Shown here: piece by piece, positions 1 through 64,000 of the stretch | Layout: each line of letters starts with the position of its first letter | How positions within the stretch are numbered: the stretch's first letter is position 1 | NCBI GenBank assembly: GCA_040768585.1 | Contig: JAXGMQ010000001.1 | Span: forward strand, 1,159,299 to 1,223,298 | From: Caldisericia bacterium | Lineage (GTDB): Bacteria; Caldisericota; Caldisericia; JAAYUI01 | Reading direction: 5' to 3' | DNA: 64,000 bases | The notes under the pieces: generated by a model | The model's database searches: none | What the model saw: the letters and a program-made list of their open reading frames with translations, nothing else | What the model was told of the DNA's origin: nothing | Made by a program: the position numbers and the translations under genes

Positions 1-1
1 C

Positions 2-3000
2 AAACTCAATGCGTATGACAACCCAGACGATGTAAACGACCCAGAAGGCTACACAATGGCCGTCGCGCCAACTGACGCAAACGGTCAGAACCATATTGGT
101 GTTGCGACCTACAACGTGAATGGTGCAGGTATCAGGTACATGGCAACAATCCGTTACTGGAATATGCCACACACAGTTGACCAGGATGCCTACTTTATTC
201 TTCAGGTAAACGATGATGGTTCATGGCTCGGATGGAACTGGGGAGAGACAAACTACCCAGGTATTATTGACCCAACAGACGTGATTCAGCCATTCACGGT
301 CTACCCATTTGGTCGAGATCTGAATAACAGAGGAAGTGACGCTCACGACGTTGGCGACAACGATTGTTCAGTCGGTACAGGAACAGTAGACCTTTGTGGT
401 TCAGGATTCCCGCCTCTTGGCGATGTCACATTCTACGACACATATGGTCCAACGTTCTGCGACCCGCAGTGGGGAACACCACCATACTACGGTATGGTGT
501 ATCACTACGGTGTCAGAACCCTCATTTCAGCCAAAACGGCAACAGAAGAGGGCGGAACGATTGCTGTTGTTTGCCAGCCAATGCATGCGAAAGACAAACT
601 CAACATTCGTGTACATACTTCCAACATGGTTGTTGACTACAACAGTTCAAGCATCAAGGTTGGAAACAACGCTGTGTACTTCACAACTGACAGAGCAAAC
701 CTCTTCCAGGCAAGTGATGGCACAATTGCAAACAATCAGTACGACCCGAGTATGACGCTTGGCTACGCCGCAAACCCACCAGGAGTCAGAAACCTTCCAT
801 GGGTTGAGACGGTAGATTATTGTGATGTTATCTCGCTCAAGGTACTTCCACCAGATTCAGATTTGAACTTTAACAACTTCTATATTGTCGACCACGCTCT
901 CCAGTACAGCGAAGTGTCCTACACCGGTGCGCAGGGTTCAGGAGCTCTTGTTGAACTCAACACACCAGACAGATGGATCACCCCAAGATACAACCCACTC
1001 TGCGTTCTTAGACCACTTTCACATGATGAGAACACAGACGTGAGATGTTATCCTGGTGGACAGACACACCTCATAAGAGTTGAAAACTCGATGAGAGGTG
1101 CTGGATATAACGCAACACCGGCCCTTTGGAGGAAGCAGTTCAATAAACTCGGTTCAGAGTTCTATGGACTCACCGACTACGGTATGTTCTTCGAGCTTAC
1201 AAATGAGGATTATGGTTATTGGGGTGTGCCATTAACGTTCGCATCGGGACTCGTGAAGAGACTTGAGATAACCGGACCGTTCATGACGCCACTTGACCTC
1301 GATCCAGAGTTCTCGTCCATCAAGTATCGCTCTGGTACCGCGGCTGGCTCAGCACTTGGTTACTCATACAAGGGTCTCAGATTTGTCCCAATTAAGTATG
1401 ACTACAGCGGACAGATTATTGTAGATAGACTCAACTACCTCGCCTACGAGCTTGGTCAGAGAAACTACACATATATCACAAGCCCTGGATGCACAACAGA
1501 AGGCGACTTCGTCCAATTCTCAGGAAGCGTTAACCCATATCTCAACATCGGCAAAGAGCTCGATTACAGGTATGTCACAAGACCAACTATAAACGGACGC
1601 GCCATGAGAGTCCTTGTATTTGATGAACTCATTCCGATTGGTCCTGGTAGAATCGATATTACTGTCTGGCTTACGGACGGAACAAAGAAGATATTCCAGG
1701 ATTGCTGCGTTGAGCCACCAGCCAATGGAGTTGATGTTGCTGGTATCAAGATTGAGGGTATGCCTCACATGATTACTGTTGATGAGGAAACAATACTCAA
1801 ACTCAAGCTCACAGAAGGTTATGGAATTGAATCCGAGGGCCCGCCGCCAGAGTATGGCAAGGGAATCCAGGAATACAGAGAATGTAACGATGCTCTCGTC
1901 TATGTGTGGCAGGATAGAGGTATCTTCGATCCAGTGGAGAAGCTTTATTCGTTCGCTGGTGATGGCTACTGCTCAATGGCTCCACAGTCGACAGACTACA
2001 CGGACCTTGGTGTTGCCTACACAGAGGACGATGACCTCAACAACGATAGCAAGATTTCGTTTGACGCTTTTGAAACTGAAATCATGGGTTCATATGACCT
2101 TGCAACCAACACATGGGTCGGTGGTCTTATTGATGCGAGAACGTTCCACCGACAGAATGGCGAATACATCTTCAGTCTTTCAGGTGCTGCAATGCCAACT
2201 ACAGTTGGTATTGACTTTGGCTCGAAGGGAATTGAAGCTGAGCCGGACCACGTTATCGGTGACGACGAAACACTTGATATTCACGTAACTGCCTACAAGT
2301 ATGGCGACGACAACAACAGCAGATCGTTCAGACCGTTCTGGGGTGGCAGAGAAATAAACACAGAGAGAGCTTTCAGCCACGAAGTTTACCTTGCAGGTCA
2401 GAAATCAGCTTATGTCGAAGCCAAAGAAGACCTCATGGCAACTGTAACACCGGCCGTTCTTACTGCTGGTTGTACACCTGAGCTTATTGATCCAACTGCG
2501 CCGCTAACATTTGAGGTTAAGTGGCCAGATGGCACACCACTTGATCTTTCGGTTGGTGTTGAGGATCCACTTGGTGGTGATGAGGTTAAGATTGACGATG
2601 CATGGATCCATCTTTTCAAGGATCCGCATCCAGACGACCAGTACTATTACCCGGGTGAGTTACTACCACAGTACTATTGGCTAAGGACTGATCTTCATAA
2701 TGAAGACTTCTCCCAAATTGGTAATACCAGGATGTACTCTTTCAACAGATATCCGTTCCTACCGATTACGTTTGGTTGGAACCCAGCCGAAGGTGTGTAC
2801 GTTTTCAAGGGATTTGCTGCGAATGACAAGGGTAGTTTTGACGTGCACATTTATTCACCAGATAGAAGACACAAGGCGATTGCCGAGATTGTTGTAGAAT
2901 CACCAATTGTCGACTATGAGATCTCACCACGGGATTTCTATACGAATGCTGGTAAGGACCCGCTGTATGACACCGGTTCCGACGACGATTTTGTGATGAC

Positions 3001-5443
3001 AGGTGCTGATTTCAAGTGGTACTTTATCACTGCAACAATGAAAACTGCTGAAGGCAACCTTATACAGGGTCTTGCGGAGTCAACCTCCACCTGCTTGGGT
3101 GGCGAGGGTATGAATGCAAGGTTCACACCGTTCTACACGAGAGAAGAGCATTACAACTGGGTCACACCACCATCAGCGACTCTCCAGAGTAGAAGGCGCT
3201 ATTCCGGTCACGCCGCTGTCTATAACTATTACCTGAGTGACTCTAGAGGTAGTAGAGAGAGACAGATAATGCTTGCTGACCTGAATGGAAACGGTACCTT
3301 CGGTGATCTTCCTGAAGAGTTCCTTATCTTTGGTAGATCAGATTACTCAGACCTGGGTATTAGAGTTGGTGGAAAGACCGGTCCTGGAGCTCCATTCTAC
3401 CCGACAGTGAACTCAAGGTTTGATGATGAGACATACAACTATTGGAACTCATGGGATGGTCCATTTGACAAACCATCAGCTGGCCCAGCAGGATATGGTG
3501 TAGGATCGATATACAACGATGAGAAGGAAGGACTCTATGTGTTTGCTGATTCAAACAGAGACTTCCAGTTCACATACCAAGATTCGTTCAATATCGACAA
3601 TAGAGGTCAGGGTACTTTTGCATACTTTGCCGATGACAAGTGTAAAATCGGAGTCATGATTGGTGTGACAGATCATGCAATGACACCAAAATTTGGTGAT
3701 ATTTACGGTGGATCAGACCCATACACAGAGTTCTCTCCGCAGAGAACAGCGACAAGATTTGTTCACATATTGACTGGAAATGAAGAGCTTGGAACCGGTG
3801 ATGGTGCCTATTCCCTTGATTGGGACGCAATTCCGGACAACGTCGTAAATGTTGAGTACATGAAGGTTGTGACGAAATGGGCGGAAACAAAGGAAGAAAT
3901 AAGCAAGGATATGCTCGATGCAGACAATTATGACCTTGCATACGGAGTTGAAAACCACATTTGGTTCGAGTTCTATCCAGCCGACAACAGAGACTTCGCA
4001 GTAACTAAAGATGCCCATGTGGCAGTAATGGCAGCTGGAGACGTGTTACATCCATGGGGTGGACCGAAATCAGAGTCATTCATTGTGGCTGACATAACAG
4101 CTTCCCCGATCAACCCAAGCGACAGAGTGGCGCAGCTTTATATCACACCAACTGGAACTGGTCCAGATGTTACGAGCTTGAGGGTTGTCGGAAGCAGATG
4201 CGAGAATACAGCTGACTATGCAAGGTACTTCTATGACAACTACACGACATGGGGTGCTGCAAACTTCGATGTGATTATGTCAATACAAATCGTTGTTGAC
4301 ACAATGGAAGCACTCAAGGTTGGAGTACCTGGAACATTGGTTGTAAGCGCGCTCAAGACAGCGGGTGGCGAGCCAATTGAAGGTGCAACAGTTCATATCA
4401 AGGGTGCCGGTGTCGAGGTCGAAAAGAAGACAAGAGCGGATGGTTCCGTTGAGTTCAATATCACCCCAACCGAGCGTGGCAGAATATTGGTCACCGCAGA
4501 GGCAGAGGGAATGAAGGGTGCTTATACAACAGCGTTCGTTGAGACTTACGTTGCACCACCAAAACTTGATCTTGACCCGATCCCAGCGATCGTCTCAACA
4601 GATACAGTAACAGTAAAAGGAAGAACAAACGAAGGCACGAAGATAACAGTGAATGGTAGACCTGTTTCAGTGTCTCAGGATGGAACCTTTACATACACAT
4701 TGAGACTTGAGCCTGGAAAGAACAGCGTAATCGTTGTTGCTACTAATTCGGTTGGTCAAACACAAACAAAGGTTGTTGATATTGAATCGAGGATGAAAGC
4801 ATCTGAGATTATCATCGACCCAGTAGGGGAATACTGTAACGTAACAAGCATAAGAATCCGTGGACATGTCGAGCCTGGCAACACTGTGAAGGTAACATCT
4901 GTAACACTTGGTAGAGAGTTTGATGCTATAGTGACGAATGACACATTCATCTGTGATATCGATGTTCAGGCTGGTGTAAATGAGATTACAGTTGTGGCAA
5001 CAGACTTGACGACAAATAAAGAGTCTGATCCGCTCAATGTGAGTTTCTACATTTGGACGAGAGTTGACGTACTGATGTATCTCAATGGCAATCAGATGAT
5101 TGTGGACTCAGTACCACAGAGGATTGATGTTCCACCAACTGAGATCAATGGTGTTACCATGATCCCATTCGATCCAATCGCCAACGCGTTTGGTATTGGT
5201 GTAGTACCTGCCGGAGATACGATAACAGCAACGTGGGGAACAAATACACTTATTCTCACTAGAGGAAACAGCAAGGCAGTTCTCAACAACGAGGCCGTTG
5301 ATCTTGTGACAGCCCCAGTAATTGAGAATGGCGCTTTAATGATTGCACTTGATGATGTTAAGTTGCTTAAAGACGTCAATGGTGATGTGGTAATTGACAT
5401 GATCGCTGCGTCTGGTCAGATTGTGATATCCAAGAAGTACTAG
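2..5443 (+). CDS. Giant secreted surface-protein paralog, C-terminal ~1810 aa; 5' end lies upstream of the window. Carries the family core motifs, Ig-like repeats and a C-terminal copper amine oxidase N1-like module.
   Basis: The frame is open from position 2. The first residues LNAYDNPDDVNDPEGY align with the FPNLxLxxYDxDNPxDVNDPAxIPIS motif found in the other giant paralogs. Downstream family motifs are present: YPGGQTH, IFQDCC, ECNDALVYVWQDRG, AYKYGDDNN, LPQYYWLRTDLHN, SHEVYLAGQ. The C-terminus has Ig-like TVNG/VVATD repeats and a VPxxxIAxAFG...GALMIALDD module resembling the CuAO-N1 stalk domain. Confidence 0.8.
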   Translation, partial: KLNAYDNPDDVNDPEGYTMAVAPTDANGQNHIGVATYNVNGAGIRYMATIRYWNMPHTVDQDAYFILQVNDDGSWLGWNWGETNYPGIIDPTDVIQPFTVYPFGRDLNNRGSDAHDVGDNDCSVGTGTVDLCGSGFPPLGDVTFYDTYGPTFCDPQWGTPPYYGMVYHYGVRTLISAKTATEEGGTIAVVCQPMHAKDKLNIRVHTSNMVVDYNSSSIKVGNNAVYFTTDRANLFQASDGTIANNQYDPSMTLGYAANPPGVRNLPWVETVDYCDVISLKVLPPDSDLNFNNFYIVDHALQYSEVSYTGAQGSGALVELNTPDRWITPRYNPLCVLRPLSHDENTDVRCYPGGQTHLIRVENSMRGAGYNATPALWRKQFNKLGSEFYGLTDYGMFFELTNEDYGYWGVPLTFASGLVKRLEITGPFMTPLDLDPEFSSIKYRSGTAAGSALGYSYKGLRFVPIKYDYSGQIIVDRLNYLAYELGQRNYTYITSPGCTTEGDFVQFSGSVNPYLNIGKELDYRYVTRPTINGRAMRVLVFDELIPIGPGRIDITVWLTDGTKKIFQDCCVEPPANGVDVAGIKIEGMPHMITVDEETILKLKLTEGYGIESEGPPPEYGKGIQEYRECNDALVYVWQDRGIFDPVEKLYSFAGDGYCSMAPQSTDYTDLGVAYTEDDDLNNDSKISFDAFETEIMGSYDLATNTWVGGLIDARTFHRQNGEYIFSLSGAAMPTTVGIDFGSKGIEAEPDHVIGDDETLDIHVTAYKYGDDNNSRSFRPFWGGREINTERAFSHEVYLAGQKSAYVEAKEDLMATVTPAVLTAGCTPELIDPTAPLTFEVKWPDGTPLDLSVGVEDPLGGDEVKIDDAWIHLFKDPHPDDQYYYPGELLPQYYWLRTDLHNEDFSQIGNTRMYSFNRYPFLPITFGWNPAEGVYVFKGFAANDKGSFDVHIYSPDRRHKAIAEIVVESPIVDYEISPRDFYTNAGKDPLYDTGSDDDFVMTGADFKWYFITATMKTAEGNLIQGLAESTSTCLGGEGMNARFTPFYTREEHYNWVTPPSATLQSRRRYSGHAAVYNYYLSDSRGSRERQIMLADLNGNGTFGDLPEEFLIFGRSDYSDLGIRVGGKTGPGAPFYPTVNSRFDDETYNYWNSWDGPFDKPSAGPAGYGVGSIYNDEKEGLYVFADSNRDFQFTYQDSFNIDNRGQGTFAYFADDKCKIGVMIGVTDHAMTPKFGDIYGGSDPYTEFSPQRTATRFVHILTGNEELGTGDGAYSLDWDAIPDNVVNVEYMKVVTKWAETKEEISKDMLDADNYDLAYGVENHIWFEFYPADNRDFAVTKDAHVAVMAAGDVLHPWGGPKSESFIVADITASPINPSDRVAQLYITPTGTGPDVTSLRVVGSRCENTADYARYFYDNYTTWGAANFDVIMSIQIVVDTMEALKVGVPGTLVVSALKTAGGEPIEGATVHIKGAGVEVEKKTRADGSVEFNITPTERGRILVTAEAEGMKGAYTTAFVETYVAPPKLDLDPIPAIVSTDTVTVKGRTNEGTKITVNGRPVSVSQDGTFTYTLRLEPGKNSVIVVATNSVGQTQTKVVDIESRMKASEIIIDPVGEYCNVTSIRIRGHVEPGNTVKVTSVTLGREFDAIVTNDTFICDIDVQAGVNEITVVATDLTTNKESDPLNVSFYIWTRVDVLMYLNGNQMIVDSVPQRIDVPPTEINGVTMIPFDPIANAFGIGVVPAGDTITATWGTNTLILTRGNSKAVLNNEAVDLVTAPVIENGALMIALDDVKLLKDVNGDVVIDMIAASGQIVISKKY

Positions 5444-5478
5444 GTTTGGAAATAGAGTTTGTAGAAAAGTAAAAAAGA

Positions 5479-5520
5479 TCTCAGCTTCCTCTCAACTGCA
5501 AAGGAGAAAGGAAGCTGAGA
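5479..5520 (+). terminator. Perfect 12-bp stem / 18-nt loop hairpin immediately downstream of giant paralog 1, with no U-tract.
   Basis: TCTCAGCTTCCT (5479-5490) pairs with AGGAAGCTGAGA (5509-5520). It starts 36 nt after the stop codon. No T-run follows it. Confidence 0.4.
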
Positions 5521-5550
5521 AGAGAAAGAACAAGATTAATATACGATGAG

Positions 5551-5564
5551 TAGATTGATTGAGG
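5551..5564 (+). promoter_or_regulatory. Conserved GATTAAT/GATTGATTGAGG upstream element, about 100 nt before the giant paralog 2 start codon.
   Basis: TAGATTGATTGAGG here is matched by GATTAGATTGATTT / GAGGTTGATTGAAGAG upstream of paralog 3 and by GGATTGATTAATAC / GTGATTGG upstream of paralog 4. All three lie at similar distances (about 65-100 nt) from the ATG. Confidence 0.4.
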
Positions 5565-5652
5565 TAAGAAAGCAAAAGATGGGAAGCTCATCCCGAGCCG
5601 AACAAGGGAACAACGGTCACTTGATTAGTGGTCGATCCAAAGGAGAGGTTAG

Positions 5653-8600
5653 ATGAGAAGAACAATAGTAATGCTGATCGCAGCTGCTATGATCTCGGGT
5701 ATATTCACTCAACTCCTTCCGATGCAGTCGGTTGGTGCAGAGGTAGTCCAGGATGGCAATCAACATGCGACTATTATTTTGTCAAACTGGCACATGGTGG
5801 GTCATGACGAGTATGGTGACCCGCTTTCGGGTGGCAAGTCATTTCCCTGGCAACATGAGGGGGAAAGTGTAGACTCTTATTGGGGTTCCGATGACTATGG
5901 AATGCCAAATGCAGTCAGCGCAATCACAACAGCTGGCGTTGCCCGAGCGGCTAGAAGACAAAATTATGGAATGACAACAACACCCATGCTCTGGACAACG
6001 GTTTATTTGACCATTGTCGCAGATGATGGTGGTTCGAGACCAATCATAGATGAGAAGGGCGATCTTGAGGGTCTTGGCAGGTGGTATGTTATCATGGATT
6101 CAGCTGGACAGGTTTGGTTTGACCCAGACGGAAGATTCCATGATTCGAGATATCTTGCCCAGGCAGATCCATTTTCACCATACTATATGTACATAGAGGA
6201 TGAGGATGGGAACGCTTTTGGAGCATGTCTTGAGAATCCAACTGCAAAAGTAGATCCCTCTGAGATGAATAACACTCAGGGACCATACCAGTTCTCACCA
6301 ACGACAGAGTCGGGTGAGGAGAATCCATTCTATGTCGAGCCGTGCTACTTTTGGATTAGACCAAATCTCACAAAGATAGTCAATGCTGAGGCTGAAAATA
6401 CATGCGACGCCTACTCAAACCACACACTCAGAGGCGAATCGAGAGCGTGGCAACTCGGTATTGCGTCCAGACCTGACTATCTCGCACAAAATGTCATGAG
6501 CCCATTTGGCAACGTCTCCGATGGTCTTGTTAGAGAAGGTGAGTGGGATATTGGAGTATCGCTGCTTCCTTTCATGCCAAATGAGCAATACACTGACAAC
6601 TATCAAGGCAATGGTACTGCTGGCACTTTCGATTCTACTGACTACATTTACAGGAACGTAAACTATCCAGCTGGTGGACCGCCATACGCGGTTGAACCTG
6701 GCGACGTTAGACTTACAAGCGTCACTGTCGGGATTGCCCCAAACACAAACACATTCCTTGCCGGCTCTGTTGTTCAGCCAAGCGACCTGGATGTTGGTGA
6801 ACCTCTCAATGCAATTCCGACCAATATTAGGTACGCTATCAGTGAAGTTGGCGAGGCAGCCGCAGAGCTTGAGCACCGCAACCTTGGTGCATTGAACCCA
6901 GCCGGTTGGTCAACTGTCTCGACAATGGGTACCACTGTCCTATCCCTGACTGACGTCTCAAACCTTACAGCGGGATCAGCTATCCAGATTGGACCAAACG
7001 ACGCCGGGCAGTCTGATATTTGCAACGTTGTCGCAATAATCAATACCGCACCAGCATATAACCAGTACTACACATACCTATCAGGACATTGTCCTGGTGG
7101 ATACGAGCTTTCGGCTTACGCCTACTACGTCAATGGTTCATTCAATCCGGGTGACTACATAGTATATGGCAGAGGTGCAACAAGCGAGATATTCCGTCTC
7201 GACTGGGTCAACTGGTACGGATATTATCCGAACTACATGGGTTACTGTTATGCTTATTCATCGTACACAGGTTTTGATCTTGATAGACCGCTCTACTTCA
7301 ACCATGCATATGACAATCTTTACAACCTTTACTATTCACAGGATACAATAACAAAGATTGACCAGGGTGTAGTTCTCGATTGTGCTACTCTCTACGACTA
7401 CGAAGCAGGAACACCAATCACAATCCTTGGTTATCAGCCAGGAGATTTCATCTACAGACAGCTTGATCCAAATGAGGCAAACGTAGCGATCGGTGACATC
7501 AGACTCAGTAACGTCGACGGTCACAGAATTGACGGCTTCCAGATGGGTCAGGGTGCGTATGAGTTCGATGCCCTTGTCATGAATGAAATCCTCTTTGCAG
7601 ACCCCAACGACCCACGCTATCAGGGAATGGTCAGAAACAGTGACTGGCACAAGTCAGATTTCGACTTCAACATTCAGAGCACGGTCGAAGAGGAATCGGT
7701 TGAGTTCCCATACGGTGCTTGCATGCCGACATACGACATCTCCGTGGAGTCAGACTTCTGGCAGGGAGAGCGTGTGTGGCGCACAAACAGTCAGGGCCAG
7801 TGGGAATCTGAGTGGCAAGGTGTTATCCCATCAGTCACTGCTTGTGCTCTTCGCTCACCCAACGACGATGTTGATGATGCACATCACAGAATAGCAAAAC
7901 AGACTGTTCTTGGACCATACGGCGACTCATTCTTCATTCACACAGCAACGATTCATAATGTTCAGCCAGACTACAGAGAATACCTTGGTATCGAGATTTT
8001 CTGTGATAATGGTTATGATAACCTCTCCAATCCAAACCCGGCGGGTGTGGGTGCTGTCGCACTTGACCTCAACGACAACTATATGAGGGGAACCGTTTGT
8101 GAGCCATACGTTGGCGCAACAAGCAGGGCTCCAGACCTTGACCTTAACAGAGACCTCGTAGCTCTTGATGGTTCGACAGACAATCCAAAGTTTGTTGATA
8201 CTGACAACCTGGCTCCAGTTCCAGACGGTCCTGGTAACTATGGTTGCAATGAGCCAATTTACTTTGATATGGATGATGACGGATTTGTCTCACCTGGTGA
8301 TAAGCGTGGGTCATCCGTGCAGATGAACGCTGGCGCCACTATGGATGGTATTGTACTATTCTTCGAGGTAAACAGTATCGTCCAGCAGGGAGACAGTGAT
8401 GTTGGCAGAATCCTTTCAAGATTCCGTGATCCACTAACCAATGAGCCGGTTTACAAGTACTATGACAACCCACATGCAATCTCAAGACTTCCATCGGGTG
8501 TTTGGGAGTATGGCGAGAACATCTACTGGGATCACCCAGAACCACCAGATTTCCCAGGTGGAGACGGAAGGACTGACCCGGGTGACATCAGACTTACTGA

Positions 8601-11600
8601 TGTTAATATTGGTGGAACGTCCTACTTCTGCGGTGAGACGGTCGGTATTGGTGATGTTTTTGCACTTGAGTATCCAGTGTACATGATTTCTACCGGCAAG
8701 AACGGCGACTATAACTACATGGATTTCCAGGTTCTTCCGTTCCCGACAATGGACGTGAAGGTTGATATTGACAAGCCTCTCAAGGTTGAACAGACCAGCA
8801 ATATCACGATTGAGGTCAACCCCCCGCCAGCTCCTGGTGAGTCCATCTTTGTTGCTCTTCGCGAAACAACGATTGAGCCGAGAATGCCAATGCCAGCAGT
8901 GCAGTTCTATAGCATGGAGAATGTTACGGGTGATTGGCTTACCTACGAGTGTGATGGTCAGGTGCTTGATGCTGGTCTATGCCCATGGACACCGGGTGGT
9001 GGTTATTACCATGTCGCACTTCCTTGGCCGTTTGAGTTTTTTGGTCAGACCTATACGTCGGTTGGTGTTAGCTACGATGGCTACATCGATATGAGTGATC
9101 AGTACAACTACCTAAGCTCGATTTGGCTAAATTACTGCTGGAGTCCACCGCCTTATCAGTACAACTATGGTAGGCTCCCCGCAAATCTTCCAGATACGGG
9201 TAGACCTCCTCGAATTCATTCGCTCCTTACATGGTGGGATTCAGATGAGGTTTGCTGGGGTGACGCGATTTGGCCAGCTACAGGTGAGACCGTATTTGTT
9301 GTGACCTGGCGTGGTGAAAATGGTGGATACTACTACTACAGGAGAGGCGAGCGGCTCGAGGCGCAGGTCGTTCTCTTCAGCAATGGTCAGATTCTTATCC
9401 AGTACAAGCAGACGGAGTGTCCATATTACTGGATGTATTCGTACTATGGTTATGATCACTACATAACCGGTATCACTAATGGCTCTGGTGTCTATTACGA
9501 ATGGGATCCGGGTGCTCCTTGCGCATTTGGCATGGAAGCTAACGTTCTGTTTACGCCAGGTGAAATCCCAGCAAAGGCTGGTGTTCCAAAGGTCAACATC
9601 GCAGAGGATGCGAAGTGGATGACCCAGGACAACCCGGTTGCAAGCTTTGAGTTTACACCATACAGAGGTACGTGTCTCGAGGACGGTACAAGGAAACCGA
9701 TGGAGATAAACCTCTACAGGGATGCTGGTGGACTTTCCGAGCCAGTGCCAAGAAACCCGCCACCAAACACATATCTCACATATCAGGAGCCTTCATTCTC
9801 AACAAGGCCTCCGATTCCAAATGGCAGAGTGATAGCGATTGGTAATCCGTTTGGCTATCTTGAAGGTGATTGGATTCTCATTGGAAATTCAACGAACTCT
9901 GAGAGAAGAAGAATTGAGCAGATTCATGTTGGAACTGAGGGCGCGAGCACAGAAGTCCTCTATCAGACATACAGATCGACTCAAGCGCTTCCGTCCTACC
10001 ACATACCTGTCAGGAGCGTGAAGGACTTCACAATTGGTAATCCTGTTATTGTAGGACATAGTCATACGGGCAACCAGGAGACTCATATTATTGAGGGTCT
10101 CTCCAGAGGAGATGTCAGCCCTGGCGAACCAAGCTTCTGGTCGACAGGAATCAGATATCCTTATCCGCAGGCCGGAACGAATGTGACACTTCTTGTTAAC
10201 AATGCGTCAGGATTCCAGATTGGTGACTACATTGGATACGGTTACACTAATGGCTGGTGGAATGCAAATCCGATCAATAACGGAAGAGACATTGCCAAGA
10301 TCATCGACATCGACTATGGCGCAAATTCGCTAACACTCGACGTCATCCATACGTATTGGTACTACTATAACTACTACGTTTGCACGATTGAGGCTGTCGA
10401 AGTCCGCGATCCATTGAAGTTCGTCCACTATGGTGATGCGACATCGCCATACGGTGAGGCAGAGCCTGTATTTACCACGAAGTTTGCATTCACGTTAAAC
10501 CGTGGCCTGAACTACGATCATTACTTTGGTGAGCCAGTAATCGGAATGCAGTACTTCGACCCATTCTGGGCTGACAACAAGTGGGGAAGATTCGATCTTG
10601 ATATGTACCCATCACGTCAGTTTGCTGCAGTCCTACCACCAGATGACGTATCGCCAGATCTTGACAGTGGCTACGATTGCTACTGGCGTGGCAGGTTTAA
10701 CATCGCACCAGAAGAGATCGTTATTGACCCAGAGAGAGACTGTTTACACGTTCTTGACACGAGATTTCCGAATGTCCTTCTGAATCTTTACGATGCCGAT
10801 AACCCCAACGATGTGAATGATCCCGCTAACATACCAATCTCATGTCCTGGTGGTGTTTCGGGTGTCGATCAGACAATCATCGCAAACGTCAACGCGACAG
10901 GCGCAGGCGTTAAGTACCTGATGACCGCTGGGCAGTCCAGCCCGCCAAGATACATTGTTCAGGTCAACGATGATGGTACGTATGAGTGGTGGCGTTGGTA
11001 CGAGCCGCTTGCTGCAACACAGATTTTCGGTGCTCTCGATCCGAATGACTGGCTGTACAGATGGCTTGATATGGATGTGCTTAACTTTGTGAACCCGGCG
11101 ACCAGGTCACCTCTCCCAGTTCATGACAACACCTATGAACTGAGACTCACCGATAATGACTGCTCGAAGGGTGGCGGTGTTTGCGACCCGTGTAACAACG
11201 GCACACTGTGGCCATGTCTTGGTGACATCACAATCAATGATGCATATGGAAGATTTATGGGTACAATTTCTGATCCATACTCCAACTACCCGAACCCACA
11301 GCCACTCCCAGCAAACTTTGGAAGAATCGAAAACTTCGGCATTCCATGTGTTATTGACAGATGGACACTTGGTTCTGACGGTGGACAAATCATGTTCCCA
11401 GTCAAGCCTCTCAAGGGTGGCACGCTTAATATTAGAGTTTATACCTATCAGGCAGTCTTTGACTACAATTCATCCAACATCCATGCACCTGGACCATACT
11501 TCACAGAAGACACCTCATATGGTATCGACTACTGTGGTTACTATCAGATGAAGGTTATCGAGAAGGATGCTGATGTTAACTTCATCGAGTTTAGAATGGT

Positions 11601-14600
11601 TGACCACGCGCTTCAGAATTCAAGACTCAACTACACAACAGGTGTTAATCCGCTCTACCCAATGCCATCACCAGCCCCGAGGATTCAGAGGTCTTACGAT
11701 CCAATCATCAGAGACTATGGCAGACAGCTCAGAAGTTACCCTGGCGGACAGACACATACCGGTAGGCTCACAGGTGGAGCGATTGGTAATGGTAACCGCT
11801 GGAATGCATACCCAGCAATCTGGGAAAACATGTACGTCAAACTTGGAACCGAGTTCTATCCACTCACCGACTATGGTATGTACTTCTTCCTGCTTAATGG
11901 TGACGGAAACCACATCGGTTGGCCAGGAATGAGAGACTCAGCTCAGGAGCCAAACCTCGCAGTAAGATATATGAGAATCAAGGGTCCGTTTATGAGACCT
12001 AAGTATTATTATGAGCCGTCGTTGAACTGCGTACTTGGTGGTTCAGACAGCCCGTGGTATGAGTACAATAATGTCCTTGGTCTTCCAATCTCCTATGACT
12101 ACTCAGGACAGATTGATGTTGACCCATCGAACTTCGGTGCTTACTGTCCAGGTGGCGGAGCTGACCTTTCGCAGATTGGTAACCCATCCTCATCGACAGA
12201 CAGCTTTACGTATAAGAATGCCAACACTTGGCTTACAAAATGGAAAGATCTCTACTACGGTGGATTCTGGCAGGTATCAAGATCCAACTTCAATGCCCCG
12301 GTCGCTGACCCAGTAACTCCTTGCTATCCATACCTCTGGGTATTCGACGAGATTATTCCTGTAAGCTCTGGTGACATCACGATTGAGCTCGAGCTTATGA
12401 ATGGCGTCAAGAAGGTATATCAGGATTGCTGTGTGGCCGAGCTTGAGGGAACTAAAGACGGAATCCCAGTGCATGGTCTCAAGATAGAGGGTGCCCCGCA
12501 GTACGTTACGGTGGATGATGACAACGTGTTCGAACTCACAGTAACCGAAGACACCGGCAAGGGCATGCTCAACAACGACGAGTGGCTCAACATCGAGTGC
12601 AATGATGCTGTCCTCTTCGCATGGCAGGATAGAGGTGTTGTCGATCCAGGATCAAAATACTGGCTTGGACCACTAGATGGTCAGATAACGATGCCACCAA
12701 TCTCATCAGACTTCTCGAATGTTGAGTATGCGTACGAGTTGGTCGCTGATGTTAACGATGACAATAAAGTCTCGTACGAGGATTGGGAGACTGAGATTGT
12801 CGGAACATATGACATGGCAACCAACACATGGCTTGGTGGTATGATTGACGCCAGGACATTCCAGAGAGAGAACGGTCAGTACAAAATCGAACTCACAAAG
12901 GAATGGGGAGCCCAGATTGATGTTGTTGGTATTGATATTGGCGGCGTCGATGAAAATGGAAGACCGCTTCTTCGTAATCACGTCGACCACATTGTTGATG
13001 AGAACGAGCTTGTTCCACTCAACATCACCGCCTACAAGTATGGCGACGACAATAATGACAGAGCCTTTACACCTCTCTACGACCAGGTTCTCTCAACAGG
13101 CTACTCGCACGAGGTATATCTCGCTGGACAGGTTACGATTGGTGTAGAACCAAAACGTGACCTCAGTGTGACCTATGGGCCAGAGCCGTTGACTGCTGGT
13201 GTCATTCCAGAGAAGCTAGGCGATCCACTTACACTCTACGTGACCGATTACAATGGTGAGCCAGTTAATTTGACGATGGGTATGGCTGATGCTCATGGTG
13301 ACTATGAGGTAATCGGCGAAAACATCTGGAGAAATCTGTTCAAAGACCCGCACCCAGATAATGAGTACTACTATGGCAATGGTGTAGTCCTTCCGCAGTA
13401 CTATTGGATGAGAACAGACCTTCATAACGATCCAGACTCGATAACGAATATCTGCAATACAGGTATGTACAACTCGTTCTTCCTTCCAATCAAGTTTGGT
13501 ATGGATGCAGAAAAGGGTGTTTACAGCTTCAGCGGATTTATTGCAAACGATAAGGGCGATTTTGAGATCTACGTTTACACGCCAGATCGCAGGCACTCAG
13601 GTGTCGTGACAGTCAAGGTCGTTAACCCAACTGTCACATATGAAATCGTCAACAAGGATGAAATAAACACTATCTTTGATGTGCCATCCACAACGGATGA
13701 CCCAGACTTTGTCATGACAGCCGGTGACAACAGAGCATACATCGTTACGGCGACATGCCGTAATGCTCAGGATGCTCTGCTCAAGGGCGTTGCGAAAGGC
13801 GTCTCTGTCTGTTCTGGCCAGGGTGAGGACATCGCGAGATTCACACCGTCAATGACTGTTCTTAATAACTTCTGGTATCAGGGTTACTACTACAACACGA
13901 TCGGCGTTGACTTCAACAATGATGGCGCACTTACATCACCATCCATAGCGCAATCTGAGTTTGCAGAAGTGAAACCAATTGCAGATGCGATCTACTATAA
14001 CACGCACATGACCAGATACACCGATGGAAGCTATGCTCTTTGGCTCTACACGGGCGCTGATTCATGGTATCCAGGACCATTGAACTATATGTGGTTCCTA
14101 GACCGAAGGAATGAGTCTCAGTTCCTTTCACCACCGAGATCGTTCGGACTTGGTGCAATCTACAACGACTTGTATCATGGCACGTATATGTTTGCCGACC
14201 TAAACGGTGACAACTCAATTTCATTCAGAGACTCGCTGTCACTTGACGAACAGGGAAGAACAACCTTCTATGTCTACACAGACGATGCATGTTATCTGAC
14301 GGGTCTTGTTGGATACAACGACTATTGTAACGTTTCGATGTACGCAGACGTTGCTGGATATCCATCCTACTATACCGAGTACGACCCGAATTACTCGAGG
14401 TACAGATACCCAAGAAACTTCGCTGATGGAGTGTATGCTCTTGATTGGGAAGCATGGGCAGACACGGAGCTTGAGATTGGCACACCAAGGATTGAGATTA
14501 TTGAGCCGCTTTCTGGTGAGGAGTGGCGCAAGGATCTCCTTGATGAGAACTATTATGATCTCGTTTACGGTGTTAAGAATCACATGCTTGTCAGAGTTTA

Positions 14601-16050
14601 CCCAGCCGATATGAGAGACCTTCCAATAGCTGAAGAAACAGTTATCGGTTACTCAGTTGCTAGGAAAAGCGGTACCGGCGCTGCTCCAGCGTTTGAGACG
14701 ACGGTTATGGCAAGACTTGTCGAAAGTGAAGTCGATCCGAGCGCAAGAGAAGCGAATCTCTATGTTGATCCAACAGGTACTGGCTCATACCAGGCCGGTC
14801 TGTATATGAGAAACGAGAGAAAGAATACGTTCAACCCAATGATTCTCCCAACATTCTCACAGAATCTTGCTCTCACTGTGTTTGATGTGGTAAAAGGAAT
14901 GGAGATAATTCCTGAGGTCGCAGGCGCTCTTAAGGTTGGACAAGAAACGACCCTTTCAATCAAGGTCGTAGTTGCTGGTGGAGCAAATGAACCACTCGAA
15001 GGAATTAGTGTAACTCTCGATGATGCAAACGGCGTTGTTGATTCAGTAACAGCAAAAACAAATGCCAAGGGTGTTGCTGAGTTCACAGTTACTCCAAAGA
15101 AAGCCGGAAGAATTGTTGTCAAGGCGACCTCCGATGTTTATGGCAAGGCATACAGCGCTGTCGGTGTTGAGGTCGAGGTCGTGCCGCCAATGCTCGTTGT
15201 CAACCCAGTCAAGTCAGTTACCAAGGAATCGAAGATTGAGATCACAGGTAAGACATCGATTGGCGTGGAAGTCGAGATAAACACTGAGAAGGTCAAGGTT
15301 GCGGACGATGGTACCTTCAAGCATAGCGTCAACCTGCAGGAGGGCTTCAATTCGATAGATGTTGAAGCTGTCAATTCGGTAGGAATGGCAACTAGTGTTG
15401 TTGTTAACGTAGTCAGAGACTCGACTCCGCCATCGATAATTCTTGACCAGAAGGACGTAGTCTTTGGTCCAACTATTACACTTACGGGTAAGGTTGAGCC
15501 GTACTCAGTTGTAACGGTCAACGGAGTCCCAGCAGAGGTTGTGTACGACAATTGGAGAGTTGAGCTTACAGACGTTGACAACGGAGCACTTGAAGTTGAG
15601 ATCAAGGCCACAGACCCCGCCGGAAATGAAAGCGAGCCATTCAAAGCGACACTCACAGTTGTCACAAAGAAAGAAATGGTTCTTCATGAAGGTTCAACCT
15701 CTGTCACAATCAATGGTGATGATCAGCGTGGACTCACGAGAGCCCCGTACGTTGATGGACTTAGTTTCATGGTTCCGGTGCAGGCGTTCTCCACTTTCTT
15801 TGGTAATGCTGGAGATCCAGTTGTGAATGGTGACGTTGCAACAGTGACAATCAACGGCATTTCCTTTGAGTTCACAAATGGCACAAAGCTCTACACCCAG
15901 GATGACACTGATTTTACAATGCCAAAAGAAGCGAAGCTTGAATTTGGCGTGATGTTTGTTGATGCTATTTATCTTGCCTCCACGCTTGGTCTTGAGACGA
16001 GCTGGAATGCAGGTAACAATGAGTTGAGAATATACGAGATTACGGACTGA
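5653..16050 (+). CDS. Giant secreted protein (3465 aa), paralog 2 of the tandem family. Signal peptide; N-terminal domain with repeated Ca-binding-like loops; conserved Cys-motif core; Ig-like repeats; CuAO-N1-like C-terminus.
   Basis: A single uninterrupted 10.4-kb ORF. An AAAGGAGAGGT RBS sits 7 nt upstream of the ATG. The N-terminus is hydrophobic (MRRTIVMLIAAAMISGIFTQLL...A-EVV). It shares GQVWFDPDGRFHD, NNTQGPY, YPGGQTH, VYQDCC, ECNDAVLFAWQDRG, AYKYGDDNNDR and LPQYYWMRTDLHN with the other giants. Confidence 0.88.
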   Translation: MRRTIVMLIAAAMISGIFTQLLPMQSVGAEVVQDGNQHATIILSNWHMVGHDEYGDPLSGGKSFPWQHEGESVDSYWGSDDYGMPNAVSAITTAGVARAARRQNYGMTTTPMLWTTVYLTIVADDGGSRPIIDEKGDLEGLGRWYVIMDSAGQVWFDPDGRFHDSRYLAQADPFSPYYMYIEDEDGNAFGACLENPTAKVDPSEMNNTQGPYQFSPTTESGEENPFYVEPCYFWIRPNLTKIVNAEAENTCDAYSNHTLRGESRAWQLGIASRPDYLAQNVMSPFGNVSDGLVREGEWDIGVSLLPFMPNEQYTDNYQGNGTAGTFDSTDYIYRNVNYPAGGPPYAVEPGDVRLTSVTVGIAPNTNTFLAGSVVQPSDLDVGEPLNAIPTNIRYAISEVGEAAAELEHRNLGALNPAGWSTVSTMGTTVLSLTDVSNLTAGSAIQIGPNDAGQSDICNVVAIINTAPAYNQYYTYLSGHCPGGYELSAYAYYVNGSFNPGDYIVYGRGATSEIFRLDWVNWYGYYPNYMGYCYAYSSYTGFDLDRPLYFNHAYDNLYNLYYSQDTITKIDQGVVLDCATLYDYEAGTPITILGYQPGDFIYRQLDPNEANVAIGDIRLSNVDGHRIDGFQMGQGAYEFDALVMNEILFADPNDPRYQGMVRNSDWHKSDFDFNIQSTVEEESVEFPYGACMPTYDISVESDFWQGERVWRTNSQGQWESEWQGVIPSVTACALRSPNDDVDDAHHRIAKQTVLGPYGDSFFIHTATIHNVQPDYREYLGIEIFCDNGYDNLSNPNPAGVGAVALDLNDNYMRGTVCEPYVGATSRAPDLDLNRDLVALDGSTDNPKFVDTDNLAPVPDGPGNYGCNEPIYFDMDDDGFVSPGDKRGSSVQMNAGATMDGIVLFFEVNSIVQQGDSDVGRILSRFRDPLTNEPVYKYYDNPHAISRLPSGVWEYGENIYWDHPEPPDFPGGDGRTDPGDIRLTDVNIGGTSYFCGETVGIGDVFALEYPVYMISTGKNGDYNYMDFQVLPFPTMDVKVDIDKPLKVEQTSNITIEVNPPPAPGESIFVALRETTIEPRMPMPAVQFYSMENVTGDWLTYECDGQVLDAGLCPWTPGGGYYHVALPWPFEFFGQTYTSVGVSYDGYIDMSDQYNYLSSIWLNYCWSPPPYQYNYGRLPANLPDTGRPPRIHSLLTWWDSDEVCWGDAIWPATGETVFVVTWRGENGGYYYYRRGERLEAQVVLFSNGQILIQYKQTECPYYWMYSYYGYDHYITGITNGSGVYYEWDPGAPCAFGMEANVLFTPGEIPAKAGVPKVNIAEDAKWMTQDNPVASFEFTPYRGTCLEDGTRKPMEINLYRDAGGLSEPVPRNPPPNTYLTYQEPSFSTRPPIPNGRVIAIGNPFGYLEGDWILIGNSTNSERRRIEQIHVGTEGASTEVLYQTYRSTQALPSYHIPVRSVKDFTIGNPVIVGHSHTGNQETHIIEGLSRGDVSPGEPSFWSTGIRYPYPQAGTNVTLLVNNASGFQIGDYIGYGYTNGWWNANPINNGRDIAKIIDIDYGANSLTLDVIHTYWYYYNYYVCTIEAVEVRDPLKFVHYGDATSPYGEAEPVFTTKFAFTLNRGLNYDHYFGEPVIGMQYFDPFWADNKWGRFDLDMYPSRQFAAVLPPDDVSPDLDSGYDCYWRGRFNIAPEEIVIDPERDCLHVLDTRFPNVLLNLYDADNPNDVNDPANIPISCPGGVSGVDQTIIANVNATGAGVKYLMTAGQSSPPRYIVQVNDDGTYEWWRWYEPLAATQIFGALDPNDWLYRWLDMDVLNFVNPATRSPLPVHDNTYELRLTDNDCSKGGGVCDPCNNGTLWPCLGDITINDAYGRFMGTISDPYSNYPNPQPLPANFGRIENFGIPCVIDRWTLGSDGGQIMFPVKPLKGGTLNIRVYTYQAVFDYNSSNIHAPGPYFTEDTSYGIDYCGYYQMKVIEKDADVNFIEFRMVDHALQNSRLNYTTGVNPLYPMPSPAPRIQRSYDPIIRDYGRQLRSYPGGQTHTGRLTGGAIGNGNRWNAYPAIWENMYVKLGTEFYPLTDYGMYFFLLNGDGNHIGWPGMRDSAQEPNLAVRYMRIKGPFMRPKYYYEPSLNCVLGGSDSPWYEYNNVLGLPISYDYSGQIDVDPSNFGAYCPGGGADLSQIGNPSSSTDSFTYKNANTWLTKWKDLYYGGFWQVSRSNFNAPVADPVTPCYPYLWVFDEIIPVSSGDITIELELMNGVKKVYQDCCVAELEGTKDGIPVHGLKIEGAPQYVTVDDDNVFELTVTEDTGKGMLNNDEWLNIECNDAVLFAWQDRGVVDPGSKYWLGPLDGQITMPPISSDFSNVEYAYELVADVNDDNKVSYEDWETEIVGTYDMATNTWLGGMIDARTFQRENGQYKIELTKEWGAQIDVVGIDIGGVDENGRPLLRNHVDHIVDENELVPLNITAYKYGDDNNDRAFTPLYDQVLSTGYSHEVYLAGQVTIGVEPKRDLSVTYGPEPLTAGVIPEKLGDPLTLYVTDYNGEPVNLTMGMADAHGDYEVIGENIWRNLFKDPHPDNEYYYGNGVVLPQYYWMRTDLHNDPDSITNICNTGMYNSFFLPIKFGMDAEKGVYSFSGFIANDKGDFEIYVYTPDRRHSGVVTVKVVNPTVTYEIVNKDEINTIFDVPSTTDDPDFVMTAGDNRAYIVTATCRNAQDALLKGVAKGVSVCSGQGEDIARFTPSMTVLNNFWYQGYYYNTIGVDFNNDGALTSPSIAQSEFAEVKPIADAIYYNTHMTRYTDGSYALWLYTGADSWYPGPLNYMWFLDRRNESQFLSPPRSFGLGAIYNDLYHGTYMFADLNGDNSISFRDSLSLDEQGRTTFYVYTDDACYLTGLVGYNDYCNVSMYADVAGYPSYYTEYDPNYSRYRYPRNFADGVYALDWEAWADTELEIGTPRIEIIEPLSGEEWRKDLLDENYYDLVYGVKNHMLVRVYPADMRDLPIAEETVIGYSVARKSGTGAAPAFETTVMARLVESEVDPSAREANLYVDPTGTGSYQAGLYMRNERKNTFNPMILPTFSQNLALTVFDVVKGMEIIPEVAGALKVGQETTLSIKVVVAGGANEPLEGISVTLDDANGVVDSVTAKTNAKGVAEFTVTPKKAGRIVVKATSDVYGKAYSAVGVEVEVVPPMLVVNPVKSVTKESKIEITGKTSIGVEVEINTEKVKVADDGTFKHSVNLQEGFNSIDVEAVNSVGMATSVVVNVVRDSTPPSIILDQKDVVFGPTITLTGKVEPYSVVTVNGVPAEVVYDNWRVELTDVDNGALEVEIKATDPAGNESEPFKATLTVVTKKEMVLHEGSTSVTINGDDQRGLTRAPYVDGLSFMVPVQAFSTFFGNAGDPVVNGDVATVTINGISFEFTNGTKLYTQDDTDFTMPKEAKLEFGVMFVDAIYLASTLGLETSWNAGNNELRIYEITD

Positions 16051-16073
16051 TAAGGGATATAAGGATAAGATTT

Positions 16074-16112
16074 CTCTCCCGGATACCTCTTTGTGTTGGT
16101 GTCCGGGAGAGC
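16074..16112 (+). terminator. Hairpin with a 10-bp stem downstream of giant paralog 2, with no U-tract.
   Basis: CTCTCCCGGA (16075-16084) pairs with TCCGGGAGAG (16103-16112), about 21 nt after the stop. It is preceded by ATTTCTCTC, and the same ATTTCTCTC lead-in occurs at 27001. Confidence 0.4.
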
Positions 16113-16124
16113 GAGAGACACATG

Positions 16125-16167
16125 ATTAGATTGATTTCGAAGCGATTAATGAGGTTGATTGAAGAGA
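16125..16167 (+). promoter_or_regulatory. Conserved GATTGATT upstream element pair, before giant paralog 3.
   Basis: GATTAGATTGATTT at 16125-16138 and GAGGTTGATTGAAGAG at 16152-16167. This is the same motif family seen upstream of paralogs 2 and 4. Confidence 0.4.
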
Positions 16168-16222
16168 ACACTAAAGAGGCTAAGTTTGGCCTTAGTGGCT
16201 ATAGTGCAAAAGGAGAGGTCAG

Positions 16223-19066
16223 ATGAAGAAACTACTTAGCTTGCTCGTAGTGGCAGTAATGGCCCTTGGAATGTTTGCTACCCAAATAGCGCCATTCAAT
16301 ACTGTCCAGGCGCAGGACGAAGAGCTTCGCGATGTTACCATGATTGTTCCGGTATTTCATCGCGCTGGCTATGACCGTTATGGTCGTCCCCTTCGCAACG
16401 GCAGGTACACGGAGTATGATGGTGTAAACGTCAACACAAAAACCGGAAGATTCACGCTTGACCCCGGTTTGCCGGCTGGCACTGCACCGACATATGACGC
16501 AACTGACGGTGTTTTATTTCCGTGGCAATATCCTGGTGATGATATGTGGGGCAGAGCTGGATATCATATGCCAGACTGCGTCAAGGCCATTGATGAACCG
16601 GGCAACGGAAGAATAAATGTCGCTGTCACAGAGCTTTCCGATGATGACTGGAATGTTACACCATACCTCTACACAGAAGTTTTCCTTACAGTGTTAGCGG
16701 AGGGTGGCGAGAGTCAGCTCTTTGACAAGAGATACATTGTCATGGACAACATGGGTCAGGTTTGGATTGACCCAGACGGTAGATTCCACGATTGCCGATA
16801 CTGGGAACCAGCAAATCCGGCATCCACTTATTACAGGAGTGCAACTGTCCTTTCAGGAGACAACACTGCTCAGTGGAATGATTGCCGAACAAACCCGAAG
16901 ATGATTGTTGATCCAAGTGGCGACAATAACACCCAGGGACCATACATTTTCAACCCGCAGTACAATTCAGCCCGTGAAGATTACCCAGCCCCAGTGTACC
17001 ACGAGAATGTTCACTACTGGTGGTATGATGAGGACAAGGGAATCGACAGGGTTTGGAAACTCGGTATTGCAAACCAGACCGACTATCTGAGAGAGGGTGC
17101 CTTCTCACCAGACGGCGTTCACATATCATCAGGTATCGTCGGTGGTCCAGATGGTTCGACGCCAGGTGCATACTACCCAGGAAAGCCGGTTCTTTGGAAC
17201 ACAGTGATGTCAGACTCGGTGACACAGAGATGGTGTCCACACGATTCCAACATCATTGCCTATGACTGGGACTACAACCTCCCACTTGCCAACTTTACAA
17301 ATCAGGAATTCTGTATCGACGTCAATGGAAACAATCTGTACGACTTTGGCGAGCCGATATTCCTTGATGCGGACAGCAACGGTATGTTTGATGACCTCGA
17401 CCTGAGACTTATTGCATGGACGATTGTTTGGGGTGGAACGTCATTCAACTTCAGAAAAGGCACTCTCGTTGGTATCAACGATGAGGACTATCTCTGGTTC
17501 CTTGCAAATGGCTTTGGTGTCATCGACTTGAGCACACTTACTGACATTAAGCACACGTCAACCTCTGGCGCGTCGCTCTATGATCAGATATATCGAGATG
17601 TTGATGGCGACGACTTGGTTGGTCCAAATGATGTCAGAATCACCAATATCAATGGTCGTATTGATGGAATGGGAATCACCTGTGGTGGCTTCTTCATGGG
17701 CGATGCTCTTATCATGCTCGAAGTACTCAAGACATCCTGCTCATATAAGTACAATGTGCATGTGCAGTCAGACCTGTGGCAGGTTATGCAGGAGGATACA
17801 TACGAGCAGATCGAGATGTATCCATCAATGACAGCTGCTGCATTCCACTCTCCAAACGGCGATATCGTCTCGATGGCTCAGCTTGTAAATAAGGCGACAG
17901 CCCTCGATGATGATGGCAACACTTTCTACATGCCAACAACGACCTTCTACAATGTTGCACTTCTGTACAGAGAGTTTGTCGGTCTCCAGCTCTTCCTCGA
18001 CAATGGTATCGACAACAACCTTGCTGCTGGTGGTGAGTGCTATCAACTTTCCCTCGCCGACGACCACGTAAACTTTGAATCAGGTGAGCTCTACATCGGA
18101 TGTCAGGATGTTGAGACAGCCATGGATTATGATTTTGTTCTCACCGAGTTCTCTTCCGACTACCTCTACTTTGAAACCTCGTACGACATGACACCGGGCG
18201 CTTTCCCAACCCCAGTTCCAGATACCCTTAGATATGGTTGCGGTGAACCGATTTACAAAGACCTCAACAAGAAGCCACTCAATCCAGTCCTTCCGCTTCA
18301 GCCAGACCCAGAAGAGAATGACTACAACCCGGGCGTTGTAAACGTTGGCGACCAGAGAATGCTCGAAGTAACCGTTTACACCGAGGGTGTTCAGGGTTCA
18401 GCTGGAACAAAACATACATATCCAGCAGGTTCAATCGTTACAGATGGTGACCTCGACGCAGGCAGAATTCTTATCATGCTTGAGCCAGGTCTTGCGTACT
18501 ACGATGAGCCACAGGGCTGCAACGAACCAAACTCCATGTATGACATGGGTGAGTTGATTTATTTCGACCCAGCGCTTGCTGCCGGCACAAGAGCAACTCA
18601 TATGCTCTATGTTGACAATGGTGGTGGTATCGAGAGATTCGACCCAACAGAACCAAGTGACCTCGGTGGTATGAGATGGAATAGCTCAGTTCATGGTGGC
18701 GCAACTCAGGGTCAGTACAACGGCTATGGCGCATATGGTCAGAGCGGTTGGATGGGAGCGGAGCAGGCCTCGCAGTACTGGTTCTACCAGCAGTGCGGTG
18801 GTCTTGGTTCACCATACGACTACTCAAGCTACCCATATCTCTTCAATGTTGGCCCAACCTACTCCTATAACTACAGCAACTCCTATCCATGGGCAAACTA
18901 TATCTATAACAACACCTATCACACAAACTGCGGTGACCTTCTTGCGCTTCGCTGTCAGCAGTTCATGGGTGACTGGCGCTTAAGGCTCTATGAAGACAGT
19001 GACATGGAGTCGTATTACCAATATTCTTCCCAGTATATTCCAGGTAGCCCATACACATACATTTAG
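16223..19066 (+). CDS. Giant secreted protein paralog 3, N-terminal 947-aa segment. It is interrupted by a frameshift and continues in the ORF starting at 18990.
   Basis: An AAAGGAGAGGT RBS precedes the ATG. Signal peptide MKKLLSLLVVAVMALGMFATQIAPFNTVQAQDE. N-terminal domain motifs HRAGYDRYGRPL, GQVWIDPDGRFHDCRY and NNTQGPY match paralogs 2 and 4. The frame ends at 19066 while homology continues in another frame. Confidence 0.72.
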   Translation: MKKLLSLLVVAVMALGMFATQIAPFNTVQAQDEELRDVTMIVPVFHRAGYDRYGRPLRNGRYTEYDGVNVNTKTGRFTLDPGLPAGTAPTYDATDGVLFPWQYPGDDMWGRAGYHMPDCVKAIDEPGNGRINVAVTELSDDDWNVTPYLYTEVFLTVLAEGGESQLFDKRYIVMDNMGQVWIDPDGRFHDCRYWEPANPASTYYRSATVLSGDNTAQWNDCRTNPKMIVDPSGDNNTQGPYIFNPQYNSAREDYPAPVYHENVHYWWYDEDKGIDRVWKLGIANQTDYLREGAFSPDGVHISSGIVGGPDGSTPGAYYPGKPVLWNTVMSDSVTQRWCPHDSNIIAYDWDYNLPLANFTNQEFCIDVNGNNLYDFGEPIFLDADSNGMFDDLDLRLIAWTIVWGGTSFNFRKGTLVGINDEDYLWFLANGFGVIDLSTLTDIKHTSTSGASLYDQIYRDVDGDDLVGPNDVRITNINGRIDGMGITCGGFFMGDALIMLEVLKTSCSYKYNVHVQSDLWQVMQEDTYEQIEMYPSMTAAAFHSPNGDIVSMAQLVNKATALDDDGNTFYMPTTTFYNVALLYREFVGLQLFLDNGIDNNLAAGGECYQLSLADDHVNFESGELYIGCQDVETAMDYDFVLTEFSSDYLYFETSYDMTPGAFPTPVPDTLRYGCGEPIYKDLNKKPLNPVLPLQPDPEENDYNPGVVNVGDQRMLEVTVYTEGVQGSAGTKHTYPAGSIVTDGDLDAGRILIMLEPGLAYYDEPQGCNEPNSMYDMGELIYFDPALAAGTRATHMLYVDNGGGIERFDPTEPSDLGGMRWNSSVHGGATQGQYNGYGAYGQSGWMGAEQASQYWFYQQCGGLGSPYDYSSYPYLFNVGPTYSYNYSNSYPWANYIYNNTYHTNCGDLLALRCQQFMGDWRLRLYEDSDMESYYQYSSQYIPGSPYTYI

Positions 19067-22000
19067 TTATAATGGCTACCTCTCTTACTTATCCTCAGCG
19101 CTTGTTTGGTATCGTGGTCCAGACACAGATGGCAGAGATGTTTGTACAGATCCATATTGGACAAACTATGCCTTCAACTACCAGCTTCTCTGCGAGGACT
19201 ACAGAAGATATACTTCGTACGAGAAGTATGTAGGTATGGGCTCAGTTCTTATGGATCATTCTGGAAATGGATATGGTCAGCAGTACTACTACAGCCAGAA
19301 TAACAGGTCGTACTACGGACTTCACAGTGCTTCTAACCGATGCAGGATGCATTTCTTCCGCTGGGAGTACATGCCTCACCCAGAAAACGGTGGACCGTAC
19401 TCTCGTGCTATTCCGATCGCTTACTTTGATCCACCATCATCTGGTGACCTTCTTGCCTTTAATACTCTCTATGATGTGAGAACCACTGTCTTTGGTGGAC
19501 AGTGGAATGTCGCGATGTCACCTGACATCTGGAATGGCGACATCACAGTCAACCTTGTTGGAGGAAACACGTTTGGTTCGGTTGGTTTCTCGCATGGTCA
19601 ATACTACAACTACTACCATAACTACTACGGTGTTGATGCATACTTCGACAATGCTGAAGCATACATAATCGAGGTTGTTCCAAGTGCTGGTGACAGAAGA
19701 CGTCTCACGCTTGGCGGTCACCATGTTGGTTTGAACAAGCATGTCTACAGAAAAGACGATGTTAACTACTCAACATCGAGTGCGAGCGCTTCTGCACTTA
19801 CTCCATTCAGCCACTACTACCCATGCGGATCGAAACTTGCCGCTGGTGAGCTTTATGACATCGAATCCGTTGTCTCAATGGTCACGATGGGCAAATGTGG
19901 TGATCCACGATTCATGGATATCCCAGTGCTTCCTGGCGAAGTTGACCTCAAGGTCTCAATAGATGGAAACCCTGTATCGGAAGAAGATGAGTTCCACCTT
20001 AAGGTAGAGCAGACATCAGACATCCAGCTCTCAGTTGATCCACCACCACAGCCAGGCGAGAAGTACGTCGTCAGAATGAGTGGCGTCTTCCAGGAAGGCT
20101 ATCCGGCACGTGAAGCCTACACCGACTATATCGAATCCAGAGAGAGCAACACATTCTCGGAGTTCTGCGAGGGTGAAGTCGAGTTTGACAAGGAAAACTT
20201 TAACGGCTCCCCATACCTAGATGACACATATACACAGGAGTTTGCACTGCCGTGGGACTTCCCGCTTTACAACAGGATAATCCCTGCCGGTACGACTTTG
20301 TATGTTGGCACAAACGGTCAGATCGTATTCGAGAGAAACTATGCCGGTTACATTCCAAGTACCTATGGTTGGTTCCATAGATATGGTTATCCAGACTATG
20401 CGATACTTGCTTGTGGCGATGACCTCGAGCTCTACGAAGCACCAAGCTATGGTCGTACAAACTACAATCTCCATATGTACTACTGCCAGCCAACACCTGA
20501 CTCCGTAAGGATCAGATGGGAAACCCAGATATATCCAGCTAATGAAAATGGGCCAGCAACCGTTAACTTCTACATCACTCTTTATCAGGATGGAACCATT
20601 AGATTCACTTATGGTGACATGTATGATACCCGAGGTAGCTATAGTACAGTTGTTTCTGGTATCAGTGGTGACATCTCAGAGGGTGAATACTACTATACCA
20701 TGTATCACAACATGGTAATGAACTCCCTCGCCTATGCCGATGATGTTGTTCTCACCCGTTTTGAGTTCCCACCAGACGAGGGAAGACCATCGGGCGGAAC
20801 AATCGATTCAGACTATATGATTGGCAGCACCACTGAAGCACCGCACAGCAATGAGATCGGTGGAGCACACTATAAGACAGTTGAGATCACTCCAGAGAAC
20901 CCAGTTCAGCATATTCAGTACACCCCGTACAGAGGTTCCGTCCAGGAAGATGGTTCTTGCGATCCAATCAAAGCTGAGGTATTCCTGGAGCGTGGTGGAG
21001 TTTCGTATCCAGTTCCGATGGATTCAGTACTCTCTGGCGAGAGGGTCGAAAGAGATGTCGAAGACTATGATGAACTCAACCTCTACGATTACAACATCTA
21101 CGATCCATACTGGGTTGTTAGGCCTTGGGTGCAGAAGATGTATGAAGGTCGTCATATGGGCGACCACACACCAAGACCAATCCCATCAACGGCTGGTATA
21201 CCAACTGCAAATTGCGCGCTCAATAACCAGTATGATTGCTATGGCATATTTGAGCTGATGGTTGAGCCAGAAGAACTCAGACTTGAGTTCTCAGATGCAA
21301 GCAGAACCTGCATCTCCCCGGTTGACCAGAGATTCCCGAACCTTATCCTCAAGGTCTACGATGGCGACAATCCAATTGATGTAAACGATCCAGCTGATAT
21401 CCCGATTTCCACTGTTGGAATGCAGCCGGGTGTCAGAGGCAAGATTGTTGCCAATGTTAACGCTTCTGGTGCTGGAATTAAGTACCTCTGCACAGCAGTA
21501 GGTAAGAGGACCGGTGATGTGGACGTTAGGTACATCATCCAGGTTAATACCGATGGTACATACACCTTCTGGCGTATGTACGAGCCAGCAACAGACAGAC
21601 CGGGCGCGGCGTTGGGTGTTCTTGACCCAACCGACTGGCTGTACTCAAACAGATATCCATACAACAACGTCTATGGCGAGACAAACAGGTCTTATAACCA
21701 GTCAAGATTGCCATGGACAGATACAGACGGCTGGTTGTCGGCAATCACTGGTGATTCAACCATTACCACAGAGCTTGAAGATTACGATTGCTCATTCGAC
21801 CATTCAATCTGCAGAGATGTTTGTAGACCAACGAATGATGGTTTCCCGAACCTTGGATCCGTGACATACAACGACAGAATCGGAAGATTCAACGGTTCGT
21901 ACTACGACAACGATTTATTCTTCAGCCAGAGAACAGGTGGAGCGCCGTTTGGTGTCATCGAGACGTTCGGTGTGCCAACCATGATCACAAACTGGGATAA

Positions 22001-25000
22001 CAATTCAGAGGGTGGAGAGGTATACGTTCCAATTCAGCCAAGAGACACAGATACCCCACTACAAATTAGAGTCTACATCAATGATGCAGTGTTTGACTAT
22101 AACTCTGCAATTTCGGAGTGGTCATTTGACAACACACATCCGACATATCACCCACCATACTTTGTCTATGATGACTCACCAGGCATCGACTACTGTGGTA
22201 TAATCACAGTTCCAGTGCAGCCAGCTGACAAGCTCAACTTCACAGAGTTCATGCTTACTGACCACGGACTTCAGTTCTCAGAAGCTGATTACACGGCGGG
22301 TGATAGCGCGCTTGCGGAGATGGATAGACCAGCTCCACAGCTGAGACACTGGTACAACCCAATTTGCTACAACTACAAGAAGGACATGAGAGTATATCCG
22401 GGTGGACAGACCCACCTCGCAAGGGCAATCGGCTCTGAGCGTGAGGGTGGTTTCAATGCCTACCCAGCTGTGAGCAAGGAATACTTCGGAAAACTTGGTA
22501 CTGAGTTCTATCCACTCACCGACTATGGTCTTTATTTCACAATGGTCTCCAATACTGACGTAAGATCTTGGAGTCTCTGGGATTCCTACACATTTGACCC
22601 ATATGGAACCCTTGAGCGTTCATATCCAGAGATGCAGTTCAGAATCATTGACACAATCGAGGTTTCAGGACCATTCATGGTGCCGTTCCAGTGGCGCAGA
22701 CCAAACATAATCGGTTCTGGAAGCAACCAGATTGGTTACATCGAGAGAGCTCTCAGAAGTGAGTACGAGTATAATGGTGTTGAGAATGTACCGATCAGAT
22801 ATGACACATCCGGTTATATCAAGATCGACCAGTCCAACTCACAGTATTATGAAATCAGAAGCAATGCCGATTTCACTGACGTTGTAAGTCCAGGATTCAC
22901 CTATGATACACACGAGTACATCGATAACCCACTTCCGTCAAATGGAACGCTTAACAAGAACAGATCACTCGTTTATCACAGTAGTAACCCATATATTCTA
23001 CATATGCCTCGCGGATATGTTGGCGACAATGCCTACGTCTTTGCTATCGACGAACTCATCCCAATGGGTCCTGGTAACATCGAGATTAAGGTAACGCTCA
23101 GAGACGGAACAATTAAGATATTCCAGGATTGCTGCATCAAACCAATCTCAGATGGTATTGATGTGCATGGACTTGACATCAAGCTTGACAACGAGGACAT
23201 CAATGAACGCGGCGGAATCTTGGTTGACCAGGACGTTGTGCTTCAAGCAAGAGTTTACGAGAATGAGAAAGCCGATGTCGTCGACGGAACCGAGTGGGAA
23301 TACGCAGAGTGCAATGATGCTCTTGTTTACGCCTGGCAGGATAGAGGTATCTACGACCCAGCACTTAGAGTGCATGTGGGTGCCGGTGATGGCTGGGTAA
23401 CAAAACCACCGAAAAACTCCGATATGTACAGACAAGCAGTTCAGTATCTTACGGATGACGACTTTGATGGTGATGGTAAGGTCAGCTTCAGTTCACACGA
23501 GACAGAGGTTATCGGATCTTATGACATCGTAACAAACACTTGGTCAGGTGCTTTTGTTGACGCTAGAACATATCAGAGACAGGATGGGTACTATGTCCTT
23601 CCACTCACTGAGGAGAAGGGTTCATACGTTGATACCGTTGGATTTGACTTCGGCGGATTTGGACCGACTGGTAAGCCACTCCCACCAGGAATCAGAGACC
23701 ACGTTGTTGGTTGGGATGAGACACTGCCGGTTTGGATTGTCGCCTACAAATATGGTGATGACAGCAACGACAGGACTTTCAGACCGCTGTTTGACTCGAT
23801 CGAGACTAATGTTCCATCAATGAGCCACGAGGTTTACCTCGCTGGCACAAAGGATCTCGAGGTCTTCCCACAAGTTGACCTTCAGATGGAGTACGGTCCA
23901 GAGCCACTTACCGCTGGTATGACACCTGAGCTTCAGAACCCAGAGACACCGCTCTTCTTCAGATTCACGGATGACCAGGGCAACCCAGTTGACTTCACGC
24001 AAGGAGTCGAGGACGCATGGGGTAACAGGCTTGTTAAAGACGAGGATATCTACAAGCATTGTTTCATTGACCCACATCCAGATGATGAATACTACTACGG
24101 AATTGGAGCCGTTCTTCCACAGTACTACTGGTTGAGGACTGACCTCCACAACTTCGATGGCACACCGATCTGCAACTCATTGTTGTTCTCGGATCCAGAT
24201 GAGCCATTCAAGCCAATCAGATTCGATATTGAGAAGGACGTAAACGGTAATGTTACAGGTAGATACAACTTCACAGGTTTCTGTGCAAACGATGCCGGCG
24301 AGTTTGAGGTTTATGCCTACACGCCGGACAGAAAACACAGCGCAGTTGCGACAGTGAAGGTTGCTCAGCCTGAGATCAAGTACGCCGTTAAGAATTTCGA
24401 GACGGGTCAGACGTTTGATGATGTTGACTTTGTCATGACAGCCAATGATGGTAGACGCTATGTGATAACAGCGACGTGCTGGGATGCTCAGGGTTCTCTT
24501 ATCAAGGGCACGGCGAAAGAAGTTTCGGTCTGCTCCGGTACAGGTTCTGATACGGCCAGATTCACTCCATACATCACAAGACCACAGAACTTTAATTGGA
24601 CTAGAGGTTCGAGCAATGCTGGATCACACTATGGAGTTCCGGGATATGGACAGGGATATGACCCATTCTACTCGTTCTATATTTACTTCCTCATCGATGA
24701 GGGTGATAGATTCTATCCATTTATGGGTGTAGATCTCACAAATGACGGTGATATCGACCCAATGAGAACAGAAACTTCAGAGTTGCACAGATACACTGCA
24801 ATGAAGCCAATGATTCAGTCCTACTACGGAATCTACGACACTTGGAGATATAGCAACTGGAGATCACCATGGGTGCACTACAACACAACAAATACACGTT
24901 ATGACGATATGACGTACAATGTGATGCACGCTTGGGATCTTCCACCAGCCAATGATGGTTGGGGTTGGGGAGCAATCTATAACCACCCATACGCAGGCGG

Positions 25001-26975
25001 TTATATCTTTACAGACTTCAATGTGGACGGAATCCTGACGTTCGAAGATTCACTGTCGTTCGATCAGAATGGTAAGGCAAGCTTCCACTTCTGGGCTGAT
25101 GATATTTGTGAGGTCGGTGGTCTTGTCGGTAATAACCATTACAGCAATGACAGCCAGTTTGCAGACCTCTATGGATACCCATCATGGTATGATGAGAAGT
25201 CACCAAACTACATGTATGAGAGATTCTACACATATAGAGATTGGTACGGCGACTGGCATGGTACTAGGGACTACACATTCATGCTTGACTGGGAGGCAAT
25301 TCCGAACAGAAACGTTGCCGTCAAAGCTCCTGAGGTCAAGATCTTCAACCCAGAGAACGGCGAAGAGATGTCGAAAGATATCTTCGATCCTGAAGCCTAT
25401 GATCTTACGTATGCAGTTAGAAACCACATGATCGTTAGGGTTTACCCAGCTGATAGACGCGATGCGAAGGTCAAAACTGGTGGCTCTTTCTTCATGAATG
25501 ACTACAGAGACTGGGCAACCACCTACTATGCGAACGAGTATGAATCATTAATCGTAGGAAGACTCACCGAGTCGACAGTTGATCCTGAGGCAGTAGAGAC
25601 AATGATTTACTTCACTCCGACAGGCACAGGCGAGAACACGAGTTCATTGCTTTATCTCAGAGAGTTCGACTGGAACGACAGAGCAAGTGAAACAAACGGT
25701 TTCGGTGGAATCACATTCGAGACATACATGAGGGTTGCCGATGTGGTTAGATTTGATTCCTGCAGGGGTTTGACTGTTAAAGCCGAACCACTCAACGAGG
25801 TTCTCAGACTTGGTCAGCCAGACACGATTGTTGTTACTGTCACCGAGACAGGCAGCGGATTCCCGATCGAGGGCGCAACTGTCGCTCTTAAGTCGGAGAA
25901 TGGCAACATCGAGATGGAGTCAACAACTGACAACATCGGTCAGGCATACTTTAACGATGTCAAACCTGAGGATATGTCGAAGTTTGTTATTACAGCATCG
26001 ACAGACGAGTATGTGAATGGCACAGATGTTCTTTACGTTGATGTTGACCTTTCACCACCATCAATTGATGTTGATGACTTCGAGGCACTCACCAAGAATT
26101 CAACAGTGAATCTCACTGGTACGGTTACAAAGGGTTCAAAGCTCAAAGTCGGTACGAAGGACGCGAATGTTGAAGCAGATGGTAAGTGGAAGGTTCAGAT
26201 ACAGCTTGTTGAGGACGAGAACCTCATTCCACTACTTGCAACAGGTCCAAACGGTGTACAGCAGTCACTAACACTCAGGATTGTCCTCGACACAACTGAA
26301 CCAGCGCTTCTCATGCCAGAAGAGTCGAGTCTTGATTTCTTCGATATCTCAGGCGATAGCGGAGAGATTTGGCTCACGGGCAGAGTCTCACCAGACGCAG
26401 TTGAAGTAGAGGTCACAATCGACCAGGGTGGGGAGAGAATCCCGGTTAGCGCAACAATCGTCAACGATGTGTGGCGCACAGACAAGTTTGAAGTCGAGAC
26501 AGGCGTTGAGTTCACAGTCCAGGTAGAGGCAACAGATGCAGCTGGAAACGTCAAAAAGTCCGATGTGGTTCCGTACTTTATTGCCAAGGTCACAAAGATT
26601 GAACTTACCGTTGGTAACTCAATCGCTATGGTCAATGGCAAGCCAGTGACTGAAGCTATCCAGCCACCAGTGCTTAACGCCAATGGCGTGATGCTCGTGC
26701 CACTAAGGCAGCTTGCGGACGCATTTGGTATCGCAGTTGCCGCGACTGGCAACAGTCTGACTATCACGGTTGATGGAAAGACAGCGACCTGCACAGTAGG
26801 TACTAACGGTGCGACAGTCGACGGAAATACCTTCACAATGTCGACAGCTCCTGAGAGCATTGTCACTGTGGTCATGGTACCGCTTGACTTCGTACACGAA
26901 GTACTCAAACTCACTGGAAAGAATATCGAACTCGTTAAGACAGCTATTGGTGTAACAATCATTATCAGTGATTGA
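18990..26975 (+). CDS. Giant secreted protein paralog 3, C-terminal 2661-aa segment. Same gene as 16223..19066 after a ±1 frameshift; the combined product is about 3.58k aa.
   Basis: The start of this ORF (SYNGYLSYLSSALVWY) aligns with paralog 2 at about aa 1140 (SYDGYIDMSDQYNYLSSIWLNY). That places it mid-gene rather than at a true start, and there is no RBS. The family core follows (VLPGEVDLKVSIDG...VEQTSDIQLSVDPPPQPGE, YPGGQTH, IFQDCC, ECNDALVYAWQDRG, AYKYGDDSNDR, LPQYYWLRTDLHN), with a CuAO-N1-like C-terminus. Confidence 0.72.
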   Translation: MKTVTWSRITNILPSIFQVAHTHTFSYNGYLSYLSSALVWYRGPDTDGRDVCTDPYWTNYAFNYQLLCEDYRRYTSYEKYVGMGSVLMDHSGNGYGQQYYYSQNNRSYYGLHSASNRCRMHFFRWEYMPHPENGGPYSRAIPIAYFDPPSSGDLLAFNTLYDVRTTVFGGQWNVAMSPDIWNGDITVNLVGGNTFGSVGFSHGQYYNYYHNYYGVDAYFDNAEAYIIEVVPSAGDRRRLTLGGHHVGLNKHVYRKDDVNYSTSSASASALTPFSHYYPCGSKLAAGELYDIESVVSMVTMGKCGDPRFMDIPVLPGEVDLKVSIDGNPVSEEDEFHLKVEQTSDIQLSVDPPPQPGEKYVVRMSGVFQEGYPAREAYTDYIESRESNTFSEFCEGEVEFDKENFNGSPYLDDTYTQEFALPWDFPLYNRIIPAGTTLYVGTNGQIVFERNYAGYIPSTYGWFHRYGYPDYAILACGDDLELYEAPSYGRTNYNLHMYYCQPTPDSVRIRWETQIYPANENGPATVNFYITLYQDGTIRFTYGDMYDTRGSYSTVVSGISGDISEGEYYYTMYHNMVMNSLAYADDVVLTRFEFPPDEGRPSGGTIDSDYMIGSTTEAPHSNEIGGAHYKTVEITPENPVQHIQYTPYRGSVQEDGSCDPIKAEVFLERGGVSYPVPMDSVLSGERVERDVEDYDELNLYDYNIYDPYWVVRPWVQKMYEGRHMGDHTPRPIPSTAGIPTANCALNNQYDCYGIFELMVEPEELRLEFSDASRTCISPVDQRFPNLILKVYDGDNPIDVNDPADIPISTVGMQPGVRGKIVANVNASGAGIKYLCTAVGKRTGDVDVRYIIQVNTDGTYTFWRMYEPATDRPGAALGVLDPTDWLYSNRYPYNNVYGETNRSYNQSRLPWTDTDGWLSAITGDSTITTELEDYDCSFDHSICRDVCRPTNDGFPNLGSVTYNDRIGRFNGSYYDNDLFFSQRTGGAPFGVIETFGVPTMITNWDNNSEGGEVYVPIQPRDTDTPLQIRVYINDAVFDYNSAISEWSFDNTHPTYHPPYFVYDDSPGIDYCGIITVPVQPADKLNFTEFMLTDHGLQFSEADYTAGDSALAEMDRPAPQLRHWYNPICYNYKKDMRVYPGGQTHLARAIGSEREGGFNAYPAVSKEYFGKLGTEFYPLTDYGLYFTMVSNTDVRSWSLWDSYTFDPYGTLERSYPEMQFRIIDTIEVSGPFMVPFQWRRPNIIGSGSNQIGYIERALRSEYEYNGVENVPIRYDTSGYIKIDQSNSQYYEIRSNADFTDVVSPGFTYDTHEYIDNPLPSNGTLNKNRSLVYHSSNPYILHMPRGYVGDNAYVFAIDELIPMGPGNIEIKVTLRDGTIKIFQDCCIKPISDGIDVHGLDIKLDNEDINERGGILVDQDVVLQARVYENEKADVVDGTEWEYAECNDALVYAWQDRGIYDPALRVHVGAGDGWVTKPPKNSDMYRQAVQYLTDDDFDGDGKVSFSSHETEVIGSYDIVTNTWSGAFVDARTYQRQDGYYVLPLTEEKGSYVDTVGFDFGGFGPTGKPLPPGIRDHVVGWDETLPVWIVAYKYGDDSNDRTFRPLFDSIETNVPSMSHEVYLAGTKDLEVFPQVDLQMEYGPEPLTAGMTPELQNPETPLFFRFTDDQGNPVDFTQGVEDAWGNRLVKDEDIYKHCFIDPHPDDEYYYGIGAVLPQYYWLRTDLHNFDGTPICNSLLFSDPDEPFKPIRFDIEKDVNGNVTGRYNFTGFCANDAGEFEVYAYTPDRKHSAVATVKVAQPEIKYAVKNFETGQTFDDVDFVMTANDGRRYVITATCWDAQGSLIKGTAKEVSVCSGTGSDTARFTPYITRPQNFNWTRGSSNAGSHYGVPGYGQGYDPFYSFYIYFLIDEGDRFYPFMGVDLTNDGDIDPMRTETSELHRYTAMKPMIQSYYGIYDTWRYSNWRSPWVHYNTTNTRYDDMTYNVMHAWDLPPANDGWGWGAIYNHPYAGGYIFTDFNVDGILTFEDSLSFDQNGKASFHFWADDICEVGGLVGNNHYSNDSQFADLYGYPSWYDEKSPNYMYERFYTYRDWYGDWHGTRDYTFMLDWEAIPNRNVAVKAPEVKIFNPENGEEMSKDIFDPEAYDLTYAVRNHMIVRVYPADRRDAKVKTGGSFFMNDYRDWATTYYANEYESLIVGRLTESTVDPEAVETMIYFTPTGTGENTSSLLYLREFDWNDRASETNGFGGITFETYMRVADVVRFDSCRGLTVKAEPLNEVLRLGQPDTIVVTVTETGSGFPIEGATVALKSENGNIEMESTTDNIGQAYFNDVKPEDMSKFVITASTDEYVNGTDVLYVDVDLSPPSIDVDDFEALTKNSTVNLTGTVTKGSKLKVGTKDANVEADGKWKVQIQLVEDENLIPLLATGPNGVQQSLTLRIVLDTTEPALLMPEESSLDFFDISGDSGEIWLTGRVSPDAVEVEVTIDQGGERIPVSATIVNDVWRTDKFEVETGVEFTVQVEATDAAGNVKKSDVVPYFIAKVTKIELTVGNSIAMVNGKPVTEAIQPPVLNANGVMLVPLRQLADAFGIAVAATGNSLTITVDGKTATCTVGTNGATVDGNTFTMSTAPESIVTVVMVPLDFVHEVLKLTGKNIELVKTAIGVTIIISD

Positions 26976-27000
26976 TAGGAAAATTGCTCGAAAAGTAACT

Positions 27001-27037
27001 ATTTCTCTCTGCTGCTCCGTCTGGGGCGGCAGAGAGC
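27001..27037 (+). terminator. Imperfect hairpin downstream of giant paralog 3, sharing the ATTTCTCTC lead-in.
   Basis: CTCTCTGCTGC pairs with GCGGCAGAGAG, with one mismatch. It is followed by CGGGAAAAAAGG and not by a T-run. Confidence 0.3.
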
Positions 27038-27046
27038 GGGAAAAAA

Positions 27047-27083
27047 GGATTGATTAATACAAGTGATTGGTTTGAATATAAAT
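27047..27083 (+). promoter_or_regulatory. Conserved GATTGATTAAT upstream element, before giant paralog 4.
   Basis: GGATTGATTAATACAAGTGATTGGTTTGAATATAAAT lies about 100 nt upstream of the ATG at 27149. Confidence 0.4.
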
Positions 27084-27148
27084 GAACGAAGCAGCATTGC
27101 GGTTGCAGCTTCCGCTGTAAACCTTCAAGGAAGTGAAGGAGAGAGCAA

Positions 27149-30100
27149 ATGAGAAAAATACTGACTACTCTGCTTAGTGTGGCGTTAGTGCTTGGCATGA
27201 TCTCAACCTTTATGCCAATGCTATCGCTTGATAATGCAGAAGCGCAGGGCAGCGGCAATACACCGGCCACAATGGTTGGCAATCGCTTCCATAGGATTGG
27301 ATACGATCGTTATGGACGTGAGTTGCCCGATGGTAAGATGGTTCCGTGGCAGAAGGTTGGAGAAGTTTGGTGGGGTCGCGAAGGCTTCTATATGCCATAC
27401 GCGGTTCGCGCCGTGGACGATCCACCGTATTCCATTACGGTTCCACCGGCCACAGCCTTTTACTCAACCGTCGTTTCCAACGAGACGTCATCTCACGTAG
27501 CCACCCTCGGCTTTGGTCTTTGGACCGAAGTTTGGCTCACTGTGGATGTCGACCCAGGTGATGGACAGACAACATACAAGCATCACTGGTACGTCATTCT
27601 CGATGACTACGGTCAGCTATGGTTCGATCCAGATGGTCGATTCAACGATTGTCGCTATTATGGGTACGCAGATCCATACGACGTCAACTATATGGAAGAT
27701 GACGACTACACACACGACAACTGCACCGACAACCCAAGAGCCCTTGTCGACCCGATCGTCTCGAACAACACACAGGGACCATACATTCTCGATCCAGATT
27801 ACAACCCATTCGTGAACGAGAATGCGTCGATGTGGCAGTTCTACAGCCCAAGCTATGCCCTGAACAATGTGGCAGCTCCCGTATATAACCCAAGAATCTA
27901 CTTCTGGGATGCAGAGAAGACCGGTTATAACACCAAGAGACTCTGGAAACTCGGTTTTGCTGACATGAATGACTACCTTGCAGAGAATGCAGTCGGACCA
28001 GCCGGCGCGCTTTGTTCAGGTGTTGTTTATGAAGAGGCTGCAAATCCATCAAATCCACTCTACAAAGAGTACCAGGACTGGGACATCGATCTCTCCCTCA
28101 GAGCATTCCAACTCAACTATAACCCAGCTCAGTTTGCAGAGGCAGGTTCAGAGGTTCACGCCGAGAACATCACGCTTGGCGGCAACTACCCAGACTCCCA
28201 GGTTTCATGGGCAGCTCAGGCACCAGTTGCTTACAATTTCGGCGAGTTTGCCTACAGAAAAGCTGGCGCTGATGTGATGTATCCAACACTCACAGGCCCT
28301 GGCACTTATGACACAAAACCGGTTTCGTTTGTTGACGAGGCTGACATTAGGTTGTCGGATATCGTCGTCACAAGAAACGGTGATATCAGAACCTATCCTC
28401 CATTTACATCGGTTATCGACACCGGTGCCATAGGTGTTTGGGAGCCAGGAGACGACTACGACGTAGGTACATCTCAGTGGGCGTTCTCAGATGGCGTGAC
28501 CGGCACGTTTGGTCGGCCAGAGTACTACCATGATCAGGCAATCGGAACGAACAACGGTGGCAACGGTGGCGGAGATGGTGTCTATAGCCCTGGTGAGTTC
28601 ATCTACAGAAAAGCTCTTGCAAACTCTGGAATGACCGTTCAGGCAGATGACATCAGACTTACAAACGTCAACGGATATCAGACAAACACAAACAGACACC
28701 TTCCAAACAACCCAGACCTTCTCTTTGACACCGATGGTATGGTAAGAGCCGGCATCATGGACGGCGACCTCCTCATCATGGCTGAGGTTCTCAATGGTGG
28801 TTGCCAGTCTCCAAACTATGATATTGCTGTCCAGACGGACGCATGGATTGGCTGGAGAGACAATGGCAGATGGATGCCAGTTGAGATTGGTTACACCGCA
28901 GCCGGTATTCGTTCGCACTTCGACACAACAATCAACCACTTCAACAGAGTTCAGAAGAATGCGATGCTTTCGCAGAATTCAGACGGATTCTTTGTGCCAT
29001 CAACAGTATTCCACGATGTTCAGTTCGAGGAGAGACAGTTTGGTGGTTGGTCGATCTGGCTTGATGACGGTATTGACAACAACGCCGCTGTGAACCAGAT
29101 GTATGCTTGCACAGCCCTCGACCTTTCGGACAACCTTGAAGGCAAAGAGACCATCGAGCAGATTGTTGGTGGTGAGTCACTCGAGGCTTGGGACTTTGAT
29201 TATGGTCGTGGTGGTGTGAGAGACGACTTTGGTGAGCTCGTTTCGTTCACAGACACGGCCAAGGTCATTGGCCCTCCATATGGCTTCTATGACACAGAAG
29301 GTAACGGTTTCGGTTGCCATGAGCATCTTTATCGTGACATGGACAGCAGTGGCGCTATTTCCAAGGGTGATCTTAGACTCACAGACGTTATCACATATCG
29401 TGAGGTTGGTCCTGTCTCAGGTTCTATGATCCAGTACTATGCCGGTACAACAGTCGCTGCTGGTGACCTCGATGTCGGCGAACCAATCACATACTTCAAC
29501 CAGCCACCACAGGCCGGCAACATTGAGTTCATGTTCTACGACATCTCGCATCCGGCAGATGGCGTTCCAAGGAATTATGAATATGACCCAGGTGAGGACA
29601 TCTATCTTCAGCCAATCGGTCTTACCGAAGTTGACTATCGCTCGGTCAGAGCAACTGATGTAGAGATCCAGGGTAAGAAGTACATCTGTGGTACAGCAGT
29701 GTCGCTCTCACAGGCTCTGTTTGTTGAGAACCCAGTAAGCATGATTTCGATGGGTAACAATGGTCTTGCCTCCTTCATGGACTTTGAAGTCATCCCAGGA
29801 AGCATCCAGGTTGAAGTCAAGGTTGATCAGGAATTCATGGTTGAGCAGACCTCTCACGTCGAAGTCAGAGTGGTTCCAGAGCCAACGGATCCAGATGACA
29901 AGTACTACATCCTCATCGAGAACCTTCCAAGATCTTCTTACAACAATATTGCCGAGACGGTTAGAACCATCGACCGCGACCATCTGGTTGCGAACTTCGA
30001 GATCACACCTTACAGAGGCTCATGCGACCTGACAGGATTTGTCCAGGACAGAAAGGTTTACGTCCACGCAATTAAGGAAGAGACGGATGTCTCAGCCTAC

Positions 30101-33100
30101 AGCGGTCTTCTTCAGGTTCCAAGAGATGGCTCATACTACGATCCTTACTGGGAAACAGTCTACAGAGACCCAGAGAAACGTGCCTACGCCAACTATGCAA
30201 GGTATGTCTTCGATCCAGTCAATGATCCAAGGTATGATCTGTATGCAACACATTTCTCACACCTCGCCAACTCGTATGACTGCTACGGCAGATGGGAAAG
30301 AACGGTTCAGCCAGAGGATCTTGATATTCAGGCAAACAGAAAATGTCTCACCATCCTAGAGCAGAGATTCCCGAACCTCGTCCTTACGCTTACAAACTGG
30401 GACAACCCGAACGATATTAATGACCCGGCGGACATCAGATTCGCAACAGAGTCGATTCCAGATAGACCACACCGTGTGAACTACAACTGTCGTGGCGCTG
30501 GCGTTAAGTTCCTTTTCACTGCAAACAATACTGATTTCACCGAGAAGTACATTGTTCAGGTCAATGACGACGATACGTTCATCTGCTGGCAGTGGTTTGA
30601 TTATGAGCCACTCAACATGCTTTCACCACTCGACTACCTTATCTACAGAGACCTTGGTAACCCAGGTTGGCCGAGTTCACCGCAGCAGCCAGACCCAAGA
30701 AATTCCAGAGGTCCAGTCAATGACCCACCGCGTCTCCCAACAGATGCTGAGCCAGAATCAGAACTTGAGAGATGCTTTGTTGACGATGTGGACTGCTCTG
30801 GTAAGCAGGCAACCTGTGACATCTGTGGTATAGGTGGCGGCTCGATTGAGGACTTCGTACCGATCGGTTCAGTCACACTCAATGACACATATGGCAATAG
30901 CTACGTTGAATTCATCATCCAGACCTTCGGTGTTCCGACCATGGTCACCGACTACGGATACCTTTCAACAACAGATCCGGGCGGTCAGATGCTTGTTGCC
31001 GTCCTCCCAAGAGAAGCGGATACACCACTCTGGGTGCGTGTAACAGCTGAGCAGACGATATTCAACTTTAACAGTGTCGATGGGCAGCTTTGGCCACCAA
31101 ATGGCCCTGGATTCCTCAACGACTACACGGGTGGTGTGGATTATTGCGGACTTATCAGCTTTGATATTACCCCGCCGGACCCAGACGTGAACTTCACAGA
31201 AGTCACGATGGTCGACCACGCTCTCCAGTATTCGCAGGCCAACTACACTGTCGGTTCAGATTCAGATGGATATCACACCAACCCAGTCTCGCCGCTTGGT
31301 ATGCCGGCACCACAGATCCAGACACCGTACAATCCAATACTTAAAGACCTCACCGAAGAGGTAACCTGTTATCCAGGTGGACAGACTCATCCATTCAGAC
31401 TTGATGGTCCGAACTCCAAGAGGCGCTCAGGCTGGAATGCATATCCCGCAATCCACAGCGAGTGGTACAACGGAACAGATCACTCACAGTTTGTGAAGCT
31501 TGGAACAGAGTTCTTCCCACTTACCGACTATGGTCTGTACTTCATCTTGAAGAACCAGCGTGGTGAACACCTGTCCTTCTCTCCAATCCAGCACTGGGTC
31601 TCACCATATCCAATTAGGTACGATCTCATGATCAAGAGAGTCATTATCGAAGGACCGTTCATGAGACCGAAGTTTATGGATGCAGACAACTCGAACTATC
31701 TCTCCAACAACTACTACAATGGAACTGAGTATCCACCGATCGCTTATGACACGAGTGGTAGACTTGAGATCACAGACCTCAACGTCAACGCATTTGTGCA
31801 GAACTCGCTTTCCTACAGAGGTGGTGACTTCGCCAATGTCACAAGCCCATACATGACGGGTTCAGACCCAGTCAGAAACCAGCTTGTGTATCCAGATGAC
31901 ACCAACATCCCAGAGAATGACTATCTTAGACTACTTGACAGGTCACTTGACTTCACATCGCTTCACTTTGCCAACATTGGTAATAGACCATCTGGTGCCA
32001 ACGATGTCTTCTGTATCGACGAAATTATCCCAGTTAACTACGGAAACATCAGCATTACAGTCGAACTCCAGAATGGTAAGCGTAAGATTTACCAGGATTG
32101 CTGCGAGACAACACCAGTTGACGGCATCAATGTTTGGGGTCTTGATATCCAGGATGCTCCAGATGAAATCGTCGTTGACACAGAGAATGTCATTGAGATA
32201 GGACTTAGAGAATACAACGACATTCAGGTCGTCCAAGAGTGCAACGATGCCCTCGTGTTCTGCTGGCAGGATCGTGGCGTCAAGCAGATTGGATCAGACA
32301 TGAGAGTCGGTGCTGGTGATGGTTGGATTACAAACCCACCACGCAACAGCAACCTTCGAGATAAGGTTTGGCAGTATCTCACCGGCGATGATATCAATGG
32401 TGATGGCAAGATAACATTCAAGGACTTCGAGACTGAGATTCTTGGTACCTATGATATGACAACCAACACATGGCTTGCTGGTATCATTGACGCAAGAACG
32501 TATCAGAGGCAGGATGGAATCTACAGATTCGAGCTTAACGAAACAAATAATTGTATTGTTGACGAGATTGGATTTGACTTCGGTGGTGGTGAGCAGATAG
32601 GCGGAAGGTTCTCTTCAGCAGATCACATCATCAGCATCAACGAAGAACTTCCGATTTGGATTACAGCATACAAGTATGGTGATGACAATAACGACAGAAG
32701 CTTCCAGCCATACTATGAGATCCCACCACAGTCAGAGTTTGGTAAGCCAGGATTCTCACACGAAGTTTATATGGCTGCGCAGAAGTCCGTCAGGGTTGTT
32801 GGTTCGGAGGATCTTGTTGTAGAGATAACACCTGCTGTCCTCACAGCTGGTGTAACTCCTGAGTATGTCGATCCAGATGAGCCATTGACATTTACAGTGT
32901 ACCATCCAGATGGTGATACGAGATTCAACTTCTTTGAAGAAGGAGTACCGGACTACACTGGTGCTTACAAAATCAGAGAATGGGAACAGGTCGCAAACAA
33001 CCTGTTCGAGGATCCACATCCAGACAACAAGTATCACTATGGATATGATTCCGAGCTTCCGCAGTACTACTGGTTGAGAACAGACCTTCACAACAACGAT

Positions 33101-35971
33101 CCGACATCCAATGCAGAGGGAGTTGACAACCACAGACTATTCGCTTCAAGGATTACTGCGATTGACTTCATCGAGTACGACTTCAGCGGTGGTGAAGATG
33201 GTGTATACATCTTCAAGGGATTCTGTGCGAACGATGAGGGTAGTTTCCCGGTTATTATCTACTCACCAGACAGAAAGCATTACGCCAGAGAGACAGTCAA
33301 GATCAAACCACCAAAGGTGGAGTACAAGATCACAAACATCGACGATCCAGATCAGAGAGTGTTTGATCTACCAGGAACACCAGGCGATCCTGAGTTCCTC
33401 ATGACCGCTGCTGATAACAGAGTCTACAAAGTTGATATTACCTGCTACACGCATGACGGCGAGAAGCCACTTATCGGCGCTGCCAAGGGTGTATCAGTCT
33501 GCACAGGCTCAGACAGAGACAACGCAAGATTCACACCAGTCTACACAGCACCATCCTCGTTCCTTACTGGTGAGCCAAGATACGCCATTGGTACCAGAGG
33601 TGATTGGATGCCAGTTGATGGTCAGCCTCTTGGTCAGGATCAGATTTACACCCCACGTATCAGACCACGCCTTGGAATAGACTTTGATGCCGACGGTGTC
33701 GTTGAGGAGTCCAACAGAGAGGTTATCAGACCAACAGCATACACTCACAAAATAGCTCGCATATACATGACCTCATACTACTTCTACTACTTCCCAGGCG
33801 TACGATACCAAGCCACAGGTGGACTTGTTCCAAGCGTTTACTACAACACAAACAACTACGCCTACCCGGACAGATATGACGAAAAGAACTACTACAACCT
33901 GTTCATCTATGGTGATATCTACCCAGACCCAGATTCCACATTTGCTTGGGGACTTGGTGCCATCTATAACTCGTCCCATTACGGCGGATACCTCACAATT
34001 GACGTGAATGATGACGACTTCCTTACCTATGCAGACTCATTGTCACTCGATGAGAGAGGCTCGACCCAGGTCTACGTCTATGCTGAAGATCTTTGCTACT
34101 TCGCTGGCTTCATCGGCGACAACCCATGGACTAACACGAAGTGGGGAGATGTATACGGTGGAATTGACTCCTACCTGTCGAATGTTACAAGTGGATACAG
34201 TGATAGCTTCTATGGAGACCCACATGCTCCGAGAACGATGCAGAGAAGATATGGTTACAGACCACAGGGAGTGAATGTACCGACAGCTTATATTCCTGCT
34301 GCTGATGGCACGTTCAAACTTGACTGGGAGGCATTCCCAAGCAAGGATAACTACGCCAAGATTGAAGCTCCATTTGCGATCGCAAGATCTGCGGAGACAA
34401 GAGAACCATTTGGTCTTATGCTTATGAATCAGAACTGTTATGATCTGATCTATGCGAAAGAAAACCACATACTGTTCAACTTCTACCCAGCATTCTCGAG
34501 CGATCTGCCATTGGGTGAGGGTGCGAGAGTCGACCTTTTGATCTACACATGGGGTGGAACGGATCCAACAAGATCTTATGCGAGAACATACAAATCCGCA
34601 GAAGACCCAGCCGCGACGGAGTGCATGGCGCTTGTAAGGCCGACGGGTGTGGCGACGCGAATGCTCTCAATCGCTTACTACCAGGAGAACACAAGATTTA
34701 GGTTCCCATACGAGTACAGGATTGAAAGAGACCTCGAGAAGAGAAATATCCTTCCATCGTTCGACTCAGTCAGGGGGCTTGAGGTACTTGTTGACTCGGA
34801 AGATGTTCTTAGATCGCAGATCACAGGTACACTCAACATTACAGTCAGAGAGTATGGTTCCAACGCTCCGGCAGGTAACGCTGAGCTCAAGATTGAGGGC
34901 GCTGGTGTATCGCTTCCATCCAAGCGCTGCAACGACAAGGGTCAGGCATCGGTTGTTGTAACACCAACAGAGACTGGAATCATCAAGGTAACAGCAAGTC
35001 TCGAAGGATACGCTGATGGATTCGGTACCATAACGGTCGGCGTTGATACTCAACCGCCAACGGTAACAATTGAAGAACCAACCAACTACGCAGTTGTTGC
35101 TGGCAATTCGGTTGCGCTCAAGGGTGTAACAAAACCAGGTTCGAAGCTCACAGTCAATGGACAGCAGGTTGCAGTCAATCTTAAGGGTGAGTTTGAGTTC
35201 AACGTGAACCTTCAGAACGAGGGCGCTAACACAATCGTTGTCAAGGCAACGTCACCAACAGGCGCGACAACCGTCAGATACGTCACAGTCATCAGAGACA
35301 CTCAGGCTCCAAGCCTTATCATCAATGAGCCAACTGAGATTATTGCAAACGCAACATACTACGACGTCACAGGCAGAGTTGAGCCAGGCTCTAAGGTTAC
35401 AGTTAACGGTGTGGACGCGAAGGTCGTCTTCGATGTTTGGACTCACAGAGTTAACCTCGTCCCAGGCAAGAATGAAGTTGAAGTGACGGCAATCGATGCG
35501 GCAGGTAACACTGTCACCTCCAAGATTGTTCTTGTTAACTACAAGCTTGTGACAATCGAGCTTACCAAGGAAGTCACGACAGCCTACGTAAATGGTGAGA
35601 TGGTACAGCTGACAGCAGCTCCAAGACTCTCGATGGCATCAGGCACATTCATGGTGCCAGCGGGTGACCTCTTCGGTAGCCTCGAGGGCAATGTGGTTAA
35701 TGCCGGTGGCAACCTGTTCAACATTACGCTTGGTGCGAGCACCGCTTCGATTACGCAAGATGGAAAGACTGCCCAGGTCAATGGTGTGGCCAAAGCGCTT
35801 CCAGAAGCTCCGGCAAGAGACGTTGCAACCGGCCAGCTCATGGTGCCCGCAGCTGTCCTCCTTCAGTACATGAATGAGGGTTCAGCTGATGGTGACATTG
35901 AGCCAATACTTGACATCGAGTGGAACCCATCCGCTGGTAGAATGACAATCAGCAGATACTGGATACCATGA
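27149..35971 (+). CDS. Giant secreted protein (2940 aa), paralog 4 of the tandem family.
   Basis: RBS GAAGGAGAG. Signal peptide MRKILTTLLSVALVLGMISTFMPMLSLDNAEAQG. Shared motifs HRIGYDRYGREL, GQLWFDPDGRFNDCRY, NNTQGPY, YPGGQTH, IYQDCC, ECNDALVFCWQDRG, AYKYGDDNNDR and LPQYYWLRTDLHN. C-terminal Ig-like repeats and a CuAO-N1-like module (MVPAGDLFGSLEG...GQLMVPAAVLLQYM). Confidence 0.88.
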   Translation: MRKILTTLLSVALVLGMISTFMPMLSLDNAEAQGSGNTPATMVGNRFHRIGYDRYGRELPDGKMVPWQKVGEVWWGREGFYMPYAVRAVDDPPYSITVPPATAFYSTVVSNETSSHVATLGFGLWTEVWLTVDVDPGDGQTTYKHHWYVILDDYGQLWFDPDGRFNDCRYYGYADPYDVNYMEDDDYTHDNCTDNPRALVDPIVSNNTQGPYILDPDYNPFVNENASMWQFYSPSYALNNVAAPVYNPRIYFWDAEKTGYNTKRLWKLGFADMNDYLAENAVGPAGALCSGVVYEEAANPSNPLYKEYQDWDIDLSLRAFQLNYNPAQFAEAGSEVHAENITLGGNYPDSQVSWAAQAPVAYNFGEFAYRKAGADVMYPTLTGPGTYDTKPVSFVDEADIRLSDIVVTRNGDIRTYPPFTSVIDTGAIGVWEPGDDYDVGTSQWAFSDGVTGTFGRPEYYHDQAIGTNNGGNGGGDGVYSPGEFIYRKALANSGMTVQADDIRLTNVNGYQTNTNRHLPNNPDLLFDTDGMVRAGIMDGDLLIMAEVLNGGCQSPNYDIAVQTDAWIGWRDNGRWMPVEIGYTAAGIRSHFDTTINHFNRVQKNAMLSQNSDGFFVPSTVFHDVQFEERQFGGWSIWLDDGIDNNAAVNQMYACTALDLSDNLEGKETIEQIVGGESLEAWDFDYGRGGVRDDFGELVSFTDTAKVIGPPYGFYDTEGNGFGCHEHLYRDMDSSGAISKGDLRLTDVITYREVGPVSGSMIQYYAGTTVAAGDLDVGEPITYFNQPPQAGNIEFMFYDISHPADGVPRNYEYDPGEDIYLQPIGLTEVDYRSVRATDVEIQGKKYICGTAVSLSQALFVENPVSMISMGNNGLASFMDFEVIPGSIQVEVKVDQEFMVEQTSHVEVRVVPEPTDPDDKYYILIENLPRSSYNNIAETVRTIDRDHLVANFEITPYRGSCDLTGFVQDRKVYVHAIKEETDVSAYSGLLQVPRDGSYYDPYWETVYRDPEKRAYANYARYVFDPVNDPRYDLYATHFSHLANSYDCYGRWERTVQPEDLDIQANRKCLTILEQRFPNLVLTLTNWDNPNDINDPADIRFATESIPDRPHRVNYNCRGAGVKFLFTANNTDFTEKYIVQVNDDDTFICWQWFDYEPLNMLSPLDYLIYRDLGNPGWPSSPQQPDPRNSRGPVNDPPRLPTDAEPESELERCFVDDVDCSGKQATCDICGIGGGSIEDFVPIGSVTLNDTYGNSYVEFIIQTFGVPTMVTDYGYLSTTDPGGQMLVAVLPREADTPLWVRVTAEQTIFNFNSVDGQLWPPNGPGFLNDYTGGVDYCGLISFDITPPDPDVNFTEVTMVDHALQYSQANYTVGSDSDGYHTNPVSPLGMPAPQIQTPYNPILKDLTEEVTCYPGGQTHPFRLDGPNSKRRSGWNAYPAIHSEWYNGTDHSQFVKLGTEFFPLTDYGLYFILKNQRGEHLSFSPIQHWVSPYPIRYDLMIKRVIIEGPFMRPKFMDADNSNYLSNNYYNGTEYPPIAYDTSGRLEITDLNVNAFVQNSLSYRGGDFANVTSPYMTGSDPVRNQLVYPDDTNIPENDYLRLLDRSLDFTSLHFANIGNRPSGANDVFCIDEIIPVNYGNISITVELQNGKRKIYQDCCETTPVDGINVWGLDIQDAPDEIVVDTENVIEIGLREYNDIQVVQECNDALVFCWQDRGVKQIGSDMRVGAGDGWITNPPRNSNLRDKVWQYLTGDDINGDGKITFKDFETEILGTYDMTTNTWLAGIIDARTYQRQDGIYRFELNETNNCIVDEIGFDFGGGEQIGGRFSSADHIISINEELPIWITAYKYGDDNNDRSFQPYYEIPPQSEFGKPGFSHEVYMAAQKSVRVVGSEDLVVEITPAVLTAGVTPEYVDPDEPLTFTVYHPDGDTRFNFFEEGVPDYTGAYKIREWEQVANNLFEDPHPDNKYHYGYDSELPQYYWLRTDLHNNDPTSNAEGVDNHRLFASRITAIDFIEYDFSGGEDGVYIFKGFCANDEGSFPVIIYSPDRKHYARETVKIKPPKVEYKITNIDDPDQRVFDLPGTPGDPEFLMTAADNRVYKVDITCYTHDGEKPLIGAAKGVSVCTGSDRDNARFTPVYTAPSSFLTGEPRYAIGTRGDWMPVDGQPLGQDQIYTPRIRPRLGIDFDADGVVEESNREVIRPTAYTHKIARIYMTSYYFYYFPGVRYQATGGLVPSVYYNTNNYAYPDRYDEKNYYNLFIYGDIYPDPDSTFAWGLGAIYNSSHYGGYLTIDVNDDDFLTYADSLSLDERGSTQVYVYAEDLCYFAGFIGDNPWTNTKWGDVYGGIDSYLSNVTSGYSDSFYGDPHAPRTMQRRYGYRPQGVNVPTAYIPAADGTFKLDWEAFPSKDNYAKIEAPFAIARSAETREPFGLMLMNQNCYDLIYAKENHILFNFYPAFSSDLPLGEGARVDLLIYTWGGTDPTRSYARTYKSAEDPAATECMALVRPTGVATRMLSIAYYQENTRFRFPYEYRIERDLEKRNILPSFDSVRGLEVLVDSEDVLRSQITGTLNITVREYGSNAPAGNAELKIEGAGVSLPSKRCNDKGQASVVVTPTETGIIKVTASLEGYADGFGTITVGVDTQPPTVTIEEPTNYAVVAGNSVALKGVTKPGSKLTVNGQQVAVNLKGEFEFNVNLQNEGANTIVVKATSPTGATTVRYVTVIRDTQAPSLIINEPTEIIANATYYDVTGRVEPGSKVTVNGVDAKVVFDVWTHRVNLVPGKNEVEVTAIDAAGNTVTSKIVLVNYKLVTIELTKEVTTAYVNGEMVQLTAAPRLSMASGTFMVPAGDLFGSLEGNVVNAGGNLFNITLGASTASITQDGKTAQVNGVAKALPEAPARDVATGQLMVPAAVLLQYMNEGSADGDIEPILDIEWNPSAGRMTISRYWIP

Positions 35972-36037
35972 GGTAACTAGCAAGATTGAGGTGGAGCGAG
36001 TTTCTCTACCTTGAGCTTGGAAAGAAGAAATGACAAT

Positions 36038-36072
36038 CCCCCGAGTGAACTTATCGCTCGGGGGATTTTTTT
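36038..36072 (+). terminator. Canonical rho-independent terminator at the end of the giant-gene array.
   Basis: The 8-bp GC-rich stem CCCCCGAG (36038-36045) pairs with CTCGGGGG (36057-36064), separated by an 11-nt loop. A T7 run follows at 36066-36072, about 65 nt after the paralog 4 stop. Confidence 0.75.
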
Positions 36073-36987
36073 ATGTGAGAATGATTGTTGATTTTTACTA
36101 GATGAGCTTGAAGTGAATCCTTTTTTTACTTTCCAGTGTTGTGAGTTACTCAAGATGAGATATGATCCGTTCCCACAAATAACCACCGGGTCTAGAGAAT
36201 ATCGCTGTGAAGTAAGATATTGAAGTGGGAGGGTTGTAAATTCCTGTGTTTCCTCATCCCAGCAAGGCGGTGGGCACCAAAAGCGTTGTATCCAAGAGGA
36301 CAAAATTTTTGTGTTTGCCTTTGACTGATGTTTATTAAGTGAATAATCTCAAAACATTTTAGTACCGCCAAGCATAACTTCTATTGTTACCAAAGATTTG
36401 ATGATTCCGGTTCTACCAGGATAAGTAACCACAGAAGACACTTGTTGTAAACACAATTGGCTTTGATGGGTCTAGAGGTTTGAATGTTGTGTGAGGGGAT
36501 AGTTCGTGAACCAATGGGAGATTACTCATGATTGGAGTAGAATCTGGTGTGAGGAGTTCCGCAAGTTTTGTGAAAGCAGCATCTCTTCTTAAAATCCCAA
36601 GCAAAGCATGGTAGATACTTTTGCCTCCCACTCTCACATACCTATCTCAACTGGGACTAATTCAAGGTTGCTGGAAATGATGATGAGTTCACGAAGTTTT
36701 TTAAAAACTGCCCACCATGAAATAAACCACAAATTGCTCCAAATCACCTCCATTTTGTAAGCTTTCTCCAGAAAGATTCAATGCCACTCACACATTTTCT
36801 CCTTACGGACTTCCTTCGCCCTGAAGCAATCTTCATCCAATTCTACTTCATCCTTTAGTGGGCGATTTGCCCTCAAGTGGTTACAAAATCCTCTACTTCT
36901 GATTCCCCCTTAGGCATGTGGGGGCGATATACATATTTGTTTCCCTTTCCATTACTGACTATTTCAGATTGAGGAGATTAGGATAAC

Positions 36988-37022
36988 CAAAGCGCTTCAG
37001 TTGGTTACTGAAGTGCTTTGGG
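36988..37022. other. Strong 15-bp inverted repeat/hairpin (one G·U position, 5-nt loop) inside the non-coding stretch.
   Basis: CCAAAGCGCTTCAGT tggtt ACTGAAGTGCTTTGG, read directly from the sequence. No U-tract follows it. Confidence 0.4.
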
Positions 37023-37300
37023 TAGTGGGTATATAGTCTATCGAGAACCCCGCAAATTTATGAAGGGATTAGTCAACCTACAAACGGGAGACCACTCAAA
37101 CGACCAAACAGATGTCTTGCGGTGCTTTGATAATTGAGAACAATATAGAGCGAGGAGGGGGCATAAAAGTACTTTCCCGGATCCCAAAATTTGTAAGGGT
37201 CTAGATAGTTCACATTTTTGTTGAGTCTGAATGACGCTTCTTTAATTAACATTTTGTGCAGAATGAAAACTATAAACCAAAACAGCTTCAGATTGCGCAC

Positions 37301-37370
37301 GACCTCCTCACCCTTTCCCTCCCTCTCCCCCAAAGGGGGAGAGGAATTAGAGGGAGCTTCCTTTTTTCTA
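37301..37370. repeat. Polypyrimidine tract containing a perfect 10-bp hairpin (CCTCTCCCCC aaa GGGGGAGAGG), followed by a T6 run.
   Basis: CCTCCTCACCCTTTCCCTCCCTCTCCCCCAAAGGGGGAGAGGAATTAGAGGGAGCTTCCTTTTTTCT. A second similar tract, CACTCCCCTCTCCC...GGGGCAGGGGCG, lies at about 37455-37500. Confidence 0.4.
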
Positions 37371-37723
37371 AGGAATAGTTAGCAGACAAAAGAGGATTTT
37401 CTTACCTCTGTTAATATTACGCTCCCCTTTCTGAAAGTTGATATTTGGCACACGCACTCCCCTCTCCCTTATAATTGTAAGTGAAAGGGGCAGGGGCGAA
37501 GGTGATTGTTGATAATCATTTCTGAAACAAAAGCCTAAAAATTGGTCAATGAAAAGAAAACAACTCAAACTCAGAAATACACAACAGACTTTAGGTCTAA
37601 TAGTTTACTGTCTCTAACATCGAGCAATCTCTGTTAAAAAAGTTGAACTTGTAGGGAATGGGGACTAGGAAAAGTTATTGATTGGTAAGGTCTGAGTTGG
37701 TAAGAGCCTTCATAAATTGTTTG

Positions 37724-39283
37724 CTATTCTCTTGATTCGCCAAAATTATTACGTACGACAAAAACATCGTTCAGGTCGATGATACCGTTGTTATCGAAGT
37801 CGCACTCAAGTTTGAATCCTGGGTTGAAAGAACGCTTCCCGAGGTGTGTGGCAATAATGATGAGATCTGTCCCATCAACCCTACAGTCGAGGTTGCAGTC
37901 ACCCATAATCTGTTTGATAAAAAAGTTGATCCCAAGTTTGTACCTGTAGTTAGGAGTGTCGACGACTATTTCACCAAAGTCCTGGAGTGACAATACGCCC
38001 TTTGAATTGACACTAACGGCGACCGTCTCGGTGTACCCTGGATAGACGACAATCTCTCTTTTGTCGGTTGAGGTGTTTCTGGCGTAGGTGTGCACTCTGG
38101 CAGATATGGGAGAGCTTCCGAGATTGACTAGTCTAATCTCCCGAGTGTAAATCTTCTCAGGGCAGATGATTCCGAAATTCAAATCGCAGGATATTCCGAG
38201 GTAAAGTCCAAAAGGTGATGTTGAATATCTGATGAGTTTGGGGCCGCATGTCACATAGAAATCTGCTTTGTGAGGAACAGCCTGTGAAGTAATATCGCCT
38301 GGTGTGTTTATGGCGTTGTATGCGGAACCAGTGGATTTCTGGACCGGGATTATCTGGCTATTTCTGGTGCAACAGAGGATGATTCTTCCGCACACAGAAA
38401 TATTTGTTGGAGAGAGAGTTTTATTCATCCACGATGTGTCACCTTCGATGCTTTTGCAGAGAATCCCGCTATCGCTCCCAAAGAGGTAGACCCACTTGCA
38501 GTCAGTCACTGCCCCTTTGTTCTTTCCCGTCGGGGTTTTATCACTCCAGAGTTGTCTACAGTCCTCCACCGCAAGCGCAATGCATCCGCCCCTTTCAAGA
38601 ACAGCCACAAACGAGTTGTCGCTTATGGATGTAACACTCTCCACAAAACCAACCGTGGCGCTAGAGCATACAAGCTCCAGAGATTCTGCATCAAAGACGT
38701 GTACTCGCATGTCTCTGCAAGCGATGACCACCCGATTTCCGACAACCGTTGGGGCAGAAACTGGCTCATCAGGGAGTTCCCCGCTCGATTGTATGATGCC
38801 ATTTGTGTCTGCCCTGTAGATATGTGATTTGCTGTTGATGAATAGAGACCTGTCGGATGCCAAGAGACTCTGTGGGTCATCAACCTCGACATTCCACACG
38901 ACTGAATCGCTCGAGATTCTTCTTGCTGTTATTTCCTTGCCATCGAAGGAGATGAAAAGATCATTGAATATGACAGGCACACATGGGCCAGTTATCTTGA
39001 ATGTTCCCAGCTCCTCTTTGGAGTTGGTATGGAACACAACCGCCTCGTTGGCGCATATCGTAAAAATATAATCATTTGATGTCAGAATGTGGTGCCCCTG
39101 AGAGATAGTAACCTCCCAATTGGACAGATAGGGAGGGTGGACAGTCTGGGCACAATATGCCTGTCTACCACTGTTGCCGCCCACATTTGGCCAGAGGCAT
39201 ACGGCCTCCGAGCCACCTAAAACGGCGACACCGAGTGACACAATCAACAGTGCTAGAAGATAAGCTGTAAGTGCCTTCTTCAT
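37724..39283 (-). CDS. Secreted beta-propeller (PQQ-like repeat) protein with a C-terminal type-I dockerin domain.
   Basis: Signal peptide MKKALTAYLLALLIVSLGVAVLGG. The C-terminus has two EF-hand-like dockerin repeats about 33 aa apart: DCNLDCRVDGTDLIIIATHL and DFDNNGIIDLNDVFVVRNNF. The central region has a repeated beta-strand pattern. It is transcribed divergently from the ECF sigma gene. Confidence 0.7.
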   Translation of the reverse strand: MKKALTAYLLALLIVSLGVAVLGGSEAVCLWPNVGGNSGRQAYCAQTVHPPYLSNWEVTISQGHHILTSNDYIFTICANEAVVFHTNSKEELGTFKITGPCVPVIFNDLFISFDGKEITARRISSDSVVWNVEVDDPQSLLASDRSLFINSKSHIYRADTNGIIQSSGELPDEPVSAPTVVGNRVVIACRDMRVHVFDAESLELVCSSATVGFVESVTSISDNSFVAVLERGGCIALAVEDCRQLWSDKTPTGKNKGAVTDCKWVYLFGSDSGILCKSIEGDTSWMNKTLSPTNISVCGRIILCCTRNSQIIPVQKSTGSAYNAINTPGDITSQAVPHKADFYVTCGPKLIRYSTSPFGLYLGISCDLNFGIICPEKIYTREIRLVNLGSSPISARVHTYARNTSTDKREIVVYPGYTETVAVSVNSKGVLSLQDFGEIVVDTPNYRYKLGINFFIKQIMGDCNLDCRVDGTDLIIIATHLGKRSFNPGFKLECDFDNNGIIDLNDVFVVRNNFGESRE

Positions 39284-39408
39284 TTATCCACATTATTTAT
39301 CCTATTTATTGTATTGTCAATCCTCTATTTCTCAGCCTTTTTTGCAATTCTCTAATAATTTCATTAAAATGGTCTGATACTACTTGGTGAACCAGGGGTG
39401 GTGGTTGG

Positions 39409-40044
39409 GTGTATTTTACCCGAAGTTCGAGCACAAGCCCTTTTGTTTCGCTAACCTTGGGACAGATGGATAGGAAAACAGAAAAGAAAACGATTCTAGC
39501 GGCGCAGAAGGGTGACGCCGAAGCCTTCGAGAAGCTTTACAATGCATTCAAGCTGGAGTTGTACAGATCAGCGCTGCTCATTATGAAACATCCCGCCGAT
39601 GCTGAGGATGCCGTTGCTGAGACCTTCATCAAGACATTCAGGGCGATCGACAGGTTTGACACGAAGTATCCAATGAGACCTTGGTTACATCGGATACTTC
39701 GGAATGAGTGCAACAACATCTTCAAAAAGAAGAGAACAAAGACTGTACTGTACGACGACTTTGGCACAGATTGGAAAGAGTCAGTGGCTGATAGAGACTC
39801 GAAATGCACATCGACGCTCATCATTGAGGACGAGGAGGATTCGAGACTCATGGAACTCATCGATTCGATGAACGATAGCCACAGAGAGGTTCTGATTCTC
39901 CACTACTACGACGGACTCGATCTAATTAAAATCGCTGAAATCATCGGTGTCCCCATCGGTACCGTGAAGTCGCGACTCTTCCACGCCAGAAAACAGCTTT
40001 TGAAGTCTATCGAAGAGAATGAAGTGATATTGGATAGAGATTGA
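39409..40044 (+). CDS. ECF-family RNA polymerase sigma-70 factor.
   Basis: Region 2 (AFEKLYNAFKLELYRSALLIMKHPADAEDAVAETFIKTFRAIDRFD...RPWLHRILRNECNNIFKK) and region 4 (REVLILHYYDGLDLIKIAEIIGVPIGTVKSRLFHARKQL) are both recognisable. The ORF begins at a GTG at 39409. An in-frame ATG at 39466 (MDRKTEKK...) is an alternative start. Confidence 0.85.
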   Translation: MYFTRSSSTSPFVSLTLGQMDRKTEKKTILAAQKGDAEAFEKLYNAFKLELYRSALLIMKHPADAEDAVAETFIKTFRAIDRFDTKYPMRPWLHRILRNECNNIFKKKRTKTVLYDDFGTDWKESVADRDSKCTSTLIIEDEEDSRLMELIDSMNDSHREVLILHYYDGLDLIKIAEIIGVPIGTVKSRLFHARKQLLKSIEENEVILDRD

Positions 40045-40064
40045 TACAGAGAGAGACAGGGAAT

Positions 40065-42326
40065 ATGAGACACCTAACTACAGAACAGATTGCCGCCTAC
40101 CAGGCAGGAGGGATGAGAGCAAGCGAAAAGTTTTTCGCCTTCATCCACCTGCTTGTTTGCGGCGAGTGCAGGGCTGCTCTGAAAAAAGAGAAGAGACTTT
40201 TCAAGAGCACAAACACGAAACTCAAGCGAATTACGAGCCACAGCTTCCCGACAAACCTGATGGATGCGAGAGTGGGAGCAGTCATCTCACAGATAGCTGC
40301 TAACACTGCTCCGCAGGTGAGGTTTTTTGGCAAGTGGGCGACGGTGGCAGCGCTTGTTGTGGTGATGCTTGCGTCATCCTACTCGGTATTCTTCTTTGCC
40401 CCGATCGTGGGAGCAGCGAGAGAGACCCCTGCCCAGGCGTTTGTATCGTCAAAAATAATTCCAATCTACAACGAGATTGGCAACGTGGTTCCTGACATGT
40501 CAGACATCGCGAAGAAAGAGGTGTTCTTCAGGGCGATGTGCGACACACTGATGATTTGCACATCAGAGAGAATAAAGTGGATGTACAGCGAAGGTTACAC
40601 CCTGGAGGAGGTGTATTTCGCAAGTGTGGTGGCAAGGGTTATCGGCGCATCGACAGAATCGGTGCTGCCTCTTCTCAAGCAGGACAAGACGTGGGGGCAG
40701 ATTTTCTCCGAACTCAACATTCCTTTTTCACAGCAACTTGAGATAGAAGAGGGTGTCAAGCAAACAATCAAACAGACTGAGACCGCTATGGACAATCAGA
40801 AAACCTTCTCCGTTCCAGTCCGAAAAAATACCGATGGCTCAATCTCATCGGTTGTTGATATTCCTGAGGATGTCGCCAAAAAAATTCCGGAAGGCAAAGA
40901 GGCGACCGTCGAGATCGATAGAACCGGCAAGCCAACCGGCAACGTTGAGGTGCTTGAGAGACCGACTTACTACACCGGCAACATCGTATCAGTTGAATCA
41001 GGTTATGAGATTTTCACAGTGGATACCGAGAACGGCGATACCGTCACAGTCAGGGTCACACCTGAGACAAACATGAGACGCTATGGAGACTACTTCTTCA
41101 GAACAGAGCTTCGACAGAATCAGCTCTGCGTAGTCAATGGCGTCTGGAGTGAGGGCGTTCTATTCGCTGATTTTGTCGATATCAAAGAGCCTATCAGAAG
41201 CACAAATTTTGAGGGTGTTGTTATTGATATGGACGGTTCGTCAATCACAGTCACAGGATTTGGTGCTCCTCTTAAAAAGAATGAAAACTCAAACATAACA
41301 GGCACGCTTGAGATAGGCTCAAAGGTTGAATTTACGGCCTTTGGCAATGACTATGATGGCTTCCAGATAGAGTGGATGAAGGCTTCACCGAAGATTCAGC
41401 CCACTCCTACTCCCGCTCAACCCAGGGCGACTGTCGAAGGGATTGTTGTGGGCATCGATGAGATCGAGAAGCTTATCCTTCTTGATGACGGCACATCGAT
41501 TTTCTACAACAAGCTGACAGAATTTGCTGGAGGAATGCCCTGGGTTGGCTCTGTTATCGCCAGCGAGGCGTATGAGGTAAACACCAACCTTGATAACAAG
41601 TTCCAAGATCAGGCAATCAAAATCACGATATCAGCACCGAAGACAACGGATACCTTTGAGTATGCAAAGAAGCTTGACTCAATCGTGTGTCTGAGTGGGT
41701 GTAACTGGATACGACCAGAGGGTGTCACGAGAATCACCCTTGAGGGTGTTGATACTTCGTTCCTCATCATCCCGGATACGGTCGGTCATGATCAGGTGAC
41801 TCCAAACCGCAAGGGTTATCTGCTTATCCTTTCAGGCAACACGGTTGATGGCGTAAACATGATAACAAAGGTGAGTGTTGTTGACCCGAAGAGCATAGTC
41901 GTAAAGAGTGGCGTCATCGTCTCACACGAGGGCATGAAGGTGAAACTCGACGACGGTACAGAGATAACACTCAGGTCATTCACCGCAGGCGCAACCGGGG
42001 TTGCAAAGGACGCGAAGGCAGAGTTCAGGTGCTGGCAGACAGAAGGCAAACTCACAGCGCTTGAGGTGACACTGGTCGAGGAGACAAAGAAAACCATCGA
42101 GACTCCCTGGACAAGTGTTGTCTCCTTTGATGGAACAAAGCTTGTTCTTGAGGAAGGTCTGGTTGTTGAATTTGATGAGAACACAGTGGTTGTGACAGCC
42201 GTCCTCAAGGAAGAGATCGACTCATCCCAGATAACGATGGGTTCTAGGGTAATCTGCGTGTACACCGATAATGGTGACGGTAGAAAGATTGCCGTAAAGG
42301 TGATGGTATACATACAGGCTCCATGA
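40065..42326 (+). CDS. Anti-sigma factor. N-terminal ZAS-type zinc-finger motif, one TM helix, and a large (~650 aa) extracytoplasmic beta-rich domain.
   Basis: It immediately follows, and slightly overlaps, the sigma gene. FIHLLVCGECRAAL fits the HxxxCxxC anti-sigma motif. TM segment WATVAALVVVMLASSYSVFFFAPIVGAA. The likely start is the ATG at 40065 (MRHLTTEQ) after GAGAGACAGGGAAT; the ORF track begins at an in-frame TTG at 40041. Confidence 0.7.
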   Translation: MRHLTTEQIAAYQAGGMRASEKFFAFIHLLVCGECRAALKKEKRLFKSTNTKLKRITSHSFPTNLMDARVGAVISQIAANTAPQVRFFGKWATVAALVVVMLASSYSVFFFAPIVGAARETPAQAFVSSKIIPIYNEIGNVVPDMSDIAKKEVFFRAMCDTLMICTSERIKWMYSEGYTLEEVYFASVVARVIGASTESVLPLLKQDKTWGQIFSELNIPFSQQLEIEEGVKQTIKQTETAMDNQKTFSVPVRKNTDGSISSVVDIPEDVAKKIPEGKEATVEIDRTGKPTGNVEVLERPTYYTGNIVSVESGYEIFTVDTENGDTVTVRVTPETNMRRYGDYFFRTELRQNQLCVVNGVWSEGVLFADFVDIKEPIRSTNFEGVVIDMDGSSITVTGFGAPLKKNENSNITGTLEIGSKVEFTAFGNDYDGFQIEWMKASPKIQPTPTPAQPRATVEGIVVGIDEIEKLILLDDGTSIFYNKLTEFAGGMPWVGSVIASEAYEVNTNLDNKFQDQAIKITISAPKTTDTFEYAKKLDSIVCLSGCNWIRPEGVTRITLEGVDTSFLIIPDTVGHDQVTPNRKGYLLILSGNTVDGVNMITKVSVVDPKSIVVKSGVIVSHEGMKVKLDDGTEITLRSFTAGATGVAKDAKAEFRCWQTEGKLTALEVTLVEETKKTIETPWTSVVSFDGTKLVLEEGLVVEFDENTVVVTAVLKEEIDSSQITMGSRVICVYTDNGDGRKIAVKVMVYIQAP

Positions 42327-44290
42327 AAAAAATACTAGCTGCTGCTATTGCTCTCTCACTGGTTGTGCCGACTCTCGCAGTTGGCGCGACCAGTTTGAAT
42401 ATTGAGGTCAACCCCTCGCTAGCCACACTTGGCTGCGAGGTAAAAATCACTGCAACACTTGATGAACCCGCTCCTGAGGCGGCAAAGGTTGAGGTGAGAT
42501 TTCCCGTGGTCATGAAGGTGCCAGGGAAGATTGATGGTGGACTGATAACGGTCAATGAAATGCCTGTTGACACCATCACTGTTGAGAAGAATGTCCTTAC
42601 CTTTGATATCCCAGAACCAATTGAAGACCACGCGAATCTAGAAATTCTCATCCCAACGGCGTGTGGCATTGCAAACCCGTTTGAGGGTGGCAGCTATGTG
42701 ATAGAAATTGACATCGATGGAGTCAGACAAAGAACCAAGTTTGAGGTGGGCAGAATACTTGAAGAATCCCCAATAGTTGTGTTGTCCCCTGACCTTGCCG
42801 GAAAACCCGTCAACCTCATGGTACAGATTCCAGCATCAGAACACCTTCAGCTAGTGCAAGGTGATGCCGTTAAGATAACGCTTCCTGCGGAATTTATTAT
42901 GCCAGAGCTTCCTGACCTTGAGTATGTCACACTCTCTGGCGAGACGCCCCCAGTTGTTGATATGGATGGTAACACCCTCACGGTTGTCGTGGGCTCAGAT
43001 TTACCCATAAATAAGCCTATCACGCTCATTTTTGGAACAGAATTTGGTTTGGTACTTCCCCTCTGGCCGGACACCTACAAGCTAAATTTGGAGATTCCTG
43101 GCAAGCTAGAGGAGACATCGACTGATCTCTTCCAGGTGAGACCACTTAAACCAACTGTTTATGCCTCGGTTGATCCGCCGGAGCCTGAGAACAAGTGGTA
43201 CACGAAACCCCCAACGATCGAACTTCTCAGCGAGGTTGAGAGAGATATCTACTACAATTGGAACTACGAAAGAAAAACCCTTTACGCCGAGAGTTTTACC
43301 GCTCCAGAGGGTGTCAATAACCTCACTTATGTCGGCAGGATAAAAGATGGTGGCTGGGAGGCTGTTTTGACCCGCACCTTCAGGGTTGACTCAAACCCGC
43401 CAATTGTCGGTGATGTGGTGCGTTTCACCAATAAAGCTGAACTAGACTTAATATACAACATCATCGATGTGTCTCCCTGCGAGTCTGGGATTGATGGCTA
43501 TGAAACCGAGTCTCTTGGTGACAACAAATTCAGGACAACCCTTGAGCTTGCGCCTGGCGACAACAGCTTTGTTTTCTGGGCGGTTGACTCGTGCGGCAGA
43601 AAGGTCGAGACCCCCAAAACCATCACACTCGATAACACTCCACCAGCCCTTGATATACTCTCCCCGTCGTCTGGATCGGTCATATGTGGAAGGATAGTTA
43701 GAATTAACGGAGTAACAGAGCCAGGGGCGAAGATTACTGTCGATGGTTCAAACATCCAGGTCGACTCATCGGGCTATTTTATCGCTGTTGTTTCGCCAAC
43801 TGAGGAAGGTCCGGTCAATATAAAGGTTGTATCTCAGGATTTGGCAGGCAACACCCAAGAAGCAGTGCTGCCAATCCTCTATATTTCGGGGACTTCCATC
43901 TCGATGACAATCGGGAAGAAAGACGCTGTTTTTGCCGGAGTTGAAAAGAAGCTTCTAGTTGCTCCATACAAGGACTTTGATGTCACCTACATTCCAGCCC
44001 CAACTCTTCTTAAAGCTCTCAATTACGAGCTTGTCAAAGAGGAGACTGGGGATGGCTGGATGATAAAAGACCTTGTCGGGGATGAGAGGATGTATCTGTC
44101 TCCAGGCGATGTGAACATAGTCAGACAGGGAAGTTCCGGTGCATTCGAGATAAGTTTGTCAAACGCCCCTCAGCTTTCTGAGGATGTTTTGTGCGTACCC
44201 CTGGAATTCACGACGAAAATATTGGATTTGAACCCAAGTGAGTTTGCGGGTGGAGAAATAGTCATAAAATTCTGTCCCAGAGGGGAATAA
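42323..44290 (+). CDS. Secreted protein with Ig-like/beta-sandwich repeats; function unknown.
   Basis: Its ATG overlaps the anti-sigma stop (ATGA), which suggests translational coupling. Signal peptide MKKILAAAIALSLVVPTLAVGAT. Invasin/Ig-like segments are present, for example PPALDILSPSSGSVICGRIVRINGVTEPGAKITVDG. Confidence 0.7.
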   Translation: MKKILAAAIALSLVVPTLAVGATSLNIEVNPSLATLGCEVKITATLDEPAPEAAKVEVRFPVVMKVPGKIDGGLITVNEMPVDTITVEKNVLTFDIPEPIEDHANLEILIPTACGIANPFEGGSYVIEIDIDGVRQRTKFEVGRILEESPIVVLSPDLAGKPVNLMVQIPASEHLQLVQGDAVKITLPAEFIMPELPDLEYVTLSGETPPVVDMDGNTLTVVVGSDLPINKPITLIFGTEFGLVLPLWPDTYKLNLEIPGKLEETSTDLFQVRPLKPTVYASVDPPEPENKWYTKPPTIELLSEVERDIYYNWNYERKTLYAESFTAPEGVNNLTYVGRIKDGGWEAVLTRTFRVDSNPPIVGDVVRFTNKAELDLIYNIIDVSPCESGIDGYETESLGDNKFRTTLELAPGDNSFVFWAVDSCGRKVETPKTITLDNTPPALDILSPSSGSVICGRIVRINGVTEPGAKITVDGSNIQVDSSGYFIAVVSPTEEGPVNIKVVSQDLAGNTQEAVLPILYISGTSISMTIGKKDAVFAGVEKKLLVAPYKDFDVTYIPAPTLLKALNYELVKEETGDGWMIKDLVGDERMYLSPGDVNIVRQGSSGAFEISLSNAPQLSEDVLCVPLEFTTKILDLNPSEFAGGEIVIKFCPRGE

Positions 44291-44294
44291 GATT

Positions 44295-47200
44295 ATGAAA
44301 CGTTTTGTTGCGCCACTGCTTGCCGCTGTTTTTTTCTTCGCTGGTGTGTCGGTGTCAAAGGCTGTATGTAAGGTCGACGTCTACAGTGTTGACGTCAATC
44401 CCGCGGTGTCTCTGGCGAAGGCTTGCTATACGGTCAGTTTTCATATTGAGTGTGCCATGGTGGAGGGCGAGACGTTTGAGGTTCATCTTCCAAGGGACTC
44501 TGAGACGCCGTATGGCTGCCGAACGTGTGACGTTAACATAGACGGCGACTACAAGCACAGGTACGACGTTGAGGGGAATGTGGTAAGGATTCAACTCACG
44601 AGGGGTTTGAGCGCTGGCAGGCATTATTTTCACATCTGCAACGTCACAAATCCCAGCAGCAAAGGGCCACACGTTGTCAGTATCGTGTCCTCCGCCGGGG
44701 TTTTTACCTCAAGACCTTTCAATTTTGCAGACACGGCAATTTCAATCCCAAAGGTCGAAGTGAACCCCGACTATGTCAAGGCGTGTGCTGAATATGAGAT
44801 TACTTTCAAAACATCATCCGATGCCTCAACCGGTTGCGGGTGTTCGAGAAGAACTGTTATATATGTGACATTCCCAAAAAACTTTGTATTCCCCTACGAT
44901 ATTGACCCGCAGTTTGTGCTGGTGAATGGCAGGCCGGCTGATTCGGTCGGTATAATTGACAAGACACTCGTCATCACATCAAGCAGTAAGTTTGTTGCTG
45001 GACAGACCATTAAAATCAAGATTCTAAAAGGTGCTGGTGTCATAAACCCAGAAACCCCTGGGTGGTATTCGCTGAATGTCTACACCTCGGATGACAGAAT
45101 ATCTATCAACAGCGAGAGGTTCTACATCAGACCGTCAACGGTTACAAGAGCCAAGGTGACGCTCGATGACCCTTACACCTGCTCAAAGTCAGGTTTTGTC
45201 GTTGAGTTTATGACGGGCCCCTACGGTCAGATAAAAAAAGGGTCGAAGATTGAACTTATCCTCCCGCCATCATTTGACGTGCCTGATTTTATTCCCGCTG
45301 AGAATCTGTCAGTCAATGACATGCCTGTCATGTCAGAGTCAAGCATCAAATCCAACAATATCGACGGCTGGTCTCAGATTGCGGTGCTCTCGCCTGTTGA
45401 TATTGGGTCTGAGTCAAAGGTTGTGATTATCGTTCTACCAGGCGCTATGATAGCCTTGCCAGACACTCCATCCTATGATTACTCGATCGACGTAAGGACA
45501 GCAACAGAACCAAACAGGGTGCCATCGCTTCCCTTCAGTGTCGACCGTTCGAGGCTTAGAAACGTCAAGCTGACCGCTACTCCCTCCTATGTCTCGCTTC
45601 CTGCGGTTATTCAGGTTGCATTCAGGCTTGGCGGGTGCGGTGATTTGACCTCTGGAATCGACACAATCACTGTGCAGTTTGATGAACTGTTCTGGTTCCC
45701 AGACTCAAAGCTCATGACTGACATAAAGATCAATGGAGTCCCCGTTGACAGACTCGTCATGGTATCCGGCAAACAGATAACAATCTCCCCTCCCAATGAT
45801 ATCCCAGGCGACGAGTGGGTTACAGTTGAGTTTGGAGAAGGTTGTGGTATCAGAAATCCTTCCAAAGCAGGCGAACCTCAGAAGGTGAAGGTGTGGACAA
45901 CAAGAGAGCGAGATGCCTCTGTTTCAAACATCATCCTCTTTGCCACAACTAAAATATCTGGGGTAGCTGTCAGTCTTTCAAAACCCCAAACAGGCAAGTA
46001 TTCGTCCTGCGACATCACCTTTGTCTCAGGTTCAGCTGGAGCGCTGAAGGCAGGCTCACAGCTTCTGCTCAGATTTCCTGAGGGATTTGACTTCAAGGGG
46101 CCGGTCTCGACCCACACCATATTGGTTAACGAAACCAGATGCCGGAGGGTGAGACTCACTGAAAATACGTTGGAACTAACAACCGGCTTGGATATCGAGG
46201 CAGGCACTCAGGTGGGTGTGTCAGTATCGTCAGATGCAAACCTGAGACTGCCAGATGAACCGAGTTACTATCAAATCGAGGTTGCCACCGAGGCTGAACC
46301 AGAGTTTGTGCTGTCGCAGAGGTTCCCAATTGCTGATAAGATTCAATTTGAGTATAAGGTCACACCTGATGAGCCTGATGGGATTGATGAGTGGTATGTC
46401 ACACATCCAACCGTTGAGCTCAGGGCTTTCAACTCGCTCGATGAATTTGCCCAGATTGAGCTTGATATCAACTTTGATGTAAGACCATACAATGGTTCGT
46501 TTGAGATTGATGACGGGTTTACCGTCATAAAGGCTGTCGCAACTGACAAGTTTGGCAACGTGTCAGAACCGCTTGTGCTGAGTTTCGATGTCGACACAAA
46601 CCCGCCAACATTTGAACCTGAATCTGGCACTGTTTACTCAAGAGCCATGTATCACTCAGAGATTGTTGAGATTGATGAACTCAATGACGTTGAGATTGAA
46701 TATGACGAAACTGAGGGTGTGACAGTCGAAAGACAACGGGTAGCCGAACTTGTGAAGGTTTCCTGCAAGGTAGAGACTGAACAAACAAAAACGGTTGAGA
46801 TAACAGCCACCGACGAGGCTGGAAACAGCAACACCTGGGAGCGAATCGTTGTTTTTGATTGGACGGAGCCGATGTTGGAGCTGCCTGATAGGATTACAAC
46901 CGATGAATCGGAGATCACAATCTCTGGAAAAACAGAATCCGGTGCAAGCGTTGTCTGTGATGATGAGATAATAATTTGTGACGATGAGGGCAACTTCACG
47001 CACACCGTCAGTGTCAGTGATGGTTTCTCAAGGTTTTTTTTCACGGCAAAAGATAGGGCTGGAAACTCAAGCACAAAGGTGCTTGCTGTCGAGGCTAATC
47101 TTCAGATTGTGGTGGTTCTGACAATTGGAGAAACCGCGGCAACAATCAATGATGTGCCAACCGAGATTGGTTCAAATCCTGTCTACCTCTCATCCGGCAA

Positions 47201-47477
47201 TGCGATGATACCGCTTCGATTTTTGGCTGAGGCTTTTGACGCGGATGTGGGTTGGGACGAAAAAACTTCGGAAATAACAATCACCGTTGGTGATAAGGTG
47301 ATAGTTGTGAGAGTCGGCAACAGGATAGCAATTGTTGATGGGGAAGTGGTGGAGATGCCAGTTACCCCTGAGATTAAATCGGGCGCGACATTTGTTCCAC
47401 TGCGGTTTATCACCGAATCGTTCGGTTGCCAGCTGGAAGTTGTTGGCAAAAAAATAACAATCACATACAATAAATAG
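44295..47477 (+). CDS. Secreted protein with 5 or more tandem ~125-aa Cys-containing beta-sandwich modules, Ig-like repeats, and two C-terminal CuAO-N1-like modules.
   Basis: RBS AGAGGGGAA. Signal peptide MKRFVAPLLAAVFFFAGVSVSKA. Modules of the form VNG(R/V)P...I..PE.P recur. The C-terminus MIPLRFLAEAFDADVGWDEKTSEITITVGDKVIVVRVGNRIAIVDGEVVEM...ATFVPLRFITESFGCQLEV matches the copper amine oxidase N-terminal-like domain pattern. Confidence 0.75.
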   Translation: MKRFVAPLLAAVFFFAGVSVSKAVCKVDVYSVDVNPAVSLAKACYTVSFHIECAMVEGETFEVHLPRDSETPYGCRTCDVNIDGDYKHRYDVEGNVVRIQLTRGLSAGRHYFHICNVTNPSSKGPHVVSIVSSAGVFTSRPFNFADTAISIPKVEVNPDYVKACAEYEITFKTSSDASTGCGCSRRTVIYVTFPKNFVFPYDIDPQFVLVNGRPADSVGIIDKTLVITSSSKFVAGQTIKIKILKGAGVINPETPGWYSLNVYTSDDRISINSERFYIRPSTVTRAKVTLDDPYTCSKSGFVVEFMTGPYGQIKKGSKIELILPPSFDVPDFIPAENLSVNDMPVMSESSIKSNNIDGWSQIAVLSPVDIGSESKVVIIVLPGAMIALPDTPSYDYSIDVRTATEPNRVPSLPFSVDRSRLRNVKLTATPSYVSLPAVIQVAFRLGGCGDLTSGIDTITVQFDELFWFPDSKLMTDIKINGVPVDRLVMVSGKQITISPPNDIPGDEWVTVEFGEGCGIRNPSKAGEPQKVKVWTTRERDASVSNIILFATTKISGVAVSLSKPQTGKYSSCDITFVSGSAGALKAGSQLLLRFPEGFDFKGPVSTHTILVNETRCRRVRLTENTLELTTGLDIEAGTQVGVSVSSDANLRLPDEPSYYQIEVATEAEPEFVLSQRFPIADKIQFEYKVTPDEPDGIDEWYVTHPTVELRAFNSLDEFAQIELDINFDVRPYNGSFEIDDGFTVIKAVATDKFGNVSEPLVLSFDVDTNPPTFEPESGTVYSRAMYHSEIVEIDELNDVEIEYDETEGVTVERQRVAELVKVSCKVETEQTKTVEITATDEAGNSNTWERIVVFDWTEPMLELPDRITTDESEITISGKTESGASVVCDDEIIICDDEGNFTHTVSVSDGFSRFFFTAKDRAGNSSTKVLAVEANLQIVVVLTIGETAATINDVPTEIGSNPVYLSSGNAMIPLRFLAEAFDADVGWDEKTSEITITVGDKVIVVRVGNRIAIVDGEVVEMPVTPEIKSGATFVPLRFITESFGCQLEVVGKKITITYNK

Positions 47478-47480
47478 CTG

Positions 47481-49439
47481 ATGCTAGGATTCCTATATAC
47501 CCTCGCGCTTCTTGCGTACATTTATTCTTTCGTACTCTTTATCAGATTCTTTGTTTGGCGGCGTCTCGCCTGGTCGAGGTTTTGGAGAACAAAGGTGGAC
47601 ATTACTCTGTCCCAAATAAAGAGCATGGCAAGAAGTTGGGGGGTCAATCTTCCCTTTTTTACAATCATGGTGCCAGCTCGCAATGAGTCCAAGGTTATAA
47701 GGCGAACTGTTGAGAACCTGATGAGACTCGATTACCCAAAGGAATTTCTTCAAATAATCGTTGTCACAGATGAGAAGGAGAGGATCTCCCACGCAGAAAA
47801 GAAGCCTGAGCAGGTCGAGGGACTCTACAAAATTCTCATTGGCGAGACAACCGAGACAAAGTCGGTTGACCTTGAGGAGTTTCTGCTTGCGTGGGTAACC
47901 GAAAGCTTGCCCGTTGGGAGACTTGTCTATCTTGCGCAAAGGCTAGACAGAAGGATTGCAACGGCGAATTTTGCGCAAGACATGAAGGGTCTTGTCTTTA
48001 ATTTCTGCTCATCAATCCTTCGCGACAAACCAACCGACATCTCAAATATCTACTACGGCGTGAGGAAAGCGATCCCTGGCAAGACAGACAGAGAACTAAT
48101 GGAGATTGTGTCAGAGATTCTGCTTCAAGCGAGGGTGTCAATCAGACAGATTGCGGTTCGAATCAAGCTTAAAAGAAACATCACAAAGCGTGTAGCAAGC
48201 ATGGTTCCGAGGGGATATGCATCCACCTCGGCAACGGTTATGGAGAGGATTTCCGAGCTTGATGAAAATATAAAAAACAGGGGTGTTACATCTGTTGAGG
48301 CGTTGGGTGACCTTTATGACAGATTCTTCAAAACCACCCAACAGGTCGTGTGTGAGTGCATCGACTCTTTTAAAACCTCTGGGTTCAAACTCGCACACGT
48401 TGAGGTGCCGTATGATTTCGATGGTGAGTTTGGCGGTGTTTGCACAGGTGTTGAGGTTCGCTCAACAAAGGGCAGAGCCCTCAATTATGCCTTCTCTGAG
48501 GTTGACCCGCAGACTTGCATGATTGCGTTCTATGACGCTGAGTCTCACCCCGACCCAGATGTCTTCCTGCATGCTGCGCGTCACATGCTCTCGGATAATC
48601 CACCTGATATCTTGCAGGGGCCTCTTTTCCAGGTGAGGAACTACTACAGGATGGGAGCGCTCTCAAAGATTGGCGGACTATACAAGGCTATTGCTCATGA
48701 TTGGTATTTGCCCCTTATGTTCAACAGGCTTCCGTTTGTTGGCGGGACAAACCTGCACATCAGTTGGGATTTGATTCAGAGGATGAGAGGGTTTGACGAA
48801 CTCTCGCTCACTGAAGACCTTGAGTTCGGCTGTAGGGCGTACCTCTATTTTGGGACGAAGCTAACATTCCTCACAGTCAAATCAACCGAGCAAACACCCC
48901 CTACCATGCCTCAGTATTTCAGGCAACGTCTTAGGTGGGCATCGGGTCATTTGCAGGTCATCTCGCGTATCAGAAACTACCCCAGACCACGACTGTCTGT
49001 GGGTGATGCGGGTGACTACAAGAGACGGGCAAGGAAACTGTGGTGGTATCTCATTGTGATGGGACCGCTAGAGTGGATGGTGTATCAGCTCTCAACGGGC
49101 ATTGTGCTTCTGATGGATTTAATACTGCTTTCAAACTTCTTTGGTGCAACCATCCCTGGGCCATTCTTTGCTGAGAATGCGATACTATACTGGGCACTGG
49201 TTGGACTCAATGTGCCGTATCTGATTTTCACACTCTACTGTTACCTTAGGTATGATGAGGTGTTTGACAGAACTTTCAGACCTCTTACAGTTGCCGCTGG
49301 CATTTTTGATTTTGTGAAGCTTTTCATTGCCAGTTTTGTGGTTTTTCTCCTTCCTGCCCCCTACACCTGGGCGGTTGTGCTAAAGGCCATTGGACGCGCC
49401 CCAAAGACGTGGGTGAAGACGCCGAGGACGGGCGAGTAA
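47481..49439 (+). CDS. Family 2 glycosyltransferase (processive beta-glycan synthase type), integral membrane.
   Basis: An N-terminal TM helix is followed by IMVPARNESKVIRRTVENLMRLDYP (the GT2 Rossmann start), a DAE motif, and QRLRWASGH (the QxxRW motif of the cellulose/chitin/PNAG-synthase clade). Multiple C-terminal TM helices are present. It begins 4 nt after the upstream stop, so it is probably in the same operon. Confidence 0.75.
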   Translation: MLGFLYTLALLAYIYSFVLFIRFFVWRRLAWSRFWRTKVDITLSQIKSMARSWGVNLPFFTIMVPARNESKVIRRTVENLMRLDYPKEFLQIIVVTDEKERISHAEKKPEQVEGLYKILIGETTETKSVDLEEFLLAWVTESLPVGRLVYLAQRLDRRIATANFAQDMKGLVFNFCSSILRDKPTDISNIYYGVRKAIPGKTDRELMEIVSEILLQARVSIRQIAVRIKLKRNITKRVASMVPRGYASTSATVMERISELDENIKNRGVTSVEALGDLYDRFFKTTQQVVCECIDSFKTSGFKLAHVEVPYDFDGEFGGVCTGVEVRSTKGRALNYAFSEVDPQTCMIAFYDAESHPDPDVFLHAARHMLSDNPPDILQGPLFQVRNYYRMGALSKIGGLYKAIAHDWYLPLMFNRLPFVGGTNLHISWDLIQRMRGFDELSLTEDLEFGCRAYLYFGTKLTFLTVKSTEQTPPTMPQYFRQRLRWASGHLQVISRIRNYPRPRLSVGDAGDYKRRARKLWWYLIVMGPLEWMVYQLSTGIVLLMDLILLSNFFGATIPGPFFAENAILYWALVGLNVPYLIFTLYCYLRYDEVFDRTFRPLTVAAGIFDFVKLFIASFVVFLLPAPYTWAVVLKAIGRAPKTWVKTPRTGE

Positions 49440-49485
49440 GGTAATGTGGATGAAAGACACATTACCCAAAAAAAGAAGTGGAGGT

Positions 49486-50406
49486 ATGATGATGAAAAAG
49501 ACGCAATCAATGGTAATTGATGCTTTGATAGATGACATGATTACAAAGTTTTCTCCAAGTGAATTTGAGGAGTTCATAAAATTCCTTCTTAAAGCAATGA
49601 AGTTTGGTTCAAAAAAAACGCCAGATTCAGGGGATAAAGGTGTTGATGTTATTGGCACAATGAGTGCTGGTAGCTTAGCAGATGTTAAAATAAAAATACA
49701 GGTGAAGAAATACGCCAGAGATAGAAAAATTAGTAATGATACTGTGCTACAGCTGAGAGGAACATTGGCACCTGGAGAATATGGTTGTGTAATCACAACA
49801 TCAAGTTTTACAAGTAAAGCTGTAAGTGAAGCAAATGACTGCGCTAAAGGAAAGACTGAAATAACGCTTATAAACGGAATTGATCTTGCTAAACTGGTTT
49901 TGATGAATTTTGATAAAATCTCGAATGAATATCCAGATAGATTTTCAATACGGAGAAGGTTGAATATTCCGCCAGAAGAGAGTTTTGAAGTGGTTGACTC
50001 TAGAGATGATGTAAAAGAAGAACTCAGTGAGGAATCGATGTGTACAACTACCGAAGAAGATGATGACTTTAACACAATTGTTTGTCCGGCTTATGATGGT
50101 GGGGTTGAGAAAACATTTATCCCGAAAAAGGCATGGTGGGCTGTCAAAATTGCAGATAGAAATAAAAGTAAAATTTGCAATATAGCAATATATCAATCAT
50201 CTCCAACTTCTGCAATAACTCATTGGGGTAAGGTTGGAAGAATAGCGGATTACGATGAGACCGGTAAGTGCATTCTTTATTTAGAAGGTGAACCAAAAGA
50301 ATTGACAAACTATGTCAAAAAACCAGGGGGGAAACCTGGAATTCAAGGAACAAAGTATACAACGCTAGATAAACTCCTCAACGCAAAAACACTCGATGAC
50401 CTTTGA
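49486..50406 (+). CDS. Mrr-catalytic-domain (restriction endonuclease-like, PD-(D/E)xK) protein with a C-terminal domain of unknown function.
   Basis: The N-terminal ~150 aa (FEEFIKFLLKAMKF...GDKGVDVIGT...VKIKIQVKKYARDRKISNDTVLQLRGTL...GCVITTSSFTSKAVSEA...ITLINGIDLAKLVL) matches the Mrr_cat pattern. The likely start is the ATG cluster right after a GGAGG at 49486-49494; the ORF track starts at 49444. It sits in an AT-rich segment. Confidence 0.65.
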   Translation: MMMKKTQSMVIDALIDDMITKFSPSEFEEFIKFLLKAMKFGSKKTPDSGDKGVDVIGTMSAGSLADVKIKIQVKKYARDRKISNDTVLQLRGTLAPGEYGCVITTSSFTSKAVSEANDCAKGKTEITLINGIDLAKLVLMNFDKISNEYPDRFSIRRRLNIPPEESFEVVDSRDDVKEELSEESMCTTTEEDDDFNTIVCPAYDGGVEKTFIPKKAWWAVKIADRNKSKICNIAIYQSSPTSAITHWGKVGRIADYDETGKCILYLEGEPKELTNYVKKPGGKPGIQGTKYTTLDKLLNAKTLDDL

Positions 50407-50546
50407 TCCACTGAGAGTAGTACTTTCAATCAGCACCAGCTCGCAAACCTTGACCCGATGACGGGAGAGTAAGGGTAGAGACTTATCAAGTCGATGCCCC
50501 ACCAGATAAATATCAATCCTAGAATCAGTTCAGGATAATGTGCATT

Positions 50547-52094
50547 CTACTTGGCTAAATCCGGATTTGGAAACAACACCAACACCTCGCCCTGTTTTGT
50601 TTTTGGGTATTCATCGGGGCTTTTCCAGATAACCTTTGCCCCCAATAACTCACAGACAAATCGAAGCGGCAGCATCATTGTGTTGTCGACGATAACAGGT
50701 GTTGTCTCAAACCTTCCATCGATTCTAACCTCAATTCCGTCCACTTTTGCTGTTGGTTTGTTCGCCCAAAGCTCGATTTTCTTTGGCATAATCGGCTCTA
50801 GATTGTTGAAGTTGTATGTGGGGGTCACAAATGTTGCTTTCTTCTCCTTTGAGTTCCAGGTCAGAGTGCAGCCGACTTTTTCTCCTGACACAGTATCAAC
50901 TCTTGTGAAGATGTTGTCCATTAGCCACTTTATCGGAACCATGAGCCTGTCGCCAATAACCTGAGCGTATGGCTTGATTGGGATGGTGTTCTCATCGACA
51001 TAGGCAAAGTATTTCTTGACCGGTATTCTTGTCATGACGGTTTCGATATCAGTCCTCTTTGTGGCATTCTCGATTTTCCAGACGAGTTTCAGGGGTTCTT
51101 TGTCATATACGCTTGTGAATTTGTAGACCGTGTCTGTGCCAATGTCAGACACCCAGACAAACCCCTGGCTGTCAACCTCAACAGAGCTGAGCTTCGCCTC
51201 TGGCGGGAAGACATTCTGTCCTGGGTTTTCACCCGTGTTGCCAATCTCACCGATTTTTGTGAAATTACCGTCAAGTACGGTGACGATGTTGGTGCCTGAG
51301 TCTGCCACGTAGTAATAGCCAAACTCATTGCTTGTTCTGTCTGCCGAGATGTCTGTTGGACTATCAAACACAAGTGAATCGTTGCTCTCTGTCGATATGA
51401 CAAATTCCCCATCACGCCTGTATTTTAAGATTCTCTTGTTACCAGTGTCGGCAACAAGCACATATCCTCGTACATCAACTACGACCCCCTCTGGACTGTT
51501 GAAATGCTCATTATCATTACCCGCTGGCGCGCTGGAGTGTTCGTATCCTTCTGGTGTGGTGAATCTTGGAATAGCATAATCGTTACAGTCTTCGACACTT
51601 TTATCAAAATCAATTGCATACGGATCATATCTGACGAGTTTGTTCCCTGCTCTGTCTATGACATATGCCCCAATATCGTCTGCTATTCCGATTTTTGCCA
51701 TGGCATATGGTTCAAGAAGTTCGTGCCTTTCCGGGTCACCTGTGAAGGTGTGGTGCGTCCTGTTTGGGTTCATGTTGACGATTGTGCCAAGGGTTGCATC
51801 AACAATACCTATTGTGTTTCCAACTCTGCAGGTGCTTATGTCCACCGGAGATACCAGTTTCAAATCTTTACAGTAGATAATCTCCTTTATGAAATCCCCC
51901 AAGTAGTGCCCATACATATCAAACTTATGAACCTTTGAGTTAATCGGGTCTGCAACAAAGATGTAGTACCCAAAGTCACAGGCAATCCCCATCTTCTTGT
52001 GCTGTGGCGCGCTCCTTGAAACAGACACGGAAAAACCAAACACCAAGATGGCAGCTAAAAACACCGACACATAAAATCTAATATTCCTCTTCAT
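50547..52094 (-). CDS. Secreted NHL-repeat/beta-propeller protein with a C-terminal CuAO-N1-like module.
   Basis: The likely start is at MKRNIRFYVSVFLAAILVFGFSVSVSRSA, after a GAGGGGGTG RBS; the longer ORF start at 52220 lacks one. NHL-like repeats are recognisable (YVADSGTNIVTVLDG, VWVSDIGTDTVYKF, YVLVADTGNKRILKY). The C-terminus MMLPLRFVCELLGAKVIWK carries the CuAO-N1-like motif. Confidence 0.7.
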   Translation of the reverse strand: MKRNIRFYVSVFLAAILVFGFSVSVSRSAPQHKKMGIACDFGYYIFVADPINSKVHKFDMYGHYLGDFIKEIIYCKDLKLVSPVDISTCRVGNTIGIVDATLGTIVNMNPNRTHHTFTGDPERHELLEPYAMAKIGIADDIGAYVIDRAGNKLVRYDPYAIDFDKSVEDCNDYAIPRFTTPEGYEHSSAPAGNDNEHFNSPEGVVVDVRGYVLVADTGNKRILKYRRDGEFVISTESNDSLVFDSPTDISADRTSNEFGYYYVADSGTNIVTVLDGNFTKIGEIGNTGENPGQNVFPPEAKLSSVEVDSQGFVWVSDIGTDTVYKFTSVYDKEPLKLVWKIENATKRTDIETVMTRIPVKKYFAYVDENTIPIKPYAQVIGDRLMVPIKWLMDNIFTRVDTVSGEKVGCTLTWNSKEKKATFVTPTYNFNNLEPIMPKKIELWANKPTAKVDGIEVRIDGRFETTPVIVDNTMMLPLRFVCELLGAKVIWKSPDEYPKTKQGEVLVLFPNPDLAK

Positions 52095-52237
52095 ACCTAG
52101 CACCCCCTCTCTTGAAGATATTCTAAGACAGCAGGGCAACAGTAGACAAACAAGATTGGCGTCAGATTCCGTTAAATATGAATCAATCTGTGACATGAAA
52201 ACTGGAAAACTTTCCAACAATGACTAAAATCATCCTC

Positions 52238-52738
52238 ATGTGGATATTCGAAGAAAAAACTCAAATGACTGGTTTTTGGTGGATTATCCTGCTTGTTTTC
52301 CTTGCAACTATTGCTCCCCTTGTGCTTGCCTATGTCTTTGGTGACCTAAGCTCCTTCGCTGAAATCAAGCCTCTTCTGAGCATTGTACTAATTCTCGATG
52401 TTGCGCTTTTTGGCTTCCTGCTTGGTATTATGAGATACCTAGTTGTCAGGTTCGACGAGAAGACGCTGGAGTTTGGTTTTCACCCCTTTGTTGTCAAAGT
52501 CCCTTTTGACAAAATTCAGAGCATCAGAATCAAGAAGTACTCCTTCTGGCAAACGGGTGGGTTTGGCATACGACTTGGCGCAAATCGTAGGTGGAACTAT
52601 GTTGCAAGGACGGGGTGGTTTGTCGAGGTCGACTGGGCAGAGAACAAGCGTCATGGATTTTCGATCACGGACTGTGAGGCGTTTTATGGGGGGATAAAGG
52701 ATTTTCTTGGAGATAGGGCGAGTTTGGAAGAAGGGTAG
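52238..52738 (+). CDS. Small membrane protein with two TM helices and a bacterial PH-like C-terminal domain (tandem paralog 1 of 4).
   Basis: (M)WIFEEKTQMTGFWW parallels the MVYFEEK N-termini of the three downstream paralogs. Two hydrophobic helices are present. The C-terminal FYGGIKDFLGDRA parallels FFKVMKELIGDD in the others. The ORF track begins at an upstream ATG at 52220. Confidence 0.55.
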   Translation: MWIFEEKTQMTGFWWIILLVFLATIAPLVLAYVFGDLSSFAEIKPLLSIVLILDVALFGFLLGIMRYLVVRFDEKTLEFGFHPFVVKVPFDKIQSIRIKKYSFWQTGGFGIRLGANRRWNYVARTGWFVEVDWAENKRHGFSITDCEAFYGGIKDFLGDRASLEEG

Positions 52739-52844
52739 AGATTTCCTGTAATACTTTCATAGAATGTGTGAACAAAATGATTTGGGAGCATCCCAAATGA
52801 GATAAATAGCTTAGTTTGTGGATTCGAATATTTGGAGGTAGAAA

Positions 52845-53312
52845 GTGGTATATTTTGAAGAAAAGGTGAGATATGGATATTGGAGAATGCTTTGGAACAC
52901 GTTACTACCATTATTCGCAATTTATGTATTCATTCGGTTAGATTGTCCTATTTCTGACTTTTTTGGTGAGAATCAGCTAATCTATGAAGTTCTGCTTATA
53001 ATGTTTATTTTCCTAAGTGTATTCAATGTCCTTGTAACAGGACTCTATCAAAAGATAAGGGTACTTGAAGATAGAATTGTGATAGAAGACATATACGCAT
53101 CAAAAAGTGTAATTCCACTCAAAGATATTATTGAAATAAACCTGGCTAAAAAGAAGCTTAGCAAAAATATACCGAGTGATTCAGTTTTTCATTTAGCAGT
53201 TGCCATCCACTATGAAAAGAATCGAAGAAGAGATATTCTAATAGAGGATTATGAAAGCTTTTTCAAAGTTATGAAAGAGCTGATTGGGGACGACAATGTT
53301 GTAACAGTATGA
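52845..53312 (+). CDS. Small two-TM membrane protein, bPH-like (tandem paralog 2 of 4).
   Basis: GTG start 6 nt after a GGAGG. The N-terminus is MVYFEEKVRYGYW. Two TM helices. The C-terminus is EDYESFFKVMKELIGDDNVV. Confidence 0.6.
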   Translation: MVYFEEKVRYGYWRMLWNTLLPLFAIYVFIRLDCPISDFFGENQLIYEVLLIMFIFLSVFNVLVTGLYQKIRVLEDRIVIEDIYASKSVIPLKDIIEINLAKKKLSKNIPSDSVFHLAVAIHYEKNRRRDILIEDYESFFKVMKELIGDDNVVTV

Positions 53313-53384
53313 TGTGTAACATTATGTTGTGAATTCATAGATATATTGAATTTTGATTTGTGTACAAATACCAGGAGGTGAGGT

Positions 53385-53873
53385 GTGGTGTATTTTGAAG
53401 AAAAATTGAATGCAAGTGTGGGATACAGGTTTGTGTTTGCGCTTCTATGGGTTTTTATTGTCTTAGGGATTACATACACTATACCAGTATATGGCTCGTT
53501 TTATCAAAACGGTTCAGCAGGTGCGATAGTGGGTGTTGGTTTTATACTTACCTTTGTCGTATTTATCCTGATTATCACAAGACCTTTTCCAACAACCCTC
53601 AAGGTTTTGAAAAATAGGATTGTGACAATAAGCAATTCCAGCATGTGGAGTATAAACCTGTCAAACATTGAAAAGATAAGTATCACAAGGGATAGTCTTC
53701 GTCTTTTATCCAAGGACAAGCAACATTCGATAATCTTCGTAGAGATTATTCCAAAGAATAAAACGCATTCTGAGTCACGGATAAAGATATGTGACTACCA
53801 CGGTTTCTTTAGCGCCATTAAGGAACTGGTGGGCGAAGAGGTTTTGGACATTCCAGACTATATTGAATTGTGA
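53385..53873 (+). CDS. Small two-TM membrane protein, bPH-like (tandem paralog 3 of 4).
   Basis: AGGAGGTGAGG RBS with a GTG start. The N-terminus is MVYFEEKLNA. Two TM helices. The C-terminus is CDYHGFFSAIKELVGEEV. Confidence 0.6.
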   Translation: MVYFEEKLNASVGYRFVFALLWVFIVLGITYTIPVYGSFYQNGSAGAIVGVGFILTFVVFILIITRPFPTTLKVLKNRIVTISNSSMWSINLSNIEKISITRDSLRLLSKDKQHSIIFVEIIPKNKTHSESRIKICDYHGFFSAIKELVGEEVLDIPDYIEL

Positions 53874-53893
53874 GAATAGAAAGGGAATAGTCT

Positions 53894-54370
53894 ATGGTAT
53901 TTTTTGAAGAAACAACGAGATTTCCGATGATAGGAAAGGTCATTATATTTATTTGTCTATTTACTTTGTGGGCCTGGTTGTTGATAGCATCTTTTTCTCA
54001 CAGCGTTAGTCACGTCTCTGATACTGTAACAGCGGTTTCTGTATCCACAATCTTTATAGCATTCCTTTTTATTGTTTTCGGGAATTACTACACGACGATT
54101 CGAGTTTTGAGAGACAAAATAATTGTTTGTAAAAGCGGTTTATCCACAGGAATCCATAAAGATCAAATCAAAAAAGTGTATCTGGCAGAATCAAGCATTG
54201 AGTGGTTATCAAGGAGCCCAGGAAGGGTAAGGGTTAGTGTTGTTATTGAAAGGAAAGAAGAAACACTTAATTGGGAAACACTTGTAAAACTTGAAGATTA
54301 TCAATCCTTCCTCGACGCCATGGTCAAGCTAGTTGGAGAAGATAAGGTTGTATACCCCCCATCGGTATGA
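53894..54370 (+). CDS. Small two-TM membrane protein, bPH-like (tandem paralog 4 of 4).
   Basis: AAAGGGAA RBS with an ATG start. The N-terminus is MVFFEETTRF. Two TM helices. The C-terminus is EDYQSFLDAMVKLVGEDKVV. Confidence 0.6.
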   Translation: MVFFEETTRFPMIGKVIIFICLFTLWAWLLIASFSHSVSHVSDTVTAVSVSTIFIAFLFIVFGNYYTTIRVLRDKIIVCKSGLSTGIHKDQIKKVYLAESSIEWLSRSPGRVRVSVVIERKEETLNWETLVKLEDYQSFLDAMVKLVGEDKVVYPPSV

Positions 54371-54471
54371 CTCGACAAAACCTTACTATGACACATTCAG
54401 CACACCCTTTAACATAAGGTATCTTGACGGTTAACAAGACTTGACTAAAATTTTTTGTCAAGGAGATAGAG

Positions 54472-55101
54472 ATGTCTACAGAAGAAGAAAAAAACAGAGA
54501 AAAGCTGAAACAACAGTTCGAGGAAACCCTTTCGAATAAGGTGTTACTCACTCTTGTGTCAAACGGCAAGGACGACCAAGAAACCCAGATGACACGCACC
54601 TTCATCGCTGATCTGGCTGAGTTGACCGACAAGGTCGAGTTTGCTGAAAGAACAGATGCAAAAGATGACACCACTGTCATCGAAGTTGGCAGAAACCTTG
54701 GCTATAACATATCATTCTGGGGAGCACCAACGGGCATGGAAACCCAGACCTTCCTTCAGTCGCTTGTCATGGCAAGCAGAGGGGATGAGACGCTCCCTGG
54801 CGGAATGAAAGAGAAGTTTGACAGTTTGCCAAAGGACACCCTCGTTGAGGTGTTTGTCTCGCCAAACTGCCCCCACTGCCCAAGACAGGCTCTTCTTGCT
54901 GTCGCCTCGGCAATAGCAGCCCCTGGGAAAATCGAGGGAAGAGTGACAATGACAGGAACAAACCTCGACAGAGCCAAAGGGTTTGGAGTTTCAGCAGTTC
55001 CGACTACAATACTTGATGAAAAAAAGGAAACGTTTGCGCCAGGAGCAATGCCCGTGCCAGCGTTCCTTGACTATGTGAAAAATAACACGGAGGTAGCGTG
55101 A
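54472..55101 (+). CDS. Glutaredoxin-like protein disulfide oxidoreductase (two thioredoxin-fold halves, with a single CPHC active site in the C-terminal half).
   Basis: AAGGAGAT RBS. A CPHC motif sits in VFVSPNCPHCPRQALLAVASA, followed by a GFGVSAVPT cis-Pro loop region. The size and layout resemble thermophile PDO/glutaredoxin-like domain proteins. It overlaps the start of the downstream thioredoxin gene. Confidence 0.6.
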   Translation: MSTEEEKNREKLKQQFEETLSNKVLLTLVSNGKDDQETQMTRTFIADLAELTDKVEFAERTDAKDDTTVIEVGRNLGYNISFWGAPTGMETQTFLQSLVMASRGDETLPGGMKEKFDSLPKDTLVEVFVSPNCPHCPRQALLAVASAIAAPGKIEGRVTMTGTNLDRAKGFGVSAVPTTILDEKKETFAPGAMPVPAFLDYVKNNTEVA

Positions 55102-55427
55102 TGAGTGAAGTTCTACATTTGACAGACGACGATCTTGAAAAAAAGATCAATGAGGGTGGAGCGGTTGTTGTTGATTTCTGGGCTCCCTGGTGCGGACCAT
55201 GCAAGATGATTGGGCCAATAATCGACGAGCTTGCTGGGGTTTTCAACAGCCAGGTGACTTTTGTCAAGATCAACGTTGATGAGCAGCAGAGAATCGCTGG
55301 TATGAACGGCGTTACTTCCATTCCGACACTGCTTTTCTACAAAGACGGCAAGAAGGTTGACGCGCTCGTTGGGGCAATGCCGAAACCAATGCTCGAGGCG
55401 AGGGTCAAGAACGCATTTGGCATCTAA
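55101..55427 (+). CDS. trxA: Thioredoxin.
   Basis: WCGPC active site within VVVDFWAPWCGPCKMIGP. The length (108 aa) and overall pattern are typical of TrxA. GGAGG lies 8 nt upstream of the ATG. Confidence 0.85.
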   Translation: MSEVLHLTDDDLEKKINEGGAVVVDFWAPWCGPCKMIGPIIDELAGVFNSQVTFVKINVDEQQRIAGMNGVTSIPTLLFYKDGKKVDALVGAMPKPMLEARVKNAFGI

Positions 55428-55813
55428 ACAGCTGATCATAACGTTTTTGCCGCATAAATAGGTATGAATCGATGGGTGACCACAGAGCTGTAGTGGCTTG
55501 GGTCACCCATTTTTGAGTTACTCTTTAAAGTATTGGGTTCTTGTTGTGGTTTTCGGTCAGTGTGAGAGGCGCTGTATTCTTCTAAGAAGGTATTGCCCTA
55601 ATATGATTTGTCCATTATTTCTTGCATCCGTGGAATTTTATGATAATTGCCAGATGATTCTTGTTTTGAATCTCCCAGTGATGTTAACGGTTGGAGTTGT
55701 GGATTGTCGAAATATTTCACAGATTAACAAAATATTTAGCATGCGATAAACACACTACCTGTAAATGGTTGATAATGACTCATAGGATATTCTCATGTTT
55801 TTAAGGAGGTGTC

Positions 55814-57937
55814 ATGAAAAATAGTTTTATTCGATTGTTTGCTGTTTTGGCTATTGTGGTTGGTGTTTTATTGTCAGCTTCGTGTGGGGGTGATTATGGA
55901 ATGTCTTGCGTAATCGAGAACACAAAACAGGCAAGCAAATGGCGACAGGAAAAAAGTTTACCAAGTAAAGAGTCTGGGGATATTGACTCAACAAAATGGG
56001 GTGGCGATTTCAGCTTTGATGACCCAACTGTGTTTGGTGAGGAAAGTGAATCTGAGAGGGAGACTCAAAAAGAACGAGACCAAATAAAGAACTTAGACGA
56101 GATAGCAGATTTTACAGGGGAAAGGTTTGAGTATTTCTACATCGATGGGGATGAAGATAATGGTTCTAATGCTCAGGGAGAAAAGAATTGTGTAGATTAC
56201 ATATCGCTTAGCTGGAGTCCCGATTTCAAGCCACTAAATGGGCTAAGGTTGAAGATGAACGCAGGTGAAGTCCTGTATATTGCATTCTATGTCAGGAACA
56301 ACACCGAGAATGTGATTGAATACTATCTGAATCATGGTGATCCTATCAGATTGAATCCCAAAGAAGTCATGGAATTTCAGCACAAAATACAATGCACAAA
56401 GATGGATAAAAGATTTGAAGACTATTATGTTGGTGCAGGATATGCAGAGATTGAGGGAGAAGAAAGAAGCTGGAAAAATGCCTGTGGTTTGTTGGAGATA
56501 AATGTTGAGAGGATGGATATAAAGGAGTACCCAGTTGTTTGGCGAACTCCACACATGTTTTTGTCAAAAGGTTTTCTTTTCGGTATCGAAGTTTTTGATG
56601 AGACCATTATTGTAGCAGAAAAAGGTCATGCGGAGACTCCTTGCGGGAGTCCTAAGCTAATTTCAGCCTATGACAGGTCAACAGGAGAATATCTTTGGAA
56701 AATGGGGCAAGGCACTCAACCAGATGGTTCGTGGTTCAACATAGGCGGATTCGAGTATGATGATGGTAAACTTTATCTGTATGAAAGCTATACTGGTAGA
56801 AATTTTATTGATACAGTCAGCTTTAGTTTTGATCAAAATAGTAAGAATTTGAGGGTTTTGGATATCAGAAGTGGGGAAGAATTGGAGTTTAATGAGGAAG
56901 AAGTTTTCTCATTTTTTCTGCGCAAACAATTCGAAGAATCAGGAGAAAAATATATTTTGATGCATAACAATCGGCAAAGAACCGCACCTTCTTTAGTCGA
57001 TCTCGAACAAGGAAAAGAAGTCTGTCAGTTGAGAGGGAGTGTCTACTCCTATGCAGTATTAGGGCAAAATATCTACACATATGAGTTGGATTCAATATCA
57101 TCTGCATCTTTTGATTTTACAGATTATAAAACTGTTCGGGAGGAATACAGACAATGGATAATTCAACATTCCAAAATTAGAAAATACTCCTTTGAACGTG
57201 GATTCATTCAGGAAAAGAAAGCAGATATTGTTGGGAGATTTCAAATCTTTGGTGACAAGGTTTACTTCATTCAATCAGATAAAGCATTGGGAGGAGAATG
57301 CACATTCAGAGAAGATGGTGAATTTTATAATGATACATCAATCCTGAAGATCAATCCTGAAACACTCGAAACGGAATGGTCACATGAGCTGAAAAAGGTT
57401 TCTCTATCAGAAGATTCTAGCATAGACAATCGGAGACATTATCAATTTGTTGATAACACGGTTGTGATAATTTCTGAAAAAGATGTCTATGGAATTGACT
57501 CAAACACAGGAAAAATTGTCTGGGAAAATAATGCCTTTGTGGGATTGCTAGATGACACAAAACAACTCGATGGTAATACATGTGTTGTGTTCCACAACGG
57601 AACAACTGAATCCGAATCTACCTTTATGTTATATGTGGATGCAAGCACGGGGAGGATAGCAAAAATTGAAAAGCTTGAACCCAAGATTACTTCAGAACAA
57701 AGTGAACGTCTACGTGTAAATTGGTACAAAGAAAGCAGCGATGGTTACTTAATTTGTGAGCATTATTGGCTAGATCCAAAAACACATGAAATCCTTGGAA
57801 TAAACGAGGGAGAAGATCCACACATACTGTCAGACATTGGAAACATTGTAGATGGATACATGTTTTATATCGAGCAGGATTGGAATAAAGATGAATACAA
57901 AAGAAAACCTCAATTGGTCTGCAAAAAGATTTATTAA
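55814..57937 (+). CDS. Lipoprotein with PQQ-like beta-propeller repeats (tandem paralog 1 of 4 or more).
   Basis: AAGGAGG RBS. A signal peptide ends in the lipobox-like LSASC. It is followed by the conserved GGDYGMSCVIENTKQ motif. Repeats carry the G-x-x-LW signature (GEYLWKMGQG, GKIVWENNAF). Confidence 0.7.
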   Translation: MKNSFIRLFAVLAIVVGVLLSASCGGDYGMSCVIENTKQASKWRQEKSLPSKESGDIDSTKWGGDFSFDDPTVFGEESESERETQKERDQIKNLDEIADFTGERFEYFYIDGDEDNGSNAQGEKNCVDYISLSWSPDFKPLNGLRLKMNAGEVLYIAFYVRNNTENVIEYYLNHGDPIRLNPKEVMEFQHKIQCTKMDKRFEDYYVGAGYAEIEGEERSWKNACGLLEINVERMDIKEYPVVWRTPHMFLSKGFLFGIEVFDETIIVAEKGHAETPCGSPKLISAYDRSTGEYLWKMGQGTQPDGSWFNIGGFEYDDGKLYLYESYTGRNFIDTVSFSFDQNSKNLRVLDIRSGEELEFNEEEVFSFFLRKQFEESGEKYILMHNNRQRTAPSLVDLEQGKEVCQLRGSVYSYAVLGQNIYTYELDSISSASFDFTDYKTVREEYRQWIIQHSKIRKYSFERGFIQEKKADIVGRFQIFGDKVYFIQSDKALGGECTFREDGEFYNDTSILKINPETLETEWSHELKKVSLSEDSSIDNRRHYQFVDNTVVIISEKDVYGIDSNTGKIVWENNAFVGLLDDTKQLDGNTCVVFHNGTTESESTFMLYVDASTGRIAKIEKLEPKITSEQSERLRVNWYKESSDGYLICEHYWLDPKTHEILGINEGEDPHILSDIGNIVDGYMFYIEQDWNKDEYKRKPQLVCKKIY

Positions 57938-58018
57938 ATGATGACCCAGGCTTGTTTGGTGTGAATCTGCGTTTCTTGTTGTGTGTTTAGTTTTGATTAT
58001 ATAAAGGAGGTTTTTAAG

Positions 58019-60124
58019 GTGCGAATATCTAGAGTTTTGCTATCAACTGTTGTTGTGGTGTTGCTGACAATTTCCTTTGTTTCATGTGGGGGAGATTATG
58101 GGATGAACCGCATCATCGAAAACACCAACAAAACCAGACTATATAGACCGGTTATAGAAGACAGTCGAGTGCCACCTAAGACTACAGATAATAAAACCAA
58201 GAAGGGTGAGAGCAGCAGGCAATTCTTTGGAGGTGGTTATCTAAATACTACCTGGAATTTTGCTGTTCCATCTGATGTCACATTTCCTGTTGTTGACCAA
58301 TTCGCATATGTGAATACAAAACACAAAGAAGAAGCAGATAGATTAAAGATTGAAAGACAGGAACTTATTGATGACGCTACAAGTGAGGAGTGCAAACTAA
58401 AAATAACATGGGAAAGTGGTTATATCAAAAAAGATAGGTCTGTTTACGTTGATTTGCCCATAGGTCAAACAACAGAGCATTTTTTCAATCTACTCAATAA
58501 GTACAAAACACCAATTCAGCTAAAGCTAAAAGAAGGTTTCGCCAATGATGGTTTTATGCCAAAATCAACAGAGACAAAAATAATTGAGCCAGAACAAATT
58601 GCCTACATTTATTTTCAATACACCCGGACATTAGAGAATGCCAATAAGACAATATTCAAAGACATTTTCTCGTGCATGGACATCGAATTTGTCACAGACA
58701 TAGAAGGAATCGCATTCGATTACGATAAAATGCAAAAGATTGATGTCTATACATATCCGGTTGATTTGAATCGCTTTGACAAGGACGAGAAAGAAATCGT
58801 GTGGACCAAGTTTGTTGATACTTGTTGTGATTTCGTGATTGACCATAAAGTCATAGGGAATGTTATTTGTACAAAGAATTCAAGATGTTTATACGGCAGT
58901 TGTTTTCAAAAGTTTGTAGAATTTTATGATGTTAGAGATGGTAGACGGATAAGGAACTTTCCCTTTCATGTAGATGATGTGATACGTAATTCATTATCAG
59001 ATTATTACTTCGAACAAGACGGAAAGCTCTACATCCAGTGTAGCGAAAACAAAGAAAAACTGTTGGAATCAAAAGATGTTGATCCTGTTTGTCAGAAAGA
59101 GACTATAAAAATAATCTATGAGACAAAGTGCTTTGATATAAACACATGTGAAGAGATTCCTGTAACAGAGGAAGAATATATGACTGCTTACAGAAGGCAC
59201 AAAGCGAATGGTAACGACAGGTATATCGAACTTAAAAGGCATAACAAAATTATTCAATGTCAGAATGAAAAGGTAGTAAAAGAAGAGTGGATTGAGCTGA
59301 TATGCACAAGCTTTGATGGGGAAAATGTTTTCTGGACAGCCGATATGGGAGTACTGGTTGAATACCATGAAATGCAAATTGTCTCACAGGACAACAATTG
59401 TTGCATCGTGGTAAATTCTGACAACGAGACAATAAGAACTCTAACTAGTGTCTCAATGAAAGACGGGAGCATATTGACACGAGTTGAATACCCAAAAACC
59501 GAATCTGGTAATGATAGTTACAAGTTAATACAATCTACACCTTATGGGGCTTTGTTGTTCGGTGGAACTTGTAGTCATGGTGATGAAATGGGTTTTGTTA
59601 ATGTCAAATGGCTCGAGATGCTTGATACCAGAACACTTAAACCGATATACAAGGTTGATATGGTTGATGAGTTACGAACCGTAGAGAATAGTCTACCATT
59701 TTTGCATCTCGAATATGTGATATTTGATAATTTTTTCTACCACCAATCTGTTTGCATTGATTTGAAAACGGGAAAACAGCTTTGGAAAGGTGGATACGAC
59801 TACAATACTATTGTCTATAAAAAGGACAATAATCTGGTTTTATCAGATCATGAAAGTAAATTGACAAGGATTAACATGAGAACAGGGGAGATTGTTTGGC
59901 AAACAGGCTACAACCACGCTCAAAGCTGCACCAGACCTAAAGGAGACGTTATTTTGTGGTATGATATGTGGGTTGATTATGAGACAGGTGTTGTGCTTGG
60001 GAAAATGAAGTCTTCTGACCAGGAGAAAAAACAAATAACGATTGTCAGCGTTAATCCGGAATGCGTGATATATGTTGACAGAAATTATGGAGACTTCATG
60101 TTTTATTGCGAAAGGTTCAAGTAG
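58019..60124 (+). CDS. Lipoprotein with PQQ-like repeats (tandem paralog 2).
   Basis: The likely start is the GTG at 58019, 8 nt after an AAGGAGG; the ORF track begins at an upstream GTG at 57983. The leader is (M)RISRVLLSTVVVVLLTISFVSC, then GGDYGMNRIIENTNKTR. Repeats include GKQLWKGGYDY and GEIVWQTGY. The CFDINTCEEIPVTEEEY motif is shared with paralog 3. Confidence 0.7.
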   Translation: MRISRVLLSTVVVVLLTISFVSCGGDYGMNRIIENTNKTRLYRPVIEDSRVPPKTTDNKTKKGESSRQFFGGGYLNTTWNFAVPSDVTFPVVDQFAYVNTKHKEEADRLKIERQELIDDATSEECKLKITWESGYIKKDRSVYVDLPIGQTTEHFFNLLNKYKTPIQLKLKEGFANDGFMPKSTETKIIEPEQIAYIYFQYTRTLENANKTIFKDIFSCMDIEFVTDIEGIAFDYDKMQKIDVYTYPVDLNRFDKDEKEIVWTKFVDTCCDFVIDHKVIGNVICTKNSRCLYGSCFQKFVEFYDVRDGRRIRNFPFHVDDVIRNSLSDYYFEQDGKLYIQCSENKEKLLESKDVDPVCQKETIKIIYETKCFDINTCEEIPVTEEEYMTAYRRHKANGNDRYIELKRHNKIIQCQNEKVVKEEWIELICTSFDGENVFWTADMGVLVEYHEMQIVSQDNNCCIVVNSDNETIRTLTSVSMKDGSILTRVEYPKTESGNDSYKLIQSTPYGALLFGGTCSHGDEMGFVNVKWLEMLDTRTLKPIYKVDMVDELRTVENSLPFLHLEYVIFDNFFYHQSVCIDLKTGKQLWKGGYDYNTIVYKKDNNLVLSDHESKLTRINMRTGEIVWQTGYNHAQSCTRPKGDVILWYDMWVDYETGVVLGKMKSSDQEKKQITIVSVNPECVIYVDRNYGDFMFYCERFK

Positions 60125-60170
60125 TGTTTGAATTTTTCGTGTTTGATTGCAATTTGTTGGAGGTGAGTGC

Positions 60171-62351
60171 GTGAGACCAAGAGTTTTGTGTTTATCGTTT
60201 TTAGCCGTTGCCGTGTTCCTTGTTTCATGCGACAACAGCATGAATCGTATTATCGAGAACACCAACAAAACAAGAGAAAACCGTGGTGGGTATGTGCTAG
60301 TGGCACGGAATTCACAAGAAAAAGCAGACAGCGTAAGCGCTGATTTTTCAAATACCACAGGAGTGCACAGGAAGAAAAAAACTGTACCTGTGAAGAATCC
60401 TGTGCTAGAACTGATTGATTCAACAGATTCAACTTGTTGTCCAAACAACAGCTTAAGTTATTCAATTATTCACACGAATCCGTACCAGATAATGGCAGAT
60501 GAGTTGCAAAGAGCGGCTACTCTTGAGAGCGCGATTGCAGAAATCGAGAATGAGCAACCCGATGCCCCAAGCAAGCTCAGAGCGTCAGTTGATGGAAAAC
60601 CCATGATCTGGGGGATGTACTATGTCCCGTTTAGCATAAGCCAATACTCAAGTGGGTTTCAAATCAACATGATAAATGATTACAACCTTCCAATTAGAGT
60701 CACAAGAAACAAAGATACAGAGACTGTTTTTGACTTCAGTCTATATGAAGATTTTGTGATTCCAGCAAAGGGTTATCACAAATTCTATGTTTCTTATAAA
60801 AGAACAGAAGCGAATGCTCATCAGATCAAGTTCTTCGATGTCCTATCTGTTCTTGATTACGAGTTTGTCACAGACTACAAGGAACGCATCGAATATGACT
60901 TTAGCAAGTCCTGCAAGATTGATGTCATGACATACCCGATTGATAATTCTCCACCAGGACCGTTTGAGACAAAGACCGTTTGGAAGACTAAAACACAGGC
61001 ACGAGATTTTCAGATAAAGATTTTCGGGAATATTGTGTGTGTAGAAGCACACTACGGTTATTACGGCAGTAGTTGGTTGGATTTTATCGAGCTTGTTGAT
61101 ATCAGAGATGGTAAAATGATTAGGGAATTCAACTACTACAGAGAACCTGTTTGGTTCGATAACCAAAGAAACACTGACAATTACTTTGTTGCAAATGATA
61201 TGCTGTACTTGCAGTGTAGAAAACCAATGCCTATGGGTGAGTCGAGTATGGATTTGACAAAAGAAAAAAGAGAGATTCTTGAGACAAGGTGTTTTGACAT
61301 TAACACTTGCGAGGAGATTCCAATTACTGAAAATGAATTCACATTGGCAGAGAGTGCATACTATTCATTATCTGATGATAGAAAAATTGATATAAATAAG
61401 GAAATCATTGAGTACGTCGATGAGAAATATGGCTCTCGTAAAGAAAAGAAAAAAACTACTGTAAAATGCTCAAGTCCTGACAAAAGCAATGTGTTCTGGG
61501 AGAAAACAATTTATGAAGGACAGACTGACGGACAAACCTACATCATCTCACAGGACATAGAACACCTATTCTTATTGCATAAGGGAGAAGATTTATCATA
61601 TAAGATGGAAAACACAATTCTGAAGATGTCAATGGCAGATGGCAAGGTGTTGGGCAAATATGAGATAGAAATTGAAGAAGTGCCAATGGAAGGGCCACAT
61701 AGCGCATTTGCATATATTGTCAGGCACAGACCATGTGGATTGGTTATATTCTACGGAAAATGTTTGCATGGAAATGAATCTAGTCATGCTTCTTTTAATA
61801 GATTTGAAATCATTGACAAAGACACGTTTGAATCAGTTTTCCAGTGGCAGTTTGATGATTTCATAATTGGTGGAGATATTCATGATGTGCCAGATAGGCT
61901 AGATAATGTGTTGTTTTACGACAACCTTATGATTTGCGGTAAAGGGGATATCCACTGTTTCGACATGGAAAAGAGGGAGTTGCTTTGGAAAACCGCAGTC
62001 TATGAGTCATATAATCCAAATTTCATGGTGTATGATGATAAGTATCTGTTTGTAAAAGGGGGTGAGACGATTTTTGCGCTTGATATAGATTCTGGCAAGG
62101 TTCTCTGGTTCAACCAACTTCAAAATATCAGTCAAAGAAGAGAAAAGCCAGAGGGAGAATGTGTTATTTGGAAAGATATGTGGTTGGATACAAAAACTGG
62201 CAGAGTGCTTGGGAAAATAGCAGACAGTAAGACAACATGGAGCAATTACCCACTGGTAGTCAGAGTTAACTCCGACTATCTGCTGTATGTTCAACGCGAT
62301 ACGTCTGTATACCCAGGAGGGGCGTATCTTGTGATGGAAAGGTTTGAATAA
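60171..62351 (+). CDS. Lipoprotein with PQQ-like repeats (tandem paralog 3).
   Basis: The likely start is the GTG at 60171, 8 nt after a GGAGG; the ORF track begins at a TTG at 60147. The leader is (M)RPRVLCLSFLAVAVFLVSC, then DNSMNRIIENTNKTR. Repeats include RELLWKTAVYE and GKVLWFNQLQ. Confidence 0.7.
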   Translation: MRPRVLCLSFLAVAVFLVSCDNSMNRIIENTNKTRENRGGYVLVARNSQEKADSVSADFSNTTGVHRKKKTVPVKNPVLELIDSTDSTCCPNNSLSYSIIHTNPYQIMADELQRAATLESAIAEIENEQPDAPSKLRASVDGKPMIWGMYYVPFSISQYSSGFQINMINDYNLPIRVTRNKDTETVFDFSLYEDFVIPAKGYHKFYVSYKRTEANAHQIKFFDVLSVLDYEFVTDYKERIEYDFSKSCKIDVMTYPIDNSPPGPFETKTVWKTKTQARDFQIKIFGNIVCVEAHYGYYGSSWLDFIELVDIRDGKMIREFNYYREPVWFDNQRNTDNYFVANDMLYLQCRKPMPMGESSMDLTKEKREILETRCFDINTCEEIPITENEFTLAESAYYSLSDDRKIDINKEIIEYVDEKYGSRKEKKKTTVKCSSPDKSNVFWEKTIYEGQTDGQTYIISQDIEHLFLLHKGEDLSYKMENTILKMSMADGKVLGKYEIEIEEVPMEGPHSAFAYIVRHRPCGLVIFYGKCLHGNESSHASFNRFEIIDKDTFESVFQWQFDDFIIGGDIHDVPDRLDNVLFYDNLMICGKGDIHCFDMEKRELLWKTAVYESYNPNFMVYDDKYLFVKGGETIFALDIDSGKVLWFNQLQNISQRREKPEGECVIWKDMWLDTKTGRVLGKIADSKTTWSNYPLVVRVNSDYLLYVQRDTSVYPGGAYLVMERFE

Positions 62352-62412
62352 TAAGTCCGAGGCATATAGATTTTGCTTTGGGGCTTGCAAATCAATAAAT
62401 TGGAGGATTGGT

Positions 62413-64000
62413 GTGAGGAAAACATTATGCATTTTGATAGTTCTTTCGGTAGCATTTACAACTCTTACTTCATGTGGGGGTGATGATGGGATGAGCAGAA
62501 TCATCGAGAACACAAAACAGACAAGCTCTTGGCGACAAAGCTATAAGTTTAAACCAAAACGGGAAAAAATCACAAGACAAACAAAACTCATGAAAACTGA
62601 TAATCTGGACTTTACAAACCTTTTGGACACAGAAGTCTACCCCGATATTTCTGTTGAAGGTATTTTTAGCACCAGAGAAATCAATAGGCGTATCCAGTTT
62701 AGTTGGGACAAAGATGATTTCAACTCTAAAAGTCTTGATTTGACTATGTTTTTAGGGCAGATAAGGGATGTTGTCTTTTATGTGAAGAATGTGAGTGATT
62801 CAACCGTTGTATTAGAATTTAACAATACACTTCCAAATTGCCTTTTATATCCTGAAGATGTCTATGTGGCTTCAGAAACTGAAAGTATTGAAAACAAGCT
62901 ATACATCAAGTCAGCTCTTCACGAACTTAATCCAGGTGAAACTGTGGAAGTGCAAGCAGAAATTCATTGTCTAGCCAACCAAACCGACAAATTATTAATC
63001 AATAATGTTGTTGATTTCGCGCTAGAAGAAGTTGAGACAAAAAAGGTTTTCAACTCTAAAGGTTGTTTGGCATTTCTCAATTTGAGAATCAACATCTCAA
63101 CTGATGATATTGTCTGGAAAACACAGTATGATACGAGAACCAACAGTAGTGAAATTGAGATTGTCAACGGTGTATTGTTGCTAAAGCACTATATGACAAG
63201 AGAATCTCCTTTTAGGATGATTTACAATGTGACGGCAATCAACCCAATTACAGGAGAAGTTCTTTGGGACTGGATTCAACCAGACCCAGATAGCAAGCAC
63301 AAGCGTCCAGACCTGGGCAAGCTTGTGGTTGATAGTGAAAAACTTCTAATTAAATTATATGGCGTTCATTATGAGTACGATGAACAAACTGATACATATG
63401 AAAAGAATTTCCTAGACAGACTTTTCTGGGCTGTTGATTTACACACAGGGGAGTGTCTGCCAGATGATGAGCAATCTGTAATAGAGCAGATGTATCAGAC
63501 TGAATATAGAAAAGATGGTGTGAGATATGAGTTTGTAGGTTACGATGAGTCAAATCTTATTGATAAGAAAACTGGAAAAGCACTCTGGTCATATGATGGA
63601 ACACGTATTTCATCTTTTGTAGTACAAGATGAAATGGTTCTTATACATGAGTTTGAATCATATTTTTCTGCCGATAGTCGTCTTGTTTTATACTCTTTGG
63701 CTGGGGAAAAACTAATGGATTGGGACTTCGATGAAGAAGGAAAGTTTTTCAAAATTGGAAACAATGTGATTTTTGTTGAGGGAGATGTAATATTTGGTGA
63801 GTATGGAGGGTGCTGGATAAATTCAACTTTTGACACGGTTATTTATGGAGTAGACATAGAAACCATGGATTTTCTTTGGAAATACACCAACACTAAAGAT
63901 GATGGGAAAAGTCAAATAACAGCGAGTAACAATTATCTTTCATATGGTGATATCTTCTTTGTTAATTGTGGTTCTGAGTTTGTTGGCATTGACTCAGACA
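62413..64000 (+). CDS. Lipoprotein with PQQ-like repeats (tandem paralog 4); 3' end lies beyond the window.
   Basis: GTG start 5 nt after a GGAGG. The leader is (M)RKTLCILIVLSVAFTTLTSC, then GGDDGMSRIIENTKQTSSWRQ (compare GGDYGMSCVIENTKQASKWRQ in paralog 1). The frame stays open to position 64000. Repeats include GEVLWDW and GKALWSYDG. Confidence 0.7.
   Translation, partial: MRKTLCILIVLSVAFTTLTSCGGDDGMSRIIENTKQTSSWRQSYKFKPKREKITRQTKLMKTDNLDFTNLLDTEVYPDISVEGIFSTREINRRIQFSWDKDDFNSKSLDLTMFLGQIRDVVFYVKNVSDSTVVLEFNNTLPNCLLYPEDVYVASETESIENKLYIKSALHELNPGETVEVQAEIHCLANQTDKLLINNVVDFALEEVETKKVFNSKGCLAFLNLRINISTDDIVWKTQYDTRTNSSEIEIVNGVLLLKHYMTRESPFRMIYNVTAINPITGEVLWDWIQPDPDSKHKRPDLGKLVVDSEKLLIKLYGVHYEYDEQTDTYEKNFLDRLFWAVDLHTGECLPDDEQSVIEQMYQTEYRKDGVRYEFVGYDESNLIDKKTGKALWSYDGTRISSFVVQDEMVLIHEFESYFSADSRLVLYSLAGEKLMDWDFDEEGKFFKIGNNVIFVEGDVIFGEYGGCWINSTFDTVIYGVDIETMDFLWKYTNTKDDGKSQITASNNYLSYGDIFFVNCGSEFVGIDSD

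Follow-up and report, generated by a model that had tools for sequence, protein, structure and literature searches.

An IY...DxRLTxV motif marks a previously unannotated all-beta repeat with EF-hand-spaced acidic loops in giant proteins of a Caldisericia bacterium

In type I dockerins an alpha-helix follows each Ca2+ loop. SdrD B-repeats and related CnaB-type domains (PF17210) are tandem and all-beta, with DxNxDGxxDxxE-type loops that run into a beta-strand, and Ca2+ rigidifies the stalk that they build. Integrin alpha and FG-GAP repeats carry a 9-residue loop (DxDxDGxxD), and their blades close into a 7-bladed ring. EF-hand-like Ca2+ sites are defined as 12-residue loops with flanks other than two helices, and such sites with helix-free flanks are established in the CHAP domain of LysGH15, in domain 1 of anthrax protective antigen and in dockerin (PMC4022735). 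Galactose-binding protein is also listed among the examples (PMC4022735; PMC2233790).

The stretch of DNA analysed here (the window, 64,000 nucleotides from a Caldisericia bacterium) encodes several giant proteins, of which G2 is laid out as a signal peptide, an N-terminal head with four repeat units, and C-terminal Ig-like domains together with a Cu_amine_oxidN1 'stalk' domain. Pfam matches in G2 (Glucodextran_B, Big_1 and Cu_amine_oxidN1) are restricted to aa 3099-3460. Caldisericia giants annotated as 'stalk domain-containing protein' (e.g. HQL68779.1 and HNY60677.1) are true homologs of G2-G4 with 28-55% identity and, like them, combine an N-terminal head carrying sites A-D with C-terminal Ig and Cu_amine_oxidN1 domains; their annotation comes from the C-terminal stalk domain only, and their N-terminal repeat is likewise unannotated.

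A sequence-only reading of this DNA had flagged, at 8250-8620, a calcium-type acidic loop and a DxRLTDV strand that recur in the giants. The coordinates are correct: the segment corresponds to G2 aa ~866-990 and contains both DMDDDGFVSPGD (8266-8301) and DIRLTDV (8584-8604), and the examples cited from G3 (~17581-17670) and G4 (~29320-29390) could be confirmed as well. The recurrence of the strand motif also stands: there are 7 matches to D[IVLM]R[ILVM][TSA]x[IVL] within 11,808 aa, compared with 0.07 expected (2000 shuffles, shuffle maximum 2), and the two-part pattern ExIY...DxRLTxV was found 8 times with 0.01 expected. Every motif hit falls within the N-terminal third of G2, G3a or G4, the C-terminal halves have none, and alignment of the paralogs with their Caldisericia homologs revealed four positionally homologous sites, A-D, in each giant. 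When a unit HMM was seeded with unrelated tandem-repeat proteins only (P0085, P0137, P0070 and P0069), it recovered 11 of the 12 window copies (4 in G2, 3 in G3a and 4 in G4; E 3e-4 to 3e-20) and a total of 447 copies in 112 proteins from Caldisericia, Phycisphaerae, Methanosarcina and Methanosalsum. Among other members of the family there are proteins with an S8 peptidase, with fn3 domains or with a hydrophobic stretch at the C-terminus that resembles a membrane anchor. Comparison of the repeat unit with known families yielded no matches above threshold. We conclude that IY...DxRLTxV is the conserved core of a genuine all-beta repeat of ~65-70 residues, which was previously unannotated and is also present in many further surface proteins of bacteria and archaea; conservation of the motif is seen among orthologs and extends well past them.

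The family consensus contains a pair of 12-residue loops that are spaced exactly as in EF-hands (positions 1, 3, 5, 6, 8 and 12) and lie 16 residues apart. The unit opens with a strand Y-x-D, which leads into the first acidic loop (DxD/NxN/D/S-G-x-Y/F-D-x-G-E, terminating at the E of GExIY), and continues through the strand x-I-Y-x into the second acidic loop (DxD/NxS/D/N-G-x-V-S/T-x-G-D, terminating at the D of GDxRLT). The strand x-R-L-T-x-V, a hairpin, the strand A-G-S-x-V, an acidic turn GDxDxG and a closing strand L-x-x-F complete the unit. Two elements had been overlooked in the sequence-only reading: the upstream loop, whose last residue is the Glu of GExIY, and the unit's second half (Y.AGS.V..GD.D.G..L..F). 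Around loop 1, conservation reaches 93% for D4, 69% for D/N6, 80% for N/D/S8, 53% for G9, 85% for Y/F/W11 and 87% for E/D15; around loop 2 it is 95% for Y18, 72% for D20, 68% for D/N22, 73% for S/D/N24, 90% for V/I27 and 95% for D31, and in the strands and turn 95% for R33, 95% for V50 and 96% for D56. Gly is found at loop position 6 in just 37-53% of family copies.

Within a loop, retention or loss is shared among the ligand positions (phi 0.29-0.51 for loop 2 and 0.16-0.32 for loop 1), retention is independent between the two loops (phi -0.14 to 0.14), and the strongest covarying pairs are 18-33, 20-28, 24-28, 22-28, 20-31, 19-32, 33-56 and 27-50, although co-retention and covariation could partly stem from wholesale loop replacement or alignment effects. 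The pairs fit closure of loop 2 by a hairpin between D20 and D31, together with core residues, and suggest that Y18, V27, R33, V50 and D56 form a covarying unit core, possibly with a salt bridge between R33 and D56. Membership of the strand residues in this core would explain why IY...DxRLTxV persists despite the loss of acidic ligands; the conserved strands thus act as the scaffold of the unit. D31 is 95% conserved with degenerate loops included and therefore clearly serves the structure over and above any metal site. Unit loops also accommodate insertions of 80 aa, and copies extended in this way cannot form an EF-hand loop at that site.

Table 1. Coordinates of the repeat copies and associated features in the window.
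Feature	Position	Strand	Residues	Score or remark
Giant G2	5653..16050	+	3465 aa	ORF and translation
G2 unit A	6619..6837	+	aa 323-395	49.5 bits, E 3.2e-15 (unit HMM)
G2 unit B, first half	7432..7527	+	aa 594-625	GDFIY...GDIRLSNV; 23.5 bits (unit HMM, half alone)
G2 two-unit module, sites C+D	8125..8661	+	aa 825-1003	compact; harbours the flagged motif
G2 unit C	8224..8430	+	aa 858-926	53.7 bits, E 1.6e-16 (unit HMM)
G2 unit D	8494..8655	+	aa 948-1001	35.9 bits, E 5.5e-11 (unit HMM)
G3a unit A	17315..17494	+	aa 365-424	41.5 bits, E 1e-12 (unit HMM)
G3a unit B	17573..17656	+	aa 451-478	23.7 bits (unit HMM)
G3a unit C	18230..18505	+	aa 670-761	47.4 bits, E 1.4e-14 (unit HMM)
G3a site D	18524..18757	+	aa ~768-845	decayed copy; positional homology in alignment only
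G4 unit A	28229..28489	+	aa 361-447	14.2 bits, E 3.3e-4, weak (unit HMM); positional homology
G4 unit B	28571..28690	+	aa 475-514	29.5 bits, E 5e-9 (unit HMM)
G4 unit C	29285..29503	+	aa 713-785	65.6 bits, E 2.8e-20 (unit HMM)
G4 unit D	29573..29704	+	aa 809-852	20.8 bits, E 2.7e-6 (unit HMM)
PQQ-like beta-propeller protein with C-terminal type I dockerin	37724..39283	-		PQQ_2 30.0 bits, Dockerin_1 23.0 bits

Loops of the window copies were scored at positions 1, 3, 5, G6, 8 and 12 (maximum 6/6), and among the 12 copies the ligand set was found to be retained in 4 second loops and 1 first loop. The claim that every copy has a canonical EF-hand loop does not hold, as 6/6 is reached in three copies, namely by the second loops of G2-C (DMDDDGFVSPGD), G3a-A (DADSNGMFDDLD) and G4-C (DMDSSGAISKGD). 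In loop 2 of G3a-B (DVDGDDLVGPND, 5/6) Gly6 is the sole miss and ligand positions 1, 3, 5 and 12 are present, and loop 1 of G3a-A (DVNGNNLYDFGE) also scores 5/6. The other loop examples given in the sequence-only reading (DGRTDPGD of G2-D, ALANSGMTVQADD of G4-B and that of G4-A) proved to be degenerate or to lie within loops expanded to 14-35 residues. Because the ligand set is gone from most window loops, Ca2+ binding is unlikely for most window copies, and any Ca2+ dependence would rely on a minority of the loops.

Unit A of G2 reads DYIY...GDVRLTSV...LAGSVV..DLDVGEPL, with both loops non-acidic. Joining the unit B half to aa 813-850 raised its score from 23.5 to 40.9 bits (HMM positions 11-66), and the second half of this unit probably lies at aa ~813-850, past an apparently nested domain of ~190 aa. 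Unit C, with its complete EF-hand pattern in loop 2, has a degenerate strand after that loop (KRGSSV), and in unit D GENIY is followed by a 19-residue non-canonical loop (3/6) and DIRLTDV. In G3a, the two loops of unit A precede LRLIAW, and loop 2 of unit B is flanked by DQIY and VRITNI; unit C runs from GEPIY through a 31-residue expanded loop to GDQRMLEV...YPAGSIVTDGDLDAGRIL, and site D, which was missed by the unit HMM, from GELIYFD through a 35-residue loop to GGMRWNSS. In G4, unit A has GEFAY, a 29-residue loop and ADIRLSDI, and unit B reads NGGGDGVYSPGEFIY...DDIRLTNV. The best copy in the window, unit C of G4, shows HEHLY before loop 2 and LRLTDV...YYAGTTVAAGDLDVGEPITYF after it, and unit D (GEDIY...RSVRATDV) has lost its ligands.

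AF2 modelling of G2 aa 825-1003 from a 44-sequence alignment gave a mean pLDDT of 90.3 and a pTM of 0.85, and in a larger model the C+D region was the sole confident part. The module is predicted to be all-beta, with loops between short strands and no alpha-helices. The Asp-rich loop of unit C is modelled as ordered (pLDDT 97-98), contradicting the alternative that such segments are disordered linkers. A PDB fold search with the C+D module returned no structural neighbour. Both loops of the family consensus follow the EF-hand loop pattern (ligands 1, 3, 5 and 12, Gly6, hydrophobic 8), but the model (pLDDT 90) predicts beta-strand flanks in place of the helix-loop-helix of a canonical EF-hand. 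Pattern and predicted flanks together would place the loops among EF-hand-like Ca2+ sites (12-residue loop, ligands 1, 3, 5, (7) and 12, non-helix-loop-helix). None of EF-hand_1/5/6/7 matched above the gathering threshold; distant members and 2-4 of the 51 unit copies gave sub-threshold matches, and the window copies none. The few copies that match EF-hand_1/5/6 and Dockerin_1 below threshold resemble them at the level of the loop alone.

Given the EF-hand-spaced acidic loops in the family consensus, an unrecognised repeat of the Ca2+-binding type, as the sequence-only reading had proposed, is the best reading. The repeat, its conservation, its loop patterns, the confident all-beta model and the lack of matches to known families are direct results, and Ca2+ binding by the loops, the salt bridge and a structural role outside the cell are inferred. 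We consider it probable that the repeat, stabilised by Ca2+, provides structure and spacing in the extracellular head of the stalk-anchored giants and does not act as a dockerin-type docking module. Intact loops would chelate Ca2+ via positions 1, 3, 5, 9 and 12, by analogy with EF-hand-like loops in non-helical contexts, with loop 2 of G2-C, G3a-A, G3a-B and G4-C and loop 1 of G3a-A as candidate sites in the window. Binding would rigidify the two-unit module, hence the proposed stabilising and spacing role, and each of the other copies would either be a Ca2+-free relic or have an expanded loop or nested insertion. The units would sit in the distal, secreted N-terminal head, anchored via the C-terminal Ig and stalk domains. 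More tentatively, and with some doubt on our part, the unit may represent an undescribed all-beta 'twin EF-loop' fold binding two Ca2+ per ~65 residues (possibly a third if the GDxDxG turn also binds), which would serve as a Ca2+-rigidified scaffold with loops hosting nested domains in surface proteins of Caldisericota, Planctomycetota, Actinomycetota and methanogenic archaea; if so, it deserves its own family entry and structure.

A purely structural, metal-free beta repeat, in which the acidic loops are hydrophilic surface loops, D31, R33 and D56 form salt bridges and the EF-hand-like spacing merely results from hairpin geometry, would account for the retention of strands where the ligand set is absent in most window copies, for the 95% conservation of D31 and R33 irrespective of loop state and their covariation with D56, and for the acceptance of long loop insertions and the weak conservation of Gly6. 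We nevertheless regard it as unlikely, since across the family each unit contains the pattern D-x-D/N-x-S/D/N-G-x-V/I-S/T-x-x-D/E two times, with the 12-residue spacing kept exactly, and sub-threshold EF-hand and dockerin HMM hits land exactly on the acidic loops. Co-retention of ligands within but not between loops, and covariation of loop positions 1, 3 and 5 with position 9, are likewise unexpected for arbitrary hydrophilic loops. It is improbable, in our view, that the repeat is a Ca2+-dependent lectin or adhesin whose Ca2+ or variable loops, beyond stabilising the fold, directly touch a target on prey, substrate or neighbouring cells, an idea that draws on the position of the units in the distal head of surface-anchored giants, on the loops being the parts that vary most in length and sequence across paralogs and orthologs, and on the co-occurrence of the family with modules (peptidase, beta-helix and fn3) that are typical of surface proteins which bind substrates.

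The sequence-only reading had also raised a cohesin/dockerin-like assembly, in which the giants would form a cellulosome-like complex with cohesin partners or with the dockerin protein encoded nearby. That this protein carries a dockerin was borne out (Dockerin_1 cut-off 22.9 bits; two-loop sequence visible), but it lies outside the repeat system. Asp-terminated 12-residue loops are shared with dockerins, and Dockerin_1 gave sub-threshold hits in 3 of 51 unit copies (best E 0.004). However, the modelled unit is free of helices, its loops are joined over 16 residues by the strand x-I-Y-x, hhalign of the unit profile with the locus dockerin gave 3% probability and aligned only the 12-residue loop, and no cohesin domain was found in G1-G4 at E<=0.1 (Pfam), so that a dockerin-type module was rejected and is largely refuted, with very little likelihood left to it. 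FG-GAP/integrin-like propeller blades, suggested by an all-beta unit of ~65 aa with a Ca2+-type loop closing a beta-hairpin as in integrin alpha, can be dismissed as barely credible and largely refuted, because FG-GAP/VCBS HMMs had no hits in the giants or the 51 units, no propeller fold was matched in the PDB and the repeat does not show the closed ring of four-stranded blades, usually 7 in number, of a propeller.

Compared with described systems, the repeat shares with type I dockerins (PF00404) two 12-residue Ca2+-type loops per ~65-70 aa, Asp at position 12 and secretion, but a beta-strand is predicted after the loop, with no helix, where dockerins have a helix. Like SdrD B-repeat and CnaB-type domains, it consists of tandem all-beta surface-protein units in which an acidic loop precedes a beta-strand; for SdrD_B/CnaB-type families there was no fold hit in the PDB, and the 51 units yielded a single Pfam hit, to SpaA_2 (E 0.058). 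With integrin alpha/FG-GAP it has in common an acidic Ca2+-type loop as a beta-hairpin turn within a beta repeat of ~60 aa, but it differs in its 12-residue loops, two per unit, in its variable copy number and in the lack of a propeller fold match. The loops agree with those of EF-hand-like sites (PMC4022735) in their 12 residues, ligands at 1, 3, 5 and 12, frequent Gly6 and hydrophobic position 8, and in their non-helical setting, that of a structural or regulatory Ca2+ site in extracellular proteins. Unlike an EF-hand-like site, which stands alone on an enzyme fold, the putatively Ca2+-binding unit described here has two loops and its own core (Y18, R33, V50 and D56) and constitutes a repeat family.

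Four paralogous giant surface proteins, G1-G4, are encoded by ORFs in the first 36 kb of the window, and the stretch at 8250-8620, for which the sequence-only reading had proposed Ca-binding loops followed by a conserved strand, corresponds to aa ~866-990 of G2. Searching the giants with the pattern D[IVLM]R[ILVM][TSA]x[IVL] returned seven matches (G2 aa 351, 615 and 978; G3a, the first part of the split G3, aa 470; G4 aa 399, 501 and 741) and none in the C-terminal halves, compared with a mean of 0.07 and a maximum of 2 by chance when the 11,808 residues were shuffled; the two-part pattern ExIY...DxRLTxV was observed 8 times against 0.01 expected. The DxRLTxV strand motif is thus real. When the N-termini of G2, G3a and G4 were aligned with two Caldisericia homologs, it occupied four positionally homologous sites, A-D, preceded at each of them by Y-D-x-G-E-x-I-Y and followed at sites A and C by Y.AGS.V..GD.D.G..L, and it therefore belongs to a larger unit.

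AF2 modelling of G2 aa 580-1060 gave a mean pLDDT of 62 overall, with aa ~830-1000 confident, and a Foldseek search with this mostly low-confidence model was uninformative. In a second AF2 run, trimmed to aa 825-1003 and using a deeper alignment of 44 aligned double-unit segments, mean pLDDT was 90.3 and pTM 0.85, and the model consisted of short beta-strands only, with no helices. The acidic loop at residues 872-883 is bounded by the strands PIY and KR and has a pLDDT of 97-98, hence the Asp-rich loops are not disordered linkers. PDB fold searches found no neighbour of this two-unit module.

In the unit consensus (~65-70 aa), loop 1 spans positions 4-15 (D4, 93%; D/N6; N/D/S8; G9; Y/F/W11; D12; G14; E/D15, 87%); it has 12 residues with EF-hand spacing, its last residue is the Glu of GExIY, and it is followed by a strand with I17 and Y18 (95%). 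Loop 2, a second 12-residue loop at positions 20-31 (D20, 72%; D/N22; S/D/N24; G25; V/I27, 90%; S/T28; G30; D31, 95%), starts 16 residues after the start of loop 1, ends on the Asp of GDxRLT and leads into a strand with R33 (95%), L34, T/S35 and V37. The second half of the unit carries Y44, A46-G47-S/T48, V50 (95%), G53-D54-x-D56 (96%)-x-G58, L61 and F64. Of 185 fully aligned copies, 71% had an intact loop 1 and 48% an intact loop 2; both loops were intact in 29% and neither in 10%. Ligand positions tended to be kept together within one loop (phi up to 0.51), not between loops. Mean-field DCA on 281 copies placed the pairs 18-33, 20-28, 33-56, 24-28, 22-28 and 18-27 at the top, together with 18-56, 8-12, 18-50, 33-50, 27-50 and 20-31; pair 19-32 ranked lower. 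These pairs fit a hairpin (register i+j=51) closing loop 2 between D20 and D31, coupling among loop positions 1, 3, 5, 9 and 12, and a core of Y18, V27, R33, V50 and D56. Co-retention and covariation of this kind are signals that a metal site would give, and wholesale loop replacement could be a partial source of them.

A word-indexed homolog search gave only two matches with the G2 N-terminus and none with the unit alignment. An exhaustive HMMER search with the N-terminal alignment retrieved 161 proteins at E<=1e-3 among 1.84 billion representatives. About 15 of these were full-length giants, and the clusters sampled came from Caldisericia MAGs and were annotated as 'stalk domain-containing protein'. 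Many unrelated proteins matched the site-C segment only, in 3-10 stretches each, and clean tandem arrays of the unit were found in such proteins. A unit HMM, seeded from only four unrelated tandem-array proteins and then iterated, detected 447 copies in 112 proteins, including 4 in G2, 3 in G3a and 4 in G4. The members with names come from Methanosalsum natronophilum and Methanosarcina sp., and a further one is an S8 peptidase of Phycisphaerae; an Acidimicrobiia MAG gave a unit-like match. When the giant N-termini, 51 unit copies and the tandem-repeat relatives were scanned, no Pfam or NCBIfam model covered the unit; a few copies had sub-threshold EF-hand or Dockerin_1 matches in the loop region only. 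Literature searches on Caldisericum/Caldisericota surface or giant proteins, EF-hand-like archaeal surface repeats and DUF1888 found nothing relevant.

The evidence best supports an all-beta repeat, so far unannotated, in which each unit has two EF-hand-like loops; by EF-hand-like is meant a loop of 12 residues not flanked by two helices (definition quoted in PMC4022735). The unit's most likely role is structural: stabilised by Ca2+, it would form part of the distal head of the surface-anchored giants, Ca binding being what we infer for the loops. IY...DxRLTxV is the core of the fold rather than the metal site. The sequence-only reading had also considered a cohesin/dockerin-like assembly around the giants, and the product of 37724..39283 is, as it had stated, a genuine dockerin protein; the dockerin is of type I and is carried on a PQQ-like propeller. 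We rejected this possibility because the model has no helices, a strand joins the loops, hhalign against the locus's own dockerin gave a probability of 3% and no cohesin was detected in the giants; nor was a link found between the dockerin protein and the giants. A beta-propeller or FG-GAP-like repeat, the other proposal, was abandoned since HMM and fold searches returned no matches, the number of copies ranges from 3 to 12 and a pair of units is already a compact module. An RTX beta-roll was pointed to neither by the unit consensus nor by the fold searches, and a canonical EF-hand was dismissed on the AF2 model, in which beta-strands and no helix flank the loops.

The window's copies that are not listed in the table have either non-acidic loops or loops lengthened to 14-35 residues. 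Of ~19 Caldisericia giants, about half have a canonical site C and several a canonical site D, which is degenerate in the window. The motif is conserved among orthologs in its strands, its acidic ligands being kept only patchily. Decay has gone further in the copies of the giants than in the average copy of the family, and within the window Ca binding is plausibly predicted for the minority of intact loops only. In P0003, a Caldisericia giant, loop 2 of site C carries an insertion of ~80 residues at the position of the 12-residue loop (DMDMETGIAGQ...GFGMISRGDVRLSDV), so that repeat loops can host nested segments. In G2, a conserved ~190-aa domain with no Pfam match (aa ~626-824, window 7528-8124; consensus GDALIM.EVL...SPNGD...RIQK.TVLDP...YREY.G.EIF.D.G.DNN) separates the first half of unit B from its completing segment. 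With aa 586-627 joined to aa 813-850, the unit HMM scored 40.9 bits instead of 23.5, and by this rise the domain looks nested inside unit B; the gain was not reproduced in G4 or G3a with the boundaries chosen.

Each of the four giants terminates in Ig-like domains (Glucodextran_B, Big_1/6/13) together with a Cu_amine_oxidN1 'stalk' domain; a signal peptide is present at the N-terminus of G2, and Pfam and NCBIfam gave no matches in the N-terminal ~1100 residues of each giant. Given its restricted alignment, the G1 gene probably starts upstream of the window. A conserved domain at the N-terminus, in which the motifs WFDPDG.F and NNTQGPY are invariant (window 5740-6580, G2 aa ~30-310, and equivalents in G3a and G4), is common to all Caldisericia giants and many short proteins, and is without a Pfam, NCBIfam or PDB match. 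G3 consists of two ORFs that overlap in different frames at 18990-19066, and the alignment of its product with the other giants continues through the junction. Independent assemblies likewise have a short call (2402 aa) for the gene upstream of G4, which makes the split reproducible; a pseudogene, a pair of genes or a programmed frameshift could account for it. Directly before the frame break, G3a aa ~850-947 (window 18770-19063) form a Tyr/Asn/Ser/Gly-rich low-complexity tail (QYNGYGAYGQSGW...YSYNYSNSYPWANYIYNNTY), and P0009, a 943-aa homolog, has an out-of-frame-looking end right after its own site C. At least 22 contigs, drawn from different metagenomes (ERZ795048, SRR5007151, JGI 3300009778), encode a G4 protein of identical sequence; among species-representative genomes the nearest, Caldisericia MAG OY771555.1, has only 62% identity over the C+D module. 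Surface-related genes go on through 39409-52220, and at ~52000-64000 G+C is lower (0.37-0.39, against 0.47-0.50 before) and GC skew turns strongly positive, which suggests a compositionally different segment.

Genes of the locus and EF-hand-like loops of the window's repeat copies (G2-C, copy at site C of G2, and so on; loop score, number of EF-hand positions 1, 3, 5, G6, 8 and 12 satisfied)
Feature	Position	Strand	Detail
G1	56..5443	+	alignment to other giants covers only their C-terminal ~1750 aa
G2	5653..16050	+	3465 aa
G3a	16223..19066	+	first part of split G3
G3b	18990..26975	+	second part of split G3
G4	27149..35971	+	2940 aa
ECF sigma factor	39409..40044		
Unannotated ORF	40041..42326		761 aa; after ECF sigma factor
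Cu_amine_oxidN1 'stalk' protein	42323..44290		
Cu_amine_oxidN1 'stalk' protein	44295..47477		
Family 2 glycosyltransferase	47481..49439		
Mrr-like restriction endonuclease	49444..50406		
Cu_amine_oxidN1 'stalk' protein	50547..52220	-	with NHL repeat
G2-C loop 2			DMDDDGFVSPGD; 6/6
G3a-A loop 2			DADSNGMFDDLD; 6/6
G4-C loop 2			DMDSSGAISKGD; 6/6
G3a-B loop 2			DVDGDDLVGPND; only Gly6 missing, ligand positions 1, 3, 5 and 12 kept
G3a-A loop 1			DVNGNNLYDFGE; near-canonical, sole such loop 1 in window

In each of these ~3000-residue Caldisericia surface proteins, ~1000 N-terminal residues were without annotation; the repeat organises that region and relates it to unannotated repeats that number in the hundreds across surface proteins of bacteria and archaea, and a tempting cellulosome-like cohesin-dockerin reading of the giants is now removed. 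If the loops bind Ca2+, the family would place EF-hand-type sites in a structural setting new for them, an all-beta unit with two loops, and would be a candidate new fold, and Ca dependence and EDTA sensitivity would give a handle on surface building by uncultured anaerobes. EF-hand-like Ca loops in non-helical contexts are well known, as are Ca-rigidified beta repeats in adhesins; what appears to be new is the repeat family itself, which has no neighbour within the PDB, twin loops 16 residues apart and a core of its own.

Follow-up and report, generated by a model that had tools for sequence, protein, structure and literature searches.

The paralog 3 locus

The stretch of DNA analysed here (64 kb in full, referred to as the window) contains giant paralog 3. 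The Caldisericia genome has four such giant genes for cell-surface proteins, and in this record paralog 3 is divided between two overlapping open reading frames (ORFs). The features that bear on this division are as follows:

16212..16218, + strand: Shine-Dalgarno sequence GGAGAGG of paralog 3 (comparison of the sequences upstream of all ORFs)
16223..19066, + strand: p3a, N-terminal part of giant paralog 3, 947 codons (ORF list, translation)
18569..19820, + strand: Tyr/Asn/Ser-rich insert of ~418 aa, present in paralog 3 only
18990..19064, + strand: out-of-frame 5' extension of ORF 2, MKTVTWSRITNILPSIFQVAHTHTF
19042..19081, + strand: perfect 8-nt inverted repeat, AGGTAGCC (19042-49) and GGCTACCT (19074-81), flanking the deletion site
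19050..19062, + strand: CATACACATACAT, encoding (P)YTYI, the supposed slippage tract (two copies; no length difference between alleles A, B and C)
19064..19064, + strand: orphan T, remnant of an aromatic codon (codon alignments, protein alignment)
19064..19066, + strand: premature TAG produced by the deletion (sequence, translation)
19065..26975, + strand: p3b, the rest of paralog 3 (~2636 codons), read in frame 0

The first ORF has a signal peptide and a strong ribosome binding site (RBS), the signal AAAGGAGAGG..ATG also lying ahead of p2 and p4 when the upstream sequences of all ORFs are compared, and it ends in ...PYTYI-TAG. The second ORF, which runs from 18990 to 26975 and reads ...HTHTFSYNGYLSYLSSALVWY in translation, overlaps the first by 77 nt out of frame. 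These coordinates, the YTYI* terminus and the frame 0 TAA at 18981-83 were all given correctly in the initial annotation. The MKTVTWSRITNILPSIFQVAHTHTF extension that opens ORF 2 has no homology to anything, and its ATG at 18990 has no AAAGGAGAGG paralog-type RBS and begins an N-terminus that is not signal-peptide-like. At its C-terminal end, p3b carries Ig-like and Cu_amine_oxidN1 (“stalk”) domains. As had also been recognised at the outset, p3a and p3b together are collinear (blastp) with p2 and with p4, each of which is a single gene. They form one gene, giant paralog 3, of ~3584 codons (3583-3585 aa), which encodes a secreted, stalk-domain-anchored surface protein.

The database protein P0048 is identical to p3a, and P0048 and P0008 match the window on one NCBI contig of 2,171,894 bp, the single source contig on which alone the exact window proteins were found. 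Exact-protein look-ups of p3a, p2 and p3b (the last from ATG 18990 and from ATG 19236) returned no record. A Pfam search gave no match for p3a, and in a promoter/terminator scan the counts equalled the shuffle expectation.

The lesion and its intact counterparts

Sequence comparison fixes both the position and the size of the lesion. In the codon alignment, the gap falls between 19064 and 19065, within 2-3 nt of the place originally claimed for the frame switch, and exactly one codon is cut down to T. Allele A has TGG here, alleles B and D have TAC, and distant orthologs encode Y or W. The ancestral ATT-TAY/TGG-AGT has become ATT-T-AGT in the window, so that 2 nt are missing overall, in frame terms a +1 shift, where a simple +/-1 shift had been proposed. 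Across 19058-19070 the window carries the split form, ATTTAGTTAT, and forms two bases longer would read ATTTAYAGTTAT or ATTTGGAGTTAT; at the junction itself the short form is ACATTTAGTTATAATGG, to which the long forms ACATTTACAGTTATAATGG, ACATTTATAGTTATAATGG and ACATTTGGAGTTATAATGG would correspond. A second frame-2 stop (TAA, 19070-72) lies downstream of the new TAG, so that readthrough would be unable to rescue the gene. Stop-codon readthrough and an alternative genetic code were both rejected on account of this second stop two codons on, and because TAG ends other genes of the window.

The 8-nt inverted repeat around the deletion is specific to the window allele. Bracketing of this kind, a post hoc observation, is found at only 1.7% of window positions.

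Comparison with related loci, which the initial annotation had suggested as a check, showed that three further alleles from this species, 98% identical in DNA, each have the gene single and intact. Full-length paralog 3 proteins are P0044 and P0046 (3583 aa) and P0049 (3585 aa). Among the matches listed (14 further similar places were reported), assembly L004 has an identical p4 preceded by the gene as one 3583-aa ORF, and in assembly L006 the gene in this place runs uninterrupted across the junction. The partial allele D (P0038, on L017) is open across the break site, and the orthologs P0001, P0006 and P0007 (35-54% identity) cross it in one frame. Among the assemblies compared, no other one carries the split form. 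The last ~2270 residues of p3b are identical to those of the intact alleles, with neither a second lesion nor amino-acid decay in the 2270 residues downstream of the break, and there is no other frameshift in the ~58 kb that make up the rest of the window's coding sequence.

The frameshift first inferred from paralog comparison is thus upheld by the intact alleles in other assemblies, whereas the local evidence offered for it, a correspondence of the junction residues to motifs of paralog 2, was a coincidence: the p2 motif FEFFGQTYTSVGVSYDGYIDMS (p2 ~1131) aligns collinearly by tblastn to window ~20166-20250, away from the junction. DNA-pattern scans of metagenome_contigs and genome_contigs found no match, even for a 20-mer known in the JGI contig L007, which means that these collections do not expose close relatives, and a word-index protein search gave two distant matches only and missed the gene's own cluster.

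A hypervariable insert around the break

The Tyr/Asn/Ser-rich insert that surrounds the junction (~18569-19820) has no detectable homology in p1, p2 or p4 (E>2). It is the core of an allelic, recombining hypervariable region with at least four alleles, and the frameshift falls within one of its most variable loops. The window allele (C) mixes allele-B-like with allele-A-like tracts in a fine-scale mosaic: it is identical to allele B over 18000-18900, has one mismatch to allele A over 19200-19400, and switches between the two at ~18940-19100. Short-read assemblies are interrupted here (an N-gap in L005; contig ends of L007, L008 and L017), the contig ends and N-gaps of other assemblies lying at window positions 18745-19346, 19050, 19488 and 19542.

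Allele differences in the region are of all substitution types and are mostly synonymous. A diversity-generating retroelement (DGR) was weighed as an explanation of the hypervariable loops and rejected, since there is no reverse transcriptase among the window ORFs, no template repeat or second copy of the region within the window, and no restriction of the differences to template adenines. The predicted structure of the allele-A insert domain has a pLDDT of 31.5, too low for the model to be of use, and a PDB profile search with the insert domain found no match.

Genomes that are >99.9% identical over tens of kilobases nevertheless show saturated synonymous divergence in this 1.2-kb stretch of paralog 3. 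Such divergence amid near-identical genomes marks the insert domain as probably under balancing or diversifying selection at the cell surface.

Origin and significance of the split

The split is either an ordinary knockout specific to this strain or an assembly error that was left in, and not a repeat-driven on/off switch. Two of the three options offered by the initial annotation (pseudogenisation, and an assembly or basecalling indel) are still live, and the third, a slippage-based phase switch, is unsupported.

We favour, at about even odds, a genuine and very recent strain-specific null or truncation allele, in which case the deletion would be present in the cells and not just in the consensus. 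A one-off small deletion with 1-nt microhomology would have taken two bases from the single Tyr/Trp codon, thereby bringing a TAG into frame at 19064-66. Export of the 947-aa N-terminal fragment would presumably continue, now without the C-terminal anchor, and the 2636-codon remainder would be neither made nor exported because it has no RBS and no signal peptide. In keeping with such an allele, the intact homologs are collinear across the break, the indel is not a multiple of 3, and the downstream segment is without translation and export signals of its own. As there is no second lesion, the mutation, if real, must be very recent. Like other strain-specific frameshift pseudogenes in large adhesin and surface genes, paralog 3 has one small out-of-frame indel in an otherwise intact and very long secreted-protein gene, is intact in sister strains, and leaves a downstream part without its own start signals; unlike them, it has its putative lesion in a MAG consensus and has no second lesion. 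In L016, which JGI assembled for the same species from Illumina reads only, a 1-nt deletion splits another stalk-domain gene, and so surface-protein frameshift variants also occur in an assembly of this species made without long reads.

The strongest competitor, to which we grant a little under an even chance, is a residual error of hybrid assembly or polishing, whereby the cells would hold an intact allele C (ATT-TAY/TGG-AGT) from which the consensus has lost two bases. The window very probably derives from Caldisericia bin.236, a circular MAG made from Nanopore R9.4.1 and Illumina data. This MAG came from a metaFlye (nano-raw, R9.4.1)/Unicycler co-assembly with Illumina reads of time-series samples (Microbiome 2024;12:121). 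The source was thus assembled from error-prone long reads, and the lesion sits in a strain-heterogeneous stretch where other assemblies fragment and polishing is likeliest to fail, in an allele that is a fine-scale mosaic with its switch close by. The two bases would not have been restored by short-read polishing because reads of co-occurring alleles map poorly in the hypervariable loop. A related long-read MAG, L010 (GCA_041391325.1), in which errors of this sort have badly shattered these genes, shows the same problem in its extreme form. Two further points in favour of an error, namely that there is no decay elsewhere in the gene and that the split is present in this record only, fit a very recent mutation equally well.

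Against an error, ~48 kb outside the variable region has 0 indels relative to independent Illumina assemblies, a comparison that took in all 7-8-nt homopolymers of the compared stretch; the window's other coding sequence, ~58 kb, is open throughout; and the adjacent tracts (18000-18900 and 19200-19400) are at Illumina-level accuracy. The loss is of 2 nt in a non-homopolymer context, which is not the usual residual error of R9.4.1 data. A local failure of polishing would predict several errors, and one is seen. The allele-specific codons are coherent on both sides of the break, and the seemingly unique codon GCG is also present in allele D. Paralog 3 therefore resembles known indel errors of long-read and hybrid assemblies in its R9.4.1 plus Illumina MAG source and its strain-variable site, and departs from them in being the sole frameshift in the 64-kb window, in losing 2 nt outside a homopolymer and in having no indel discrepancies in the ~48 kb compared. 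A chimeric de Bruijn path is an unlikely cause, since allele switches at shared k-mers do not disturb the register and the loop has bases that are absent from alleles A, B and D.

Very improbable, in our estimation, is the phase-variation-like switch, which places the shift inside the ACAT/CATACA tract and attributes it to slipped-strand mispairing. Its target would indeed be a surface-protein gene, and a short tandem repeat does adjoin the lesion. However, the tract has only two repeat copies, as (ACAT)x2 or (CATACA)x2, and such two-copy 4-mer repeats occur in the window at chance frequency (190 observed vs 192 expected in shuffles). CATACACATACAT does not vary in length among alleles A, B and C, the missing bases lying just 3' of it. 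Tandem Repeats Finder (TRF) detected no array in 18500-19600, there are no repeats of >=4 copies or homopolymers of >=7 near the junction, and the gene has no long simple-sequence repeat or homopolymer anywhere, its sole 4-copy repeat being AGAGAGAG at 20139. With a tract that is invariant in length, two copies long and no more frequent than chance, slippage-based phase variation is unsupported. A contingency locus has a hypermutable tract in its promoter or ORF, either a homopolymer of at least about 7 nt or a 2-7-nt unit in several copies, and the tract differs in length between ON and OFF variants. Those of Haemophilus and Neisseria, for instance, include tetranucleotide or pentanucleotide repeats in long, many-copy tracts of varying length. 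Paralog 3 shares with these loci a surface-protein gene and a frame lost near a short repeat; it differs in its two-copy, invariant tract and in an indel outside that tract. The split did not arise by repeat slippage, and nothing points to a reversible or regulated event.

Hardly credible is a programmed +1 ribosomal frameshift at AUU-UAG-U, which would yield the full-length protein minus one residue. The motif resembles NUU-stop, and slipping by +1 after AUU would bring the ribosome back into the correct frame, as in the prfB type of frameshifting, which uses CUU-UGA-C with an upstream Shine-Dalgarno sequence. Yet alleles A, B and D and the orthologs P0001, P0006 and P0007 are all single-frame, so the shift site is not conserved in relatives as a prfB-type site would be. 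There is also no Shine-Dalgarno-like stimulator 3 nt (or within 10 nt) upstream, the nearest AGG being ~16 nt off; the RNA structure is not unusual (fold z = 0.06); and tRNA-Ile re-pairs poorly on UUU. Equally hard to credit is a gene fission into two functional parts: both ORFs are long and open, but the second has neither a paralog-type RBS nor a signal peptide, the two overlap by 77 nt out of frame, and the break interrupts a domain that every relative has unbroken.

What might the split mean beyond this one record? The stakes of the frameshift itself are small, a pseudogene versus an intact 3584-aa annotation for one of four giant surface proteins, albeit in the sole closed genome of an uncultured Caldisericia order, and it illustrates the need for read-level checks of hybrid MAGs at strain-variable loci. 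The allelic context of the insert domain matters more. On a wider reading, Caldisericia genomes that are otherwise near-identical would maintain several recombining and deeply diverged alleles of the private Tyr-rich insert of paralog 3, a pattern that, on our interpretation, would be expected of a recognition target of phages or predators. If this were so, null alleles such as the paralog 3 split would be selected escape variants. It is doubtful, though conceivable, that the 2-nt deletion is both real and one state of a population-level variation system at paralog 3. At the finest scale, the inverted repeat specific to the window allele could mark a template switch that yielded both the unique loop and the frameshift.

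The split in paralog 3

Paralog 3 (p3) is a giant gene with an ordinary frameshift, recorded in a hybrid MAG. The window holds four giant surface-protein paralogs (p1 to p4) in tandem on the same strand, of which p3 alone lies in two ORFs.

Giant paralogs and the two ORFs of p3
to 5443: p1, running off the window's left edge
5653-16050: p2
16223-26975: p3
16223..19066: first p3 ORF, 947 aa, ending PYTYI-TAG
18990..26975: second p3 ORF
27149-35971: p4

A signal-peptide-like start and a conserved AAAGGAGAGG..ATG ribosome-binding site are found at p2, p3, and p4, whose N-termini lie inside the window, and all four C-termini carry Ig-like/Glucodextran_B domains and then a Cu_amine_oxidN1 domain (the "stalk domain" of NCBI naming). 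Downstream, 37724-47477 looks like a cell-envelope gene island: it holds a beta-propeller protein with a dockerin (minus strand), a sigma factor of the ECF type with a stop overlapping a 761-aa ORF that has no Pfam match, and two further Glucodextran_B/Cu_amine_oxidN1 proteins.

The ORF list, translations, and stop positions (TAA at 18981-83 in frame 0; in frame 2, TAG at 19064-66 followed by TAA at 19070-72) agree with the p3 ORFs of the initial annotation. Alignments to uninterrupted alleles show that its frame switch is real and was well located, to within 2-3 nt; they place it between 19064 and 19065. The p2 residues that it had matched to this junction belong elsewhere: the p2 motif FEFFGQTYTSVGVSYDGYIDMS (~1131) aligns collinearly to window ~20166-20250, ~1.1 kb downstream, where WDFPLYNRIIPAGTTLYVGTNGQIVF is its true p3 counterpart.

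Uninterrupted alleles and the exact lesion

In other assemblies of the same species, p3 is one gene with a single frame across the junction, as the collinearity with unsplit paralogs had suggested. Twenty public contigs carry an identical p4; upstream of it, one locus (L004) has a single 3583-aa ORF and another (L006) a gene uninterrupted across the junction, with 14 more similar places reported beyond those listed. Full-length p3 proteins of 3583 aa (P0044, P0046) and 3585 aa (P0049) are on record, a fourth allele, D (P0038/L017), likewise reads through, and more distant orthologs (P0001, P0006, and P0007; 35-54% identity) keep one frame across the site.

DNA and codon alignments place the lesion at TAC ACA TAC ATT T-- AGT TAT AAT in the window (allele C), against ATA TGG ACA TAT AAC in allele A and ATT TAC ACA TAT AAC in allele B. 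The orphan T at 19064 is the remnant of exactly one codon, which in every relative is TGG or TAC, or Y/W in the protein. An ancestral ATT-TAY/TGG-AGT minus two bases fits the window sequence, and this loss by itself produces the TAG at 19064-66. The site is bracketed by perfect inverted 8-nt copies (19042-19049, AGGTAGCC; 19074-19081, GGCTACCT) that no other allele has; such repeats bracket only 1.7% of window positions (a post hoc observation), and this one could have been left by a template-switch mutation or have arisen by chance.

Real mutation or assembly artefact

We give about even chances to the split being a recent null allele that is real. In that case, the 947-aa fragment would be exported without its C-terminal anchor, and the remainder has neither ribosome-binding site nor signal peptide, so p3 would be functionally lost or cut to a soluble N-terminal piece.

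An assembly artefact is a serious possibility, though one that we put short of even. The two p3 pieces are identical to P0048 and, from M19236, to P0008, which share a single NCBI contig; the very probable source, Caldisericia bin.236 (o__JAAYUI01), is one circular contig of 2,171,894 bp, co-assembled from Nanopore R9.4.1 and Illumina reads of several samples with a Unicycler or metaFlye-plus-Unicycler pipeline (Microbiome 2024;12:121, PMC11225162, supplement). This technology counts toward an artefact, as do the position of the lesion in the hardest-to-assemble stretch, its presence in this record alone, and the absence of decay, the last ~2270 residues being the same as in uninterrupted alleles. 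The artefact class is illustrated by a related long-read Caldisericia MAG (L010; GCA_041391325.1, JAWKOF010000001.1) that looks like an unpolished assembly: its homologous giant genes are broken up into dozens of ORFs of 50-400 aa, and P0001 itself has lost the frame at its end (...PMWHKTCCWRNL vs YPCGSKLAAGEL).

Against an artefact, ~48 kb compared with Illumina assemblies shows no indel discrepancies, homopolymers included, and ~58 kb of coding sequence no further frameshift; the 2 nt were lost outside any homopolymer, allele-specific codons are coherent on both sides, and the flanks are at Illumina-grade accuracy. In addition, an Illumina-only assembly (L016) has a 1-nt deletion that splits another stalk-domain gene. 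There (JGI 3300009775, 15575-17121), one T is missing from a TTT run at window 50848, dividing an NHL/Cu_amine_oxidN1 protein (gene 50547..52220, minus strand) into 93 + 422 aa, a second frameshift in a stalk-domain surface gene of this species, in a short-read assembly.

All other explanations together are very improbable. The slippage switch proposed at the ACAT tract found no support: the tract (CATACACATACAT, encoding YTYI) is equally long in alleles A, B, and C and has only two copies, Tandem Repeats Finder reports nothing there, and two-copy 4-mers are at chance level (190 in the window vs 192 in shuffles). Near the junction there is no repeat of at least 4 copies and no homopolymer of at least 7; the gene's sole 4-copy repeat, AGAGAGAG, lies at 20139. 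Programmed frameshifting is unsupported, with the site conserved in none of the relatives, no Shine-Dalgarno-like element close by, and an RNA fold z-score of 0.06; readthrough offers no rescue because of the second frame-2 stop, and TAG is a normal stop in the window's genes.

The hypervariable insert domain

More noteworthy than the frameshift is the hypervariable domain around it. Against six other loci, all differences are confined to window ~16600-20200; from ~20300 to 54290 (~34 kb), identity is 99.97-100% between assemblies from different reactors, with 0 indels except the 1-nt deletion in L016. Variable residues concentrate in loops rich in Tyr, Asn, Ser, and Trp within a ~418-aa insert around the junction, for which comparison with p1, p2, and p4 detects no homolog and Pfam and PDB give no match. 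Loop lengths vary between alleles by whole codons, and the frameshift lies within one such loop.

The region, seen also in L004, L006, L007, L005, L008, and L017, has at least 4 alleles, which in the core (18500-19700) diverge by dS of 0.8-1.9 and dN/dS of 0.02-0.16; they are therefore old, functional, and recombining, and did not originate in recent hypermutation. Allele C is a mosaic: over 18000-18900 it matches allele B exactly, over 19200-19400 it is near-identical to allele A, and in the Tyr/Asn/Ser-rich loops its sequence is its own, although GCG, one of its "private" codons, also occurs in allele D. The insert is not a diversity-generating retroelement target, since the window contains neither a reverse transcriptase nor a template repeat.

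The metagenome_contigs scan missed a 20-mer present in the JGI contig L007, and the word-index protein search left p3's own cluster out of its matches; negatives from both are uninformative on close relatives. Short-read assemblies tend to break in the variable stretch, with an N-gap over 18745-19346 (L005) and contig ends at 19050 (L007), 19488 (L008), and 19542 (L017); with a further contig end or N-gap at 21120, five assemblies (these four and L009) break inside p3, implying that many samples hold co-occurring p3 alleles.

Follow-up and report, generated by a model that had tools for sequence, protein, structure and literature searches.

In a Caldisericia genome, the gap that separates a giant surface-protein gene from a converging dockerin gene is, we are inclined to think, a truly non-coding, lineage-specific spacer between two transcription units. 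The best reading is a fast-evolving spacer that is non-functional or serves termination only. The gap holds no recognisable gene, pseudogene, IS or known RNA. It is mostly ordinary; besides a usual terminator and an orphan hairpin, it contains two decayed copies of a bacterial repeat that is already known. Coordinates refer to the window, the whole 64-kb stretch of DNA analysed.

Extent and coding content of the gap

35972–37723, no strand: gene-free gap between the convergent giant surface-protein gene (+) and the beta-propeller/dockerin gene (−), from the ORF map
36530–36601, minus strand: HEAT-like segment HALLGILRRDAAFTKLAELLTPDSTPI within a 74-aa ORF called by some pipelines, weakly similar to one HEAT-like repeat

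The left border of the gap is the stop of a 2940-aa ORF (27149–35971, +), and the right border is the stop of the 519-aa dockerin ORF (37724–39283, −). The ORF map confirmed the stretch as gene-free, and at 1752 bp it is the widest gap between long ORFs in the 64 kb (next 712 bp, others 101–209 bp). A gap of 1.75 kb is unusual in a dense genome, which is a point against reading it as a spacer or scar. The longest ORFs inside it encode 108, 86, 74 and 66 aa, matching the frames of 60–110 aa described in the sequence-only reading. The best-of-six-frame dicodon score stayed almost throughout below 0.29, the 5th percentile of real genes, with a sole marginal window at about 36600 (score 0.34). Dicodon scores, six-frame Pfam/NCBIfam comparison and protein searches agree with the earlier judgement that no ORF is convincing.

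The GC content of the gap (0.407) is typical of the other intergenic gaps (0.33–0.45), and this native-like value suggests long residence in the host genome. The gap had also been called low in complexity. This holds for local patches, namely the T-runs at 36065–36130, a 21-nt pyrimidine tract at 37311–37331 and an A-rich patch at 37520–37600, but not for the entire gap, whose zlib compressibility deviates from the window mean by about 1 sd. Hairpins are concentrated here: the window has four of 11 or more pairs with no more than one mismatch, and three of them sit in the gap, which makes up 2.7% of the window; shuffled sequences gave 0.7 per window. The gap showed no similarity to the remainder of the 64-kb window.

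Homology searches were blank. Six-frame translations had no match in Pfam or NCBIfam (E ≤ 1), and a concatenated six-frame query had none among 5.8 billion proteins (E ≤ 10). The tblastn search with all 21 window proteins gave only noise (best E 0.08), and blastn against plasmid and phage collections found no match. Neither terminal inverted repeats nor a target duplication were found, and the long-range inverted repeats are merely 71–77% complementary. The IS and transposase comparison proposed by the sequence-only reading returned no fragments in the six-frame profile and protein searches or in the plasmid and phage collections; the gap carries neither recognisable transposase fragments nor the terminal inverted repeats of an IS element or transposase pseudogene. 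The proposed decayed mobile element or pseudogene therefore found no support in profile, protein, neighbour-protein or plasmid/phage searches. The tRNA/tmRNA search was negative. A replication origin or terminus was rejected, with one DnaA-box-like site (1 mismatch) and no GC-skew switch.

For the 74-aa ORF, the exhaustive HMMER search returned, besides the ORF itself, only repeat proteins, which were matched via multiple stretches (E 1.6e-6 to 7.6e-4). Two of the three matches are evidently translated tandem repeats, and the third is a HEAT-repeat protein. The translation of 36530–36601 (−) gave 25 bits in single-pair BLASTP and no Pfam HEAT match, and no further collinear HEAT-like repeats were found in any frame of the gap. 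We judged the likeness to a HEAT repeat to be due to chance, as it is a single segment of 24–27 aa with an E-value inflated by repeats, no Pfam match and no collinear neighbours.

These data bear on the idea that the gap is a gene or mobile element eroded past recognition, such as a minus-strand HEAT-repeat gene, which we regard as unlikely. The length of the gap, the several ORFs of 60–108 aa (mainly on the minus strand) and the faint HEAT-like segment would fit such a remnant, and the orphan hairpin described below could have served the lost gene. Against it stand the blank profile and protein searches, the absence of residual coding periodicity, the isolated, repeat-inflated HEAT-like match and the lack of terminal inverted repeats or a target duplication.

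Terminator, orphan hairpin and the dockerin flank

36035–36073, plus strand: intrinsic (Rho-independent) terminator of the 2940-aa gene, from terminator scan and fold
36987–37021, no strand: isolated 15-bp hairpin CCAAAGCGCTTCAGT-TGGTT-ACTGAAGTGCTTTGG, from fold, with a single occurrence in the window

A standard intrinsic terminator, at 36035–36073, serves the giant surface-protein gene. It starts 64 nt past the stop codon, and its stem (36035–36067) has 14 pairs, including 8 G-C pairs, followed by TTTTTTT. The fold has a dG of −25.7 and a z of −5.8 (sliding-window z −7.4). This canonical feature is absent from the sequence-only reading. The weak Rfam matches His_leader, NsiR1 and sodF in the gap are the terminator hairpin itself.

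The near-perfect 15-bp hairpin noticed earlier at 36988–37022 was recovered one base away, at 36987–37021. It consists of 14 Watson-Crick pairs and one G.T (dG −25.2), with z of −5.9 on the plus strand and −7.7 on the minus strand. The G.T means that full pairing is available only to a plus-strand RNA. The stem is terminator-like (A3...T3) and no T-run follows, so it resembles the stem of a Rho-independent terminator whose T-run was lost or absent. A scan of the metagenome collection, which excluded the window's own locus, found the stem core as bidirectional terminators on unrelated contigs with no shared flanks. REP/BIME-type intergenic palindromes are repeated, whereas this hairpin shows no sign of repetition; it is single in the window, and in the metagenome collection its stem core occurs only in those unrelated terminators, and we rejected it as a dispersed or REP repeat.

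The organism occurs in anaerobic-digester samples, for example those of the studies behind SRR5007151, SRR5007228 and JGI 3300009775-9779. About 12 further contigs of the species, each assembled from other samples, carry the gap with no more than 1 SNP and are 99.98–100% identical. Since the flanks are as clonal as the gap, this identity is uninformative either way, covariation included. Conservation, which had been suggested as a check, was compared with the only usable diverged relative, a 2-kb contig (L005) with 80% amino acid identity in the dockerin gene and 231 bp of 3′ flank; this relative is contained in SRR11241203. The nucleotide homology to the window (78%) runs across the dockerin gene and ends exactly at the stop codon, and the 231-bp 3′ flank of L005 had no match in the whole window. 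The 5′ flank, on the promoter side, is 93–100% identical. The compared right-hand 231 bp of the gap are thus unconserved in one diverged relative, which argues against a conserved ncRNA. Close relatives of the giant protein's C-terminus that come with flanking sequence were not found.

At the dockerin end, the 230 nt after the stop contain no terminator or significant structure (z −0.9). The earlier suggestion of a regulatory spacer that insulates the convergent units is partly supported, by the strong terminator of the giant gene at the left end; the dockerin gene has none that is evident. The gap could instead be an extended 3′ UTR or a regulatory tail belonging to the dockerin gene, whose transcript would continue as far as the reverse side of the 36035–36067 hairpin. 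The unstructured 230 nt would agree with this, and the A-run on the far side of that stem could allow it to act bidirectionally. Yet 1.65 kb would be exceptional for a bacterial 3′ UTR, and L005 has a different 3′ flank with its own hairpin and T7 run about 150–175 nt past the stop. We consider such a tail very improbable.

CT/GA hairpins in the right third of the gap

37305–37345, minus strand: copy A, degenerate BoxC / TM_ECO-like intrastrand triplex motif, a near-match to the published blocks
37311–37331, minus strand: G-quadruplex motif GGGGGAGAGGGAGGGAAAGGG inside copy A, pattern (G3+N1-7)3G3+
37315–37369, plus strand: extended hairpin 37315–37356 followed by CTTCCTTTTTTCT, from fold (dG −30.4)
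37460–37508, plus strand: copy B, inverted relative to copy A and more strongly decayed, with hairpin 37459–37496

Judged by their sequence, the CT/GA hairpins appear as degenerate inverted copies of the BoxC / PIT / TM_ECO class of G/C-rich intrastrand triplex repeats, a class that the sequence-only reading did not recognise. The published TM_ECO pattern is 5′-CCCTCNCCC N3-6 GGGNGAGGG N3 GGGNGAGGG, with one mismatched triplet allowed (Holder et al. 2015, NAR, PMC4666352). Near-matches in the 64 kb were found only at 37305–37345 and 37460–37508, and there were none in 20 shuffles. Copies A (−) and B (+) are both intergenic and inverted, and lie 114 nt apart.

On the minus strand, copy A reads TCCTCTCCC (37345–37337), loop CCTTTGG, GGGAGAGGG (37329–37321), spacer AGGGAAA and GGGTGAGGA (37313–37305). 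It has 2 mismatches at the 24 specified positions of the TM_ECO blocks with loops of 7 and 7, and fails the strict pattern because these loops are too long. When the loop lengths follow the published pattern, the best alignment uses GGGAAAGGG as the third block and contains 3 mismatches. The core of copy A is the CCTCTCCCCC-AAA-GGGGGAGAGG hairpin already seen within the CT-rich tract; it was located at 37322–37344, is fully Watson-Crick paired and is the sole perfect hairpin of at least 10 bp in the 64 kb. The G-quadruplex motif is the only match to its pattern on either strand of the window, and its plus-strand reading, 21 nt long, exceeds every other homopyrimidine tract of the window. All 15 G/C-rich candidates that the triplex scan found in the 64 kb fall within 37303–37356. 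The candidate at 37324–37356 (+), with 8-nt stems, loops of 3 and 6 nt and 1 mismatch, conforms to the ITxF triplex rules, and a 10-nt-stem candidate at 37303–37344 (−) has a second loop of 9 nt, outside the ITxF loop limit.

The second similar tract reported near 37455–37500 corresponds to the weaker hairpin of copy B at 37459–37496 (dG −19.5; z −1.8 on plus, −2.4 on minus). Its first block, CCCTCTCCC, is followed by a loop of 18 nt, GGGGCAGGG, a GCGA spacer of 4 nt and AGGTGATTG. Copy B has 4 mismatches at the 24 positions and needs loops of 12–18 and 4; it conforms to no triplex rule. The block CCCTCTCCC occurs twice in the 64-kb window, in copy B and in copy A.

The hairpin and tail at 37315–37369 (+) may form a terminator-like configuration, as modelled from the fold; the consensus terminator scan did not call it. 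This arrangement enters into the idea that the gap encodes at least one novel lineage-specific structured RNA (an sRNA or cis-acting RNA), for example a plus-strand transcript that uses hairpin 36987–37021 and ends at the 37315–37369 hairpin and its T-rich tail. The local structure (z −4.7 around 36940–37059 and −3.8 around 37300–37419), the fold of the 226-nt segment 37285–37510 (z −3.6 on plus), the G.T in the 15-bp stem, which favours the plus strand, and the terminator-like tail after 37315–37356 speak for it. However, Rfam gave no match at the gathering score, the promoter scan of the gap found 3 promoter-like sites against 3.5 expected and so did not exceed chance, the right-hand part of the gap is unconserved in L005, and a known DNA repeat class accounts for the structure at 37300–37500. 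The structured ncRNA proposed earlier is thus unsupported, and we hold it to be quite unlikely.

We return to the spacer as the preferred reading. At its left end the giant surface-protein gene has its intrinsic terminator, the solitary terminator-like hairpin lies near its centre, and its right third contains an inverted pair of decayed G/C-rich repeats of the BoxC / PIT / TM_ECO type, one copy of which also has G-quadruplex potential. The bulk of the DNA would have no sequence-specific function and may be what an earlier rearrangement or the loss of a gene left behind at a variable locus. At most, the hairpins would stop transcription or insulate the converging units from each other. The triplex- and G4-capable repeats may mark, and perhaps promote, local instability, as has been reported of TM_ECO loci in E. 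coli, and the gap may be the scar of a rearrangement, with triplex-type repeats as its marks. PIT elements had neither promoter nor terminator activity according to work cited in PMC4666352, so an insulator role for the gap repeats is speculative. More far-reaching proposals, either a Caldisericia-specific structured-RNA gene built on hairpins 36987–37021 and 37315–37496 or a triplex/G4-driven recombination hot spot, seem improbable to us. If the hot spot were real, it would promote turnover of the adjacent giant surface-protein gene family and the dockerin cassette.

Comparison with known RNAs and repeat classes

The Rfam comparison suggested earlier matched no family at the gathering score in the whole 64-kb window, and at a permissive E-value the gap gave only sub-threshold, hairpin-level matches. 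One of them was whalefall-1 (RF01762), which scored 19.4 bits where the gathering score is 37; E was 0.07 when 2.1 kb were searched and 0.01 when 301 nt were. Its consensus has a UCUCUCC/GGAGAGA hairpin and later AGGGUGAGGAC, and the window has UCUCCCC/GGGGAGA and then AGGGUGAGGAG, but the spacer is 9 nt in the window and 24 nt in RF01762. Canonical TM elements of other genomes did not match the whalefall-1 model (E ≤ 0.1). We therefore dropped the equation of whalefall-1 with the TM motif, and the likeness of the window to whalefall-1 is a resemblance only.

The ITxF rules describe stems of 6–15 nt, loops of 1–6 nt, at most one mismatch for stems of at least 7 nt, and G.G:C, A.A:T and T.A:T triads; candidates with 7–8-nt stems arise by chance in scrambled genomes too (PMC4666352). 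The sequence TCTCCCCC-AAA-GGGGGAGA-GGAATT-AGAGGGAG at 37324–37356 (+) fits these rules with 8-nt stems, under a definition that is purely formal.

BoxC / PIT elements were earlier studied by Bachellier and by Maher, as cited in PMC4666352. TM_ECO/BoxC elements are always intergenic, often form inverted pairs and are tied to variable loci; E. coli K-12 has 5 loci with inverted TM_ECO pairs, the pairs facing inward, and TM_ECO loci in E. coli were reported to be linked to local genomic variability (PMC4666352). In our genome-collection scan, the architecture of a hairpin plus GGGTGAGG was found in at least 120 stretches from dozens of phyla, with a very regular layout of a 3-nt loop and a 4-nt GYYR spacer; the matches listed come from outside the Caldisericia. 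Inverted pairs occurred at 22 of 120 loci from other genomes, among the matches listed. A stop-free-frame test for the intergenic placement of matches elsewhere was uninformative in GC-rich genomes.

The gap copies share with TM_ECO/BoxC the one-strand three-block design, with a pyrimidine arm CC(C)TCTCCC, a purine partner GGGAGAGGG and a third G-rich block GGGTGAGG(G). They also share the intergenic site, two nearby inverted copies, placement at a locus where the nearest relative has different DNA, and G4 potential on the G-rich strand. In contrast, their loops are 7 and 7 (A) and 18 and 4 (B) rather than the published 3–6 and 3, their blocks carry 2–4 mismatches, and copy B forms no triplex by the ITxF rules. 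The E. coli K-12 pairs face inward, whereas the gap pair faces outward (<- ->). The host also differs, being a member of the Caldisericia with surrounding DNA of 41% GC and no further copy in 64 kb.

The pseudogene, IS and known-ncRNA readings of the gap are thereby removed. Its hairpins come down to one terminator and to copies, now decayed, of a repeat that is very widespread and had been described before; alone, the finding matters little. BoxC/TM-type elements have been characterised mainly in Proteobacteria and Cyanobacteria, and they leave traces in the intergenic DNA (41% GC) of a Caldisericia genome too. Here again, such an element occupies a site at which this genome and its nearest relative differ, which is consistent with the reported link between the motif and genomic variability (PMC4666352).

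Position and coding potential of the gap

The gap (35972–37723) is bordered by the stop codons of two convergent genes of an uncultured Caldisericia bacterium from anaerobic digesters, and it therefore lies downstream of both.

27149–35971, + strand: 2940-aa ORF, stop codon at the left border of the gap
37724–39283, − strand: 519-aa ORF, stop codon at the right border of the gap

The C-terminus of the 2940-aa ORF carries Glucodextran_B and Cu_amine_oxidN1 domains; a PQQ-like beta-propeller and a type I dockerin are encoded by the 519-aa ORF. At 1752 bp, the gap exceeds every other gene-free stretch in the window; the next longest, at 55102–55813, is 712 bp (GC 0.43), and the remaining gaps are 101–209 bp. 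The gap has a GC content of 0.407 and the genes on either side about 0.48; within the gap GC is uniform from end to end, and it is the same as in the other intergenic gaps (0.33–0.45). The zlib compressibility of the whole gap was normal. The low complexity described in the sequence-only reading applies to local patches and not to the gap as a whole.

The longest ORFs within the gap were 108, 86, 74, and 66 aa. The dicodon score, trained on the long genes of the window and taken as the best of six frames, stayed under the 5th percentile for true genes except in one marginal 150-nt window near 36600. Six-frame translations had no match in Pfam or NCBIfam at E ≤ 1, and a concatenated six-frame query had no match among 5.8 billion proteins at E ≤ 10. 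The plasmid and phage collections gave no blastn match. ORF lengths, dicodon score, and profile, protein, and nucleotide searches thus all agree that the gap is non-coding, as first read. The same searches gave nothing for the decayed mobile element or pseudogene also proposed then, and no decayed paralogue of any neighbouring protein was found in the gap. A gene or mobile element eroded past recognition is unlikely.

One ORF within the gap is called by some pipelines.

36413–36637, − strand: 74-aa ORF

Besides itself, exhaustive HMMER matched it only to three repeat proteins, via multiple stretches. Two were evidently translated tandem repeats; the third was a HEAT-repeat protein (one 24–27-aa segment, 25 bits). 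Pfam HEAT gave no support and no further collinear HEAT-like repeats were found nearby in any frame, and the likeness was taken as chance.

Five giant ORFs (947–3465 aa) lie in succession at 56–35971, four of them ending in the Glucodextran_B and Cu_amine_oxidN1 module, and two more proteins with these domains are encoded at 42323–47477. They form a tandem surface-protein family adjoining an ECF sigma factor. Two same-strand giant ORFs, of 947 aa (16223–19066, without Pfam domain) and 2661 aa (18990–26975, with the C-terminal module), overlap by 77 nt and may be parts of a single 3600-aa gene, interrupted by a frameshift that is either genuine or due to the assembly. At 49000–64000, GC falls from about 0.48 to 0.35–0.42, GC skew is strongly positive, and a gene from about 49444 carries Mrr_cat / NA-iREase1 restriction-endonuclease domains; this region may be a foreign island.

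Structured elements within the gap

The gap is structured beyond chance, locally. Sliding 120-nt folds gave z < −3 only at 35980–36139, 36940–37099, and 37260–37419. Four hairpins in the window have 11 or more pairs and no more than one mismatch, and three of them were inside the gap; shuffles gave 0.7 per window.

36035–36073, + strand: intrinsic terminator, 14-pair G+C-rich stem followed by T7
36987–37021, no strand assigned: 15-bp hairpin including one G.T
37345–37305, − strand: copy A, TCCTCTCCC-CCTTTGG-GGGAGAGGG-AGGGAAA-GGGTGAGGA
37460–37508, opposite to copy A: copy B, CCCTCTCCC, 18-nt loop, GGGGCAGGG, GCGA, AGGTGATTG

The first is a standard intrinsic terminator, beginning 64 nt past the stop of the giant 2940-aa gene. 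Weak Rfam matches to leader and sRNA families there were merely the terminator hairpin.

Because of its G.T, the 15-bp hairpin pairs fully only as + strand RNA. It occurs once in the window. Its stem core matched 117 stretches in metagenome contigs, mostly A-run/stem/T-run bidirectional terminators of unrelated organisms (51 were one gut locus), and no flanks were common to the hairpin and these matches. For these reasons it looks like a terminator stem minus its T-run, and a dispersed repeat found no supporting evidence.

The polypyrimidine hairpins of the sequence-only reading were both seen, and are read here as a probable degenerate inverted pair of the BoxC/PIT/TM_ECO type, a G/C-rich intrastrand triplex motif. 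Copy A had 2 mismatches in the 24 specified positions of the published TM_ECO pattern, but needed loops of 7 and 7; held to the published loops, its best match had 3. Copy B had 4 mismatches and is more decayed. Neither shuffles nor the rest of the window gave a comparable near-match. We re-implemented the ITxF triplex rules for the whole window. All 15 G/C-rich candidates fell at 37303–37356, and one, 37324–37356 (+), is within the published ITxF limits. The window has a single canonical G4 motif, at 37311–37331 (−).

Copy A resembles Rfam whalefall-1 in the hairpin plus AGGGUGAGGA. It reached 19.4 bits, short of the gathering score (37), and canonical TM loci of other genomes did not match the model; the likeness is taken as no more than a resemblance.

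Comparison with a diverged relative

About 12 contigs, drawn from various samples and MAGs, carry this locus at 99.98–100% identity, each with a gap of 1752 bp; they are clonal and hence uninformative on conservation. In L001–L004 and L126–L133 (ENA, Logan, JGI, NCBI; many independent samples and MAGs), the 10–21-kb locus was 99.98–100% identical, and the species population is remarkably clonal.

Among 5.8 billion proteins, one diverged relative of the dockerin protein was found (80% identity), on the 2-kb Logan contig L005. Nucleotide homology (78%) spans the dockerin gene and breaks off right at the stop codon. On the 3′ side of this stop, L005 has 231 bp that match nothing in the window and carry their own hairpin and T7 run, so the right edge of the gap, at least, is not conserved against this relative. 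A novel lineage-specific RNA seems improbable; that the gap is an extremely long dockerin 3′ UTR is highly improbable.

The 5′ flank, which faces the divergent ECF sigma gene (39284–39491 vs. L005 1–209) and covers the dockerin promoter side and the start of that sigma gene, is 93% identical overall, with long perfect runs. This mosaic of a near-identical 5′ side, diverged coding region, and unrelated 3′ flank suggests that the dockerin gene was recombined, or replaced in the manner of a cassette.

The triplex motif across bacteria and the nature of the gap

One genome per species was scanned with CCTCTCCC-N3-15-GGGAGAGG-N2-14-GGGTGAGG, and at least 120 stretches matched (L006–L125). Among the matches listed were Proteobacteria, Chloroflexota, Planctomycetota, Acidobacteriota, Verrucomicrobiota, Cyanobacteria, Actinomycetota, Myxococcota, and others. 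The layout in these listed matches was strikingly regular, with a 3-nt loop in 73 and a 4-nt GYYR spacer in 93 of 158 copies, and all three blocks reached 9 nt when bases flanking the scan pattern were counted. The motif is non-coding, 33 nt long, and nearly invariant across very distant phyla (consensus CCCTCTCCC-n3-GGGAGAGGG-yyr-GGGTGAGGG). In a sub-variant (L020 minus-strand copy, L042, L068, L120), a 13–14-nt spacer between the second and third G-blocks folds into its own small GAAG-loop hairpin, e.g., GTGCCCGAAGGGC or TCGCGCGAAGCGC. Pseudomonas crudilactis (L016) has four motifs within 520 bp (233–755) and, a few kb away (2918–6631), two C4 antisense RNA / c4-a1b1 pairs of a type known from P1/P7-like phages.

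Searching the literature for the two G-blocks identified the motif as BoxC/PIT/TM_ECO, 5′-CCCTCNCCC N3-6 GGGNGAGGG N3 GGGNGAGGG (Holder et al. 2015, PMC4666352). In vitro, TM_ECO folds into a stable purine-motif intrastrand triplex; it is intergenic in every case in E. coli, is common as inverted pairs, is associated with variable or rearranged loci, and was reported in 262 proteobacterial genomes (PMC4666352). Earlier BoxC/PIT work, as cited there, found promoter or terminator activity absent. Another paper interprets the element as a G-quadruplex/hairpin/duplex switch.

On balance, we favour reading the gap as a fast-evolving, non-coding spacer where two genes converge. Its parts would be an ordinary terminator, a terminator-like hairpin that stands alone, a pair of decayed BoxC/TM-type repeats in inverted orientation, and anonymous DNA; the latter may be long resident in the genome, consistent with its native-like composition. 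Rearrangement or gene loss probably left the spacer behind, and the agreement with the instability reported for TM loci is suggestive. Neither the terminator nor the repeat class is new, and the gap is ordinary and for the most part accounted for; novelty is confined to the host lineage and to the degenerate form, with long loops, of the BoxC/TM-type repeat.

Follow-up and report, generated by a model that had tools for sequence, protein, structure and literature searches.

A PF07833 domain ends seven proteins of the locus

The 64-kb stretch of DNA analysed here (the window) comes from an uncultured Caldisericia bacterium known from metagenome-assembled genomes. In a Pfam-A scan, seven ORFs match PF07833 (Cu_amine_oxidN1; InterPro IPR012854), the copper amine oxidase N-terminal or 'stalk' domain, at their extreme C-terminus, with scores of 30.0–125.6 bits against a gathering cut-off of 24.2 bits (scores are from the C-terminal 330 aa or from the whole protein). 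Four of the carriers are giant proteins encoded in tandem on the forward strand (g1–g4). Their stalk modules lie at 5060..5440 in g1 (ORF 2/56–5443; 49.5 bits), 15667..16047 in g2 (5653–16050, 3,465 aa, with a signal-like N-terminus; 42.5 bits), 26589..26972 in g3 (ORF 18990–26975; 80.7 bits) and 35546..35968 in g4 (27149–35971, 2,940 aa; 36.0 bits). Also on the forward strand, a 655-aa protein (42323–44290) ends in a module at 43889..44287 (30.0 bits), and a 1,060-aa protein (44295–47477) carries the best-preserved copy at 47106..47474 (125.6 bits). The seventh carrier is an NHL protein on the reverse strand (ORF 50547–52220, elsewhere called as 50547–52094, 515 aa), which matches NHL at 31.3 bits and has its stalk at 50550..51041 (52.2 bits). 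Searching all frames of the window with a profile made from these seven modules detected no eighth copy. NCBI gives these carriers, the 515-aa NHL protein included, the product name 'stalk domain-containing protein'.

A first-pass annotation of this DNA had proposed a module common to at least six secreted proteins and a PF07833 profile search as a check. That search places all seven carriers above the cut-off, adding the 42323–44290 protein, and the C-termini originally located agree with the module coordinates derived here to within ~150 nt. The proposal was to be dropped if the modules lacked a PF07833 match or were unrelated to one another; by profile and by fold alike, the stalk module is a bona fide PF07833 domain. 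The domain class is already known, as is the anchoring hypothesis, which is current in the literature.

Each module is ~125 aa long rather than the ~90 aa first annotated, and is an internal tandem of two half-repeats of ~60–62 aa, each built of five strands, a helix and two strands in AF2 secondary structure. Aligning one half against the other gave z = 9–10 in g4 (9.0) and in 44295–47477, and just 0.3–2.7 in the more degenerate copies; in the NHL protein an insertion separates the halves. The 44295–47477 protein does end in the module, as annotated, but the 'two copies' ascribed to it are the halves of one Pfam domain, since the module is itself an internal tandem. The module superposes closely on domain D1 of the E. 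coli copper amine oxidase (ECAO). It also shares the two-half organisation of the PF07833 class at large, which comprises ECAO D1 and thousands of secreted proteins of Firmicutes: halves of ~50–60 aa with a VNG strand and an xVPLRxxxExLG helix (class consensus VNG...GRTxVPLRxxxExLGAxVxWD).

Sequence conservation among the seven modules is low. Pairwise identity is 19–35%, the sole invariant residue is a Pro, and we found no polar ligand-binding motif shared by all seven. The Arg and Glu of the VPLRxxxE consensus are gone from g1, g2, g4 and 42323–44290, so that four of the seven copies depart from the class in this respect. The locus further differs from the class in its host, a member of Caldisericia and not of Firmicutes or Proteobacteria, in the strictly C-terminal position of the module after Ig-like domains, and in the giants themselves, which are ~3,000 aa long, non-repetitive and lack any other known domain.

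Carrier architectures and the Ig-Ig-stalk cassette

The four giants are tandem paralogs with 32–39% identity across more than 1,500 aa, and the 42323–44290 and 44295–47477 proteins are weak paralogs of each other. Hence the description of the carriers as 'otherwise unrelated' was overstated: the module is carried by three independent architectures, namely the giant family, the 42323–44290/44295–47477 pair and the NHL protein. The window's left edge falls inside g1, whose remaining part matches residues 1456–3243 of a 3,243-aa ortholog. In this assembly a frameshift divides g3 into an N-terminal part (16223–19066) and the remainder (18990–26975); together the two ORFs run collinear with single orthologs of 3,578–3,611 aa, and the gene is unbroken (3,583–3,585 aa) in three other assemblies. 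The giants, acidic and without internal repetition, consist of serial beta-sandwich domains in which invariant Asp and Gly are abundant. The same 2.17-Mb contig encodes at least one more giant homolog, of ~2,700 aa.

In six carriers the shared unit is larger than the stalk and consists of an Ig-Ig-stalk cassette with the stalk last. The Ig-like (Glucodextran_B/Big) part of g1 occupies 4415..5059 (+), directly upstream of the stalk, and equivalent cassettes are found at 15022–15666 in g2, 25944–26588 in g3, 34901–35545 in g4, 43244–43888 in 42323–44290 and 46461–47105 in 44295–47477. Pfam scans returned PF09136 in six of the seven carriers. The Ig cassettes resemble one another (BLASTP E-values of 5e-3 to 2e-29), and the stalk modules are less alike among themselves.

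Homologs of the giants are ~2,700–3,600 aa long, and the C-terminal module is recognisable and full-length in ~52 of 62, at 31–66% overall identity; three homologs stop cleanly after the Ig domain, without a stalk. In every one of 59 comparisons within the giant family, the stalk was the region with the lowest conservation, being 27–45% identical where the body is 57–69% identical.

A sigma/anti-sigma/stalk/GT2 gene string

Two of the carriers belong to a tightly packed string of genes on the forward strand. Its first gene (39409..40044) encodes an ECF sigma factor with Sigma70_r2 and Sigma70_r4_2 domains (TIGR02937, 92 bits), and its second (40041..42326) a putative zinc-finger anti-sigma factor, which overlaps each neighbour by 4 nt. 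The latter has an HxxxCxxC motif (IHLLVCGEC), a weak RseA match, one transmembrane segment at ~93–123 and an outer domain of ~640 aa that matches no known family. The two thus have the features of an ECF sigma factor with a ZAS-type anti-sigma factor. After the two stalk proteins, a membrane glycosyltransferase, GT2 (47481..49439), starts 4 nt past the 44295–47477 stop codon (Glyco_trans_2_3, PF13632, 72.7 bits; no equivalog-level NCBIfam match was found). It has TED at 444, QRLRW at 482, one N-terminal and three C-terminal hydrophobic segments. TED and Q(Q/R)xRW mark processive synthases such as BcsA, NodC and the hyaluronan and chitin synthases, and by these motifs GT2 is of the processive, synthase type.

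The string recurs in two other lineages. Locus L009 keeps the order sigma, anti-sigma, stalk, stalk, GT2, its sigma factor being 69% identical in the same position; in L010, where the contig begins partway through the first stalk gene, the part present has the same order of stalk, stalk, GT2. The GT2 orthologs are 60–62% identical, a conservation that among the protein-coding genes of the cluster is second to that of the sigma factor, and they lie beside or near the stalk-protein orthologs. In both loci the downstream, opposite-strand slot is filled by a stalk protein with a different body.

The first-pass annotation raised the adjacent GT2 as a possible maker of the stalk's ligand; in its specific form, this speculative idea has all seven stalks recognising the synthase product. 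The motifs and membrane segments that GT2 shares with processive beta-glycan synthases, the 4-nt spacing and the conserved proximity in L009 and L010 favour this idea. However, synteny between related genomes is evidence of linkage and not of binding. No such GT2 is found near the L011 and L012 homologs of 44295–47477 (~25% identity), and GT2 relatives of other phyla (L005–L008) have no stalk module in the flanking sequence examined. Moreover, the giants lie 11–47 kb away, outside the string, and divergence among the stalk copies is too great to point to a single binding site for all. We regard a single GT2-made ligand for all seven as quite unlikely.

Distribution of PF07833 modules

A search of the family retrieved 41,553 representatives of 50%-identity clusters at E ≤ 1e-3, and all 60 relatives scanned match PF07833. 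The first-pass picture of a conserved C-terminal module does not extend to the family, where the N-terminal position is commoner: among the 149 best representatives, 75 carry the module N-terminally, 29 C-terminally and 14 internally, and 31 have modules throughout. Peptidoglycan enzymes are among the partner domains of the 60 relatives, with Amidase_3 and YkuD in 3 proteins each, and one relative combines PF07833 with SLH.

This variable position, together with the paralogy of four of the seven carriers, the weak constraint on the stalk and the few giants that end without it, might indicate a stable terminal or spacer domain with no shared targeting role, spread by giant paralogy and occasional domain shuffling. 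Yet ~52 of 62 giants keep a full-length terminal module despite divergence to ~31% identity, three unrelated bodies bear it inside one 64-kb window, and the L009 and L010 slot holds a stalk protein with another body. Jointly these observations argue for selection on the module itself, and a mere spacer appears very improbable.

Secretion and proposed retention at the cell envelope

In all complete carriers the N-terminus includes a hydrophobic, signal-like stretch of the Sec type, and the carrier proteins of the window are acidic (pI 4.4–5.2). None has a C-terminal transmembrane helix, and Pfam scans found no match to SLH (PF00395), LysM, CW_binding or SH3 in any of them. Sortase-type attachment does not fit either: the stalk reaches the last residues, leaving no room for an LPXTG motif, and there is no C-terminal hydrophobic segment. 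Caldiserica are reported to have neither LPS genes nor BamA and are counted as monoderms; the host lineage presumably has no outer membrane with LPS.

With signal-like N-termini and no other anchor, a terminal retention or targeting role for the stalk is reasonable. Such a role is assumed for PF07833 in the literature (PMC4137172; PMC3413522; PMC3582634; bioRxiv 10.64898/2026.09.23.753664). PF07833 proteins are found in the D. reducens surfaceome and among wall hydrolases (PMC4137172). PF07833 is the only non-cohesin module of OlpC and ScaG, cell-surface scaffoldins of cellulosome-producing clostridia (PMC3413522; PMC12811415), and it is C-terminal in Swol_0133, an acidic, predicted S-layer protein that is more abundant than any other in the envelope of Syntrophomonas wolfei (PMC3582634). 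In these three surface-located proteins it is the only recognisable module without another function; they are far smaller than our carriers and have other bodies.

We found no experiment in the literature that demonstrates wall or glycan binding by any PF07833 domain. The one direct probe test that we found is a published Paenibacillus screen, in which cells were labelled by single-SLH probes alone and a PF07833-domain probe left the wall unlabelled. SH3 and PG_binding_1 probes failed as well, so the sensitivity of the assay may be low. A further PF07833-class domain is that of PaSOD, a secreted Cys-less Cu/Zn superoxide dismutase of the monoderm Paenibacillus lautus. It is N-terminal, unlike the window stalk, and drives homodimerisation, as established by SEC-MALS and a crystal structure (PMC10432803).

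These data raise the alternative that the stalk is a protein–protein assembly module, which would dimerise or pair with other stalks or with envelope proteins to give homo- or hetero-oligomers or a lattice, and not a binder of wall polysaccharide. Along with the PaSOD precedent (PMC10432803) and the negative wall labelling, fast paralog-specific divergence of the stalk is easier to reconcile with interfaces that each co-evolve with a partner of their own than with one ligand common to all, and the seven copies have no polar motif in common. In the model, the internal pseudo-twofold repeat would also offer two equivalent beta-sheet edges. However, by its authors' account the PaSOD domain overlaps ECAO D1 only in part and superposes on it poorly, where the window module superposes closely, so this precedent may not apply here. 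In addition, being fused to peptidoglycan hydrolases and L,D-transpeptidases, as PF07833 is, is more typical of wall-targeting modules (PMC4137172). A purely protein-binding role seems to us rather unlikely.

Overall, we suggest, with about an even chance of being right, that the stalk is a device for retention or assembly, without catalytic function, which holds its carriers on the cell envelope after export. The shared anchoring device of the first-pass annotation finds support in the secretion of the carriers and their lack of any other anchor, and is weakened by fast divergence, the negative probe and a dimerising relative. The founding member of PF07833, ECAO D1, is part of a periplasmic enzyme and has no anchoring role. 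If the stalk is a retention device, it would hold non-covalently, binding a wall-associated polymer or else partnering other stalk proteins or proteins of the envelope. The two stalk proteins of the sigma/anti-sigma-to-GT2 string would probably be deployed jointly with the glycan that GT2 makes.

Relation to other envelope systems

A functional parallel is the SLH system with its CsaB-pyruvylated secondary cell-wall polymer, in which a terminal non-catalytic module is likewise shared by diverse surface proteins in the absence of a classical outer membrane. The stalk is unrelated to SLH in sequence and fold, and for SLH, unlike the stalk, the ligand and a conserved binding motif are known. Since one relative bears both, the two modules are not simply interchangeable.

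The immediate value of the locus is modest, because an annotated domain is re-identified and a current hypothesis restated. Nevertheless, few families of secreted-protein domains that lack an assigned function are as large as PF07833, with its tens of thousands of clusters, and a locus with three unrelated secreted architectures is a compact test system for wall anchor versus assembly module. What the locus adds is a linkage-conserved glycan synthase, a sigma/anti-sigma pair and a phylum whose envelope is itself in question. Caldisericum shows an 'outer membrane-like' envelope by electron microscopy in a lineage without BamA and LPS genes. It is conceivable, though a long shot, that the giants are structural proteins of this layer, tethered by Ig-Ig-stalk to the wall or to the GT2 glycan; PF07833 would then anchor an outer layer built of protein in a phylum that branches deeply. 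Of the few giant-family members with a named source, one bears the label 'bacterium' and the others Caldisericia bacterium.

A C-terminal PF07833 module in seven secreted proteins

In Pfam scans seven ORFs end in a PF07833 (Cu_amine_oxidN1) domain, here called the stalk module, and all seven scores (30.0–125.6 bits) exceed the Pfam gathering threshold of 24.2 bits. Four carriers are giant proteins encoded in tandem on the plus strand over the first 36 kb of the window: g1 (2/56–5443, truncated by the window edge), g2 (5653–16050, 3,465 aa), g3 (two ORFs, 16223–19066 and 18990–26975) and g4 (27149–35971, 2,940 aa). The others are plus-strand proteins of 655 aa (42323–44290) and 1,060 aa (44295–47477) and a minus-strand NHL-repeat protein (50547–52094). 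A first-pass annotation had proposed a PF07833-type terminal module common to secreted proteins here, at positions that agree with the derived ones within about 150 nt; the profile search gave significant matches, and the proposal stands. Its six carriers are all confirmed, and the 655-aa protein brings the count to seven.

The module is about 125 aa long rather than the ~90 aa first suggested, and consists of two ~62-aa units, each with five strands, a helix and two strands. The half-repeat duplication is significant in sequence for g4 and the 1,060-aa protein (z = 9–10). Two module copies had been assigned to the latter; each is in fact one half of a single domain, an arrangement found in all carriers. 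Both phmmer and hmmsearch give one domain there, the only other stretch having an independent E-value of 150, and a seven-module profile found no extra copies among six-frame ORFs of the window at E ≤ 1. By profile, fold and repeat organisation the stalk is a PF07833 member.

Its carriers had been described as otherwise unrelated. This holds for three independent architectures, the NHL protein being unrelated to every other carrier, and fails within them: the giants are paralogs (32–39% identity over 1,500–1,800 aa; the start of g2 and of g4 is matched by the N-terminal fragment 16223–19066), and the 655-aa and 1,060-aa proteins are weak paralogs. In six of the seven carriers the stalk follows one or two Ig domains of the Glucodextran_B/Big type (Pfam). 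These Ig cassettes match between proteins at E-values of 5e–3 to 2e–29, closer than the stalk modules do to each other (g1 versus g2 stalk, E 3.6, 20% identity). The unit in common is an Ig-Ig-stalk cassette. Pfam/InterPro text describes Glucodextran_B as a cell-wall anchor, a description left out of the evidence here. The seven stalk copies have a single invariant residue in common, and the consensus Arg and Glu of the family are gone from four. Homogenisation of the modules within the genome was considered and rejected, as the 1,060-aa protein's module is 33–40% identical to Firmicutes modules versus 19–35% to those of the giants.

The family is large. A profile search covering 1.84 billion representatives matched 41,553 proteins at E ≤ 1e–3 and 11,989 at E ≤ 1e–10. 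Among the best 149 of the 41,553, a ranking that favours multi-copy proteins, the domain was N-terminal in 75, spanned the whole protein in 31, and was C-terminal in 29 and internal in 14. PF07833 was matched in 60/60 relatives scanned, where its partner domains include LRR (4), Amidase_3 (3), YkuD (3), peptidases and one SLH.

The giant protein family

Homologs of g4 form more than 60 clusters of about 2,200–3,600 aa. Only a few have a named source, and these are labelled Caldisericia bacterium or, in one case, just 'bacterium'. A recognisable terminal stalk module is present in about 52/62 giants, three stop cleanly after the Ig domain, and the ends of a few others are aberrant. Pfam detected nothing in the bodies ahead of the CarboxypepD_reg, Big_1 and Ig domains at the C-terminal end, the first ~2,300–3,100 aa had no Pfam or PDB match, a PDB sequence search with g4 gave no match, and no internal repeats were found at BLAST level. 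The giants (homologs P0203–P0263) are non-repetitive and acidic, 2,700–3,600 aa in length, with about 350 positions at least 90% conserved, mainly Asp, Gly, Pro and Tyr; many Asp and Gly residues of the bodies are invariant. Conserved motifs include YPGGQTH, WQDRG, KYGDDxxDR and LPxYYWxRTDL, and a unit YDxGExIY...GDxRLTxV...GxxVxxxDxDxG recurs in the N-terminal part. An AF2 model of the g4 conserved core (residues 1250–2150) was only of medium confidence (pLDDT 65.4, pTM 0.71) and resembles generic strings of beta-sandwich domains. Foldseek matches to it were generic, multi-Ig or macroglobulin-like (TM ≤ 0.14), and function is therefore not assignable from the fold.

We compared conservation of stalk and body. 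The stalk is the least conserved giant region in 59/59 comparisons (median identity 20% versus 33% for the body), and in the eight closest homologs the values are 27–45% versus 57–69%. The gap is smaller in the 1,060-aa protein family (42% versus 52%).

The two ORFs of g3 overlap at about 18984–19066 through a frameshift, and both are collinear with orthologs that are single proteins of 3,578–3,611 aa; three further assemblies from the same species-level population have an unbroken g3 (3,583–3,585 aa). Either the 2.17-Mb contig carries an assembly or sequencing error at this point, or the gene is a strain-specific pseudogene. The giants also end in proline in 25/60 cases, where composition expects roughly 6%, mostly as hydrophobic-Pro (LP, IP, MP, YP). 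The corresponding terminus of g4 lies at 35957–35968. The anti-sigma factor at 40041–42326 likewise ends in proline (...YIQAP). The terminal proline may be a processing or sorting feature.

A conserved sigma–stalk–GT2 cluster

The 655-aa and 1,060-aa genes lie in a tightly packed plus-strand string with 4-nt gene overlaps or 3–4 nt gaps, running from an ECF sigma factor (39409–40044) and the anti-sigma factor through both stalk genes to a GT2 glycosyltransferase (47481–49439) and an Mrr-like nuclease (49444–50406). The GT2 protein has a split GT2 domain (Pfam), TED (444) and QRLRW (482) motifs, and one N-terminal and three C-terminal hydrophobic segments, a combination that marks processive glycan synthases embedded in the membrane. 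It had no equivalog-level family match and no match in a PDB sequence search.

Searching genome contigs with GT2 returned only distant matches in other phyla, and a metagenome-contig search with the 1,060-aa protein gave no confirmed match. Two related lineages carry syntenic loci. In L009 (1,060-aa protein ortholog 47–48% identical) the genes for sigma, anti-sigma and the two stalk proteins come in the same order, with three inserted genes between them and GT2; in L010 (39–40% identity) GT2 lies directly 3' of two stalk genes, the locus beginning at a contig end inside the first. Their GT2 orthologs are 60–62% identical. Both also encode a ~535-aa stalk protein downstream on the opposite strand, which cannot be treated as an NHL protein ortholog, the module alone being in common. 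No GT2 was found near 1,060-aa protein homologs at about 25% identity (L011, L012), and the flanking sequence examined on both sides of GT2 relatives in other phyla (L005–L008) contained no stalk module. This gene order supports a functional link between GT2 and the two stalk proteins of the string. GT2 had also been suggested as a possible source of the module's ligand; the gene order gives no support to its product being the ligand of all seven modules.

The position after GT2 holds the Mrr-like restriction endonuclease here and SLFN_AlbA_2 and HATPase_c_4/MarR_2 genes in L009 (18998–20611); it seems to be a variable, defence-like slot that closes the conserved cluster.

Possible roles: envelope retention versus protein assembly

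Envelope retention or assembly is the best-supported function for the stalk, a reading we hold with roughly even confidence: the module would keep exported carriers at the cell surface. The case for retention is built on export of the carriers without another anchor, persistence of the module at the C-terminus of most giants, fusions to peptidoglycan-active enzymes and literature precedents. Complete carriers have a signal-like hydrophobic N-terminal segment and a pI of 4.4–5.2; all lack a C-terminal hydrophobic segment, and Pfam scans of the carriers gave no SLH or LysM match. Fusions to peptidoglycan-active enzymes occur among the 60 relatives scanned. PF07833 is also known from peptidoglycan-active proteins and from the D. 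reducens surfaceome (PMC4137172), is the sole non-cohesin module of the cell-surface scaffoldins OlpC (PMC3413522) and ScaG (PMC12811415), and forms the C-terminus of Swol_0133, which is abundant, acidic and predicted to be an S-layer protein (PMC3582634).

Several points count against, or at least not for, a common ligand. We found no binding data for PF07833 in the literature, and the PaSOD relative is a dimerisation domain (PMC10432803). In a Paenibacillus screen cells were labelled by single-SLH probes only, the four non-SLH binding-domain probes, which include a PF07833 carrier according to the paper's domain list, being negative. Fast stalk evolution, the single invariant residue and the Arg/Glu loss point the same way. 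Weighing these points with the support for retention, we therefore rate envelope retention or assembly best, and regard a protein–protein assembly module as its main rival, albeit a somewhat unlikely one.

Caldiserica are reported without LPS genes or BamA and are treated as monoderms; electron microscopy of Caldisericum nonetheless shows an outer membrane-like layer. That the giants build a Caldisericia outer layer, tethered by the stalk cassette, seems quite improbable. By analogy, the stalk may act like SLH-type anchors, although it is not a member of these or other known anchoring families. The PF07833 domain, the annotation of these proteins with it and the idea of anchoring all pre-date this analysis. 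New are the strictly C-terminal stalk on an uncharacterised giant family, the Ig-Ig-stalk unit, and the conservation of the cluster that runs sigma, anti-sigma, stalk, stalk, GT2.

Other features of the window

Exact matching assigns the proteins to NCBI metagenome-assembled genomes labelled "Caldisericia bacterium", among them a 2.17-Mb contig, and assemblies from JGI, ENA and Logan contain the same locus. Neither Rfam nor tRNA scans of the 64-kb window gave matches, including in a 1.75-kb low-GC (0.41) gap between g4 and the next gene (35972–37723; longest ORF ≤108 aa). That gene (37724–39283, minus strand) encodes a secreted beta-propeller protein of the PQQ/BamB-like type, whose dockerin-like segment at the C-terminus (Dockerin_1, 23.0 bits versus a 22.9-bit Pfam cut-off) is a terminal module different from that of its stalk-bearing neighbours. 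Near 52000 GC falls from 0.44–0.50 (giants, sigma-to-GT2 string) to 0.37–0.39, a level kept to the window's end, and GC skew increases. The shift may reflect the giants' amino-acid composition or a foreign-DNA boundary. Four small tandem genes (52220–54370; 155–172 aa), paralogs at 25–28% identity with hydrophobic N-terminal halves and no Pfam match, are followed 3' by two thioredoxin-family genes, 54472–55101 and one of 108 aa that is called in L001. Three tandem proteins of ~710 aa (55814–62351) have lipoprotein-like N-termini (...SCGGDYGM...) and weak PQQ_2 matches; full-length identity between the second and third is 28%, and the first is only 466 aa in some assemblies.
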